64,000 nt of DNA, from assembly GCA_043228905.1 (NCBI GenBank), contig JBHGNT010000004.1:10664001-10728000 (forward strand). The letters run 5' to 3'. The position numbers and the translations under genes were made by a program. Below, in pieces: positions 1 through 64,000 of the stretch. Numbering within the stretch: position 1 is the stretch's first letter; the number at the start of each line of letters is the position of its first letter. The stretch is from Azolla caroliniana. Taxonomy: Eukaryota; Plantae; Polypodiophyta. The notes under the pieces were generated by a model. The model saw only the letters and a program-made list of their open reading frames with translations. It was not told the DNA's origin and ran no database searches.

Positions 1-670
1 ATAAGTTCAAGTCCCACGATTCAGCTATGTTCACTACCCCTTATGGATTGATCACCATCAATGGGTACAAGTTATTGTACTTGTATCTGTTCTCAATTTT
101 TAGATTTCCTTGGCTGATTGTCCATAATGACTCACTAAGAATCGTTCTGTACCCATCTTCAACTAACATGCCGATGGAGACCAAACTCCTTTTCAGCACG
201 GGTATGTACCGGACTTGGTCGACTGGTGACCAATTTTTCTACAATGGGTGCAAAAATCACTTGATCGACTATTCCTCGACCTTTGACCGTTGTCGGTCTC
301 CCCTCTTTCTTGGTCGACTGGTGTTCCAACCGGTTCTTTCGACTTGTTCTCTTGATCGGCTGAATCGCTCGATCAACTTGGTCAAGTGGTGGGCTTCTGC
401 CGACTCATCGATGGTAAGTCCTAAGGACTTTCGTTGAATGTCCTCGATGAGGACTTGTCCGATTGTTTCATCTAGATTTAGATTCGGACAACTATTGGCA
501 AAGGTCGTGCAGAATACCTCCCAACTCGCCGGCAACCTCGAGATGAGGGCAAGGGCTTTGACTTCTTCTTTGAAGTTAATCCCTTGGGAGGAGAGTTCAG
601 ATAACACCCAGTTGAAGGTGTTAATGTGGGAGGTTGTTGCATCCGTCTCTCTCATCTTCATGTTGAATAG
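1..670 (-). pseudogene. B gag (UBN2-like) C-terminal part, zinc knuckle and post-protease fragment
   Basis: ORF 269..691 has LALISRLPASWEVFCTT. Downstream FCTHCRKIGH is followed directly by VRYIPVLKRSLVSIGML, so the protease core appears deleted. Confidence 0.75.
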
Positions 671-1069
671 TGTTGGGAATATGTCCCTCAAGTGGGAGGA
701 GCCGACTGTTCGGGCCTAGAAGAGACAACAGTCGAAGACAAGGAGGAGCCGACTGTTCGGGTCGAGTACCAAGAGTGAAAGAGTCAATAGTAGAGAGTCG
801 GTTGATTAATTATCGATTATTATTATAGTTATAATAATAATAATAGTAACGATGTGTAGTAGGGGCTACACCTGTAAATAGCCCATATGATGTATGAGTA
901 TAAATACATCTAGGGAAAAACATAGAGATAGAGTTGAACAGAATAAGGTATTAGCCTCTATTATCCGAGAGTGAGAGAAAAGAACGAGAGAGAGGTGCCA
1001 TAGTTGTGTTCGTAATAGTAAACGCCAAGAGCCTTGTGAGGTTGATACACTCCATAGTCAAGAGAGTGT

Positions 1070-1771
1070 TATCGTGAAGATTTCCGACTATAGTGTGAAA
1101 CTAGGGTGGAATAGGCCAAGTCGGTGGTGTGCAACGTGTGCACATGTATAGTAGGAAACGACGTATAGAATAAAGGGGAGTATTTGTCCCACATTGTAAA
1201 GCCCTCCCCTCCTTGGTCTATAAAAGGAGGGAGGGGTCCCTTGTTGAGGGGTTGCCCATTTTGAGTCATGGGGGTATACCATTTTTGTCGAGGGTCTTTT
1301 TGTTAAGAGTTTTCTAGGGTTAGTAACATCCTGTTCTTCTTCTTCTCCTCCTTCTTGAGAAGTCGAGGCGTTGCAGCCATGGCGGCAAAGCTGTTAGGGC
1401 TAACTTCTTTTCTTCTGAGCGTACCCGGCTCGAAGCCGGGGTTGTATCTTTCCCCTTTGTAATATATACACTTATATCTGTTTGTGCGTATTGGTGTTTC
1501 TGATGGTGTCAGGAGCATAGACCCTTTCGTTTCCTATGCATAAGAGTCGACGTCGCACGCATGCCCTTTTCTCTCTCTCTCTCTCATGTTCGGTTGCCTC
1601 CGGGTCATGTTCGGAGTCAGTTTTCTTCGCATCCCTTTTCTCTCTCTCTCTCTCATGTTCGGTTGCCTCCGGGTCATGTCCGGAGTCAGTTTTCTTCGCA
1701 TCCCTTTTCTCCCTCGTCCGAGACCCCCATGGTCTCGCTCCTTCTACATGCACGCGCGTAATAACGCGACA
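1070..1771 (+). mobile_element. Probable solo LTR of an unrelated family inserted in A 5' LTR
   Basis: Absent from A 3' LTR; termini TATCGTG...CGCGACA (imperfect inverted); flanking GTGT/AGTGT duplication; TATAAAAGG near 1218; no coding domains. Confidence 0.7.
1560..1715. repeat. 69-bp tandem duplication (about 2.2 copies) with (CT)n
   Basis: CGGAGTCAG ends at 1620 and 1689. Confidence 0.9.
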
Positions 1772-1988
1772 GTGTGGTAATATTCTCCCTTGTACATCCA
1801 CTGTATAGTGAAGACGTCTTCTTCCGTGGTTTTTTCTCCCGTTTTGGGGTTTCCACGTAAATCTATGTGCACTGTACTTTCTATTCATCTTGTTGTTTTT
1901 CTATTTTGAGTTGTGTATTTTCAGCATATCTATTGTGGATTGACGATCTGATTCACATCAAACTAGTATCGGAGCTTGAGGTGCAAGC

Positions 1989-4900
1989 ATGAAAGGAGGT
2001 GTGAGCGGCTTCCCAAGTATGTAGTTCTAAACTCACAGAACTATGCAGACTGGAAGATAAAGATGGAAGACCTTCTCATAGTCAAAGACCTGTATGAGCC
2101 GATCGATAGAGCAGAAATACCCACGGGGGTATTAAAGTCGGAATGGAAACTTCTTAACAGAAAGGTGGTGGCCACCATCCAATGGTGCATCAATGTAAGT
2201 GTCCTTCAGCATGTGGCAAATGACATGAATGCCCACGAGATGTGGCAGAAGCTGTCAAGTCTATATGAGAGGAAGAACACCCTCAATAAAACCTCACTGA
2301 TGAGAAAGATTGTACGGTTAAAATACAAAGACGGTGAAAGCATCATCAAACACATCAGCACATTCATGGGGTACGTAAATAAACTTGCCACAACCAAGTT
2401 CCCCCTTGAGGATCCAATGCAAGCCATCCTGCTACTATGCATCCTGCTGGACAACTGGGAGAACCTAGTGGTGACTCTCAAGACCTCGTGTCAAGAAGAG
2501 AACTTATCTCTTCAAGCCATGAAGACAAGTATCTTGAATGAGGAGACGAGGAGGAAGGACAAGGGAGTCCTATCCCAGTCGGAGTCAAATGTGGCTCAAC
2601 ATATCGGTAGAGGAATGTACCGGCAAAGGAGTCCACAAAGAAGGGAAAAGTCCCAAGCCAGATCGAATTCCAAAGGTAAACTAACATGATTTTATTGTGG
2701 AAATCCTGGACATTTCTAGAAGGACTACCGACATCTTAATAAGGACAAGAGTGTCGGTAATAATGTTGAACCCAAGAAGATTACTGATGAAAAGAGCACT
2801 TCAGCCATTGCTACGAGCAATGAAGAACTTCTGTTCATTTGTGAACAGACAAGTGCAAATCTTGCAAGCGAAGAATGCACTTGGGTGATCGACTCCGGTG
2901 CATCTTTCCATATAACTCCGTCGAGAGAGTATTTCTCAACTTACATAGCCGGTGATCATGGGTATCTAGAAATGGGTGATAATGGGAAGTGCAAGATAGC
3001 CGGAATCAGAAGTGTCTGTTTGACGATGTCGACAAGGTGTCGACTGACCCTGAAGCATGTTCGACATGTCCCCAATATCAGATTGAATCTGATATTGACT
3101 GGAAGATTGGACGACAAAGGCTATAGTGGTAGCTTTCGTAATGGCAAGTGGAAGTTCTGCCGAGGAAATCTTATAGTGGCCCAAGCACAGAAAGAAGGTA
3201 CATTGTATATGATGCATGCCCGACTAGGCAAGTTGGAGGTAAATGTGGCATCCAACTCGAGCGGAGAGTTATGGCATAAGAGGCCTGGCCATATGAGTGA
3301 GAAAGGAATGCATCTGGTGGCCGACCAGAAGTCAAGGGAGTTTACCTAGAGAAGTGAGTCGATTGCTTAGTCGGTAAGCAGAACAGAGCAACATTCCATA
3401 CGACATCACCAAGGAGAAGAGAAGTTGCATTGGAACTAGTGCACACCGATGTGTGCTATGTAGATGCTTTATCGCGTCCAGGTGGACAATATTTTGTGAC
3501 GTTCATTGATGACTATAGTCGGAAGACATGGGTCTTCGTACTAAAGTCAAAGGATCAAGTACTACCATTTTTCAAGGAGTTCCAGGCAAGATCTAAACGG
3601 GAGTCGGGTCGGAAGCTGAAGGTTGTCTGAACTGACAATGGTGGCGAATACAAAGGACAGTTTGAGGAATATTGCAAGGCTCGGGGTATTTGAATCGAAT
3701 ACACTGTGCCAAAGACCCCTAAGTTGAACGGGCTTGCAGAGAAGATGAATCGAACAATCATGGAGAGAGTAAGGAGCCTGCTCTCTCATGCGAAACTACC
3801 GAAATGATATTGGGTTGAGGCAATGTATACAGTTGTTTATCTGATCAATAGGTCTCCCTCAGTGCCATTGAAGGGTGATGTTCCACAGAGGCTGTGTATA
3901 GGTAAGGATGTCTCGTACCAACACCTGAGGGTGTTTGGATGTTTAGCGTATATGCATGTGCCTAAGGATCAAAGGTCGAAGCTCGACAATAATTCGAAGC
4001 CATGCATATTCATGGGATACTAGGAAGATGAGTTCAGCTTCGGGCTATGGGACTTGGTCGACAATAAGGTAGTGAGAAGTCAGGACATAGTCTTCTTGGA
4101 AGACAAGACGATAGAGGACTGGAAGCAACAGAAGTCAGAATCGACTTCCCAGTTTACCCTAACTACCGTCCACTTAAGGCCAAATGAACCGACACAATCA
4201 GCTGTTCGGAGACGGCAAGTCGGCACAGCCGAATCCGAGTCGGCCGACTCGGAGAGACCAACCGACTATGATTCTGAGTCGACAGAGTTGCTAAGATCGA
4301 TCGAGGAATATGAGTTCGAGTCATCCAACATTGAGAAGCCAATCAACATACATGAACCCGAGCCGAGAGAAGAGTTGTTAGACACATCTGAGCCGGAGCC
4401 AACGACGAATGGAAGGAGATATCCTCTTAGAGAGAGAAGAGCACTGACAACATATGCTAGTCAATAAATCCTCTTGACCGATGAAAGTGAACCAGAGTGT
4501 TATGAAGAAGCCACAACCGACAAGCATAGTGAGAAGTGGCTAAATGCGATGCAAGAAGAGCTAGATTCCTTGCATGAGAATTATACCTACGACTTAGTAG
4601 AGATACCGAAAGGTAAGAGAGCACTTAGGAATAAATGGGCCTTCAAGGTGAAGACTGTAGATATCGACAGTGCACCTAGGTATAAAGCCCGCATTGTGGT
4701 GAAGGGTTTCCAACAGAAAAAGGGCGTCAACTTTGACGAAATATTCGCTCCAGTCGTGAAGATGACATCCATTAGAACTGTTTTGAGCATAACTGCCAGT
4801 ATGGATCTGGAGATCGAACAGTTGGATGTCAAGACGACATTCTTGCACGGGAACTAGATGAGGAGATCTACATGCAGCAGCCCAAGGGCTTTGAGGAGAA

Positions 4901-6056
4901 AGGGAAAGAGAACCTGGTGTGTCGACTGAAGAAAAGCTTGTATGGTCTGAAACAAGCTCCACCCCAGTGGTACAAGAAGTTTGAATCCTTCATGGTGGAG
5001 CATGGGTTCCAAAAAACACAGGCGGATCACTGTGTGTTCATCAAAAGGTATAACAAAGGTGACTTCTTGATTTTCTTATTATATGTAGATGACATGTTGA
5101 TAGTTGGTCGAGAGACATGGAAGATTGGTAGCTTGAAGAAAGCTCTAGGCAAATTGTTTGCCATGAAAGATCTTGGACCGGCAAAACAAATCTTAGGGAT
5201 GCACATAGTTTGGGACAGAACTAAGAAAGTGTTGTGGTTGTCACAAGAGAAATACATGACAAAGATCCTAGAAACGTTCAACATATCAGAAGCAAAGCCA
5301 ATCAGCTCTATGTTACCAACCAACTGCAAGCTAAATGCCAACCAATGCGCAAGAGGGGAGAAGGACAAGGCTGAGATGAGGAAAGTACCATATGCCTCAG
5401 CCGTCAGCAGCCTAATGTGTGCTATGGTCTGCACCATACCAGACATAGCTTTTGTTGTGGGAACAATAAGCTGATATATGAGTAATCCAGGAAGAGAACA
5501 TTGGGCAATGGTGAAGTGGATACTCAGGTACATGAAAGGCACCTCAAGGGTATGCCTAAGGTATGGTGTCAGAAAACCCATGCTCGAAGGGTTTACCGAC
5601 TCAGACATGTTGGGGGATCTAGACTCAAGCCGATCCATGTCAGGGTAGACGATGACCTATGCAGGGGGGGTAGTGTCGTGGCAGTCATGACTGCAGAAGT
5701 CTATGGACTTGTCGATCACAGAGGCCGAGTACATGACAACGGTAGATTCCAGCAAAGAGCTCATTTGGATGAGAAACTTTCTCAGCGAGCTGGGGATGAA
5801 ACAAAGGGAGTTCCTACTTCATTGTGACAGCCAAAGTTCCATATATCTAGCCCAAAATGCTGCATACCACTCACAGACTAAGCATATACAGAGAAGGTAT
5901 CACTGCTTGCGGGAAAAAGTCGAAGAAGGAGACTTTACTCTCATGAATATCCATACCGAAGAAAATGGATCTGATATGCTGACAAAGAACCTACCGATGG
6001 ACAAACTTAGAGTCTGTCGATAGAAGACAGGACTAATCGATTCCCTCCCAAAGTAG
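1989..6056 (+). pseudogene. A gag-pol polyprotein, multiple stops and frameshifts
   Basis: Fragments NYADWKIKMEDLL (gag), IDSGASFH (protease), VHTDVC/FIDDYSR (integrase), YVDD (RT), RNase H. Confidence 0.92.
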
Positions 6057-6069
6057 TGACGGGGGAGTT

Positions 6070-6982
6070 TGTTGGGAATATATCCCTCCAGTCAAAGGAG
6101 CCAACTGTTCAAGTCTAGAAGAGACGACAATCGAAGACAAGGAGGAGCTGATTGTTCGGGCCGAGAAGAGCCGACAATCGAAGACAAGGGGGAGTTGACT
6201 AATCGGGTCAAGTACCGAGATTCAAAGAGTCGACAGTAGAGAGTCAGTTGATTAATTGTCGATTATTATTATAGTTATAATAATAGTAGTAGTAGTAGTA
6301 ATGATGTGTAGTAGGGGCTACACTTGTAAATAGCCCATATAATGTATGAGTATAAATACCGAGAGTTGAAGAGTCGACAGTAGACAACCAGTTGATTAAT
6401 TGTCGATTATTATTATAGTTATAATAATAATAATAATGTGTAGTAGGGGCTACACTTGTAAATAGCACATATGATGTATGAGTATAAATACCGAGAGTCG
6501 AAGAGTCGACAGTAGACAGTCGGCTGATTAATTGTCGATTATTATTATAGTTATAATAATAATAATGATGATGATGATGATGTGTAGTAGGGGCTACACT
6601 TGTAAATAACCCATATGATGTATGAGTATAAATACATCTAGGGAAAAACATAGAGACAGAGTTGAACAAAATAAGGTATTAGCCTCTGTTATCCGAGAGT
6701 GAGAGAGAAGAGCGAGAGAGCGGCGCCATAGATATGTTCGTAACAGCAGACGCCAAGAGCCTCGTGAGGCTTATAAACTCCACAATCAAGAGAGTGTTGT
6801 AATCTTCTCCCTTGTACATCCACTACATAGCAAAAACGTCTTCTTCCATGGCTTTTTCTCCCATTTTGGGGTTTCCACATAAATCTGTGTGCACTGTACT
6901 TTCTGTTCATCTTGCTATTTTTCTATTTTGAGTTGTGTACTTTCAGCATATCTATTGTGGATTGACGATCCGATACACAACA
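6070..6982 (+). repeat. A 3' LTR with internal triplication of about 135-bp unit (about 6213-6637)
   Basis: GTCGACAGTAGA recurs at about 6229, 6373, 6505; only one unit is present in the 5' LTR. Confidence 0.9.
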
Positions 6983-7304
6983 AATAACCGTCGAATCAGT
7001 ATCAACTTTGATGAGGAGGATTTTTTCTCGTACACCGCTTGTAACTTCTCCCACAAAGAGAATGTTGTGGTCTCCTTGGCCATGTTGAAATAGATGTTCT
7101 CAGATGCATTCAATAGGTCAACCTAGCTATTTCATCTTGTGAATGTCATTCATTTCCTGACATTGACGTTGGCTTGGTAGTGTGCCAAATAGCTTCAACT
7201 TGTCGTCAGATGATGGGTACATCTTGCATCATTTCCTTCTAGAGGACGAAGATCGTCCCATTGAACTTCCGGATTTCCACACTCGTGTCGGACTATGTCG
7301 CCAT
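6983..7304 (-). pseudogene. B gag N-terminal part
   Basis: ATG at 7304; IRKFNGT...KEMMQD with in-frame stops, resembling J gag LRKFDGSNFNFWKEQMQD. Confidence 0.65.
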
Positions 7305-7421
7305 TCTTTTATTGGAAGTAGATGTTGTTGACCTTGTCTTTTCTTTCAGTCGGATAACTTCTCTTCTCAATGTTTTCTGCTTTTCGTTGCCGTTGGACAA
7401 CTAGGTCAATCTAATACCACT

Positions 7422-7990
7422 TTTTGAAAGTATATATAGTTTGATATGCGGAAGGATGTGTATAAGGACGTGCAAGGAGATGTGCATCAAACAACACAGA
7501 TATGCAACAAGAAGAGGAACATCTGATGGACACTACTTCAAAGCTTTAATGGAAGTTCTTATTCTCTCTCTCTCTCTCTGACTCTTACGCTCTAAGTGTA
7601 GCTCTACAATGTAAGGTTTGAGCTTATATACTTGCTAAGCCCTAGCTAGAGGACATGTTCACACTAAGGATACAAAGCGGAAGGAGTTATCCTTTTATGC
7701 CAACAGAGCACACGATCAAGCAAAGGAGGAAAGGGAGCATCCAATGCCCAACTGGGCCACAAGACCCGAAGGACGGAGAATGTGGTAGCATGAAGAGAGA
7801 TCACATGATCACGTGACCACAGAAAGAGAGAAATGAACGCCTAGCCCAAACCCAACACCAGAATGACAAAACACATGATCTCATAAAGTGAAATCACGCC
7901 ATTATGGGATTGATCCACCAAGCTTTAGATTTGGGTCCCAAATGACCACATTTAGACTTGACTACTAATAGATGTCACAATCTAGTTCTT
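7422..7990 (-). repeat. B 5' LTR, first part (interrupted by C)
   Basis: Adjacent to the degenerate PBS; contains (CT)n and a minus-strand TATA near 7623-7630; ends at TSD TTCTT 7986-7990. Confidence 0.6.
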
Positions 7991-8445
7991 TGTTGTCCAC
8001 TGGACCTAACGCTTAAACGAATAGAATATATTATTAGAAGTGTTAAAGAAACGCATGTAACGGTTCACACTAGGAGCGTAACGGACTAAAAGCCCTGTGT
8101 ATATAAAGGGAGGAAATCCTCTGTAATGGGGGAGCGTGTATTTTGAGAGCTACCTTCTGTAATATAGTACTATCTTCTCTGATTCCCTTGTTTGTGCAAA
8201 TCGTCTACTGATTCGGTGTAGTACTCTATTGGTAACTGTAGGCTAGTAAGCATAGGGTAAGTGTGCATATGAGATCACGCATTGGTGAGCTTCAGTTATA
8301 GTCGTCTCCCTTTACGCCCCGACGATACACTTTGCTTTGTAAGCCTGTTATGATTCACGCACATATGGATCTATTCCTTGCACCACAATCACCTTCAAGT
8401 CTACCTCGAAGGACTAAGAGTAGACCGTGTTCCTAATCGGTAACA
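7991..8445 (+). repeat. C 5' LTR (455 bp)
   Basis: Matches 50239-50403 plus 57424-57713. Confidence 0.92.
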
Positions 8446-8449
8446 GTTT

Positions 8450-8525
8450 TGGCATGCTTGGTGGGACACGAAACCGCAATCCCTTGATTAGAAGTCAAGT
8501 GCCTTATCCATTAGGCCACGGGCGC
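8450..8525 (-). pseudogene. Full-length tRNA-Arg(UCU) retrocopy including CCA, extending the PBS of C
   Basis: Minus strand GCGCCCG TG GCCT-AATGGATA-AGGC A CTTGA-CTTCTAA-TCAAG GGATT GCGGT-TTCGTGT-CCCAC CAAGCAT G CCA. 76 nt; intact D and anticodon arms; acceptor and T arms mutated. Confidence 0.9.
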
Positions 8526-9459
8526 CCTAGTAGCTATCAAATGAACCCTAATTACGCGGTTTGCGTAAAAGAAGAAATTGACAAACTTCTAAAAGCAGGG
8601 TTTATCTGGCCGGTGAAGTAGGCCATGTGGTTGACCCTGATAGTTGTGGTACCAAAGAAAAATGGTAAAATCCATGTTTGTGTGGATTATCGTAAGCTTA
8701 ATGCCGTGATGATTATGGACGCGTTCCCCTTACCCTTCACCGATAGCGTACTAGACGTGGTCACGGGCCATGACATGTATAGTTTTCTAGATGGTTTTAG
8801 CGGATACAATCAGGTACGCATGCACCCTGACGACCAGGAGAAGATTGGGTTCGTCACGGATTGGGGTGTTTTTGTCGTTGTGGTCATGATGTTTGGGCTA
8901 AAGACGGCGCCTACCACTTTCCAGCAAACAATTACGGAGATTTTTGGGGAGTACATACCCGCCTTTATGCAAATCTTTCTTGACGATTTCGCAGTATATG
9001 GAACACGAGGCGAACATTTGGTTCATCTTTGAGTTTGTTTGGAGCACTGTCGTATGTCCCACGTCAGCCTTAATCCGGTCAAAAGTGCATTCGGCGTCAC
9101 TAGTGGGGCACTTCTCGGACACATCATAAGCAAGGACGCGATAGCAGTGGATCCAAACAAAATCACGGTGATCATTGAAGCAAAGTCTCCGACTAATGTC
9201 AAAGCCCTTAGCCACTTCCTAGGTCAAATACGCTGGCATAACCGCATGTTACGGCACTTGGCGGATTTTGTGACCCCATTACACGTCACCGTACATCGAA
9301 CGCCCTTCAAGTGGATGACAATAGAAGAGAAAGCTTATGACGCACTCAAGATAATGTTAACCCAAGCATCGGTCGTACAACCACCAAATTGGGCTAAACC
9401 TTTTGACGTCTTTGTGGATGCCTCGGATATAGCAATAGGCAGTGCAGTAATGCAACTCA

Positions 9460-12400
9460 TGACGGGAACTGCACGCTCCCTATACGCAACGCTCGGCCAC
9501 AACCGAGCTTAGAATCATACACAGAAAACGGGAAATAAAGCACGACACGAAAAAGAGAAGAGTACGCAGGATGTTTACGTGGAAAACCCAAACTAAGGGA
9601 AAATATAGCCATGATGGACTCTCAGAAACATATTTACGAATATGTCTCTTCATCCGGTGAGCACTTCTCACCGGGTCTGCACCATCTGGCTCTCCGTAGC
9701 CGGGTACTCCTCATCCTGTTTCCCATCCGCACTGTTCTTCTCCCTTCCCATCCGGAGGGACCTGTCTCCCAACAAACTCCCCCTTCACTCCGGCATGGGG
9801 TGTCTTACTAGTCCGATCCTCTTCCGGCATGCATCCAGCTTGTCGGGTATCAGCACTTTGGTCAGCATATCTGACCCGTTCTCGGCCGTGTGGATCTTCG
9901 TCAGTGCGAACTCCTGGTCATCTACTCTTTCCTGGATCCAGTGATATCTTCGTTGGATATGCTTCGTCTGGGAATGGTAGGCTGCATTCTTAGCAAGATG
10001 GATGGCACTTTGACTGTCGCAATAGAGTCGGTATTCATCTTGCCGGATACCGAGCTCTCCGATGAAGTCCTTCATCCATAATATTTCCTTGCCGGCTTCC
10101 ACAACCGCCATGTACTCCGCCTCCGTGGTTGACAATGCAACCGTCTTCTGCAGCCTCGACTGCCACGAGACAGCTCCCCCTGCATATGTCATTACATACC
10201 CGGATGTAGATCGGTTGGTATCCAAATCAGCCGACATGTCCGAATCGGTGAAACCATCAAGTTGAGGTTTTCCGGAGCCGAATCGGAGACACATATTTGA
10301 AGTGCCCTTCAAATACCGGAGTATCCATTTGACCGCGTTCCAGTGCTCCTTGTCGGGATTGGTCATAAACCGGCTCACCACTCCGATTGCATATCCTATA
10401 TCCGGTCGGGTACACACCATTGCGTACATCAAGCTCCCGATGGCAGAGGCATATGGAATCTTCATCATATCCGCCTTCTCTGCTTTCGTCTTCGGGCTTT
10501 TCTTACCGGATAGCCTGCAGTTTGCTGGAAGTGTCGATCCGACCGGTTTCGCATCTGACATGTTGAACCGTTGAAGCACCTTTGTCACGTATTTCTCCTT
10601 TGACAGCCACAATTGCTTCATTGACCGGTTCCGAATAATATGCATCCCCAGCATCTGTCTTGCCGGACCCAAGTCTTTCATTGAGAAGGTCCGGTTGAGA
10701 GCCTTCTTCAGCATTCGTATTTTGGCTTGGCCCCGTCCGACGATCAACATGGCGTCCACGTACAGAAGGAGTATCAGGAAGTCGCCTCCTTCGAACTTCC
10801 TCACAAACATGCAGTGATCGGCCTGCGTCTTGTGGTACCCTTGATCGGTCATGAAGGAATCGAACTTCCGGTACCATTGTCGGGGAGCCTGCTTTAGTCC
10901 GTACAGGCTCTTCTTCAGCCGGCATACCAGGCGCTCCTTCCCTTTCTCCACAAATCCCTCCGGTTGCTGCATGTAGATCTCCTTTTCGAGGTCGCCGTGA
11001 AGGAATTTCGTCTTCACGTCCAGTTGTTCTACCTCGAGGTCCATGCTTGCCGCTATACTCAGCACCGTCCGGATGGAGGTCATCTTTACTACCGGGGCAA
11101 ATATCACGTCGAAGTCCACGTGCTTCTTCTGCTGGAACCCCTTCACCATGATCCTGGCTTTGTATCTTGGGGGGTTGCCGGCATCTCCCGGTTTCAACTT
11201 GTACACCCACTTGTTTCGGAGTGCCCGCTTTCCTTTTGGCAACTCCACCAATTCGTACGTATGGAATCCATCTCATCCTGCATGGCACTTAACCATTTGC
11301 GGCTATGGGCGTCACTTTTGGCTTCCTCAAAGCTTTCTGGCTCCCCCTCATCGGATAGTAGCACATGCTCTACATCCGGAAATCTCCGGGGGCCCCTTCT
11401 CTCTCTGAGAGGATATCTCCGTCTTCGGGCTTCGGTAACCGGCTCCTCCATTTGCTCTTCATCCGAATCCGATTCGGGGTCTTGGCCAGTTCCGGTTTCA
11501 GTTTCCTCTACTTCTTCTTCAGCTTGTTCGGTATCCTCACCGTAACCGGCTGGTCCCTCGAGTGCTAACCGGTCTCTTGCCGGTTGGGTTTGCTCATCAT
11601 AGAGTCGATCCTTACCGGTCGACTCGGAGTTCATTAACTTCTTCTCCGACTCCCAGTCGGCGAGCGCCTTGTCCTCCATGAAGATAATATCTCAACTCCG
11701 GAATACCTTCTTGTCGACCAGGTCCCACACTCGGTAGCCGAACTCATCCTCACCGTAACCGAGGAATATGCATGGTCAGGTCTTTGGATCTAACTTTCCT
11801 CTCCGGTCCTTAGCTACATGCACGTACGTGAGACACCCGAACACCTTCAGATGCCGGTAGGATACTTCCTTACCGGTCCACACTCTCTGTGGCGTGTCTC
11901 CATCCAAGGGTACTGAGGGTGATCTATTTATCACATATGTCGCCGTCGACAATGCCTCAGCCCAAAAATTCTTGGGTAGTTTTGCATGCGCTAGCATACT
12001 CCGGACCCTCTCCATTATGGTCTGGTTCATCCTCTCGGCCAGTCCGTTTAGTTCCGGCGTCTTCGGCACGGTAAATTTGAGCCGGATTCCCTTCGAGCGG
12101 CAGTACTCCTCGAACTGCCCCCGCTATTCTCCTCCGTTATCTGCTCGAACCGCCTTCAGCTTCTGGCCGGTTTCTCTTTCCACTCTCGCGTGGAGCTCTT
12201 TGAAGACGGATAACACCTGATCCTTCATCTTCAACGGTGTGGCCCACAGCTTCTGCCTGTGGTCATCTATGAACGTCACGAAGTACTGCGCTCCGGCATG
12301 TGACTTCGTGTCTACTTGACACACATCCGTATGCACCAACTCCAGTGGTGCATTACGTCTCATCGGTGGCCTTGGTCGGAAGGAGGTCCGGTTTTGCTTA

Positions 12401-14378
12401 CCGGCCAGACAATCAGTGCACGTTCTTCACTGGAAAGAGGTTGTCGTCTGCAAGCCTCTTCATCCCCTTCTCGCTCATATGACACAGCCTCTTGTGCCAC
12501 AGCTCACCGGTAGTGTCGGATGCCACGTTCACTTCTTCCGGACATAACCGGGCATTCATCAGGTACAGTGTGTTGACCTTCTGGGCCCGAGCCACAATCA
12601 GGCTCCCTTTGCTGAACTTCATGACACCGTTCCGGATGCTACCCGTGTAGCCTTCATCATCTAGCCGACCGGCTGATATCAGGTTCAGACGAACCTCCGG
12701 ATCGTGTTGGACATCCTTCAGCAGCAACTTGCATCCGGTTGGTGTTGTCAGCCACACGTCTCCTATGCCGACAATTCGGCATGTACCTTCATTCCCCATC
12801 CAGACACAGCCGTGATCACCGGCTGCATAGAATGAGAAGCATTTCCGGTCCGGGGTAAGGTGGAACGACACTCCGGAGTCTACCACCCAGGTCATCTCGT
12901 CGCCGGCAAGGTTTATCTCACTCTCCTCAGTGATGAGCGTCAACTCTTCTTCACTTGCCGCGATTGCCGTCGTTCCCTTCCGGTCCGGGGTCCGCTTCGA
13001 ATCGGTACCGTCGGTTTCCTTGTCTTTTCGGAAATGCCGACAGTTCTTTTGGAAGTGTCCCGGGTTGCCACAATAGAAGCAAGTAGGCCTTCCCCTTGAC
13101 TTTGACCATGTCCCCGACTTCTCCCGGTTCTGGGGACTACAGTTTCTATGTCTTCTGCGTTCCGATTCGGTAAGGAGCGCTTTGGAGTCAGAGCTCGTAT
13201 CTTTATCTTTCCGACGCGCCTCCTCATCTAGCAAGCTCGACTTTACTCTTGCTAGGGATAACCGTTTTCCTTCCGGCCCGGCGTTGCCCAAAGTGACAAC
13301 CAACGTCTCCCAGCTATCCGGGAGGGAACCGAGCAGGAGTAGCGCTAGTACCTCATCGGTGAGAGGTACTTCCAATGAAGTTGCCTGGTGGATCAGCCCC
13401 TAGAAGGCATTCATGTGCTCCGCCATGCTGGAGCCATCTTAGTACCGGAGTCTTACTAGCTTCCGAAATCCCGAAACCTGATTAACAGCATTTTTGTTTT
13501 GAAACATAATGCCGATCTTCTCCCAGAGCTCATGAGCCTTGCTCTCTTCATTGAAGTTCTTGTATAGGCTCATGTCGATGAAGCACCGTATGTACGCCGT
13601 TGTCTTCATGTGCATCACCTCCCATATTGTGGCGTCGATCTTGTCCGGTCTCTTGTCCCCGAACTGAACCGGTAACCAAAGATCTTTAACCACGAGCATG
13701 TCCCTCATCTTCGACTTCCACACTGAATAGTTGGAGCCGGTGAGCTTGAACATGCCGCCAAACGATTCGTCCATTTTCTGTGTCGTTTTGCTATGATACC
13801 ACTTGACGGGAACTGCATGCTCCCTATACGCAACGCTCAGCCACAACCGAGCTTAGAATCATACACAGAAAACGGGAAATAAAGCACGACACGAAGAAGA
13901 GAAGAGTACGCAGGATGTTTACGTGGAAAACCCAAACTAAGGGAAAAACCACGACAGCCCACAGGCTGCAAACTATCACTATGTTAGAATGTACAATAGT
14001 GAGTTCACGGAGGCAACGACCTCGTGCTCACGATCCTCGCCACAAGCGGCGGTTACAACAGAGGCAACGACCTCTTTCTCTCTCTCTCTCTCTGTACACA
14101 GTTACACGCTCTCTCTCTTTCCTTGCACCAACAAGAATGACAACTACTACTAAAAAGTTTGCCCTAAGTCATATTTATACTAATATGACTTTTCGGCTAT
14201 TTACAAATATAGCCATGATGGACTCTCAGAAACATATTTACGAATATGTCTCTTCATCCGGTGAGCACTTCTCACCGGGTCTGCACCATCCGGCTCTCCG
14301 TAGCCGGTTACTCCTCATCCGGTTTCCCATCCGCACTGTTCTTCTCCCTTCCCATCCGGAGGGACCTGTCTCCCAACA
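9460..14378 (-). mobile_element. Element E: Ty1/copia retrotransposon
   Basis: TSD ACTCA on both sides; LTRs 13804-14378 (5') and 9460-9774 (3', internally deleted); PBS TGGTATCATAGC about 13790-13801; PPT about 9777-9785. Confidence 0.95.
9785..13774 (-). pseudogene. E gag-pol polyprotein, disrupted
   Basis: ORF pieces 13439-13846, 12413-13375, 12124-12363, 11776-12069, 11194-11679, 9785-11251 carry gag, CCHC knuckle, protease, integrase, RT, RNase H. Confidence 0.92.
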
Positions 14379-16453
14379 ACTCATAGAGCCGAATTGGTAC
14401 AGACCGATCTATTACGCCAGTCGTAAGCTATCAACTGTCGCGAGGAACTACTCCACAACCAAGTGTGAAGCCTTGGGGATGATATATAGCATCAACAAAT
14501 TCCGGCATTATCTGCTAGGGCACAAATTTACGTTTCACGTAGATCACGCGGCGTTACTGTATCTAGTTGAGAAACAGGCCCTGACATGGAAGTTGGCCAG
14601 ATGGATGTTGCTGCTCCAAGAGTTCAATTTCGCAATATAGCATTGGTCGAGCACGAAGCATGTCGTAGCTGATTTCTTAAGCAGAGTGGATAATGGAGAG
14701 AATGCGGTGAGGGACGATGACGACTTTCCTAACGCTAACATTCTGAGGATCACGAATATGGCATCACGGATAGAAAAGAATTTTCCATATCGTTGGCTGG
14801 TGGAAATGACGTACTTTCTGAGCATGGGACTGCCACCTCCGCAGTTAAGGACGGATGAAAAGAAACGATTGGTTGTCCGTAGTTGTAACTTTTGTCTGGT
14901 CGAAGGAGTACTTTACCACAAAGGCAGCGATGGGATATGGCGACGCGGGATACGCCAGGATGAAAAGGAAGTCGTTCTGCGCGAAACTCACTACGGTACG
15001 GCCGGGGGGACATTACGCAGGTGATGTGACGGCCCGAAAAATATGGCAAGCAGGTCTATGGTGGCCAACTACGCAAAAAGACGTGTATCAATACTATAGA
15101 CAGTGTGATCTATGTCAACGGTTGGGGCAACCTACGGAGCTCGCAAGGATGCCGAACCAACCGTTTCTTCCGCTGGATCCATTCCAGAAATGGGGTCTGG
15201 ATTTTGTCGGTCCCTTTACGCCGACAGAAGCACGAACCGGCAATAAGTACATTCTCATAGCCATGGATTCCTACACTAAGTGGGTAGAAGTAAAAGCATT
15301 ATGGGACAATACGGTGGCATCCACGGCAAAATTTCTTTACAAATACATTTGGTGTCGTCTTAGTTGCCCAATCGAGTTTATCAATGATCAAGGGAGACAC
15401 TTTCTGAATTCGGTCATCTTAGAGCTAACTCACCATTATGCCGTAGAGCATAAGAAGAGCAAGCCATATTACCTGCAGGTGAATGGGTTAGTGGAGTCCA
15501 CGAACAAGACATTACAGACCATAATGAAAAAGATTGTGAATGAGAATAGAACAGACTGGGATACCAAGCTGCACAACGCTTTGTGGGCATATCGGACGAG
15601 TTACAAAACTAGCATACAGTCCACACCTTTCCAGCTAGCATTTGGGTTAGAAGCCGTAATGCCCATCGAATTCCAGGTGTCCAGTTTAAGGATTCAAGTA
15701 CGAGACCGGCTGTCAGAAGGCAAGTCCAAGCAAATACGACTACAACAACTTCTCGAATTAGGCGAGACTCAGGTCCATAGTATGGCCATACTAGAACAAG
15801 AGAAGCGACGGTGTAAAGTGTTCGTGGATCGACATTGGGGCACATAGGAGAAATGCTTTGCAGGTGGGAAGGCCATATTGGTCTTTCAAACATGCATGGG
15901 TCAAATGCCAGGTAAGTTACAGTTCCGCTCGACAAGGCCGTACTGGATAGTTGGAGCGGAAAATGGCACCTTCCAATTGGGTACCCTCGCTGGAGTTATA
16001 CTTCGGCAAAAAGTGAATGGGTTTCGATTAAAACCTTATCTGGGACCTACGCCCCCGAACCTGTTTCACGCCATAACTGACACGTCAAAGGGGTCCAAAC
16101 ACTAATCAATAGTTGGGACCCACTTGTAATAAAATGTAATAGTAATATTGTACGTCACCATTAAAATTTAAGAAAAAGAAAAGAAAAGAAAAAGAGAAGA
16201 TAGTCATGACTATTAAAAGGTGTTTATGCATGCACAAACTCCAAGATCAAGCACACGCAGCACCATGATGTGACACATGACAATGAACCCTAGAACACAA
16301 AACGAGGGAAAAAGAAGGTTTTCCGCACACTACAAAAAACGGACTAACTCTCCTCGCCCTCCTCGCTCTCCTTGCTCCCCAACATACCATAGAGTCCACG
16401 CTCACCGTAGTTTGAGAGCTTCACCTATTCTACACAAGCCTCTTCCACCCACG

Positions 16454-17435
16454 ATGTCGATCACCATCTCTATAGCTTTACGCAGGTGCCTCCTGGAAAA
16501 GGGTTTTGAGGGGTACATCAGGGTCGCCGAAGCACTAGCACACCCTGATGCTCTCGACATCGCCAAAAAGCTCAATGTGGACACTGTGACAAATGCCACC
16601 ATTCAGAAAAAATTGAACCTATCCGCGAATGGGGAGAAACACTTCGGCATCCCCCCTACAGAAACTCTAGAAGAATATTTTGGGGAATAATCCGTATCAA
16701 CCAAGGCATACAGAACGAAAGACATCCCGAACCCATTCTTTCGGGAAATATCCAAGTTCCTACTTGAGGTCGGTTGCGTGCACGTCAACGCGTACGGGAA
16801 GTCAAAACAGAAGGTAGGCATCATCATTGATACATTCGAAGGGCGCGCAGTAGATTGGGTAGTGATTACAGGACCAACGCTAAGAGAGGGCTTGCACACA
16901 TACCAGGCCGGCAAAAAGCTAAGGCCAATTATACAACAGTACCTTACGATACTGTTTCCGCCTCGTGGTCTGCCCGCCCCACCACCCAGTAAACCTACGC
17001 CTCCGCCATGATCCGCGAAACGGCGGTTATCGGAATTGGCAACCACAGAATGGGAAGAGGAACCACAACCTTCCCACCCCGTAGCGCAACTGATGCAGTC
17101 GGAACAACCGACAAGGACAGTCGAAGCACCAACAACAACGAATGAGCAAAAAACGGAACAAAACCACGAAATCCCTTGGCCAAAACAGCGAAGATTAGAT
17201 CGGAAGGATGATCGTAGATTGGTCAAAGACACAGCCACACCAGTTGACAGTTCCGCCCCTATGGAGCACATAACTACATTGGAGATAATCCGGGAACCAC
17301 AGCCAATCATTACGGCTCAGTCACATCATGGCAAAGGAGTGCTCATAGCGGAAAGCGAAGTCCTCAAGTATCTAGACATCCCGGATATGGCCCATGAGTT
17401 CGGCGCACTATTACAGTGTGGGACGACTTACGAAC
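16454..17435 (+). pseudogene. C extra 3' ORF, N-terminal part (unknown domain plus Pro-rich linker)
   Basis: AHPDA, EEYFGE*SVSTKAYRT and EGRAVDWVVITGPTLR align with the D 3' ORF; cut by insertion H. Confidence 0.75.
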
Positions 17436-17529
17436 TGTTGAGAATCAAGCTCAACCTAGTCTAGTGTGTGAACACACTCTTGAGAGTGTGCACTCAAAGG
17501 TTAAAAGTCACCACTCTTATCTACACATT

Positions 17530-18265
17530 TGTTGGTAGACAAGTCCCTCCGGATGGGAAGGGAGAAGAACAGTGCCGACGAACAAACTCGGCCGAGGCCG
17601 ATAGGCCGAGGCCAAAATGGTATGAAGGTGGATGAGGAGTACCCGACTGCGGAGAGTCGGATGGTGTAGGCCCGACTGCGGAAAGCAGGATGAGGAGTAC
17701 CCGACTGCGGAGAGTCGGATGGTGTAGGCCCGGTATGAACCGGATGGGAAGTACCCGACTGCGGAGAGCCGGATGAGGAGTACCCGACTGCGGAGAGCCG
17801 GATGGAGCCCATCAAGGCTACATTTGTAAATAGCTGAAAAGTCATATTAGTAAAATATGACTTAGGGCAAACCTTTTAGATATACGTGTGTGTTGTTGTC
17901 ATTCTTGTTATTATTCCTTCTTGTTGGTGCAAGTAGAAATCAGAGCGCGTAACTGTACAGAGTGAGAGAGAGAAAGAGAGACGAGGTCATTGCCTGCCTC
18001 TGTTGTAACCGCCGCCTGTGGCGAAGATCTGAGAGCACGAGGTCGTTGCCTCAGTGATCTCACTGTTGTATACTTCTGCATAGTGACAGTTTGCAGCTTG
18101 TGGGCTGTCGTGGTTTTTCCCCTATTTTTTGGGGTTTTCCACGTATACCTCCTGTGCACCATTTCTCCTCTTTTGTGTTGCGTTTTAATTACTTGTTTTG
18201 CTGTGTATGTCAAGAATCTCGGTTGTGGCCGAGCGACGGACATAAGGAACGTCGAGTTCCCAACA
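17530..18265 (+). mobile_element. Solo LTR I (E-related copia family)
   Basis: TGTTGG...CCCAACA; TSD ACATT/CCATT; similar to E LTR; about 29-bp internal repeats at about 17630-17810. Confidence 0.88.
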
Positions 18266-21200
18266 CCATTAACTATGTGTCATAGAATCATATTCTATGA
18301 CACATAACTAATGAGTTTTCACATTCCCCATGACCCATGACCTTCAGTAGTTAATGAAGAGAGAGAGTGACTATATAAAGCACTCTCCTCCTACTTGTTG
18401 GGATTACGGTCCCTCCGGATGGGATGGTCGGATGTCCGGGAATCGATGATGAAGACCCCGGCTACAGAGCCGGATGATGAAGACCCCGGCTACGGAGCCG
18501 GATGATGAAGACCCCGGCTACGGAGCCGGATGATGAAGACCTCGGCTACGGAGCCGGATGACGGATGTACCCGGAGAGAGATCCGGATGCGGGAACATAT
18601 TTGTGAATATGTTTGCCAAGGGCCCTTGAGGCTATATTTGTAAATAGCCCGTAAGTCATATGTGTATAAATGTGACTTAGGGCAAACAGTTGTTGTTGTT
18701 GCTCATTTTTCTTGTTTGCGAAGTGAGAGCAGCCGAGAGAGAGAGAGAGAGAGAGAGACGACGAGGTCGTTGCCTCTGTGTATTACCGCCGCCTGTGGCG
18801 AAGACAGTGAGCTCAAGGTTGTTGCCTTGTAGCTTCACCATTGTACATCTCTGTTTATAGTGATAGTTGGAGTTTGAGGACTCCCGTGGTTTTTCCCATT
18901 TAGGGTTTTCCACGTAAAACATCCTGTGTACCTTTCTCTCTGTTGTCTTCGTGCATTTTGTATTTCCTGTTTTCTGTGAGTTGATCCTATTCCTCGGTGG
19001 TGGCCGAGCGCTGTGTTCAACAAAGTGGTATCAGAGCGACGGTAACACAGAAAATGGAAGGCGGCGGTAGTGGGCCTCCGGGCATGATGGTGTTGAACTC
19101 ACAGAACTACGCCGACTGGAAGATAAAGATGGAAGACCTTCTCATCGTCTGAGACCTGTATGAACCGATCGACAATGCCGAGATACCCAAGGGGGTAATA
19201 GAGTCGGAGTGGAAGCTTCTGAACCGGAAAGCCGTAGCAACGATCCGGCAATATGTCGATGTAAGTGTTCTGCAACATGTGGCGAACGATACGAACGCCT
19301 ATGAGATGTGGCAGAAGCTGTCCGGACTGTATGAGAGGAAGAATGCTCTGACCCGGACCTCCCTGATGAGGAAGATAGTGAATCTTAAGTACCGGGACGG
19401 CGAGAGCATGGTTGAACACGTCAGCACGTTCATGGGATTCGTGAACCAGCTTGCGGCGATCAAGTTCCCGTTGGATGACGCAATGCAAGCCATCATGCTG
19501 ATGTGTACCCTTCCGGAGAGCTGGGAGAACTTGGTAGTTACTCTCAGCACCTCCTGTAAGGAAGAGAACTTGTCTTTACAAACGGTAAAGACAAGTATTC
19601 TAAATGAAGAAGCGCGTCGGAGAGACAAAGAACCGGCCTCCGACTCGAAGGCGCTGCTTACCGAATCGGAACGGGGAAGACAACGGAACCGGAGTCCACA
19701 AAGACGGGAGAAGTCGGGGACACGGTCGCAGTCGAGGGGAAGACCTACATGCTTCTACTGTGGGAAGCCGGGGCACTTCCAGAAGAACTGTCGACATTTC
19801 CGGAAAGACAACGGAACCGACGGTACCGATTCGAAGAAGTCACCGGAGCGAAACGGTGCATACCGGGGAGCCACGGACCGGAGAGGTCCGGATCGGCGAG
19901 GGCAGGACCGGAAAGGAACGACGGCACTCGCGGCAAGTGAAGAAGAGATAATGCTCATTACCGAAGAGAGGGAGCTGAACCTTGCCGGTGAAGAGATGAC
20001 CTGGGTGGTCGATTCCGGAGCGTCGTTCCACCTGACCCCGGAGAAGAAATACTTCTCATCCTACACAGCCGGTGAGCACGGCTATGTCCGGATGGGAAAT
20101 GAAGGTACATGCCGGATTGCCGGCATAGGAGACGTGTGGCTGATGACATCAACCGGATGCAAGATGCTGCTGAAGGATGTTCGACACGTTCCGGAGGTTC
20201 GATTGAACCTGATTTCGGCCGGGAGGCTAGACGATGAAGGCTACACGGGTAGCATCCGGAACGGTGTCATGAAGTTCAGCAAAGGGAGCCTGATAGTGGC
20301 TCGGGCCCGGAAGGTCAACACACTGTACCTTATGAATGCCTGGTTGTGTCCGGAGGAGTTGAACGTGGCAGCCGACGCTGCCGGTGAGCTGTGGCACAAG
20401 AGACTGTGCCACATGAGTGAGAAGGGGATGAAGAGGCTTGCAGAAGACAACCTTATTCCAGTGAAGCATGTGCACCTGGAGAAGTGCACCGATTGCCTGG
20501 CCGGTAAGCAGAACCGAACCTCCTTCCACTCAAGGCCACCGACGAGACGTAGCGCCACATTGGAGTTGGTGCACACTGACGTGTGTCAAGTAGAAACGAA
20601 GTCACATGGCGGAGCCTAGTACTTTGTGACATTCATTGATGACCACAGCCGGAAGCTATGGACGGCACCGTTGAAGACAAAGGACCAAGTGTTGTGCGTC
20701 TTCAAAGAACTCCACGCGAGAGTGGAAAGGGAATCCGGCAAGAAGCTGAAAGCGATACGAGCGGATAACGGAGGGGAATACCGGGGGCAGTTCAAGGAGT
20801 ACTGTCGCTCGAAGGGAATCCGGCTCGAGTTTACTGTGCCGAAGACGCCGGAACTGAACGGGCTGGCCGAGAGGATGAACCGGACCATAATGGAGAGGGT
20901 CCGGAGTATGCTGGCGCATGCGAAATTACCCAAGGGGTTTTGGGCTGAGGCAATGTCGATGGCGACGTATGTGATAAATAGATCACCCTCAGTACCTTTG
21001 GACGGAGACACGCCGCAGAAAGTGTGGACCGGTAAGGAAGTGTCCTACCGGCATCTGAAGGTGTTCGGGTGTCTCGCATACGTGCATGTGGCAAAGGACC
21101 GGAGAGGAAAGTTAGATCCAAAGAGCCGGCCATGCATATTCCTCGGTTACGGCGACGACGAGTTTGGCTACCGAGTATGGGACCCGGTCGACAAGAAGAT

Positions 21201-22333
21201 ATTCAGGAGTCGAGATATCATCTTCATGGAGGACAAGACACTCGCCGACTGGGAGTCGGAGAAGAAGATGAAGAGCTCCAAGTCGACCAGTGAGGATCAA
21301 CTTTACGAAGAGCAGTCCCGACCGGCAAGGGACCGGTTAGCACTCGAGGATCCGGCCGAAGACGGTGAAGAAACAGAACCGGCCGAGGAAGACGAAACTG
21401 ATACCGGAACCGGCCCCGATCCCGAAATGGATTCGGATGAAGAGGAATCGGAGGAGCCGGTTACCGAAGCTCCGGAACGGAGATATCCTCTAAGAGAGAG
21501 AAGGGCCCCCCGGAGATTTCCGGAACCAGAGCACGTGCTGCTAACCGACGAGGGGGAGCCGGAGAGTTTTGAAGAAGCAAAGCTTGACACCCATAGCCGC
21601 AGGTGGTTAAGTGCCATGCAGGAGGAGATGGATTCCCTGCATGAGAACCACACATATGAACTTGTGGAGTTGTCGAAAGGAAAGCGGGCACTTCGAAACA
21701 AGTGGGTGTTCAAGCTGAAACCGGGAGATGCCGGAAACCCCCCGAGATACAAAGCCAGGATCGTGGTGAAGGGGTTCCAGCAAAAGAAGGGCGTCGACTT
21801 CGACGAGATATTTGCCCCGGTAGTGAAGATGACCTCCATCCGGACGGTGCTGAGCATAGCGGCAAGCATGGACCTCGAGGTAGAACAGATGGACGTGAAG
21901 ACGGCATTCCTTCACGGTGACCTCGAAGAAGAGATCTACATGCAGCAACCGGAAGGATTCGAGAAGGAAGGGAAGGAGCACCTGGTATGCCGGTTGAAGA
22001 AGAGCCTTTACGGACTGAAGCAGGCTCCCCGGCAATGGTACCGGAAGTTCGACTCTTTCATGACCGACGAAGGGTACCACAAAACGCAGTCCGATCACTG
22101 CGTGTTTGTGAAGAAGTTCGAAGGAGGAGACTTTCTAATACTCCTCCTGTACGTGGACGACATGTTGATCGTCGGACGGGACCAGGTCAAGATACGGATG
22201 CTGAAGAAAGCGCTTCACCGAACCTTCTCAATGAAGGACCTGGGTCCGGCGAGGCAAATACTAGGGATGCACATCATCCGGGACCGGAAGAAGAAGCAGT
22301 TGTGGCTGTCACAGGAGAAGTACGTAACAAAGG

Positions 22334-25300
22334 TGTTGGGATTTGGGTCCCTTCGGATGGGATGGTCGGATGTCGGAAATGAATGCCGACGAGCCCGGTT
22401 TCGGTTTCGGATCCGGATGACGAAGACCCCGGCTTCGGTGCCGGATGACGAATGTACCCGGAGAGCGATCCGGATGCAGGGACATATCCGTGAATATGTT
22501 CGCTATGGGCCCCTGAGGCTATAGTTGTAAATAGCCCAAAGTCATATAAGTATAAATATGACTTAGGGCAAACAGTTTTACTGTTGCTACTCATTTTTCT
22601 GTTTTTCCACTCAAGAGGAGTGAAGAGAGAGCAGCCGTGAGAGAGAGAGAGAGATAGAGCGCGAGAGAGGAAGAGGTAGACGCCTCTGTGTATTTTCCGC
22701 TGCCTGTGGCGAGGACAGCGAGCTCAAGGTCGTCGCCTTGCAGCTCGCCATTGTATACTTCTCTGTATAGTATTGGTTTGGAGTCATGTACTCCCGTGGT
22801 TTTTCCCGTCTAGGGTTTTCCACGTTAATCCCTGTGTGCTCGCGCCTTTTTTTTTGTTTCTCCGTGTGGTTCCTATTTTCTGCTGCATTGATCCGCGATT
22901 AATCGGTTGTGGCCGAGTGGAGAAGGTGAATAGAAGTGTCGATTCTCAACAATCTGGTATCAGAGCGAGCTGTTGCAGAAAATGGAAGGCGGCGGCAGCG
23001 GGCAGCCGGGGATGATGGTGCTGAATGCGCAGAATTACGCCGACTGGAAGATCAAGATGGAGGATCTTCTGATTGTTCGGGACCTGTACGAACCGATTGA
23101 CAGGTCGGAAATACCGAAGGGGGTACTTGAGTCGGAGTGGAAGCTCCTGAACCGGAAAGCCGTAGCGACGATCCGACAATATGTCGATGTAAGCGTCCTA
23201 CAACACGTGGCGAATGACACCAACGCATATGAGATGTGGAAGAAGCTGTCGGGCCTCTACGAGAGGAAGAATGCGTTGAACCGGACCTCCCTGATGAGGA
23301 AGATAGTGAACCTCAAGTACTGGGACGGCGAGAGTATGGTTGAACACGTAAGCACGTTCATGGGATTCGTGAACCAGCTTGCGGCGATTAAGTTCCCGTT
23401 GGAGGATGCAATGCAAGCCATCATTCTGATGTGTACATTACCGGAAAGCTGGGAGAACTTGGTGGTGACTCTCAGCACCTCCTGCACCGAAGATAACCTG
23501 TCCTTACAAACGGTAAAGACAAGTATTTTGAACGAAGAAGCGCGTCGGAGAGATAAAGAACCGGCCTCCGACTCGAAGGCGCTGCTTACCGAATCGGATC
23601 GGGGAAGACAATGGAACCGGAGTCCGCAAAGACGGGAGAAGTCGGGGACCCGGTCGCAGTCAAGAGGAAGGCCCACATGCTTCCACTGTGGGAAGCCGGG
23701 GCACTTCCGAAAGAATTGTCGGCATTACCGAAAAGACAACGGAGCCGACGACACCGATTCGAAGAAGTCACCGGAGAGAAACGGTGCATACCGGGGAGCC
23801 ACGGACCGGAGAGGTTCGGATCGGCGAGGGCAGGACCGGAAAGGAACAACGGCACTCGCGGCAAGTGAGGAAGAAATCATGCTCATCACCGAAGAAGGTG
23901 AACTAAACATTGCCGGCGATGAGACGACCTGGGTGGTCGATTCCGGAGCATCGTTCCACCTGACCCCGGAGAGAAGATACTTCTCATCCTACACAGCCGG
24001 TGAGCATGGCTGTGTTCGGATGGGAAATGAAGGTACGTGCCGGATTGCCGGCATAGGAGACGTGTGGTTGACAACCCCGACCGGATGCAAAATGCTGCTG
24101 AAGGATGTCCGACACGTTCCGGAGGTTCGATTGAACCTGATTTTGGCCGGTAGGCTGGACGATGAAGGCTACACAGGTAGCATCCGGAACGGCGTAATGA
24201 AGTTCAGCAAAGGGAGCCTGATAGTGGCTCGGGCCCGGAAAGACAACACACTGTACCTGATGAATGCCCGGCTATGTCCGGAAGAGCTGAATGTGGCAGC
24301 CGACACTGCCGGTGAGCTGTAGCACAAAAGACTGTGCCACATGAGCGAGAAGGGGATGAAGAGGCTTGCAGAAGACAACCTTATTCCAGTGAAGCATGTG
24401 CACCTGGAGAAGTGCACCGATTGCCTGGCCGGTAAGCAGAACCGAACCTCCTTCCACTCAAGGCCACCGACGAGACGTAGCGCACCATTGGAGTTGGTGC
24501 ACACTGATGTGTGTCAGGTAGAAACGAAGTCACATGGCGGAGCCCAGTACTTCGTAACATTCATTGATGATCACAGCCGGAAGCTGTGGACGGCACCGTT
24601 GAAGACAAAGGACCAAGTGTTGTGCGTCTTCAAAGAACTCCACGCGAGAGTGGAAAGGGAATCCGGCAAGAAGCTGAAAGCGATACGAGCGGATAACGGA
24701 GGGGAATACCGGGGGCAGTTCGAGGAGTACTGTCGCTCGAAGGGAATCCGGCTCGAGTTTACTGTGCCGAAGACGCCGGAACTGAACGGGCTGGCCGAGA
24801 GGATGAACCGGACCATAATGGAGAGGGTCCGGAGTATGCTGGCGCATGCAAAATTACCCAAGGGGTTTTGGGCTGAGGCAATGTCGACGGCGACATACGT
24901 GATAAACAGATCACCCTCAGTACCTTTGGAAGGAGACACGCCGCAGAGAGTGTGGACCGGTAGGGAAGTATCCTACCGGCATCTGAAGGTGTTCGGGTGT
25001 CTCGCATACGTGCATGTGGCAAAGGACCGGAGAGGAAAGCTAGATCCAAAGACCCGGCCATGCATATTCCTCGGTTATGGCGACGACGAGTTCGGCTACC
25101 GAGTATGGGACCCGGTCGACAAGAAGATATTCAGGAGTCGAGACATCATCTTCATGGAGGACAAGACACTCGCCGACTGGGAGTCGGAGAAGAAGATGAA
25201 GAGCTCCAAGTCGACCGGTGAGGATCAACTCTACGAGGAGCAGTCCCGACCGGCAAGGGACCGGTTAGCACTCGAGGATCCGGCCGAAGACGGTGAAGAA

Positions 25301-27682
25301 ACAGAACCGGCCGAAGAAGATGAAAATGATACCGGAACCGGCCCCGATCCCGAAATGGATTCGGATGAAGAAGAATCGGAAGAACCGGCTACCGAAGCTC
25401 CGGAACGGAGATACCCTCTAAGAGAGAGAAGGGCCCCCCGGAGATTTCCGGAACCAGAGCACGTGTTGCTAACCGACGAGGGGGAGCCGGAGAGCTTTGA
25501 AGAAGCAAAGCATGACACCCAGAGCCGCAGGTGGTTGAGTGCCATGCAGGACGAGATGGATTCCCTGCATGAGAACCACACATATGAACTTGTGGAGTTG
25601 CCGAAAGGAAAGCGGGCACTTCGAAACAAGTGGGTGTTCAAGCTGAAACCGGGAGATGCCGGAAACCCCCCGAGATACAAAGCTAGGATCGTGGTGAAGG
25701 GGTTTCAGCAGAAGAAGGGCGTCGACTTCGACGAGATATTTGCCCCGGTAGTGAAGATGACCTCCATCCGGACGGTGCTGAGCATAGCGGCAAGCATGGA
25801 CCTCGAGGTAGAACAGATGGACGTGAAGACGGCATTCCTTCACGGTGACCTCGATGAAGAGATCTACATGCAGCAACCGGAAGGATTCGAGAAGAAAGGG
25901 AAGGAGCACCTGGTATGCCGATTGAAGAAGAGCCTTTACGAACTGAAGCAGGCTCCCCGGCAATGGTACCGGAAGTTCGACTCCTTCATGACTGACGAAG
26001 GGTACCTCAAAACGCAGTCCGACCACTGCGTGTTTGTGAAGAAGTTCGAAGGAGGAGACTTTCTAATACTCCTCCTGTACGTGGACGACATGTTGATCGT
26101 CGGACGGGACCAGGTCAAGATACGGATGCTGAAGAAGGCTCTTCACCGAACCTTCTCAATGAAGGACCTGGGTCCGGCGAGACAAATACTAGGGATGCAC
26201 ATCATCCGGAACCGGAAGAAGAAGCAGTTGTGGCTGTCACAGGAGAAGTACGTGACAAAGGTGCTTCACCGGTTCAACATGTCGGAAGCAAGACCGGTCG
26301 GATCGACCCTCCCGGCAAACTGCAAGCTGTCCAGCAAGCAAAGTCCCAAGACAAAGGCTGAAAAGGAGGATATGATGAAAGTGCCGTATGCCTCAGCCGT
26401 CGGGAGCTTGATGTACGCCATGGTGTGTACGAGACCGGACATAGGATATGCAGTCGGAGTGGTGAGCCGGTACATGAGCAATCCCGGCAAAGAGCATTGG
26501 AACGCGGCCAAGTGGATACTCCGATACCTGAAGGGCACAGCAAACGTGTGCCTCCGATTCGGTTCCGGTAAGCCCGAACTCGAAGGCTTCACCGATTCGG
26601 ATATGTCGGCTGATGCAGATACCAGCCGGTCCACATCAGGGTATGTGATGACGTATGCAGGGGGAGCTGTTTCGTGGCAGTCGAGGCTGCAGAAGACGGT
26701 TGCGTTGTCAACCACGGAGGCGGAGTACATGGCAGCTGTTGAAGCCGGCAAGGAAATAATATGGATGAAGGACTTCATTAGAGAGCTCGGTATCCGGCAG
26801 GAGGAGTACCGACTCTACTGCGACAGTCAGAGTGCAATCCACCTTGCGAAGAACGCGGCCTATCACTCCCGGACGAAGCACATCCAGCGAAGATATCACT
26901 GGATCCGGGAAAGGATAGAAGACAAGGAGTTCGTGCTGACAAAGATCCACACGGACGAGAATGGGTCGGATATGCTGACCAAGGTGCTCACATCCGACAA
27001 GCTGGAAGCATGCCGGAAGAGGATCGGATTGGAAAGACATCCCATGCCGAAGTGAAGGGGGAGTTTGTTGGGATTTCGGTCCCTTCGGATGGGATGGTCG
27101 GATGTCGGAAATGAATGCCGACGAGCCCGGTTTCGGTTTCGGATCCGGATGACGAAGACCCCGGCTTCGGTGCCGGATGACGAATGTACCCGGAGAGCGA
27201 TCCGGATGCAGGGACATATCCGTGAATATGTTCGCTATGGGCCCCTGAGGCTATAGTTGTAAATAGCCCAAAGTCATATAAGTATAAATATGACTTAGGG
27301 CAAACAGTTTTACTGTTGCTACTCATTTTTCTGTTTTTCCACTCAAGAGGAGTGAAGAGAGAGCAGCCGTGAGAGAGAGAGAGAGATAGAGCGCGAGAGA
27401 GGAAGAGGTAGACGCCTCTGTGTATTTTCCGCCGCCTGTGGCGAGGACAGCGAGCTCAAGGTCGTCGCCTTGCAGCTCGCCATTGTATACTTCTCTGTAT
27501 AGTATTGGTTTGGAGTCTTGTACTCCCGTGGTTTTTCCCGGCTAGGGTTTTCCACGTTAATCCCTGTGTGCTCGCGCCTTTTTTTTGTTTCTCCGTGTGG
27601 TTCCTATTTTCTGCTGCATTGATCCGCGATTAATCGGTTGTGGCCGAGTGGAGAAGGTGAATAGAAGTGTCGATTCCCAACA
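22334..27682 (+). mobile_element. Element G: young Ty1/copia, close relative of F, nested in F RT
   Basis: LTRs 22334-22951 and 27066-27682; perfect TSD AAAGG; PBS 22955-22966. Confidence 0.96.
22982..27055 (+). pseudogene. G gag-pol, intact except one TGG>TAG stop at 24320-24322
   Basis: In-frame ORFs 22973-24322 and 24341-27055 with all copia domains. Confidence 0.93.
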
Positions 27683-28772
27683 AAAGGTGCTTCACCGGTT
27701 CAACATGTCGGAAGCAAGACCGGTCGGGTCAACCCTCCCGGCAAACTGCAACCTGTCCAGCAAGCAAAGCCCCAAGACAAAGGCCGAGAAGGAGGACATG
27801 ATGAAAGTGCCATATGCCTCTGCCGTCGGAAGATTGATGTACGCAATGGTGTGTACAAGACCGGACATAGGATATGCAGTCGGAGTGGTGAGCCGGTACA
27901 TGAGCAATCCCGGCAAAGAGCACTGGAACGCGGTCAAGTGGATACTCCGATACCTGAAGGGCACGGCAAACGTGTGCCTCCGATTCGGCTCCGGTAAGCC
28001 CGAACTCGACGGCTTTACCGATTCAGATATGTCGGCTGATGCAGATACCAGCCGGTCCACATCAGGGTATGTGATGACGTATGCAGGGGGAGCTGTTTCG
28101 TGGCAGTCGAGGCTGCAGAAGACGGTTGCGTTGTCGACCACGGAGGCGGAGTACATGGCGGCTGTTGAAGCCGGCAAGGAAATAATATGGATGAAGGACT
28201 TCATTAGAGAGCTCGGTATCCGGCAGGAGGAGTACCGACTCTACTGCGACAGTCAGAGTGCCATCCACCTTGCAAAGAACGCGGCCTATCACTCCCGGAC
28301 GAAGCACATCCAGCGAAGATATCACTGGATCCGGGAAAGGATAGAAGACAAGGAGTTCGTGCTGACGAAGATCCACACGGACGAGAACGGGTCAGATATG
28401 CTGACCAAGGTGCTCACACCCGACAAGCTGGAAGCGTGCCGGAAGAGGGTCGGACTGGAAAGACATCCCATGCCGAAGTGAAGGGGGAGTTTGTTGGGAT
28501 TACGGTCCCTCCGGATGGGATGGTCGGATGTCCGGGAATCGATGATGAAGACCCCGGCTACAGAGCCGGATGATGAAGACCCCGGCTACGGAGCCGGATG
28601 ACGGATGTACCCGGAGAGAGATCCGGATGCGGGGACATATTTGTGAATATGTTTGCCAAGGGCCCTTGAGGCTATATTTGTAAATAGCCCGTAAGTCATA
28701 TGTGTATAAATGTGACTTAGGGCAAACAGTTGTTGTTGTTGCTCATTTTTCTTGTTTGCGAAGTGAGAGCAG

Positions 28773-28805
<33 letters not shown>

Positions 28806-29152
28806 GAAGAGGTCGTTGCCTCTGTGTATTACCGCCGCCTGTGGCGAAGACAGTGAGCTCAAGGTTGTTGCCTTGTAGCTTCACCATTGTACATCTCTGT
28901 TTATAGTGATAGTTGGAGTTTGAGGACTCCCGTGGTTTTTCCCATTTAGGGTTTTCCACGTAAAACATCCTGTGTACCTTTCTCTCTGTTGTCTTCGTGC
29001 ATTTTGTATTTCCTGTTTTCTGTGAGTTGATCCTATTCCTCGGTGGTGGCCGAGCGCTGTGTTCAACACTACTTTGTAATCAAGATCGGTTAATCTCCTT
29101 TGTAATATACATCATCTTGAGTATTCTATTGTTTTTTCAAATCTATCTATCT

Positions 29153-29197
<45 letters not shown>

Positions 29198-30020
29198 CAC
29201 ACACTCACAACACATATCTCTAGTCTATTCCGTTGCACAAGAACCACCATCGATTCTTTACATGGTATCAGAGCAGTTTGGTAGCTTGATCTTGCCCATC
29301 TACGTGTGTTGAGCTCTACGCCGACGTTCAAGAAGAACCGGCTCATCGCTATCATAGTGCGACTACATAGCTCGTATTCAAGAGAGAAGAAGAAGGAAGA
29401 AATCTACATCGAACACCATGAATATTCAAGTGGGGAGCGCTCTCCCTAGCGAGAATGTGGACCGAAACAACTTCGCATCTTGGGAGTACAAGATGCATCA
29501 ATACCTCGCCGGTCAAGGCTATTGGAGCTACATCAAAGGAGCACAAGAAAACCGGCCCGACCCGAAAGATGCCGACGATGCAACATGGGAGCAAGCGGCG
29601 AGTCAAGTAATGTATTGCTTGGCGACATGTGTTCATGACCACATGCTCGGCTACATTCGAGAAGCCACAACGCCAAAGGAAGCATGGGAGAATCTAAGGA
29701 AGATATTTGCCACCAATACAATGGCACGAAAGCTTCAACTCCTCCGAGAGTTGAACAACATCCAACAATGGGACATGTCCATCACAAGCTACACCTTGAG
29801 GATCAAGGAGCTATTGTCCAGAGGACAGAAATGTAAAATTAGCAAATTAGCAAATGGCGGTAGTGTAACCGAGTAGGAATGAACGCCAGTGAGCGCCGAG
29901 TCCGAGTATCAGGGGCCACCGATGGCTCGGCTGTGTATTAGGGGAAACGTTATTTAAACGAGGTCCAGTACCTGAGAGGTGAAGGGGAGAGAATATAGGC
30001 GGAAGCACTAGCTTAGTCCA

Positions 30021-30617
30021 TCGTAACTAGATAATCCTGTAAGGTCACCGGCCGTAGGCCGTGTTCTGTAATCCTTTTTCTGTCGCAGCAATATATCTTA
30101 TTTGTGCCCATTTTGCTCCATGTGTTTGTGCTTTGGTTCATACTTATGATTTCAGCGCCGCCCACGCCTGTCAAGATCTCACTAGTGTTTTATCTCTGAT
30201 CATTTTCTCCCTCACGACGCCTCTGTTACGAGCCTTCACGTACCACGCCCTTGAATACCAATAGCCGCAGATCTATCGAAGGTGTTCACCCAAAGGAACG
30301 GGTAACACAATTTGGCACGTCGTAACTAGATAATCCTGTAAGGTTACCGGCCGTAGGCCGTGTTTTGTAATCCTTTTTCTGTCGCAGCAATATATCTGAT
30401 TTGTGCCCATTTTGCTCCATGTGTCTATGCTTTGGTTCATACTTATGATTTCAGCGCCGCCCACGCCTATCAAGATCTCGCTAGTGTTTTATCTCTGATC
30501 ATTTTCTCCCTAACGACGCCTCTTACGAGCCTTCACGTACCACACCCTTGAATACCGATAGCTGCAAATCTATCGAAGGTGTTCACCCAAAGGAACGGGT
30601 AACACAATTTGGCATGC
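30021..30617 (+). repeat. About 299-bp tandem duplication of D 5' LTR 3' part plus partial PBS
   Basis: 30021-30319 repeated at 30320-30617; first copy ends TGGCACG. Confidence 0.92.
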
Positions 30618-32091
30618 CCGGTTACAGTTGTGAGTGCACAGCGAACTTCGTTGAAGGTAACCACCAGTCGCCGTTACGGCGCCCTCTCGCACCACGAGGT
30701 CTCGGCCACCTGCCCGACGCCCTGAGCCAGTCGAAGGAACTTCCGACTCAGCGGTCACTGACCAATCCTTTCCCGAGCAATCGGAGGCTTCCCCAGTGCA
30801 ATCCTCGCCACCGGACACTCGATCGCGAGTTGATTCACCACCAAAACCCCTGCCGAGCCCTTCGGAGGTCAATCAACCGTAACTAAACCCTTTTCCGGTG
30901 CTACCAGAAGACCCAGAGTACGACATCATGCCGTACCCATACCCACGATACACCGACGGACCAGACGCGGAGTCACACATCCGTGCCTTTATATCCACGT
31001 GGCAGGCCAACCACTCAACGCACCGCCTCACACCGGCCGAAATCGATGCCTCAAAGATTGCCGAGTTCACACTGTCCCTCAATGGACCGGCCGCACGATG
31101 GTACTCTCGCCTCGAAATAGGAGAGGCCACCACTTTCCAAATTGTGCGCACAAAGTTCCTTGAACTTTTTCATCGCGAGGTGCCTAAACGGGAACTGCTC
31201 CGGCAATTTTTCTCTATATGCCAAGAACCGCACGAAACGGTCGCGCAGTTCACGATCTGGTTCCAGGATCTCTACAGACAAGTGGCCGATGATGTCTTGG
31301 CACAACATATACCGGACACTTTCCTGTCCAGTTTACAAGAGCCTCTCCGAACAACTCTCGCACTTACAAATTTCGCCAACCATACTCTCATAGCGCGGGT
31401 TCTCGCCCTCGATCGGACCCAGCACGGTGCGGCCTTCTCAATGACATCCTTACAAAACGCTCTTCCCCAAGAGGACAATCGCTTTCGCCAAGCTCTCCAA
31501 TGCATGGTGTGTTCAGGATCAGGGCACCTAGCCCTCAAATGTCCCCACCGACCACAGTGTCCGATCTGTCAATCTCGAGCTCACACTGTCGAGCAGTGCG
31601 AATATAATATGCTGAACCGCACAACGGCAGCACCGGTCCGCCAAATCGAGCCAAGAAATACATACTCTCAGCAGGACGAGCAATATGCCTACGGAGACCA
31701 GGATAACAACCGACCGTGATCCCCGGATCGACGGCGGCGAGACGACGACTACCGACGTGATGACCGCCGTGATCACTATCGCGATGACCGGCACGACGAT
31801 TATGCTCGATATGATGACGATCGCGATGACCGATATGACCGATGGAACTCACGCATTGATCGGCGAAACGACAACCGCAACTCACGCAACAATAGAAGAC
31901 ATAACGACAACCGCCGATGGGACGCTCCTCAAAATGACCAACGCAACTCCAACGCACCTCGGACCAACCCATCACCAAACGAGACTTGGAATCAATAGCA
32001 ACAACTTCCACCCACAGACCGAGCGGACACCAGCAGCTCGGCCAAAGTTACGTGTTTTAAATGTAACCAACCAGGCGACTATGCCATGCTA

Positions 32092-35000
32092 TGTCGAATA
32101 CATGTGTATAATGGACGTATTCACACTATCCCGTCTTGGCCATTTATGTAATTAGCATAAAGGGTAGTTGCCCTAAGTCGGTCACTATATATAGTGACCT
32201 TGTAACCTTTTTGTAAGGTTGGGTGTTGTATTATTTTCTTGAGGAATAGAAAGTCTTTTGTGTCTCTCTCTCTCTCTCTCTCTCTCTGTGCAACGACCTA
32301 CATTCTGTCATACGCAGGTCCAGGAATCAATCGAATGCTCCTTGATCTTCCGCACAGACGACCTTTGTCTTCAACATCTGGTATCAGAGCCTGCACAGTA
32401 GTCGGTCCTTCAATCCGCTGTCGGCCGTCGTCTCAACATTCGGTTTTCTGCGTCATTCGAAAAAAAGAGAAGAAGAACAAAAGAAAAAACGAGGTTTTGC
32501 ACCTCATCGCGTTAGATCCTCTTGCTTGGAGTAAGCCATCAGGTTGTACTCTGTTCCTTGTGATCGTAACCGCTCGAGGTGAAATCCCCTTGTGCAACAT
32601 TGACACGATCGTGCTCCACTCGGTTAAACGGCATCCGAAGAAGTCAACAAACGCTGCTCGCCGCTCGTTGTAACCACTCGGTGCAGATCGGTCTTAAGAC
32701 AACAACCCCAAATTCGTGCTTCATCTGGCTGATCGACATTCGGGAGGATCAGTTGGATCCATCTCTCTCGCTGCTGCAGTCAACCGAAGCAGAATCGGTC
32801 CAGATAATCGGTTTAATTAATCGGTATTCGGCATATATATCCGAAGCGAACCGGGCTCACTCCGACTCGGCAACATTCGGGAAGACCAGTCGGTTCTGTC
32901 CCTCAAGTTACCGGAGTCAATTCGAGCAAGTTCAACAATACATATATCCGAAACCGAACCGACTCGGGTTCAAAACCAACTAGAGCGATATCGGGTGAGC
33001 CAACCGGCTGCACTCCAACAAGGTTCGTAGTCAACTCCGAACCGAGCTTCGTCAACCGAAACCGAATTTGATGGCATCAACATCCGGCTCGTCAGGAATG
33101 AGTCTCCGAAAGTTCGATGGATCGAACTTCAACTTCTGGAAGGAACAAATGCAGGACTATCTCATAGTCAAGGGGCAAATCGATCCCATCGAAAATGCAG
33201 AACCTCCAGAAGGATACAAACCAATTGAGTGGCAGAAGCTGGACAGAATCGTCCGCGCCACGATTCGGATGCACCTATCGGAATCAGTATACTTTACGGT
33301 GCAATCGTGTACGACAGCATTCGAACTGTGGAAAACACTGTCGGACACTTACGAAAAGAAGGTCGCCGCAACGAAGATGTTTCTGATCCGGCGCCTCTAC
33401 AACTTGCGGATGAAAGAATCCGACTCGGTTCAAGCACACCTCAATGAGTACGAAAGCATCAGCTCCCAAATCTCATCTCAGGGGACGGCAATCGAGGATG
33501 AACTCAGAGCAATGATACTCATGAGTAGCCTTCCCTCATCATGGGAAACTTTCGTCACAACCGTGTGCAACGCGTCAACCACGGCTGTTAAATACTCCGA
33601 AGTCACGAGCGCAATCCTGACCGAAGCAGCTCGGAGAAAGTCTTTCGCCAAAGACTCAACAGACGACGCTTATGTAGTACAAGGTTCGACAGACCGATCG
33701 AACATACGAGGAAGAGATTCCTCACGGCCGCCGAACAATCAGCGAAGACGGAGCCAGTCACGGGATAACCGAATCTGCAACTATTGCAAGAAACCCGGAC
33801 ACATCAAAGCCGACTGCCGCGCACTCAAGAACAAGAACAACAAGAAGAGTGGCCGGCATGAGGAGATCAATTACGTCAGCTTCTCAGCTGATGTACTACC
33901 GGACGACCCGAATATACTATCAATCGAAAATCCAGTCGGATCAGAAGTTCTACTCACGACTGAAGAATCGAGCACATGGCTCTTAGATTCGGGCGCGTCA
34001 TTTCACGTGACTCCTCATCGATCCCAATTTCGGCAATATACGATCCGTCACTCCGACTCAGTTCGCGTCGGCAACTCGCAGCACTGTGACATCATCGGAA
34101 TCGGCACAGTAGAGCTCAACCTTGCAGGTGGCTCTACACTTGTACTCCACAATGTCCGACATGTACCCGAGCTCTCAAGGCCATTGATCTCAGTCGGACA
34201 ACTAGATGAAGACGGCATTCGTGCCGGTTTTTCTTCGGGAGGGTGGACACTCCACAGGGGGAACCTCCTGCTTGCTAGAGGACCCAAGATACACTCACTG
34301 TATCCGTTACATGTTACGCTCAGAGAGGGTAACCTGTTCTTGGTGGATATTCCTGTGTCATCACTATGGCACCGAAGATTAGGACACCTCAGCAAGGCCG
34401 GCATTACGCATCTATCTAGAGCCGGATACATCCCCAAACTCTCCTTCTCGGACCATCAATTCTGCGAGCATTGCCAGTATGGCAAACAAGCAGCCGCATC
34501 ACACCCGACATCAGCACCAAGAGAAACGAGACCTCTCGATTTAGTCCATTCGGACGTCTGTGGCCCAATGCCGCATCAGTCTCTCGGCGGTGCCTCTTAC
34601 TTCGTCACTTTTATTGACGATTCGACTCGAAAGGTGTGGGCTTATCCGATTCGCACCAAAGATCGGGTCTTCTCGATCTTCTCCGATTGGCTCGCTATGG
34701 TAGAAAATCAAACCGACCGAAAACTGAAATGCTTTCGGACCGACAATGGGGGAGAGTTCAAATCCGAAGAATTCGTCAAATTCTGCCGACAACGCGGCAT
34801 CCGACGTGAATTTACGGCACCACACAGTCCGGAGCAAAACGGGATTGCCGAACGCATGAATCGGACAATCCAAGAACGGATAGTTTCCATGCTCCAACAC
34901 TCCGGACTGTCGGATGGCTTCTGGGCAGAGGCTCTACTCACGGCAGTACACATAATCAATATGTCGCCAAGTAGACCTCTAGGACTTCAAATTCCTCAGG

Positions 35001-37562
35001 AACTATGGATCGGCAGTAAGCCGAATTACGACAAGCTGAGGATCTTCGGATGCGAGGCGTACGCCCTCATTCCGAAAGATGATCGCCGAAAACTTGCACC
35101 TCGGTCCAGGAAATGCATTTTCCTTGGATATGGATCCGACGGCGAAATGGGATACCGACTCTGGGACCCCGAACGCAGACAAATCGTTCGAAGTTCGGAC
35201 GTTGTGTTCAACGAGTCGGCTATGAATCCATCAGTCGAAAAACCGATCGAAGTCCGAAGGGTAACGTTTTCCGATGTGCCGACCCTTCAAGAAGGCCCCG
35301 CTCTCAACACACGGTCAGCTTCACGGGTAGCTGAACCTTACACTACCGACTCGGACAACTCCGACTCGGCACAGCAGAACAATCCGCTTTCGGACCATCC
35401 GACCTCGATACCCGATGCGACCAGTCCAATCATACCTCGACGATCCGAGAGACTGTCGCAACCTCCGGAGAGGTACTCTCCTGGAATTTTCTTCACCGAC
35501 GTCGGAGAACCGACGTCTTACGAAGAAGCATCGACATCTGTCGATTCAGCCACCTGGCATCTGGCGATGGAGTCGGAAATGCACTCCATTCGGGCAAACA
35601 AGACTTGGGATCTGGTCGAATTACCTAGGAACCGACGTGCTCTTCCTTGCAAGTGGGTTTATCGACTAAAAGAGACGTCTGATTCGACCACCCCAAAGTA
35701 CAAGGCCAGATTAGTTGCGAAGGGCTTCCGACAAGAATATGGCGTCGACTTCGACGAGATTTTTTCACCAGTGGTGAAAATGACAACCCTTCGTTTTCTG
35801 CTCGGCGTAGTGGCAGCCGACAACTTGGAGCTGATTCAGCTAGATGTCAAAACAGCCTTCCTCCATGGTGATCTCGAGGAGGAAATTTATATGGAGCAGC
35901 CAAAAGGCTTCGTGGCAACTGGCCAAGAACATCTAGTCTGCCGACTCAGGAAGAGTCTATACGGCCTCAAACAGGCACCACGACAATGGTACAAGAAGTT
36001 CGACGACTTCATCCAATCGATCGGCTTCTCAAAAAGCGATGAGGACCATTGTCTCTTCACCAACACAGCTCAAGATGGATCACCCATCTTCCTCATCATT
36101 TACGTGGACGACATGCTAATTTCTGGACGCCACGCGGGCGAACTTGCCGATCTCATTCGGCAACTGCGGTTGAAGTTTGCCATGAAGGACCTCGGTCCGG
36201 CACGACACATACTCGGCATGAAGCTTAGTCGGCATCGCGATAAACGACATCTTTTCTTATCTCAGACCGACTATATCCGACGTGTCTTGGAACGCTTCAA
36301 CATGCAATCAGCCAAATCTGCTTCAACCCCGCTCCCAATGAATCTTCGGCTCTCTCAGCGAGACTGCCCGACATCCGGCCCGGAGGGGGAAGATATGAAG
36401 TCGGTACCGTATGCACCGGCAGTCGGCTCCCTTATGTACCTGATGGTCGCGACACGGCCTGATATTTCTCACGCCGTAGGAGTCGTTAGCAGATTTATGC
36501 ACAATCCTGGCCGATCGCATTGGAACGCAGTCAAGCATGTGTTCAGATATCTGGCTGGCACAAAAGACCACGGCATTCTTTTCGGTCCGAACCGAACCTC
36601 AGGCGTAGTCGGTTACACCGACTCGGATTTCGCCGGCTGTATAGACAGTCGGAAATCAACAACCGGATACTGCTTCAAATTCGGCAATGGAGCAATCTCG
36701 TGGAAGTCGAAACTTCAGGAGTGCACAGCGACCTCAACGACCGAAGCAGAATATGTAGCTGCGTCCGACGCAGCAAAAGAAGCTTTGTGGCTCGGTCGGC
36801 TGGCGCACACGTTTCGACAAGTCGACCATGACTCAGCTCCAGTTGTCTACAGCGACAGTCAAGGTGCTGTTGCCCTGTCGAAAAATCCGGTTCACCACAA
36901 CGCCTCCAAACATATCGACGTTCGATATCACTTCGTTCGGGACTGCGTCATTTCAGGGAAAATCGGTCTAGAGAAAATATCCACAACCGACAATGTCGCA
37001 GATGGAATGACCAAGTGTCTTTCGGCAGACCGTTTTCGGTCTCTTCGGTATCAGATGGGCGTAACGACAAACCAGTCCGGTTAGAGCCGGACACAGAGCA
37101 GGATGGTTCCCGACAACCGACATCAGTTCCTTAATGATCGGCTTCAACTGTTCCGACCCGACCAGTTCGGTCTTCTGCCTTCGGACCCTGCCGACTCGAA
37201 CAAAGCTGATATGTCCGAGAACCTAAGTCTATACCTGTAATCTTAGATAACCCATGTATACGCCCATTACGGGGGAGTGTCGAATACATGTGTATAATGG
37301 ACGTATTCACACTATCCCGTCTTGGCCATTTATGTAATTAGCATAAAGGGTAGTTGCCCTAAGTCGGTCACTATATATAGTGACCTTGTAACCTTTTTGT
37401 AAGGTTGGGTGTTGTATTATTTTCTTGAGGAATAGAAAGTCTTTTGTGTCTCTCTCTCTCTCTCTCTCTCTCTGTGCAACGACCTACATTCTGTCATACG
37501 CAGGTACAGGAATCAATCGAATGCTCCTTGATCTTCCGCACAGACGACCTTTGTCTTCAACA
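32092..37562 (+). mobile_element. Element J: intact, very young Ty1/copia
   Basis: 285-bp LTRs 32092-32376 and 37278-37562 with one substitution seen; TSD TGCTA; PBS 32379-32390; PPT GGGGGAG 37271-37277. Confidence 0.97.
33071..37084 (+). CDS. J gag-pol polyprotein (about 1337 aa, uninterrupted)
   Basis: CNYCKKPGHIKADC, LDSGASFH, HSDVCGP, YVDD, RNase H YTDSD. Confidence 0.96.
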   Translation: MASTSGSSGMSLRKFDGSNFNFWKEQMQDYLIVKGQIDPIENAEPPEGYKPIEWQKLDRIVRATIRMHLSESVYFTVQSCTTAFELWKTLSDTYEKKVAATKMFLIRRLYNLRMKESDSVQAHLNEYESISSQISSQGTAIEDELRAMILMSSLPSSWETFVTTVCNASTTAVKYSEVTSAILTEAARRKSFAKDSTDDAYVVQGSTDRSNIRGRDSSRPPNNQRRRSQSRDNRICNYCKKPGHIKADCRALKNKNNKKSGRHEEINYVSFSADVLPDDPNILSIENPVGSEVLLTTEESSTWLLDSGASFHVTPHRSQFRQYTIRHSDSVRVGNSQHCDIIGIGTVELNLAGGSTLVLHNVRHVPELSRPLISVGQLDEDGIRAGFSSGGWTLHRGNLLLARGPKIHSLYPLHVTLREGNLFLVDIPVSSLWHRRLGHLSKAGITHLSRAGYIPKLSFSDHQFCEHCQYGKQAAASHPTSAPRETRPLDLVHSDVCGPMPHQSLGGASYFVTFIDDSTRKVWAYPIRTKDRVFSIFSDWLAMVENQTDRKLKCFRTDNGGEFKSEEFVKFCRQRGIRREFTAPHSPEQNGIAERMNRTIQERIVSMLQHSGLSDGFWAEALLTAVHIINMSPSRPLGLQIPQELWIGSKPNYDKLRIFGCEAYALIPKDDRRKLAPRSRKCIFLGYGSDGEMGYRLWDPERRQIVRSSDVVFNESAMNPSVEKPIEVRRVTFSDVPTLQEGPALNTRSASRVAEPYTTDSDNSDSAQQNNPLSDHPTSIPDATSPIIPRRSERLSQPPERYSPGIFFTDVGEPTSYEEASTSVDSATWHLAMESEMHSIRANKTWDLVELPRNRRALPCKWVYRLKETSDSTTPKYKARLVAKGFRQEYGVDFDEIFSPVVKMTTLRFLLGVVAADNLELIQLDVKTAFLHGDLEEEIYMEQPKGFVATGQEHLVCRLRKSLYGLKQAPRQWYKKFDDFIQSIGFSKSDEDHCLFTNTAQDGSPIFLIIYVDDMLISGRHAGELADLIRQLRLKFAMKDLGPARHILGMKLSRHRDKRHLFLSQTDYIRRVLERFNMQSAKSASTPLPMNLRLSQRDCPTSGPEGEDMKSVPYAPAVGSLMYLMVATRPDISHAVGVVSRFMHNPGRSHWNAVKHVFRYLAGTKDHGILFGPNRTSGVVGYTDSDFAGCIDSRKSTTGYCFKFGNGAISWKSKLQECTATSTTEAEYVAASDAAKEALWLGRLAHTFRQVDHDSAPVVYSDSQGAVALSKNPVHHNASKHIDVRYHFVRDCVISGKIGLEKISTTDNVADGMTKCLSADRFRSLRYQMGVTTNQSG

Positions 37563-40500
37563 TGCTATGCCCAACAACCGACCGTGGCAAAGCACCTACC
37601 GTGAACAGTATCATGGCCGATGTTCAAACCGTCACTACACGGAGTAAAGCGCAGACTACACAGTGGCAAATCCAAGACGAAGTCCGTCAGGCAGCAAAAG
37701 AATGGATCGACACGGCCAATAAAAAGAATATCGTGCGCATGCAAACTAACATGAGAGACGTGCCCAGCGAAGCACCACAAACCCGGTACCATCCACGTCG
37801 ACGGAGGATGACCAACTATGGGATGTTCTTACCATCTCGCTGCCCCTACATAAACTGTTACCACTCATGCCGAGATTTCGGGACACCTTGGCGGCACTCT
37901 AGGCCAATACTAAGCCCGTGACGCTACCGGTACACCTCACCGAAGCAAGAACTGGTCGACCACTCATGGATTCTCAGAACCCAGCCATGCGAATCATCAT
38001 TAAGGGACAAGACCTGCACGGATGCATCATCGACGACGGATCTGGCGTAAACGTTATTAGCGAGTCAACGTGTCACAACCTCGGCCTAAATCAATGGGAA
38101 CCATGCCCCTTTTGGCTTCGGATGGCCGACACCCGCTCCGTTTGCCCCATTGGTTTAATCCGCCATCTCGACTTCACACTCGGAGGCCACATGTTCACGA
38201 TCTCGGTCGTCGTGCTAAGACTGGAGACACAAGGCGCCTACCCAATATTACTAGGTCGACCATGGTTGCGTACAGCGAATATCAAGCAACATTGGCAACG
38301 CAACATGATCTCGTTCCGAAGAGGCAAGACAAAAGTCTGAATCATCACTGAAGAACGAGTCCCCATCGCCCTCAACACTTCGCCGTTATACACGAAAGGG
38401 GTCCATATGCTTGACGGTTTGGCCGATGAGGAGGTCGATGACTTCCTAGATGATCACCCCACGATCATCCCTCTCTTCGAAATCAATGCCTTACCAACCA
38501 TCGAGCCACCTAAAGACGAGGAAGTCACGGAGGAATCACCACCCCAAGATGAACCAGATCCAACCATAGTTGCCGAGCTACGCCATGCTCGGGAGGCTTT
38601 CGAACGTGAACTCACCATTTCACAATGAGTCAAAGCATCAACCCTGGAAACAATAAACCTCGGCTCGGACGAGAATCCCCGTACGTTACAAATTGCCAAT
38701 AATCTACCAACCGGAGAATGGGCATCCCTCGTACGATTGCTCACCGACTACCAGGATGTTTTCGCTTGGTCTTACACCGATATGAAGGGGCTGGATCCTC
38801 AATACTACCAACATCAAATCCACCTCTTACCCGACACTCGGCCGGTTCAGCAGAGGCGCTACAGGATGAACCCCAACTACGCCGCTAAAGTCAAAGAGGA
38901 AATCGACAAACTACTCCGAGTGGGCTTCATTCGCCCTGTTAAACGGGCCACGTGGTTGAGCCCGATCGTAGTAGTCCCAAAGAAGAACGGAAAAATCCGC
39001 GTCTGCGTCGACTATCGGAAGCTTAACGCGGCAACAGTCACTGACGGTTTCCCTCTCCCCTTCACGGACAGTGTCCTCGACACGGTAGCCGGCCACGAAT
39101 GCTACAGTTTCCTCAACGGGTTCAGCGGCTATAACCAGATAAGAATTCACCCGGAGGATCAGGAGAAAACCGCTTTCGTCACGGAATGGGGTGTTTTTGT
39201 AGCAAAACTAATGATGTTCAGTCTAAAAACGGCGCCGGCTACGTTCCAGCGCATCATCACCGAAATCTTTCATGACTACATCCCAACATTCATGCAAGTC
39301 TTTCTCGATGATTTCGCCGTGTATGGCCATCGACGGGAACACATGACCTAGTTACAACTCTGCCTGGACCGATGTCGCCAAGCTCGATTGAGCTTACACC
39401 CGGCGAAATGCGCGTTCTTAGTCACCAGCGGCAACCTTCTCGGCCACATTGTCAGTCAAGAAGGCATCACTATGGACCCGGATAAAGTAAAGGCCATCCT
39501 GACCGCCTCCGCACCCTCGAACGCTAAGGCACTAAGCCGATTTTTGGGACAGATCCGGTGGCACAGCCGAATGATACGACACCTTTACACGCAGCAGTCC
39601 ATCGCCTTCCCTTCCAATGGACGTCAATCGAGGACACAGCCTATCAAACCCTGAAACTAATGCTGTCACATGCCCCGGTGGTCCAGTCTCCGGTTTGGTC
39701 CGAACCGTTTCATGTCTTCGTAGATGCTTCGGACATCGCCATTGGAAGTGCCCTGATGCAATGCACACCCCCGAATTGGTATAGGCCCGTGTACTATGCC
39801 AGCCGACGGCTCTCGACCACGGAAAAGAATTACTCCAACACCGAGTAGGAGGCCCTCGGTATGATTTATATCATCAATAAATTCCGGCATTACCTCTTGG
39901 GCCGGAAATTTACCTTTCACGTGGATCACTCGACCCTTCTTTATTTGGTCAATAAACAAGCCCTCACCGGACGGTTGGCTCAGTGGATGCTCCTACTCCA
40001 AGAATTTGATTTCTAGATTCAGCATCGACCCGGGGTCCAACATGTCGTCGCCGACTACTTGAGCCGTCTTGAGTCAGGGGAACCGGCGGAAACAACGTAC
40101 GACGATTTACCGGATGCCAACTTATTTAACCTGACCACAATGCCAAACGATAACGAAGATGAATGGATCACGGAGATGACCCATTTTCTCAGTACCGGCC
40201 TACCTCCCGAGCACATGCCTCTTGACGCGAGGAAACGCCTAGCAGTACGCAGCCAGAATTTTTGCCTTGTCTCGGACATTCTCTACCACAAAGGCTCGGA
40301 CGGCATATGGCGCCGAGTGATTCGGCAATTCGAGAAGAACGCCGTTCTTCAGGAGGCCCACCAGGGAGTAGCTGGGGGGCACTACGCCCAGGATTCCACG
40401 GCAAGGAAAGTTTGGCAAAGCGGATTGTGGTGGCCGACAACGAAGAAAGACGCTCACGAGTTTTGTCGGCAGTGCGATTTGTGCCAACGACTGGGGCAAC

Positions 40501-42019
40501 CAATGGAACAGTCACGCATGCCACACCAGCCGATTCTTCCGTTGGACCCCTTTCAAAAATGGGGTTTGGATTTTGTAGGCCCTTTCAAACCACCCACAAC
40601 CCGTACAGGGAATAGGTATATTATCGTTGCCACGGATTACTACACCAAATGGGTCGAGGCTAAGGCACTCCGAGACAACACGGCAGCATCCACGGCTAAA
40701 TTTGTGTATGAGCACCTCTGGTGCCGTTACGGATGCCCAATCGAGCTCGTTAGTGACCAAGGTGGGCACCTCATCAATCATACAATACGTGAGCTTACAC
40801 ACCACTACGCGGTGGTGCACAAGAAAAGCACACCATACTACCCGCAGGTGAACGGCTTGGCGGAATCGACCAATAAAATCCTCCAAACCATGCTGAAGAA
40901 GATCGTCAATGAAAACAGGACCGATTGGGATGACAAACTCCAGAGCGCGCTGTGGGCGTATCATACGAATTTCAAAACAAGCATCCAATCAACCCCCTTT
41001 CGAATGGCGTTCGGGTTAGAAGCCGTAATGCCCGTCGAGTTCCAAGTCCCGAGCCTCCGAGTTCAAATCAAAGCACGGCTCCCCGAGGCCCAGTCCGAGC
41101 AATACCGGCTGGAACAACTCCTCGAACTCGGCAAAGACAGGATAGAGAGTATGGCCCAACTCGAACAACGCCAATGACAACGCAAGGCTTTCGTGGATCG
41201 ACATCGAAACGGGCTGGAGAAGGAGCTCACCATCGGCAAACCAGTCCTTCTTTTTCAAACACGACTCGAGTCTATGCCGGGAAAATTAAGATTTCGGTGG
41301 ACCGGTCCATTCTAGATTATCGACGAGTTCAACGGGACGTTCCAGCTCGGCACACTCGCCGGCGACACTGTCAAAAGCTGGGCCAATGGTTTCCGACTTC
41401 GACCATATCGCGGCACTATACCACCCAACCCGTTTACCGAGCCACACGGCACAAACGAGCTTCGGGAGACCACCACGGAGGAGGCCACGTGTCCTCCTTA
41501 ATAAAGACTCACCCACCGTCTTGAAATTAATAAAGTAGGTAGGATTAACCATAGTTTAGCCACCAATTAGTTACACCTACACCACCCACCTAGGCACCCA
41601 CAATTTTAGGAGCACCCCTCACCACCTCTCATTTAGTACCTATTTAAGCACATGCAAAGCACTAGAAGCATCCCACTCACCTTCAAGACACGTGGTGCTA
41701 GTCAGTTATTATGGCACCCACGACTCAAAATCTTCAGGATTCGCTTCGGGCACAAAACCCTAGGAGTAAGTTACTAAAACCGTTTCCAAAACGCAGCACA
41801 GACACAGAAGCTCATTATCACTCCCAATCTCCATCGCTCTCAAGCTCAGAAGCCCCTTCTCGCTCTCATCGCTCTAAACGCTCTTGCTCTCAAGCCCTCT
41901 TTTGCTCTCATAGCCCCTCTGTCGAACTTCCCCTTCCTGTTGTTCCTCCTCTGTCTCGCCCTCGCCTCATCACTCTTCTACACTCTTCCACACAGTCAAA
42001 CCCCGTCTCCATCTCCACC

Positions 42020-43644
42020 ATGCCTCTTACCGCTTCAACAGAAACCCGCGCCTGGCTCCAGGAAGGAGGAATGGGCGGTTACCTGAAGATCATCGATGCC
42101 CCCGCGCACCCAGATGCCCAAGGAGTGGCTAAACGTATTTGTCCCGAAGCCATCACCAACAACGTGCTTCGGGGTGTTTTAGACCTGCAATGGGGAGGGG
42201 ACCATGAGGTCGACATACCCCCGGCATCGAAGCTGAAAGAGTACTTCGGTGAGTACTCAGCCTCCGGGAAGGCATATCGCACGTATGGCGGTCCCAACAG
42301 CGTTCGTGCATACGAACCCGACGAGCATGCCGCGGAACAAGGCAGCCATCATCATCAGCGCGTATGAAGGAAACAGAGTCGATTGGGGAATCATCACAGG
42401 CGAAGGACTCCGTGCCGCCTTAGCCTCATTCCAGTCCAGAGGACAGAACCCCCGCTCCGGGATTACCGAGCGGAGCTTAAAGAAGAACAACGGCGGACTG
42501 AGAGACACGAACAACGGCATCAGGAGGCCATGGCTCGCTTAAAAGAAGAAGCTTCCAAACATATGGCCGAGATTAGAGCCCAAGCCGACCAAAGGATACA
42601 CGAGCAGAATGAAGCACTGGGTTGGGTACAAGCGCAAGCCGCGGACAAAGAAGCAGAACTCAAAAGCAAGCTGGAGGAATACGCAGCCACAGTGGCAGAG
42701 AAAGAGAAGGAGTTCCTAGACCTACAGGCCGCGCTCGACAATGCGAAAGACTGGAACCACCGTCAGGAGGAAAGAAATCGCCAACGAGAGGAGAGAATGA
42801 TCGCGGAGAATGTCGAGCTGCAGAGTCAGCGTACGACCCTTAAAGAAATGGCTAACGCGTTTTTCATCAAATGCAAGCTTTTTCGGAGCAAAAAGACGAA
42901 TTATTTGATTCCTACTTCGCCCTACAAGAAGAGAGAATCGTCGAACGGGAACAAGTCCGGGCCGCGTGTCAAAAAGAATGGGAGAAAGCTACCGAAGAAC
43001 TCACCAAGCATTATGAGCAATCTATCCAGCTCGTAACCGCGGATGCAAAGAACACTCAAGCCACCTATGAACTACTAGCAAAGAAGCTTCAGGCCGAGGT
43101 CAACGACTTAAAATAGGAATTGGCAGCCATCCGAGCACAGCCCGGCATGGATGAGACACGCATCAGAATACTGATCGAGAAACAGCGCCAGCACCTCACC
43201 AAAAAGGTCGAGGAAACATTAAGTCACGCAAGAGACGAATGGGTAGCCCAAGCTGCCGAATTGCATATTTTACGCGCCGACGCCGAGAACTGACGGAAGG
43301 AGGGCCGCGGCTTTTACAAAATGGACGAAGCCAGCATACAAAACCTACGTGCAGATTTAACCGAGGATTACCAGTCCTTGGCAAAATCTCACACCGCGGC
43401 AATCGAGCAAATACTGGAGGACTTCAATGACGGTCAGATGTTGTTTCGCCTGGAAGCAGAAGCCTTCGAACGAGAACGACTCGCAGCCATCCCAACCAGC
43501 CCTCCAACGGCCACAGAGCAGAAGGAAGAACCTTCCAGCGAGGGGATCACGGACACGGCACAGGAGGAACTCGCCCTAGCCAACAGACCTCCCGAGGACG
43601 CCCACACGGTAGGTCAGCGCCCTCGAACCGACACCACCACCTGA
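42020..43644 (+). pseudogene. D extra 3' ORF (unknown domain plus coiled coil), frameshifted
   Basis: AHPDA, KEYFGEYSASGKAYRT, EGNRVDWGIITGEGLR, coiled coil, EN*RKEGRGF, QILEDF. Confidence 0.78.
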
Positions 43645-43868
43645 AGAATCGGTCGCACCTGAGGCGGACGCCCGAGAGGATATGACACCCCCGGACCAAA
43701 CTCAACCCCCCGCACCGACAATCCAACCACGCCACCCTGCCACCACCCCGGACCCCGAAAACATCCTCGACATCTTAAAAGAGGAATGAAACGAGGATCA
43801 CGCCTAAAAGGCAATTTTTGTAATATTGTTAGTATTTTGTAAGTCGTGGGTCCGACGGACAAGGTCTT

Positions 43869-43885
43869 GTCCCACGGGCGTGCCA
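43869..43885 (-). promoter_or_regulatory. Inverted tRNA-Arg(UCU) PBS at the PPT position of D
   Basis: Plus strand GTCCCACGGGCGTGCCA, then AG, then LTR TGTTGTCC at 43888. Confidence 0.85.
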
Positions 43886-46800
43886 AGTGTTGTCCAGAGG
43901 ACAAAAATGTAAAATTAGGAAATTAGCAAACGGCGGTAGTGTAACCGAGTAGGAATGAACGCCAGCGAGCGTCGAGTCCGAGTATCACGGGCCATCGACA
44001 GCTCGGCTGTGTATTAGGGGAAACGTTATTTAAACGAGGTCTAGTACCTCAGAGGTGAAGGGGAGAGAATATAGGCGGAAGCACTAGCTTAGTCCATCCT
44101 AACTAGATAATCCTATAAGGTCACCGGCCGTAGGCCGTGTTCTGTAATCCTTTTTCTGTCGCAGCAATATATCTAATTTGTGCCCATTTTGCTCCATGTG
44201 TCTGTGCTTTGGTTCATGTGTCTGTGCTATGATTTCAGCGCCGCCCACGCCTATCAAGATCTCGCTAGTGTTTTATCTCTGATCATTTTCTCCCTCACGA
44301 CGCCTCTGTTACAAGCCTTCACGTACCACGCCCTTGAATACCGATAGTCGCGGATCTATCGAAGGTGTTCACCCAAAGGAACGGGTAACAGGAGCTTCGT
44401 GACTCACTCGGCTCAATAAGCATCAATGTGGATGATGATGAGATGGTGCAAATATGCCTCGGCGGCCTTGCACCACAGTTCGGCGCGATGAGAACCGCCG
44501 TCCTAGTAAGGGAAAATCCTCCCTCTTTCTTTGATCTTCAATCCATGTTGTTGGTCAAAGAAAATCATGTTCGAACAAGGAGCAACACCTCGGAAGGCCA
44601 CATGCTCTACACACATTCGGATGGAGGAAGAGGGCACTGCCGTGCAAGAAGAGGCCGATTCGGCCAAGGACGAGGTTCGACTTACGAAAACTACTCACAA
44701 ATTATGCCACTAACTCAGATTATGAAGACCTTGGCGGAATGTTCGTGATGAGACATAGAGCAAATTCTATGTTGGCCTCTACTTCGACTAATGCCTCCAA
44801 TCCGGAAGATGTATGGTTCGTCAACTCTGGTGCTTTGAACCATATGACGTCCCATCAAGAATGGTTCAAAGACCTTCGAGAGCCAGATCGACCCGGTTAA
44901 GTTGAGACCGGAGATGACACCACTCATCCGATTTGGCATGTCGGCAATGTCCCGTTCAGGAAAGAAGGTGAACAAACTTGCATAAAAAATGTCTTACATG
45001 TACCCACCATAACAAAGAATTTGGTCTCGGTCGGCCAAATTGTGGAGCAAGGGATGCAAGTTCGATTCAACCAAGGAGGTTGCTTCATCGAGAAGGAAGG
45101 CCGACTAATTGCTCGTGGTCGAAGGGAAGGCCAAATGTTTATCCTTGAATCGAACGAGGTAAAATTGGCCATGTTTGCAAAGGGCCTCAAACCCGACACC
45201 GACATAGAGCTATGGCATAAAAGAATCGGCCATATCAATCTCAACAAACTCAAGGCAATGCAATTGAAAGGAGTCGTCATCGAGCTCCCGACCTTCAAAG
45301 AGAAAGAGATTGAAGGAGTATGTGAAGCATGCCAATTTAGCAAGCAACATCGGCACCCATTCCCGAAGGAGAGGAACGTGAGCAAAGGCCTATTGGATGT
45401 AGTCCACTCGGATGTGTGGAGACCGGCACAGATGGCCACATTCGGAGGATGTCGGTACTATGTTACCTTCATCGACGACTTGTTTAGATACACATGGATC
45501 TTTCCCATGAGAATGAAGAGCGAAGTGTTTACACACTTCCAAAAATTCAAAAGCGAAGTCGAAAAGACAACTAGCCGCCATGTACGATGTCTTTGGTCGA
45601 ATGGAGGAAAGGAATACTTCTCCGATGCGTTCACGGCATACCTTCGACAAGAAGGAATTCGGCAAGAATTCACTTGCTGACACACCACAACAGAACGGTG
45701 TAACCGAATGCAAGAATCGGCAAATCCTCAAAGTAGCAAGGGCCATGCTAAATGAGAAGCATATGCCCAAGTCATATTGGGCAGAAGTTGCAAATACCTC
45801 CATCTACCTCATGAACTGGTGCACAACATCCGGAATTCACAAGGTCACCCCGCACGAGAAATACTATGGGAAGAAGCCGAACCTATCCCATGTAAGGATA
45901 TTCAGCTCCATTCCATACGTGCACATTCTTGATGAGAAGCGGTAGAAGGTTGACCCAAAATCAGAGAAGTGCATCCTGGTGGGGTACTCACTGGAGCAAA
46001 AGGGGTACAAGTGTTTCAACCCCTCTACTCGGAAGACTCATGTAAATCGGGATGTCGTCTTTCACGAATCAACATCATGGTACAAACCCGAGCCGACTCC
46101 TCCCGAACCATCTAAGAACAACCTCGATAACACAGAAGAAGATGATCAACTAAGGTCAATACTCGAAGAGAGTCCGATCTCAACTAGATTGAGCGGACCA
46201 CAAAAGCCTCCGAGCAACCAAAGCTCATCTCGGCCAATCCAAAGATGGACAAAGGGAATGCCAAAATGCCGGAATATGAAGACGATCACTTCGACAGCAA
46301 CGAATCGACTCATTCACTCGATAGTGAGTTCGATGGCTTTGATGTGCCTCTTATGAGGTCACCCGGAGTTGAGAAAGCACTCACATCGGCAAATGAGAAA
46401 CTTTGTTACTCCACCAAAGAGAAGAATCCAGTTAGCCGATTCGGCTACGACTATATGGCATACCACTATGCCTTTATGATGAAGGTGGTAGCAGTTCGAG
46501 AACCGGAGAGCTTTGCCGAAGCCGCTAAAGATCCGCGATGGGTCAAAGCGATGAACGAGGAGATGCAAGATCTCAGCAAGAATGAGACATGGGATCTCGT
46601 CCCTCACTCACCGCACAAGAAGGCAATCGGTTGCAGATGGATATACAAAGTGAAGAATAATGCCAACGGTTCCGTCAACCGCTACAAAGCTCAACTCGTA
46701 GAAAAGGGCTACGCACAAACACAAGGCATCGACTATGAAGAGACCTTTGCCCCGGTGGGAAAGATGACAATCATGCGGACCGTGATAGCGCTTGCAGTAG

Positions 46801-48137
46801 CGAAAGGGTGGCACCTCCACCAGATGGATGTCAAGAACGCTTTTCTTCAAGGCGAATTAGAAGAGGAGGTGTACATGGTACAACCACCCGGCTTCGAATC
46901 TAACATTCATCCGAAATCCATCTGCCGACTCAAGAAGCCTCTCTACGGCCTTAAGCAAGCACCACGTGCTTGGCACTCAAAGATAACACAATATCTTCAT
47001 CGAATCGGCTTCCGAATGTCAAAATCCGACAATTCTCTCCATGTAAGAAGCGATTCCGAAAGTCCAATCGTCATCATCTTGTACATGGATGATCTGGTCA
47101 TTGGAGGTGAGCATCTAGTCGACATCAACAAGGTCAAATCCCTCCTTTCCAACATTTTCGAGATGATGGACATGAAAGAGCTCCACTACTTCCTTAGCAT
47201 CGAGGTAATTTGGACTCCAACCGGGATTATGATCTCCCAACGACACTACATTCTCAACTTGTTATACAAGTTCGGGATGACTAAGTGCAAGTGTGTGGCA
47301 ACACCTCTCAATCGAAACCTCAAACTAGATGCCAATTCCGACACCATAGAGTGTGAGCCGACTCAGTATCGACAACTGATCGGTAGTCTTATCTACCTCA
47401 CGATCACTCGACCAAACATAATCTATCCAGTCGGCCTTCTTAGCGAGTTCATGCAAACGCCACGAGATATCCATTTGGATTGTGCTAAGAGAGTGCTACG
47501 ATACCTGAGCGGAATGATGGACTATGACATTCTCTATAAGTCGGCCACACCAATTCAATTCGAGGGGTACACAGATGCCGATTGGGCAGGCTACAAAGCC
47601 GACCGACGATCAACCTCTGGTTTCGTCTTCTCCCTCGGAAGTGGAGCCATCTCCTGGAGTAGCAAGAATCAACCAACCATTGCTCTTTCGAGCACAGAGG
47701 CCGAATACAGGGGCGCGACGATGGCTGCATGTGAAGCCGTATGGCTTAAGAGGATATTGAAGGATTTGGGCGTTCTCATCAAATATCCAATTCCCCTTTA
47801 CTGCGACAACATGAGTAGAATTTATCTAGCTCGGAACCCCGTGTTCCATGCACGCATGAAGCATATCGAAGTGCACTATCACTTCATTCGAGAGCGCGTT
47901 CAAGCTGGCGATGTCGACCTTCAAAATATCGCTACGAATCTTCAGACAGCTGACATCTTCACCAAAGCCCTAGGAGGCAACAAGCTTCGGCAATTCTTGT
48001 CAGACCTTGGATTGATAGTCCCTGACTTGCCAGGCTTGAGGGGGAGTACAAGCGAAAACCGGATACCGTCCGAACCGGATACGAGCCGAAGTGGACATCA
48101 ACCGAAATAGCTGACCAAAGTTGAGCTTGAGGGGGCG

Positions 48138-48441
48138 TGTTGAGAATCAAGCTCAACCTAGTCTAGTGTGTGAACACACTCTTGAGAGCATGCACTCAAA
48201 GGTCAAAAGTCACCACTCTTATCTACACATTAACTATGTGTCATAGAATCATATTCTATGACACATAACTAATGAGTTTTCACATTCCCCATGACCCATG
48301 AGCTTCGGTGGTTAATGAAGCGAGAGAGTGACTATATAAAGCACTCTCCTCCTACTTTGTAATCAAGATTGGTTAATCTCCTTTGTAATATACATCGTCT
48401 TGAGTATTCTATTGTTTTTTCAAATCTATCTATCTTGTGTT

Positions 48442-48476
<35 letters not shown>

Positions 48477-48541
48477 CACACACTCACAACACATATCTCT
48501 AGTCTATTCCGATGCACAAGAATCACCATCGATTCTTTACA
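48138..48541 (+). repeat. H 3' LTR (404 bp)
   Basis: Matches the joined pieces 17436-17529, 18271-18395 and 29074-29262. Confidence 0.92.
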
Positions 48542-48546
48542 TGAAC

Positions 48547-50191
48547 TCATGGAATTTTTGGCGACACAACAGATCAAGGTGTCCTAGAGAATGGCCAAGG
48601 ACCACGCGGAACAGTAAATGATTGAGCGTGTGCTGACAAGAATGGCGGAAAGTGAAGATGCAGGACCCCTCGCCAAGATAGGCAGGCAGCGGAACGCAAG
48701 GATTCGCCGCATGGGCATTGAATTACCCCCATTCAATATGGCCCTTGTCAAAGTACATAGGGAGTTGGTCACAGTCAGTATGGGAGCCAAAGATATGGCT
48801 ATCAAAAATAAAAATGTCTGGAAAAAAGTCAAGCTGACTCAAGCCCAACTACAAAAGGCCCAAGAGCGCATTGCGGAATTAGAACGCACCACAACTACGG
48901 CGCAGCAAAACCCCAGACTGGCATCCAGTGATGACGCATCAACGACTTTACGGGAGGAGGTCAAAGCACAAACCGCCATCACCGCAAAAGCAAAAAGAGC
49001 TACGCAGTTAGCCAAGTCCGAGATTGACCGCCTCCGCGCAGAACTTCGCCAATCATTAGACAAAGAAAAGGATATTTGGGCAAAAGGACAAAGGGTAGTG
49101 AAAGCACTGGAGGATAAGCTCGAGACGGAGACAATAGCGCATACCCACACAAAAGAAGAAAACAGAAAGTTGTGTGAGGAAGCCCAAAAGACAGAAGTCG
49201 TTATCACGGGACTCCGAGAGTGATTGGAAAAGAAGAAAGCATGGTACGACGAACAGCTCGTGCGAGAACGAGAACTGAAGCATCAGGTAGAAGTCCGCTT
49301 GAACAATGAAATGGGCCAGCTCGAGGAACTACACTTGAAAGAATCCCAGATATGGGCAAAGATGAAGAGCCTCTATGAGGAAGTGGCTATGACCAATAAG
49401 CGTAAAATCGAAAACCTCAAGAAAGCCCTAGACGAAATGCAAACCCGCTCCCAAACGATAATGGACAATGTATGCATTCTTCTTCAAACAAATCGCGAGC
49501 GGGTTACGACACAGTTGAAAGCGGCGTTGGACAAAGGATGGACGGTGTGGGCAATGCAAGCAATAGAATTGCACACTTATCGGGCGAACTAGGAGAACCG
49601 ACGAAAAGAAGGCAGAGGCTTCCACAAGCTCAATGAGGAAAGCATTGCGGTAGTACACGAGGACCTCGCGCAAGACTATCGCATGCTAGCGGACCAACAC
49701 TCCGAAGAACTCACGCAGTTATTGGAAGATTTCGGGGAAAGTCAAGAAGACATTTTCCGCCGGCTAATGGAATCCGCAACGAACAACAGAGGATGGAGAC
49801 AATTGCGGTACCAGACAACGATTCCGCCGAACAAGATGAGCCTCAGCCTAATTCGAATAACCCACCAGAGGTGACCACTACGCTTGTCCACGCTATGGAA
49901 GATACGGACAGGGAAGAGCCCCGTCCGACTACTTGCCCACAGACTGAAGAGCCAATGTCATAACCACGAAGGAATGATACGGACACCGAACCAACTGAGC
50001 CGGCCCTGATCACACGGAGTAAAGATGAGAACATGGGAACTCACACACCGGCCGAGCGTGGTGACGTGGACGACACACAATTGGATGAGGCAGTCGAGCA
50101 GAACAACGAAGCACCTACGGATGTCACACCGTCTCCGGACCATGTCTTACAGACGGAGTCGAACATCCTAGACATCTTGAACTATGAGTAG
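48547..50191 (+). pseudogene. C extra 3' ORF, C-terminal coiled-coil part
   Basis: E/K/Q/R-rich ORFs 48618-49592 and 49683-49874; ENRRKEGRGF and QLLEDF motifs shared with D. Confidence 0.75.
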
Positions 50192-50219
50192 ATGGACGGG
50201 CCCGACGTGCCATGGCACT

Positions 50220-50236
50220 GTCCCACAAGCGTGCCA
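50220..50236 (-). promoter_or_regulatory. Inverted tRNA-Arg(UCU) PBS at the PPT position of C
   Basis: Plus strand GTCCCACAAGCGTGCCA, then AG, then LTR TGTTGTCC at 50239. Confidence 0.8.
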
Positions 50237-50843
50237 AGTGTTGTCCGCCGGACCTAACGCTTAAACGAATAGAATATATTATTAGAAGCGTTAAAGAAAC
50301 ACATGTAACGGTTCACGCTAGGAGCGTAACGGACTAAAAGCCTTGTGTATATAAAGGACGGAAATCCTCTATAATGGGGGAGCGTGTATTTTGAGAACTA
50401 CCTTATTATAGATCATAGTACTAATGTAAGCTTAAGATAAGGATAATGAAAGATAGATAGAAAGGAGAAAGAGAAAGAAGGGTGCCGATCCACCCGACCA
50501 CCCCCGAGCGAAGGGATCGAGACGGACTCGAGCCTCGATCGGCGTCCCATACCACCGCCGTGGCGTCGAGTCGTACCTGGTGCTGGCGCACTCGCTACAA
50601 GAGTTGACCCACCACACGAGCAGAGTCTCGATGTAGTCAAAAGATGATCAAATGAGGGTAGCTAGGCCTCTTATTTATAGCGAAACCCAAGGCCCCCAGG
50701 CAAGTTCACACTTGACCTAATGGGTTGTCTCAATCCCGAGGATTAAAAGTAATCCTCCCCTTCTTTACACTCTCATTTAACCCTCACACTTATCCACGTG
50801 TATAGAATACTACGGTAAATTCTTACCACGGGATATTATATGG

Positions 50844-53800
50844 TCATGCCCGTAACATACTCCCCCTCTTTAAAACATTGCACTCTTGCAATGGAAAGTT
50901 AGGGAAGTTAGTTCTAAGAGTATTTTCGCGTTCCCATGTGGCATCTTTTATTGATTTATCCATCCATTTTATTTTGAATTCTCGGATTTCTTTAGTACGT
51001 AATTTTTTTGTTTTAACATCGAGAATTCTTTCTGGTACATGTGGTTTAGAAGATAATTCTTCAGAAGTAACCAGAGTTTCAGTCGTAACTGTATTGTCGC
51101 CAGAACCTAGAAGTTCTTTTAGACGACTCACATGAAAGACTGGATGAATTCCGACACCATCGGGAAGAGCGAGACGATAGGCTGATGACCCAATTCGTTT
51201 GAGGACTGTAAAAGGTCCACAAAACCGTGGGGCTAACTTAGCGCACTTACCCGTAGACAATGTCTTAGAATTGTGAGGTACACGTAAAAATACCTTCTGT
51301 CCAGGGTTGAATACACGAGGTTGCCTATGATGATCGGCATAAAAACGCGCTCTATCTTGAGCTGTTTTTATATTATCTCGTGCAATATGCAACATATCTT
51401 GCATATCCCGAAGAAAGTTTTGTGTACTTCGCAACTCATCATGATGTATATTAACATCAATCGGGGCTCGTGGCTGAAAACCATACATCAACATAAAAGG
51501 ACTATATCCCGTCGACGTATGCTTGGAGCTGTTATAAGCAAACTCCAAAATTGGGAGATAACGTTCCCATTTTGTTGGTTTTGCACCAACGTATGCTCGA
51601 AGCATGTCCTCAATAATTTGATTTACTCGTTCTGTCTGTCCATCGGATTGAGGATGATCCGTGGAGCTCATGCTCAACGTAGTTTCTAACTTCTTAAAGA
51701 CTTGCGTCCAGAAGTCACTAGTAAACTTTGGATCTCGATCACTCACGATATCCATCGGTAACCCATAAAAACGAAACAATTCGTCAACAAATTGGTAAGC
51801 CAATTCAGGAGCTGTTACCGTGGTTTTAGTAGCAATAAATCTGGCCATTTTAGTTAGTCGATCAACGACAACCCAGATGGCATCATGACCTTTTTGGGTG
51901 CGAGGAAGGCTAACAATAAAATCCATGGATATACTTTCCCACTTATTATTGGGAATGTCCAGGGGATGTAAAAGTCCTGCGGCTTTAAGTCGCTCGGCTT
52001 TGTTAACCTGACACTGGTGACATTTAGTCACATAGCTATGTATGTCAGGACGCATCTTAGGCCAATAAAATTGAGTGGAGATGAGAACGAGTGTACGATG
52101 TATTCCAGGGTGCCCTGCTGAGGGTGCATCATGGCATTCAAAAAGAATCCTCTTTTTGACCTCGGGTAAATCTGGAACACAAACCTTCCCATTACGGTAG
52201 AGCAAACCGTTAGCAATGTGGAAGTATTCCTTCAAGGATATGGTGGTGTCTGTTCCAGACTCAACTCTTGCCCAGTATTTTGCGAAATAACTGTCATCAG
52301 GATACTTTCCTCGAAGGTGATCATAAAGATCTGATGATATTTCAGTGAAGCTAAGCGTGTTAACTTCACGGATGCGACTTAGTGCATCAGCGACAATGTT
52401 CATGGAACCTTTACGATATCGTATGGAAAAATCAAAGTCCTGGATGAGATCAGCCCATCGTGCCTTACGACCTTTCAGGTCTTGTTGGTCACAAAAATAT
52501 TTCAAGGACTCGTGGTCCGTAGTTACCACAAAGTGATTTCCATAAAGATAATGGCGCCATGTTTTGAGCGCATGTATAACTGCAAATAATTCCTTTTCTT
52601 GAACGGTATACCGACATTGAGCAGAATCAAGTTTCTTACTCTCGAATGCTATTGGTTTACCATCTTGATACAAGACAGCACCTATAGCATAATCGCTTGC
52701 ATCGGTTTCAACCTCAAAAGGTTTTGAAGGATCGGGTAAAAGAAGTGAAGGAGCCTTGCAAACCAGGTCCTTGAGTTCCTTAAAGGCAAGGTCTAGTGTA
52801 GCATTCCACACAATAGGTTTTGTAGACTTACGCGTTTGACCTTTTAAAAGATCAGTAAACGGCATCGTCAATTGGGAGTAATTACGAAGAGACTTTCGCA
52901 AAAACCCCACAAAACCAAGGAATGATCGAACTTCTCGAATATTCCGAAGAGTGGGCCAAAGCTTGATTTTCTCAATGCGAGAAGGATCAATTTCAACTCC
53001 TCGTTCGGTTATGAGATGTCCTAGATAAGTAATTGATTTCTTGAAGAACTCACATTTTGAGATCTTCACATAAAACTGTTTGTCACGCAATGTTTGTAAA
53101 ACAAAGCGGACATGTCTAGCATGTTCTTGTAATGTACGGCTATAAACTAAAATATCATCCAGGAAAATAACGACAAATTTTCCCAGTTGTTCTCGGAAAA
53201 TGTCATTCATTTCTTGTTGAAAAGTAGCCGGAGCATTGGTCAAACCAAAAGGCATAATCAAAAACTCGTAATGGCCATAGCGCGTACGAAATGCCGTTTT
53301 AGGAACATCGTCCTCACTTATTCGTATTTGATGGTAGCCCGTACGGAGATCAAGTTTTGTAAAATACCGAGCTCCCTGGAGACGGTCAATTAGATCGTCA
53401 GCCCGGGGCAATGGATACGAATTCTTGATCGTCACTTTATTCAAGCGTCGGTAATTAATACACATACGCCATGTGCCCTCTTTCTTTTTAACCAAGAGAA
53501 CGGGTGCACCCCATGGAGATTTACTATAACGTATATAACCCATTCGTAAATAGTCCTTGAGTTGCTTAGATACCTCATCTTCTTCGAATCGACTTAAGCG
53601 ATACGGAGGTATACTTATTGGTGCAACACCAGGTACAATATCTATACGATGGTCTATATTACGTTTAGGAGGTAACCCATCAGGTAGTTCACTTGGAAAA
53701 ACATCATGAAAATCATTTAAGATTTCATCAAGTTGTTGTTGTTCAAAATATGTTAATTGAATCGGGACATTATCGATATTGTAAACGTGAATGTCCGGAT

Positions 53801-55277
53801 CAAGTACACAATAAAATAACGTAGAACAAGACAACTCAGATATTGATGGACACGAGGAAACAATCGAGAGGGATTGTTTTTTTACACATTGAATAAAATG
53901 CGTACAATCGTTCAGTACAAAAGAAATGGAATGATGAACCCAATCAATAAATAAAGAAGAGTTTTTATTATAAAACCAGGGATAACCCAGTATTACATCG
54001 GTGGTACAAAGATTCATTACATGGAAGTGTACTTCCTCTATATAAGTATCAATAGAAATTCCTAATGAATGAATCGCCCCGTTGATGTATTGTACTCTTC
54101 CATCAGCCAAGTGCACCGTGTAGGTGTGATCACTTACGGTGGGTTGGATTCCCCATATCTGAACCAAACGATCATTCACAAAATTGTGTGAGCTTCCCGA
54201 ATCAAATAAAAATTGTACGGGAGATCCATTGATATACCCGTTTGCACGTAGTAAATCATTGGGACCCAATACATAGTGAGGGAAAGAACATTGACAATTA
54301 CTTAAATGATGTGTATAGACCTGAAGGACATTAGGAATCTGACCTTTATGGTCTGCAGCTTTAGCTTTGTTGTCGTGCTCTTTCCGTTGGAGCTTTCGAC
54401 ATTGATCTTTTGTATGACCCTTCTTTTTGCAGAATACACAAAAAGGATGTTGTCGCTTACAATCGCGATCCAGGAATTCGTTGGGTGTCTTGCGTTTCCC
54501 AACAAATTGCGACTGCTTAGTCCCGGGCGCTTCGTTGGGTTTGTTATGGTCCTTCTTCGAAGTGCGTTGATAGCGAAGAACTATTTCAACGGCCTCTTCG
54601 AAGGATTTTGGATCCTTATCGTGCACTATCCAGTGATAGTCCGAATTGGGGATGCCATTGACAAAGCAAGCTATCAACCAATTGTCCCCTTCTAGACCCG
54701 ATTTTTGGATTTGGGTTCTAGCATGGTGAACATAGTCTTCTAGCGAGGAAAATTTCCTGCTAGAGAGGTTCATTAAAGCTTGTGCTGCCTCGGTTCGAGA
54801 GGGAGGTTGCAGAAATTGGCCCTTAAAAACCGTGACAAAATCTGTCCAGGTATCGGGCAATTTCCCCATAGTACGGAGGCCACGCCACCAGGCGGCGGCC
54901 TTACCCCCAAGTTCTCGGCCGACATATGCAATCTTCGTACTATCTGGCGTGGGATAGAGCTCAAAATGAGACTCCCATCGTCCCAGCCATGTGCAGATTG
55001 CTTCTTCGGTTCTTTCCTTTTTGTCTCCCGTAAATGGCTTAACGACAAATGATGGTTCACCTTGTCGCTCATCAGGTCTATTAGTCTCACGTTGTAGACT
55101 AATGACACGTGCCTCAAGAGCACTCTGAGATTGCCGAAGTTCGGTCATCTGTTGAGCGGTGAAACTAAGGTATTGGGTTATTTGTGCCAAATACATCTCA
55201 GTGGACATTTGTCCAGGAGGATTCCCTTGAGTTCCTTCCGCTTGAGCGGATGACATCGGGTCGTTAATTTGAGCCAT
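50844..55277 (-). CDS. K gag-pol polyprotein with C-terminal chromodomain (1477 aa)
   Basis: CCHC knuckle, [36 protein letters not shown] motif, PERILD...IKW...ATWE. Confidence 0.96.
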
Positions 55278-56454
55278 TAAAGATTATTTCTGGAAAAGAA
55301 ATAGGATAAGGTCAGAGATATAGTCATAACATCTTGTCGTGATGTAAACATATCATGGGCGAGCATTAATCGATATCATTATCTCACGTCAATACCCCTC
55401 TAGACGTATGAGATGAGGTTCAAGATCAGGTTACTATGGTAACACAAAGGTGTTTTAAAAACCATGGGGGTGACAAATAAATGTCTTTCCCTGATCTCTA
55501 TATCAATTTTTTCATGGTGGCTCCCCGAGGCTCAACCATGTATGTTCGCGTCATGAATAGTTTATACACGAAAAAAAATGTTAACAATAAACTATGTTTC
55601 GGTGCCCACATAAGTGGTTTCGGCTCTTTAAGTCCTATTACGAGGACCCCGAGGTGCACTTAGACCTTAAGTCTAAACATGTGTTATAGTCATATGTATC
55701 AAGGATGTTGTATGGTCTTGGTCATATTTGAACTCGAGACCTCGAGAACAAATACATTAAACACTTGAGCCAACCTAGTAAGTTGCTCTTCTCGAATGCT
55801 TAATGTTTGATGCGTAAAAGAGATATGCGAGGCAATTGATCATATACGTTTTTTTAAAAGAACATATATGTCAAGGTCCTTATTTCGCCCTCATTTACCA
55901 AAACTATGTTGATACGTTACCTAACCTCAAGTCTCGTAATTACGATGGCATATGCCAAAGGGCAACCTAATGGTCAAGCCAAATGAGCCCTCGTTTCGTA
56001 GTAGGCTCACGTGGGCCATCACATGGTCACGTCATTACGAATGCCTCTCGTAAGAACGAGCTCATGGTGGCATCGTATCCATGTAACGAGGGAGGGATGT
56101 TGGATACGTGCGTCATTGGAGCGACCTCACTTGAAGTGGGTCAAGCCCTACGTACTCAACATCATTTTGGCTATTGCGTTTCTTTACGTAACGAAATCGA
56201 GGTCGTCAATGGGGTTATCAACAATAAAAAAATGTTGAAAAAGGGATGGTGACAACGCCATTCTCACAAAAATGTGAGGACGGCCACCAACATCCTTTTC
56301 CCGATCATGACAACTTTCGATATAATCACGTAATAACGAATATACACATATGGTTACTTATCACATATATACGATCAAATACGTATATATGTGACCACAT
56401 ATGCCTATATTCAACATATCGTTATAGTAAATAGCCACAAATGATGTGATCGAG

Positions 56455-56720
56455 ATACGTAATCGAGGTATATACCTCTACGCACACGAAACATCCACAA
56501 ATAAGAGATCATCGTAATACGCAATGGAGGTATTGACCTCTTACGCATACGAGACCAAACGCATATCGTTTACAACAAATCAAGGTATTAAACTCATACG
56601 CAAACGTAACATATGTTCGTGAACGTAATACGTAATTGAGGTATTAACCTCGTACGCATACGACACTCATCACATATTATTAATATGTCAAACAAGGTAT
56701 TGACCTCGTGCACATATGTA
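56455..56720. repeat. Five degenerate 55-62-bp repeats with a GAGGT-N4-ACCTC core in the K leader
   Basis: Cores at about 56465, 56527, 56582, 56638, 56694. Confidence 0.75.
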
Positions 56721-57713
56721 AACGTTTTAAATAATCAATTAAAGACCACTACAACATCATTGACTTAATGAAAAAAATTACATATAAACTAAACACATGA
56801 TTAGATGGGAGAAGAGAGAATAGAAAGAAAAATTATGGAAAGAGTTACCGAAGTTCTTTGTTGATCGTTGTCTGGATCAAGGCCAACCGCACAACGATCG
56901 ATCAGCATCAATCAAAAGACAAATGAAAAACAAAGAAACATTAGTACAAAAATCTGATACCAAATATTATAGATCATAGTACTAATGTAAGCTTAAGATA
57001 AGGATAATGAAAGATAGATAGAAAGGAGAAAGAGAAAGAAGGGTGCCGATCCACCCGACCACCCCCGAGCGAAGGGATCGAGACGGACTCGAGCCTCGAT
57101 CGGCGTCCCATACCACCGCCGTGGCGTCGAGTCGTACCTGGTGCTGGCGCGCTCGCTACAAGAGTTGACCCACCACACGAGCAGAGTCTCGATGTAGTCA
57201 AAAGATGATCAAATGAGGGTAGCTAGGCCTCTTATTTATAGCGAAACCCAAGGCCCCCAGGCAAGTTCACACTTGACCTAATGGGTTGTCTCAATCCCGA
57301 GGATTAAAAGTAATCCTCCCCTTCTTTACACTCTCATTTAACCCTCACACTTATCCACGTGTATAGAATACTACGGTAAATTCTTACCACGGGATATTAT
57401 ATGGTCATGCCCGTAACATACCTTCTGTAATATAGTACTATCTTCTCTGATTCCCTTGTCTGTGCAAATTGTCTACTGATTCGGTGTAGTACTCTGTTGG
57501 TAACTGTAGGCTAGTAAGCGTAGGGTAAGTGTGCATATGAGATCACACACTGGTGAGGTTCGGTTGTAGCCGTCTCCCTTTACACCCCAACGATATGCTT
57601 TGCTTTGTAAGCCTATTACGATTCATGCACATACGGATCTATTCCTTGCACCGCAATCACCTTGAAGTCTACCTCGAAGGACTAAGAGTAGACCGTGTTC
57701 CTAATCAGTAACA

Positions 57714-57832
57714 TTCTTCAGGTACCTAGATAGTTCATAGAGATTACAATAAAGTGTGTATACACACTTTTTCACACATCGTGCTTTTCTCCATAAGAAT
57801 TTGTTCACACAAGTTGAGCTTGATTCTCGACA
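57714..57832 (-). repeat. B 5' LTR, remainder including terminus
   Basis: Begins with the second TTCTT copy; minus-strand terminus TGTCGAGAATCAAGCTCAAC. Confidence 0.6.
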
Positions 57833-58648
57833 AATCCAAATAGTTAAGGACACAATAACTATTCCTCAGTATCCGTTTATATACAAATATTCAGGTGGAT
57901 TTAAATTTCATAGATAGCAATAAGCCAAGGTTAGTAATAATATCCAAAGTTACAATAGGAAAACCCTTTTACATACGACATGAGGAAGTCAAGAGTAAGA
58001 TGAAACATTAAGTAGTGGGCATTGAATGGAAAGAATTTGCTCTAGTTTCAATGTGGCCTTCCATGCCTTTTGTTGTCGCTAATCTTTGACACACCCTCAT
58101 TTGACTAATTCTTCCCAAATTGTTGTTCACCCTCGAACCTCCTCCAACCAACAAAGTAGAATCCTTAGACACCACTCATGAAGAAGATGAAGAAACTCAA
58201 AAGCTTGGCAACAAAGTAGAAGAATTGCAACCGTAGCCACAACCCCAACCCCAACACAACCAAAAATCCAACTCAAAAATCGGAAGCGAAATTGGAAACC
58301 CTGAATTTCATAACCAAGAACTCTCCAACTCTTGTCCCAGCCTCCCCAACATCGTACTCGTAATCTAGGACCCCCACAATGCACATCAAAAGGATAGAAA
58401 GAAAAGAAAAAGCTCACAAATTCCAAATGGGGGGGAAGTTTGTCTCTTCTTCCTCCTTTTATTAGCTAAAACACGGAAATTATCTTCGATTTGTCTAAAA
58501 GAGTAAAGTAAGCTCTACGTGTTCGAGGCAACTGCTTTGGGTCTGGGATGTATATATGTACTTATAGTGCGGGGCTACATCCTTGCTCTGTGCAGGGAAC
58601 GACGAGAACGACGTAACAGCAGAGCTAGATCAATGCTCTGTGCGGGAA

Positions 58649-60934
58649 ATGACGAGAACGACACGCAAATTAGCATCAGAAAGGCATGATTTTATTCAGT
58701 TGCTCAATGTATGCACAGAGAAGAAGGACCTGTACTGCGGGATGCAACTACATGTTGATATTGTAAACAGAGGTTTACTGGTGGAAGAGAACGGCACCAT
58801 TTCTCTGGCCAATAAATTGATCCATATGTATGCAAGATGTGGTGAAATGGCCAAAGCACAAAATATCCATGATGACATGGTTGTGAGAAATGTGATCTCT
58901 TGGAATGCACTTATTTCAGGATATGTCCAGCAAGGAAAATCTCATAAAGCGTTGGATTGTCTTCTTCTCATGCAATGTGAGGGCCTCTCTCCTGATGCTT
59001 TTACCTTCTCCTGTATCCTGAAGGCTTGCGGATGTGTTGAAGATGTTGAAAAGGGCAAGGGAATACACCGTGATATTGTTAAAAGAGGTTTGTTACAGGG
59101 GAACATTGTGCTTGGCACTGCTTTGGTGGATATGTATGCTAAATGTGGTAACCTGTCTAAAGCGCAGCAGTTGCATGTTAATCTTTGTGCTCAAGACGTG
59201 GTAGCTTGGAATGCACTCATTGCTGGGCATGTCAAACATGGTCACGGCCATGAAGCATTGAATTGTTTCGAAAAACTTAAATGTGAGGGTATGTTTCCAG
59301 ATGCATTCACATTCACTTGCATCTTGAAAGCATGCGGAAGCACTAGAGCTGTCAACAAGGGGGAAACTGTGCACATCGAGATTATTAGTAGTGGCTTGAT
59401 AAAGGAAAATATTGTTCTTGGCAATGCTTTGGTGGATATGTATTCCAAATGTGGGGCCCATGCCAAAGCACAACAAGCGCATGACGAGCTTCCATTTCGA
59501 AATAATGCCTGTTGGAATTCATTAATTGCAGGTTATGCTCAAGAGCAGAAGGATTGTGAAGCAATGAATTGCTTCAAGAAGATGAAAGATGAGGGCGTTT
59601 CTCCAGATGCAATAACATTTGCTTGCATATTGAAGGTATGTGGCAACATGGGAGCTATCACTGAGGGAAAACAAATTCATGATGAGATTGTGTGTAGGAA
59701 TATGTTGAAGAATCATATTTCACTTGGCAATGCTTTGGTGGATATGTATGCAAAATGTGGTATGATTACAAGAGCACAACAAGTGCACAATAAGTTTAAT
59801 ATTCGGAATATCATTTCTTGGAATGCATTGATTGCAGGGTACGTCCGACAAGGACAAGGTCATGAAGCACTAAACTGTTTTGAACGAATGAAAGGTGAGG
59901 GCTTGATTCCTGATGAGATTACCTTTACCTGCATCTTGAATGCCTGCGGTACTGTGAAAGCTATTGAGAGGGGCAAACAAATACATGAGGAGGTGGTCAA
60001 AAAGGGCTTGCTAGGGAAAGATCCAGTGCTTGGCATCACTTTGGTAGATATGTATGCCAAATGCGGCTTGCTTGGAAAAGCACAGAAAGTGCATGATGAG
60101 CTTTGTACTCGAAATATAGTCTCTTGGTCTGCACTGATTGCAGGATATGCTCAACATGGTCAATGTCATGAAGCGTTGACCTGTCTAAAACAGATGCAAA
60201 CTGATGGTATCTCTCCAAACACCATTGTATTCACTTGCATCTTGAAAAGCTGCGGAAGTGCGGGGGCGATTGATAAGGGCAAACAAATTCATGATGTAAT
60301 AGTCAATAAAGGCTGGTTGGAGAAAGATCTTGCACTTGGAAATGCTCTGGTAGACATGTATGCCAAATGTGGTGCACTTTCAAATGCACACCAATTGCTG
60401 GATGAGCTTCATATTCGGGATGTGGTTTCTTGGAATACAGTTATAGGAGGCTATGCAGATCGAGGTTATGGCCATGAAGCATTGAATTGTTTTGAACACA
60501 TGGAAAGTGAGGGTCTCTCCCCTGACGGAGTTACGTTTCTATGTTTGCTGAATGCATGTAGCCATTCAGGACTACTGAGTGAGGCTGAAATGTACTTTGA
60601 TAAGATGATCAAGAAATATAGCATGACACCAAACTTAGAGCATTGCACTTGCATGGTTATCATTTTTGGGTGCGTGGGGAAGTTTGAGAAGGCTATGCTA
60701 GTTATTAAGAAGAAGATGCCATCTTTGGATTATCCTGCAATTTGGCTTGCATTATTAAGTGGTTGTAGGAAATGGGGATATGTGAACCTGGCAAGATTGG
60801 CTTTTGACTGGGTAGTACAACTAGATAACAATTGTGCCTCAGCCTATGTCCTTATGTCAAATATTTATGCAGCTGCTAATATGCCAGAGGATGTGAAGAA
60901 GGTTGAATCCATGATATTTAAAAACAGGATTTGA
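58649..60934 (+). CDS. PLS-class pentatricopeptide repeat protein with E domain (probable organellar RNA-editing specificity factor); start uncertain
   Basis: About six P-L-S triplets (SWNALIAGY / TFTCILKACG / LGNALVDMYAKCG); E1-E2 WLALLSGCRKWG...AYVLMSNIYAAA; frame open from 58583, first ATG 58649; no DYW. Confidence 0.9.
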   Translation: MTRTTRKLASERHDFIQLLNVCTEKKDLYCGMQLHVDIVNRGLLVEENGTISLANKLIHMYARCGEMAKAQNIHDDMVVRNVISWNALISGYVQQGKSHKALDCLLLMQCEGLSPDAFTFSCILKACGCVEDVEKGKGIHRDIVKRGLLQGNIVLGTALVDMYAKCGNLSKAQQLHVNLCAQDVVAWNALIAGHVKHGHGHEALNCFEKLKCEGMFPDAFTFTCILKACGSTRAVNKGETVHIEIISSGLIKENIVLGNALVDMYSKCGAHAKAQQAHDELPFRNNACWNSLIAGYAQEQKDCEAMNCFKKMKDEGVSPDAITFACILKVCGNMGAITEGKQIHDEIVCRNMLKNHISLGNALVDMYAKCGMITRAQQVHNKFNIRNIISWNALIAGYVRQGQGHEALNCFERMKGEGLIPDEITFTCILNACGTVKAIERGKQIHEEVVKKGLLGKDPVLGITLVDMYAKCGLLGKAQKVHDELCTRNIVSWSALIAGYAQHGQCHEALTCLKQMQTDGISPNTIVFTCILKSCGSAGAIDKGKQIHDVIVNKGWLEKDLALGNALVDMYAKCGALSNAHQLLDELHIRDVVSWNTVIGGYADRGYGHEALNCFEHMESEGLSPDGVTFLCLLNACSHSGLLSEAEMYFDKMIKKYSMTPNLEHCTCMVIIFGCVGKFEKAMLVIKKKMPSLDYPAIWLALLSGCRKWGYVNLARLAFDWVVQLDNNCASAYVLMSNIYAAANMPEDVKKVESMIFKNRI

Positions 60935-61120
60935 AGGAACCCAAACGATGCCCAATGGGATCTGATACAAGAAGTGCTAATGCTCCACAAGCATGTGCAC
61001 CATTATCAAAGAAAAAGATATGTGTGAAGATCAAAGGTATGACTCCAAAACATGACATCTGAAATGCTGAAGAAAAGCTATTGCTTGATAGCAGGATATA
61101 TGGTCAGCGTGGGCTCAGTG

Positions 61121-61194
61121 ATTAATGTCTGAGAACAATTTAACTTGATGCAAGATGATTAATGCCTGAGAACAATTTAACTTGATGCAAGATG
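61121..61194. repeat. 37-bp tandem duplication
   Basis: ATTAATG(T/C)CTGAGAACAATTTAACTTGATGCAAGATG x2. Confidence 0.85.
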
Positions 61195-63042
61195 AGGGAG
61201 TTGATCTGCTGGCTATGATTAAAAGGTAGTAGTACTTTAAACCAAGGTAAGGAGTTCCATTAATAACTTGGTTGAACTGCCACAAAGGCAGCATAAACTT
61301 TCATTTCTGTGGGGTTTATTATTAGAACTGCCTAGGCAACATGGAATTGCATTTGTTTATAACGCCGCATATGTCAGTGGTTACATAATTGGAAGCCATT
61401 GTGTGGAAATAATGCATGTGTTACAATCTGCCATAGCAACACTACAGGTATGCATAGCCAGTTCTCCATGAAGATCAGTTCTTTGGCTAAAGCCCGTACT
61501 ACCATTGTCTACTTCTCGTCTGTAACTCTGTTAGACCTCCAATCCATCAAAAACGATTGGGATACCCACTATGCAAAGCATCTCGACCACCCTGCCATAT
61601 TTCTATTAAAGTCTTGACATCATGGATGTGGTTGAGGATTTGTTTATGGTGGTGGTTGTGATGAAGGCACTTTTCACACCACGAGTGAACATTTGCATCA
61701 TTCTTTGAGCATTTAAGGGTGGAAGAAAACCGCCTAAAATGCTATATTTTAAACCAGGAACAATCAGCAAATAAGATGCTGTCATAACCCTTTTACACTT
61801 ATTTGCATTTAATTGGGCATTAAAGCAATAGCTAGAAAAAGCAATAGCTAGAAAAAGCTTTAAGGCTAGTGATATGGAGTTAAATCCGTCTTGGCACAAT
61901 TCTTGTATGTGCTTGATTCAAGATATTTTTGGTCAACCATTATACACGGGGAAACATTTGGTCCAGCATTTGTCGCTTGCCTGCCATGCATTTTAGCAAT
62001 CAATTGTTATAATGCTTTTCCAAGGCTTCCTTTGCACCTTGTAAACCCAGCCTTGCCTAATGTTTAACTAGAAGAGGCACTTACATATAAGTGTAAACTT
62101 GAGGTCCCTCGGCATGCAATACAGTAATAATAATAATTATTCTTTCACTTATATTTTCTCTGCCAATTAATACAGTTAAAAGCCGTTGCTAACTTTTGCA
62201 AAATAGTATTGAATGCTGTAAAACGTGAGTGTGTAATTTTGTGAATAAATTAGCCATACTACATAAGATTTCACTATCCATATTCTCCCCACTAGAAAAT
62301 GTCAAATAACTTGCACAAACTAAAATTATCTTTCTTTTTCATGAAACAGGGTTAAATCCAATATTGTGAGCACACAAATGTTGAGATGAAACATTTTTTT
62401 CTGTGTTTTAAAATTGAGCAGGTGTATGCAGTCACATATGTATGCAAACCCGCAATAGAGGCCATTTATCAAGAATAGAATTGGGATTAGAAACCCCTTT
62501 TTCCGAGGTCATCATTAACTGACAAGAATGGACAAAAAGTTGCAGCAAACGTTGGAACTTACATGGTTAGGCTCTACTTGAATTCAGTGATTCTCAAGTC
62601 ATGCCATGTGTAGATTGTTCACATTCCACGGCAAAATAAAGAAGAAAATGTCTAGATTGTCATAACTTCACAAGAAGAAAATGTCTAGATTCGGATGGAT
62701 GGATCAATAATCACTCATAATTCTCTTAATGTTTGTCATATCCAAGGTCATGATGACGAAGCACGTTCTGATGGAATTGATGTTATTGTTCCTCTGCTTA
62801 CTCACTGGAATGCGTCCCACGTCAGTTTAGCGCAACATATTGATGAAAGCGCTCATCTATCTCAATATGTACTGTTCGTCATCAAACCTCTAAAAATGCC
62901 TAAACAATAGAGCATAATTCATTGCACAATGGGTCATATCCTCCCATCATAAGGCCGTCTGCAAATTGCAAGATTGGAAACACAGCATGCTGAATGCACA
63001 GATGGAGATCCTAAATGTGCCGCTGAAAGGAACAGAAGCACC

Positions 63043-64000
63043 ATGTCGGCACATTCCACCACAGTATCTCCCCCAATGGTCATTATCTTTTATCAGCATT
63101 TCTGTTCACGAAGGTTTCACAACCATTCATCTCTGGATAGCCTGGACAACTGCTCGAAGCTTATCATAGGACACGTCAAACATGGGGAGTTTAAGCATGC
63201 TCTTGCTTTGTACCAGAAAATGGAGAAGAATCCTTATGTCATTCCAGATGAGAATGCGTTTGTGGCATTGTTGAAGGCGTGCAGTAAGGTTTTTGATGTA
63301 GCAAGAGGCCAAGAAATACACAAGAAGATCCATAGGCTGGGAATTTTGGGCAACAATGTTTACCTTGGCAATGCCTTGATCAACATGTACATGAAATGTG
63401 GATATGTTGACAAAGCTTGTGAGTCATTCAAAGTGATGTCTTTTCACAATGTTGTCTCCTGGAATACACTCATCACAGGCTATGTGAGAAATGGGTATGC
63501 TGAGGATGCCCTCACTTGCTTTGAATATATGCAAAAAGATGGCATCTTTCCAGACACCACGACATTTATTTGCATCATAAAAGCTTGTGCAATGGTTGGA
63601 TCAATGACAAAAGGGCAAGAAATACATGCTGAGATTGTTAGGAAAGCTTTAGTAGAAAAGGATGTTATGATTGGCAGTACCTTGGTCGACATGTACATGA
63701 AATATGGATGTCTTACAAAAGCACAACAAGTGTTTGATAGCCTTCCCACTAGAGATGTTGTCTCATGGAATTCGTTGATTGCAGGCTATGCTGAAGAAGG
63801 GTTTGGACCAAGAATATCTGATTGCTTGATAAATATGCAAGCTGAAGGAATCTCACCTGATCCAATTACACTTAGTTGTTCCTTAAAAGCTTGTGGTGGC
63901 ATAAAATCTATATCCATAGGTCAAGAAATACATGGTGAAATCACCAAAAAAGGATATGTGGAGCATGACGTGTTCCTACATTGTAGCTTGGTTGATATGT
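63043..64000 (+). CDS. Second PLS-class PPR gene, truncated by the window edge (absent from the ORF track)
   Basis: Frame open from 62953 to the end: AFVALLKACS, LGNALINMYMKCG, VVSWNTLITGY, IGSTLVDMYMKYG, VVSWNSLIAGY. Confidence 0.88.
   Translation, partial: MSAHSTTVSPPMVIIFYQHFCSRRFHNHSSLDSLDNCSKLIIGHVKHGEFKHALALYQKMEKNPYVIPDENAFVALLKACSKVFDVARGQEIHKKIHRLGILGNNVYLGNALINMYMKCGYVDKACESFKVMSFHNVVSWNTLITGYVRNGYAEDALTCFEYMQKDGIFPDTTTFICIIKACAMVGSMTKGQEIHAEIVRKALVEKDVMIGSTLVDMYMKYGCLTKAQQVFDSLPTRDVVSWNSLIAGYAEEGFGPRISDCLINMQAEGISPDPITLSCSLKACGGIKSISIGQEIHGEITKKGYVEHDVFLHCSLVDM

What the first reader, a model, noticed from the sequence alone, without database searches (positions are those of the whole stretch)
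8446..8545. Entire mature primer tRNA-Arg(UCU) copied into element C in place of gag/protease
Seen: the PBS continues through all 76 nt of the tRNA (CCA to G1), then after about 6 nt joins the start of RT (YQMNPNYA). The leader, gag and protease present in D are absent. Position 58 reads T (TTCGTGT, not TTCGAGT). Established: plus-strand strong-stop synthesis normally halts at m1A58 after 18 nt, CCA is added post-transcriptionally, and RTs misincorporate at m1A. Inference: a fossil of RT read-through of the modified primer followed by an aberrant second strand transfer that still integrated with a perfect TSD. It may instead be a non-autonomous subfamily carrying its own primer sequence.
Basis: partly seen in the sequence, partly recalled or inferred. 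Interest (0 to 1): 0.78.

Follow-up and report, generated by a model that had tools for sequence, protein, structure and literature searches.

The report
Whole primer tRNA trapped in retrotransposon
A dead plant jumping gene carries a complete reversed copy of an arginine tRNA in place of its capsid and protease genes, likely a one-off accident in which its copying enzyme ran through the tRNA that starts it, and its wider family also has a tRNA-like end where the second-strand start signal normally sits.

Summary
Observation confirmed. Gypsy element C (7991-57713, TSD TTCTT) has a 76-nt antisense tRNA-Arg(UCU) at 8450-8525, joined through 3-7 nt to RT; about 2.8 kb (leader, gag, protease) is missing. 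Ordinary family members leave this sequence after a 14-nt PBS, so the CCA is just PBS and proves nothing. The LTR-tRNA join is one variant-free contig in one run; no subfamily was seen. The tRNA-RT join was not confirmed by reads. T58 and T53 are private to C (host copies: A58 about 95%); position 26 is not. Against a clean read-through: the host has tandem tRNA-Arg copies, some with CCA; C's copy is a chimera of two acceptor-stem types and matches 2 nt of gene flank. Best reading: reverse-transcriptase read-through plus aberrant strand transfer (0.6); rival: repair filler copied from the tRNA arrays (0.25). Retroviral precedents exist. Separately, C, D and 11 related loci have no polypurine tract; a hairpin-split tRNA-Arg 3' half ends 2 nt before the 3' LTR. 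I noted this before looking; the scan had already reported it many times on other pieces of this genome. The whole-tRNA copy was not found in earlier notes.

The parts
7986..7990 (+). left target-site duplication of element C (TTCTT)
7991..8445 (+). 5' LTR of C (455 nt, TG...CA); 6.8% divergent from the 3' LTR
8446..8449 (+). 4-nt spacer between LTR and PBS, same as in the family
   Evidence: no other letters listed at high depth
8450..8463 (+). ordinary 14-nt PBS of the family (tRNA-Arg positions 76-63, includes the complement of CCA)
   Evidence: 11-15 contigs per run leave the window sequence at 8463 into a leader
8450..8525 (-). complete tRNA-Arg(UCU) copy, 76 nt; 8464-8525 (positions 62 to 1) is the part peculiar to C
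8468..8468 (-). T at tRNA position 58, private to C
   Evidence: host copies A58 in 95-97% of laid depth
8473..8473 (-). T at tRNA position 53, private to C
   Evidence: host copies G53 in about 99% of laid depth
8526..8532 (+). linker between G1 and RT; first 2 nt match the 5' flank of one host tRNA type
8533..9459 (+). RT and start of RNase H of C (two stop codons), cut by copia insertion F (9460-14378)
14379..17435 (+). rest of RNase H, integrase and first part of the 3' extra ORF of C, cut by copia insertion X (17436-48541)
48542..50195 (+). second part of the 3' extra ORF and 3' untranslated region of C
50196..50236 (+). tRNA-Arg 3'-half mimic in place of a polypurine tract in C (T-arm-like segment, short hairpin, 3' end with CCA, then 2 nt, then the LTR)
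50239..50403 (+). first part of C's 3' LTR (split by copia E, 50404-57418)
57419..57713 (+). second part of C's 3' LTR
57714..57718 (+). right target-site duplication of C (TTCTT)
30610..30622 (+). PBS of related element D (13 nt, tRNA-Arg), followed by a normal leader
43846..43885 (+). tRNA-Arg 3'-half mimic in place of a polypurine tract in D

Best explanation
Element C is a dead, apparently single-copy Ty3/gypsy insertion whose leader, gag and protease are replaced by a whole antisense tRNA-Arg(UCU), likely because reverse transcriptase copied a tRNA molecule to its 5' end during plus-strand synthesis and the product then likely rejoined the minus strand 2.8 kb downstream before integration. 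Shown: the anatomy, the loss of about 2.8 kb, the private T58 and T53, the perfect TSD. Inferred: (1) plus-strand strong-stop DNA ran past the usual stop, misreading m1A58 as T and making a second error beside position 54; (2) the mixed acceptor stem arose either because a second tRNA isodecoder was the template (wobble-paired primer, or a switch to a co-packaged tRNA or precursor near position 58) while the element's own PBS was kept by heteroduplex repair; (3) the unpaired tRNA tail was joined to the RT region with little or no homology; (4) integrase processed normal LTR ends, so the TSD is perfect.
For: The copy is colinear with the PBS and ends at G1 or 2 nt beyond. Of the tRNA positions well covered by host contigs only 58 and 53 are private to C; both are transversions, whereas C's LTRs show 3 transversions in 455 sites, so about 0.2 are expected in 62 nt (P of two or more = 0.018) and a given transversion at a given site about 0.002. 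m1A58 is the plus-strand stop and position 54 a second stop in HIV-1 and MLV (PMC8599865, passages); m1A58 is present in Arabidopsis tRNAs (10.1101/790451, passages); A-to-T is the main misreading of m1A for several RTs, strongest after chemical reduction (PMC11019740, passages). Junction contig 8434-8503 has 0 differences and depth 49 where other single pieces show 18-75 (run X1); 0 of 10 related loci with a PBS extend it into a tRNA. Retroviral precedents of near-whole tRNA copies with deletions are described in PMC12220202.
Against: The copy is chimeric: its 3' strand is of the host type that leaves the window at 8519, its 5' strand of the type that matches to 8525-8527. The two bases after G1 match that second type's gene flank (chance about 1 in 16). 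The body matches the high-copy tandem genes, including a mismatched 50-64 pair and A26; whether those genes give mature tRNA is unknown. One genomic tandem copy matches 8447-8527 with 4 differences, CCA included (X1 record 3). 3-5% of laid depth at 8468 is not the A58 base, so a T58 donor gene is not excluded. In HIV-1 such read-through DNA is said to be unable to integrate (PMC8599865), and one study found modification of position 58 not essential (PMC1785368, passages). No laid contig covers the tRNA-RT join.
Confidence: 0.6

Rival explanations
1. A normal element was deleted after insertion by double-strand-break repair: the broken end at the PBS invaded one of the host's many tandem tRNA-Arg genes by its 14-nt homology, copied 62-64 nt as filler DNA and was rejoined in RT.
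For: Host has many tandem tRNA-Arg(UCU) copies (15 of 17 joints shown are all 'goes back'). Explains directly the chimeric stem (own PBS plus another gene's body), the 2-nt flank match and the match to array-type bases. Deletions of 60-4300 bp with 1-131 bp filler are known in maize (PMC2686159, passages).
Against: Stopping within 2 nt of G1 and a private transversion exactly at position 58 (plus one at 53) must both be chance. Maize filler usually comes from near the break and no other tRNA copy lies in the 64-kb window.
Confidence: 0.25
2. C belongs to a non-autonomous subfamily that carries its own tRNA copy and was mobilised in trans.
For: C keeps both LTRs, the PBS and the 3' priming motif. 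A piece from 8438 to 8521 with 4 gaps appears in all three runs and could be another LTR end followed by a long tRNA (records 2, 9, 17).
Against: Among the 24 longest pieces listed (of 844) only one joins C's LTR to the tRNA body, with no differences and near single-locus depth; records 2, 9, 17 do not match C's LTR upstream of 8438. Ordinary members leave at 8463. 0 of 10 related loci with a PBS have the extension.
Confidence: 0.06
3. The tRNA-to-RT join is an assembly error; the real allele continues from the tRNA into other sequence.
For: No contig of X1, X3 or X5 was laid on 8531-8565.
Against: The tool warns that holes prove nothing (filters; contigs drop rare paths between high-copy repeats). 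The LTR-to-tRNA join is present in X1, both LTRs pair with a perfect TSD, and RT-RH-IN-extra ORF follow in order.
Confidence: 0.07

Closest known systems
Plus-strand read-through past m1A58 in retroviruses (HIV-1, MLV; PMC8599865, passages read)
   Same: tRNA sequence copied beyond the PBS into plus-strand DNA when the stop at 58 (or 54) fails.
   Different: There shown in vitro and in mutant cells and said to block integration; here a whole tRNA sits in an integrated plant element with a perfect TSD.
tRNA-Gly copy between LTRs of circular MMLV DNA (Colicelli and Goff 1986) and beside a deleted HIV provirus (Gurgo and Franchini 2025, PMC12220202; abstract, results part, discussion and passages read; the 1986 paper only second-hand)
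   Same: Near-whole reverse-transcribed tRNA abutting an LTR end, associated with large deletions.
   Different: Those are non-cognate tRNAs lacking 4-5 nt at the 5' end, at a circle junction or outside the 3' LTR; C has the cognate tRNA, complete to G1, at the internal PBS.
HITME recombination in HIV-1 (Konstantinova et al. 2006; only as summarised in PMC12220202, the paper itself was not held)
   Same: 63-65 nt of tRNA replace a deleted internal segment by template switching.
   Different: Engineered hairpin in nef, tRNA-Asp or -Glu, not at the PBS.
TRIMp3 elements Helenus, Ajax, Cassandra (PMC10886601, abstract and passages read)
   Same: LTR elements carrying small-RNA-derived sequence.
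   Different: Their tRNA-like part lies inside both LTRs of multi-copy non-coding families; C's is internal, antisense, single and C keeps pol.
Plant non-chromovirus Ty3/gypsy lineages (Athila, Tat/Ogre/Retand, Phygy, Selgy; PMC6317226, passages and supplementary file 3 read)
   Same: RT-RH-IN order, no chromodomain hit, 5-bp TSD, 3' extra ORF, tRNA-Arg PBS as in Ogre and TatIII.
   Different: No archaeal RNase H hit (unlike Tat), Arg rather than Asp PBS (unlike most Athila), 5-bp TSD and long 3' ORF (unlike Phygy, Selgy), and no polypurine tract.

Membership tests
Ty3/gypsy LTR retrotransposon | Two LTRs with TG...CA ends and a target-site duplication | tested here: met
   455-nt LTRs, 6.8% divergent, TSD TTCTT
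Ty3/gypsy LTR retrotransposon | Domain order RT, RNase H, integrase | tested here: met
   Pfam on relatives L004, L051; C aligns to them in that order
Ty3/gypsy LTR retrotransposon | gag and protease upstream of RT | tested here: not met
   absent from C, present in D and relatives; C is a deletion derivative
Ty3/gypsy LTR retrotransposon | Polypurine tract next to the 3' LTR | tested here: not met
   longest purine run in the last 30 nt is 3-4 in 13 of 13 elements, against 7-12 in 5 of 5 copia elements of the window
Tat/Ogre/Retand | Additional archaeal-type RNase H domain | tested here: not met
   no such Pfam hit in 2 of 2 intact polyproteins
Athila | Dominant tRNA-Asp PBS | tested here: not met
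   PBS is tRNA-Arg; lineage table
Athila / Phygy / Selgy | Placement by RT-RH-IN phylogeny against REXdb | not testable with these tools
   no REXdb sequences on hand; named homologs are Adiantum and Marchantia proteins at 52-62% identity
Phygy / Selgy | 4-bp TSD, no extra ORF | tested here: not met
   5-bp TSD in C and D; 3' ORFs of 917-1194 codons in relatives
Primer read-through product | tRNA copy colinear with the PBS and ending at the tRNA 5' end | tested here: met
Primer read-through product | Mismatches at modified bases | tested here: inconclusive
   position 58 yes, 53 (beside 54) yes, 26 no
Primer read-through product | CCA present that the gene lacks | tested here: inconclusive
   CCA lies in the ordinary PBS; some genomic copies also match through it
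Primer read-through product | No genomic flank of the tRNA gene | tested here: inconclusive
   2 nt match one gene type's 5' flank
Primer read-through product | Whole copy from one isodecoder | tested here: not met
   3' and 5' acceptor strands match different host types
TRIMp3 (Helenus, Cassandra) | tRNA- or 5S-derived promoter inside the LTRs of a multi-copy non-coding family | tested here: not met
   tRNA lies outside the LTR, once

The most novel reading that the evidence does not exclude
This plant gypsy lineage primes both DNA strands with host tRNA-Arg: it has no polypurine tract but a conserved, hairpin-split tRNA 3' half ending in CCA 2 nt before the 3' LTR, whose complement on minus-strand DNA is a longer tRNA-binding site than the real PBS. 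Element C is then a fossil of that reaction: it names the primer (full-length tRNA-Arg(UCU) with a misread m1A58, not the element's own mimic), and its mixed acceptor stem records two different tRNA molecules in one particle.
Probability: 0.3. Interest if true: 0.75.

Novelty: new variant of a known kind. Interest (0 to 1): 0.42.

Why it matters
As a single dead copy the tRNA capture changes little by itself: it is a rare error of a type already seen in retroviruses. Its value is as a natural record: if it arose in reverse transcription it shows that read-through of a modified primer can still integrate in a germ line, identifies the exact tRNA used, and preserves a base-modification footprint in genomic DNA. 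It matters more because it sits in a lineage with no polypurine tract, where the identity of the primers is the open question; a true tRNA with anticodon and D arms at the PBS argues that minus-strand priming uses host tRNA and not the element's own 3' mimic.

Tried and rejected
No whole genome is held for this window, so no census of junctions was possible. ARAGORN found no tRNA in the window. A 25-nt tRNA pattern found nothing in viral contigs; the 3' motif gave 2 hits there, both unrelated by BLAST to the window, and 0 in prokaryote genomes; protein scans gave 0 viral loci and 1 short distant genome locus. No RNA holder listed. No contig laid on 8531-8565: a hole, not counted as evidence of absence. 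A gapped alignment of the 3' motif to C's own tRNA copy beat all 300 shuffles in only 4 of 13 elements (decayed reference, cheap gaps; D's end was set one base off), so I rely on the end-anchored comparison instead. Hairpin covariation is modest: two of five measures exceed all 500 shuffles and the covariation score does too, but the two pair-count measures do not (314 and 322 of 500), the structure was drawn from these sequences, and one family is a base out of register. Rejected: CCA as proof of a mature template; a mismatch at position 26; T58 taken from the element's own 3' mimic (needs two extra switches and C's copy lacks the mimic's 1-nt gap); TRIMp3 membership. A weak Pfam hit on the L051 extra ORF (E 0.001, under the cut-off) was treated as noise. 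Nine paper searches listed no report of a whole tRNA at the PBS of a plant element or of a tRNA mimic replacing the polypurine tract; most subscription papers and old scans are not searched. PMC1456326 was not held.

Full report
Setting. The window is a nest of LTR retrotransposons ending in PPR-like repeats. No whole genome is held. Named homologs of the gypsy RT are from Adiantum and Marchantia at 52-62% identity, so the host is probably a seed-free plant, likely a fern (inference). Element C runs from 7991 to 57713 with TSD TTCTT; copia elements F, X and E are inserted in it, and X holds gypsy element D, which holds copia G. LTR divergence falls from C (6.8%) to D (4.5%), F (about 2%) and G, E (0.2-0.3%), as the nesting requires.

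The observation. 8450-8525 is a complete tRNA with a UCU anticodon on the minus strand, CCA next to the LTR and G1 furthest from it. It has three unpaired positions in the acceptor stem and two in the T stem. RT homology starts clearly at 8533 and perhaps at 8529, judged on 27 aligned RT starts. The PBS-to-RT distance is 91 nt against 2779-2871 nt in 8 of 8 intact elements, and the gag-protease halves of 4 relatives hit only D in the window. The description is correct.

What ordinary family members look like. I laid Logan contigs of four runs on 8250-8790 and of three runs on 8425-8565. In each run 11-19 contigs follow C through LTR, spacer and 8450-8463 and then turn into a leader, and others enter RT at 8533-8541 from an intact upstream frame. 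So the first 14 nt of the tRNA copy, CCA included, are simply the family's PBS; only 8464-8525 is peculiar to C. Of 80 related loci from the metagenome collection (kept of 199), 10 show a PBS on the plus strand and none of the 10 extends it beyond about 13 nt.

Copy number. In run X1 one contig covers 8434-8503 with no differences at depth 49, where the other listed single pieces have 18-75. It starts at the first 31-mer that includes 8464 and ends 30 nt after the private base at 8473, as a path unique to C would. None of the other 23 listed pieces (24 shown of 844) joins C's LTR to the tRNA body. X1 may be the source sample, and the tool says that depth is no copy number, so this is support for about one copy and against an assembly error at that join, not a count. 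Nothing was laid on 8531-8565, so the tRNA-RT join rests on the window alone.

The host's tRNA copies. 218-297 contigs per run were laid on the 141-nt stretch, and 15 of 15 joints shown (of 17) go back, i.e. two tRNA copies in tandem on one contig. Two acceptor-stem types appear: a commoner one that leaves the window at 8519 (16-21 contigs per run), and one that matches to 8525-8527 (9 contigs at 8527 in X1). C's 3' strand fits the first type and its 5' strand the second, which explains the mismatched stem. Only three difference rows reach 8%: 8468 (A58 in 95-97% of depth), 8473 (G53 in about 99%) and a minor host variant at 8470. Position 26 (8500) and the unpaired position 50 (8476) equal the host majority; positions near piece ends may be under-reported. 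Several genomic pieces match through CCA, one (X1 record 3) over 8447-8527 with 4 differences.

Weighing the two origins. For an RNA template: the copy ends at G1 or 2 nt beyond, and its only two private changes are transversions at 58 and 53, where about 0.2 transversions are expected in 62 nt. Position 58 is the known plus-strand stop and 54 the second stop (PMC8599865), plants have m1A58, and m1A is misread mainly as T by several RTs. For a DNA template: the chimeric stem, the 2-nt flank match, the array-type body, the abundance of donors, and the known habit of plant deletions to carry 1-131 nt of filler. My rough weighing (inference, not a computed likelihood) is that T58 counts about tenfold or more for RNA, the end point a little for RNA, and the chimera and array-type bases each about twofold for DNA. 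A template switch from the primer to a second tRNA or precursor near position 58 would explain T58, the chimera and the 2-nt flank together, but is untested. I give 0.6 to reverse transcription, 0.25 to repair filler, 0.06 to a subfamily and 0.07 to a misjoin.

Precedent. Near-whole tRNA copies with deletions are on record for MMLV circles, an HIV provirus and HITME recombination (PMC12220202; the two older papers seen only through it). Helenus and Cassandra carry small-RNA sequence inside their LTRs and are a different thing. Nine searches listed no plant case at the PBS, and two look-ups in the scan's own notes found none.

A second feature of the same element. At I saw that C and D have, instead of a purine tract, a sense copy of the tRNA-Arg 3' end finishing 2 nt before the 3' LTR (note). 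The full motif plus LTR start is in 11 of the 80 loci and two more contigs end inside it (L040, L043); most loci stop short of the 3' LTR, and among 21 further long loci inspected none reached a recognisable 3' LTR without it. These represent about five families with pol near 70% identical, from assemblies with neighbouring accession numbers, so they are not 13 independent cases. LTR borders are confirmed by LTR pairs in C, D and L004 and by motif-LTR-PBS order in L019, L048, L052. The first 11 nt of the PBS equal the reverse complement of the motif at 11 of 11 in 3 elements, 10 of 11 in 2 and 9 of 11 in 4. Upstream lies a segment like tRNA positions 49-58, then a short hairpin whose stem differs between families yet pairs (covariation modest, see rejected tests). 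The longest purine run in the last 30 nt is 3-4, against 7-12 in five copia controls. The motif is real and conserved; that a tRNA primes the plus strand there is inference, with an element-derived RNA primer as the main alternative. The scan had already reported this feature many times on other pieces of this genome; those notes are not independent evidence, and I did not take the idea from them.

Link between the two. If C's copy came from reverse transcription, it is a true tRNA with anticodon and D arms and without the mimic's hairpin or 1-nt gap, so the minus strand was primed by host tRNA-Arg(UCU) and not by the element's own 3' mimic. That is the main use of this fossil.

Verdict. Real, probably a one-off, mechanism likely but not proven, of a kind known from retroviruses and not found reported for plants. 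Interest 0.42, most of it from the lineage in which it sits. tRNA position numbers and the general reverse-transcription scheme are from my own knowledge.

Noticed in passing
window 50196-50236 and 43846-43885; L001, L004, L005, L011, L014, L019, L038, L044, L048, L051, L052 (L040, L043 partial): No polypurine tract; a hairpin-split sense copy of the tRNA-Arg 3' half ends in CCA 2 nt before the 3' LTR. Conserved across about five families. Already noted many times by the scan on other pieces of this genome.
   Followed up: yes
contigs of runs X1, X3, X5 laid on window 8425-8565: The host has many tandem tRNA-Arg(UCU) copies of two acceptor-stem types; the majority has an unpaired 50-64 position, and the 3' flank consensus cells show no T run within 30 nt. 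Whether they are expressed is unknown.
   Followed up: partly
records 2, 9, 17 (window 8438-8521) and the X5 loose end at 8460: Pieces that look like the end of a different LTR followed by a long tRNA copy; may be a second, independent capture, or only array flank.
   Followed up: no
L004:7515-11099, L051:6958-9888, L043:6247-8997; window 16433-17446, 48495-49754, 41669-43506: A forward 3' extra ORF of about 900-1200 codons with no Pfam family above cut-off is conserved at 32-74% in patches across the lineage.
   Followed up: partly
L004, L051, L043, L050 polyproteins: The only protease-like motif found is D-G-G rather than the usual D-T/S-G, in 4 of 4; Pfam detected no protease family.
   Followed up: no
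window 30021-30614: D's 5' LTR holds a tandem duplication of about 297 nt that the 3' LTR lacks.
   Followed up: no
window 13948-14204: A 257-nt insertion in one LTR of copia F, similar to LTR sequence of the copia elements at 18395-29068.
   Followed up: no
window 18395-29068: A copia element (22334-27683) inserted into a close relative (about 91% identical inside), itself inside the 5' LTR of element X.
   Followed up: no
window 58568-63900: PPR-like open reading frames built of 306-nt repeats, 855 nt from the end of element C.
   Followed up: no
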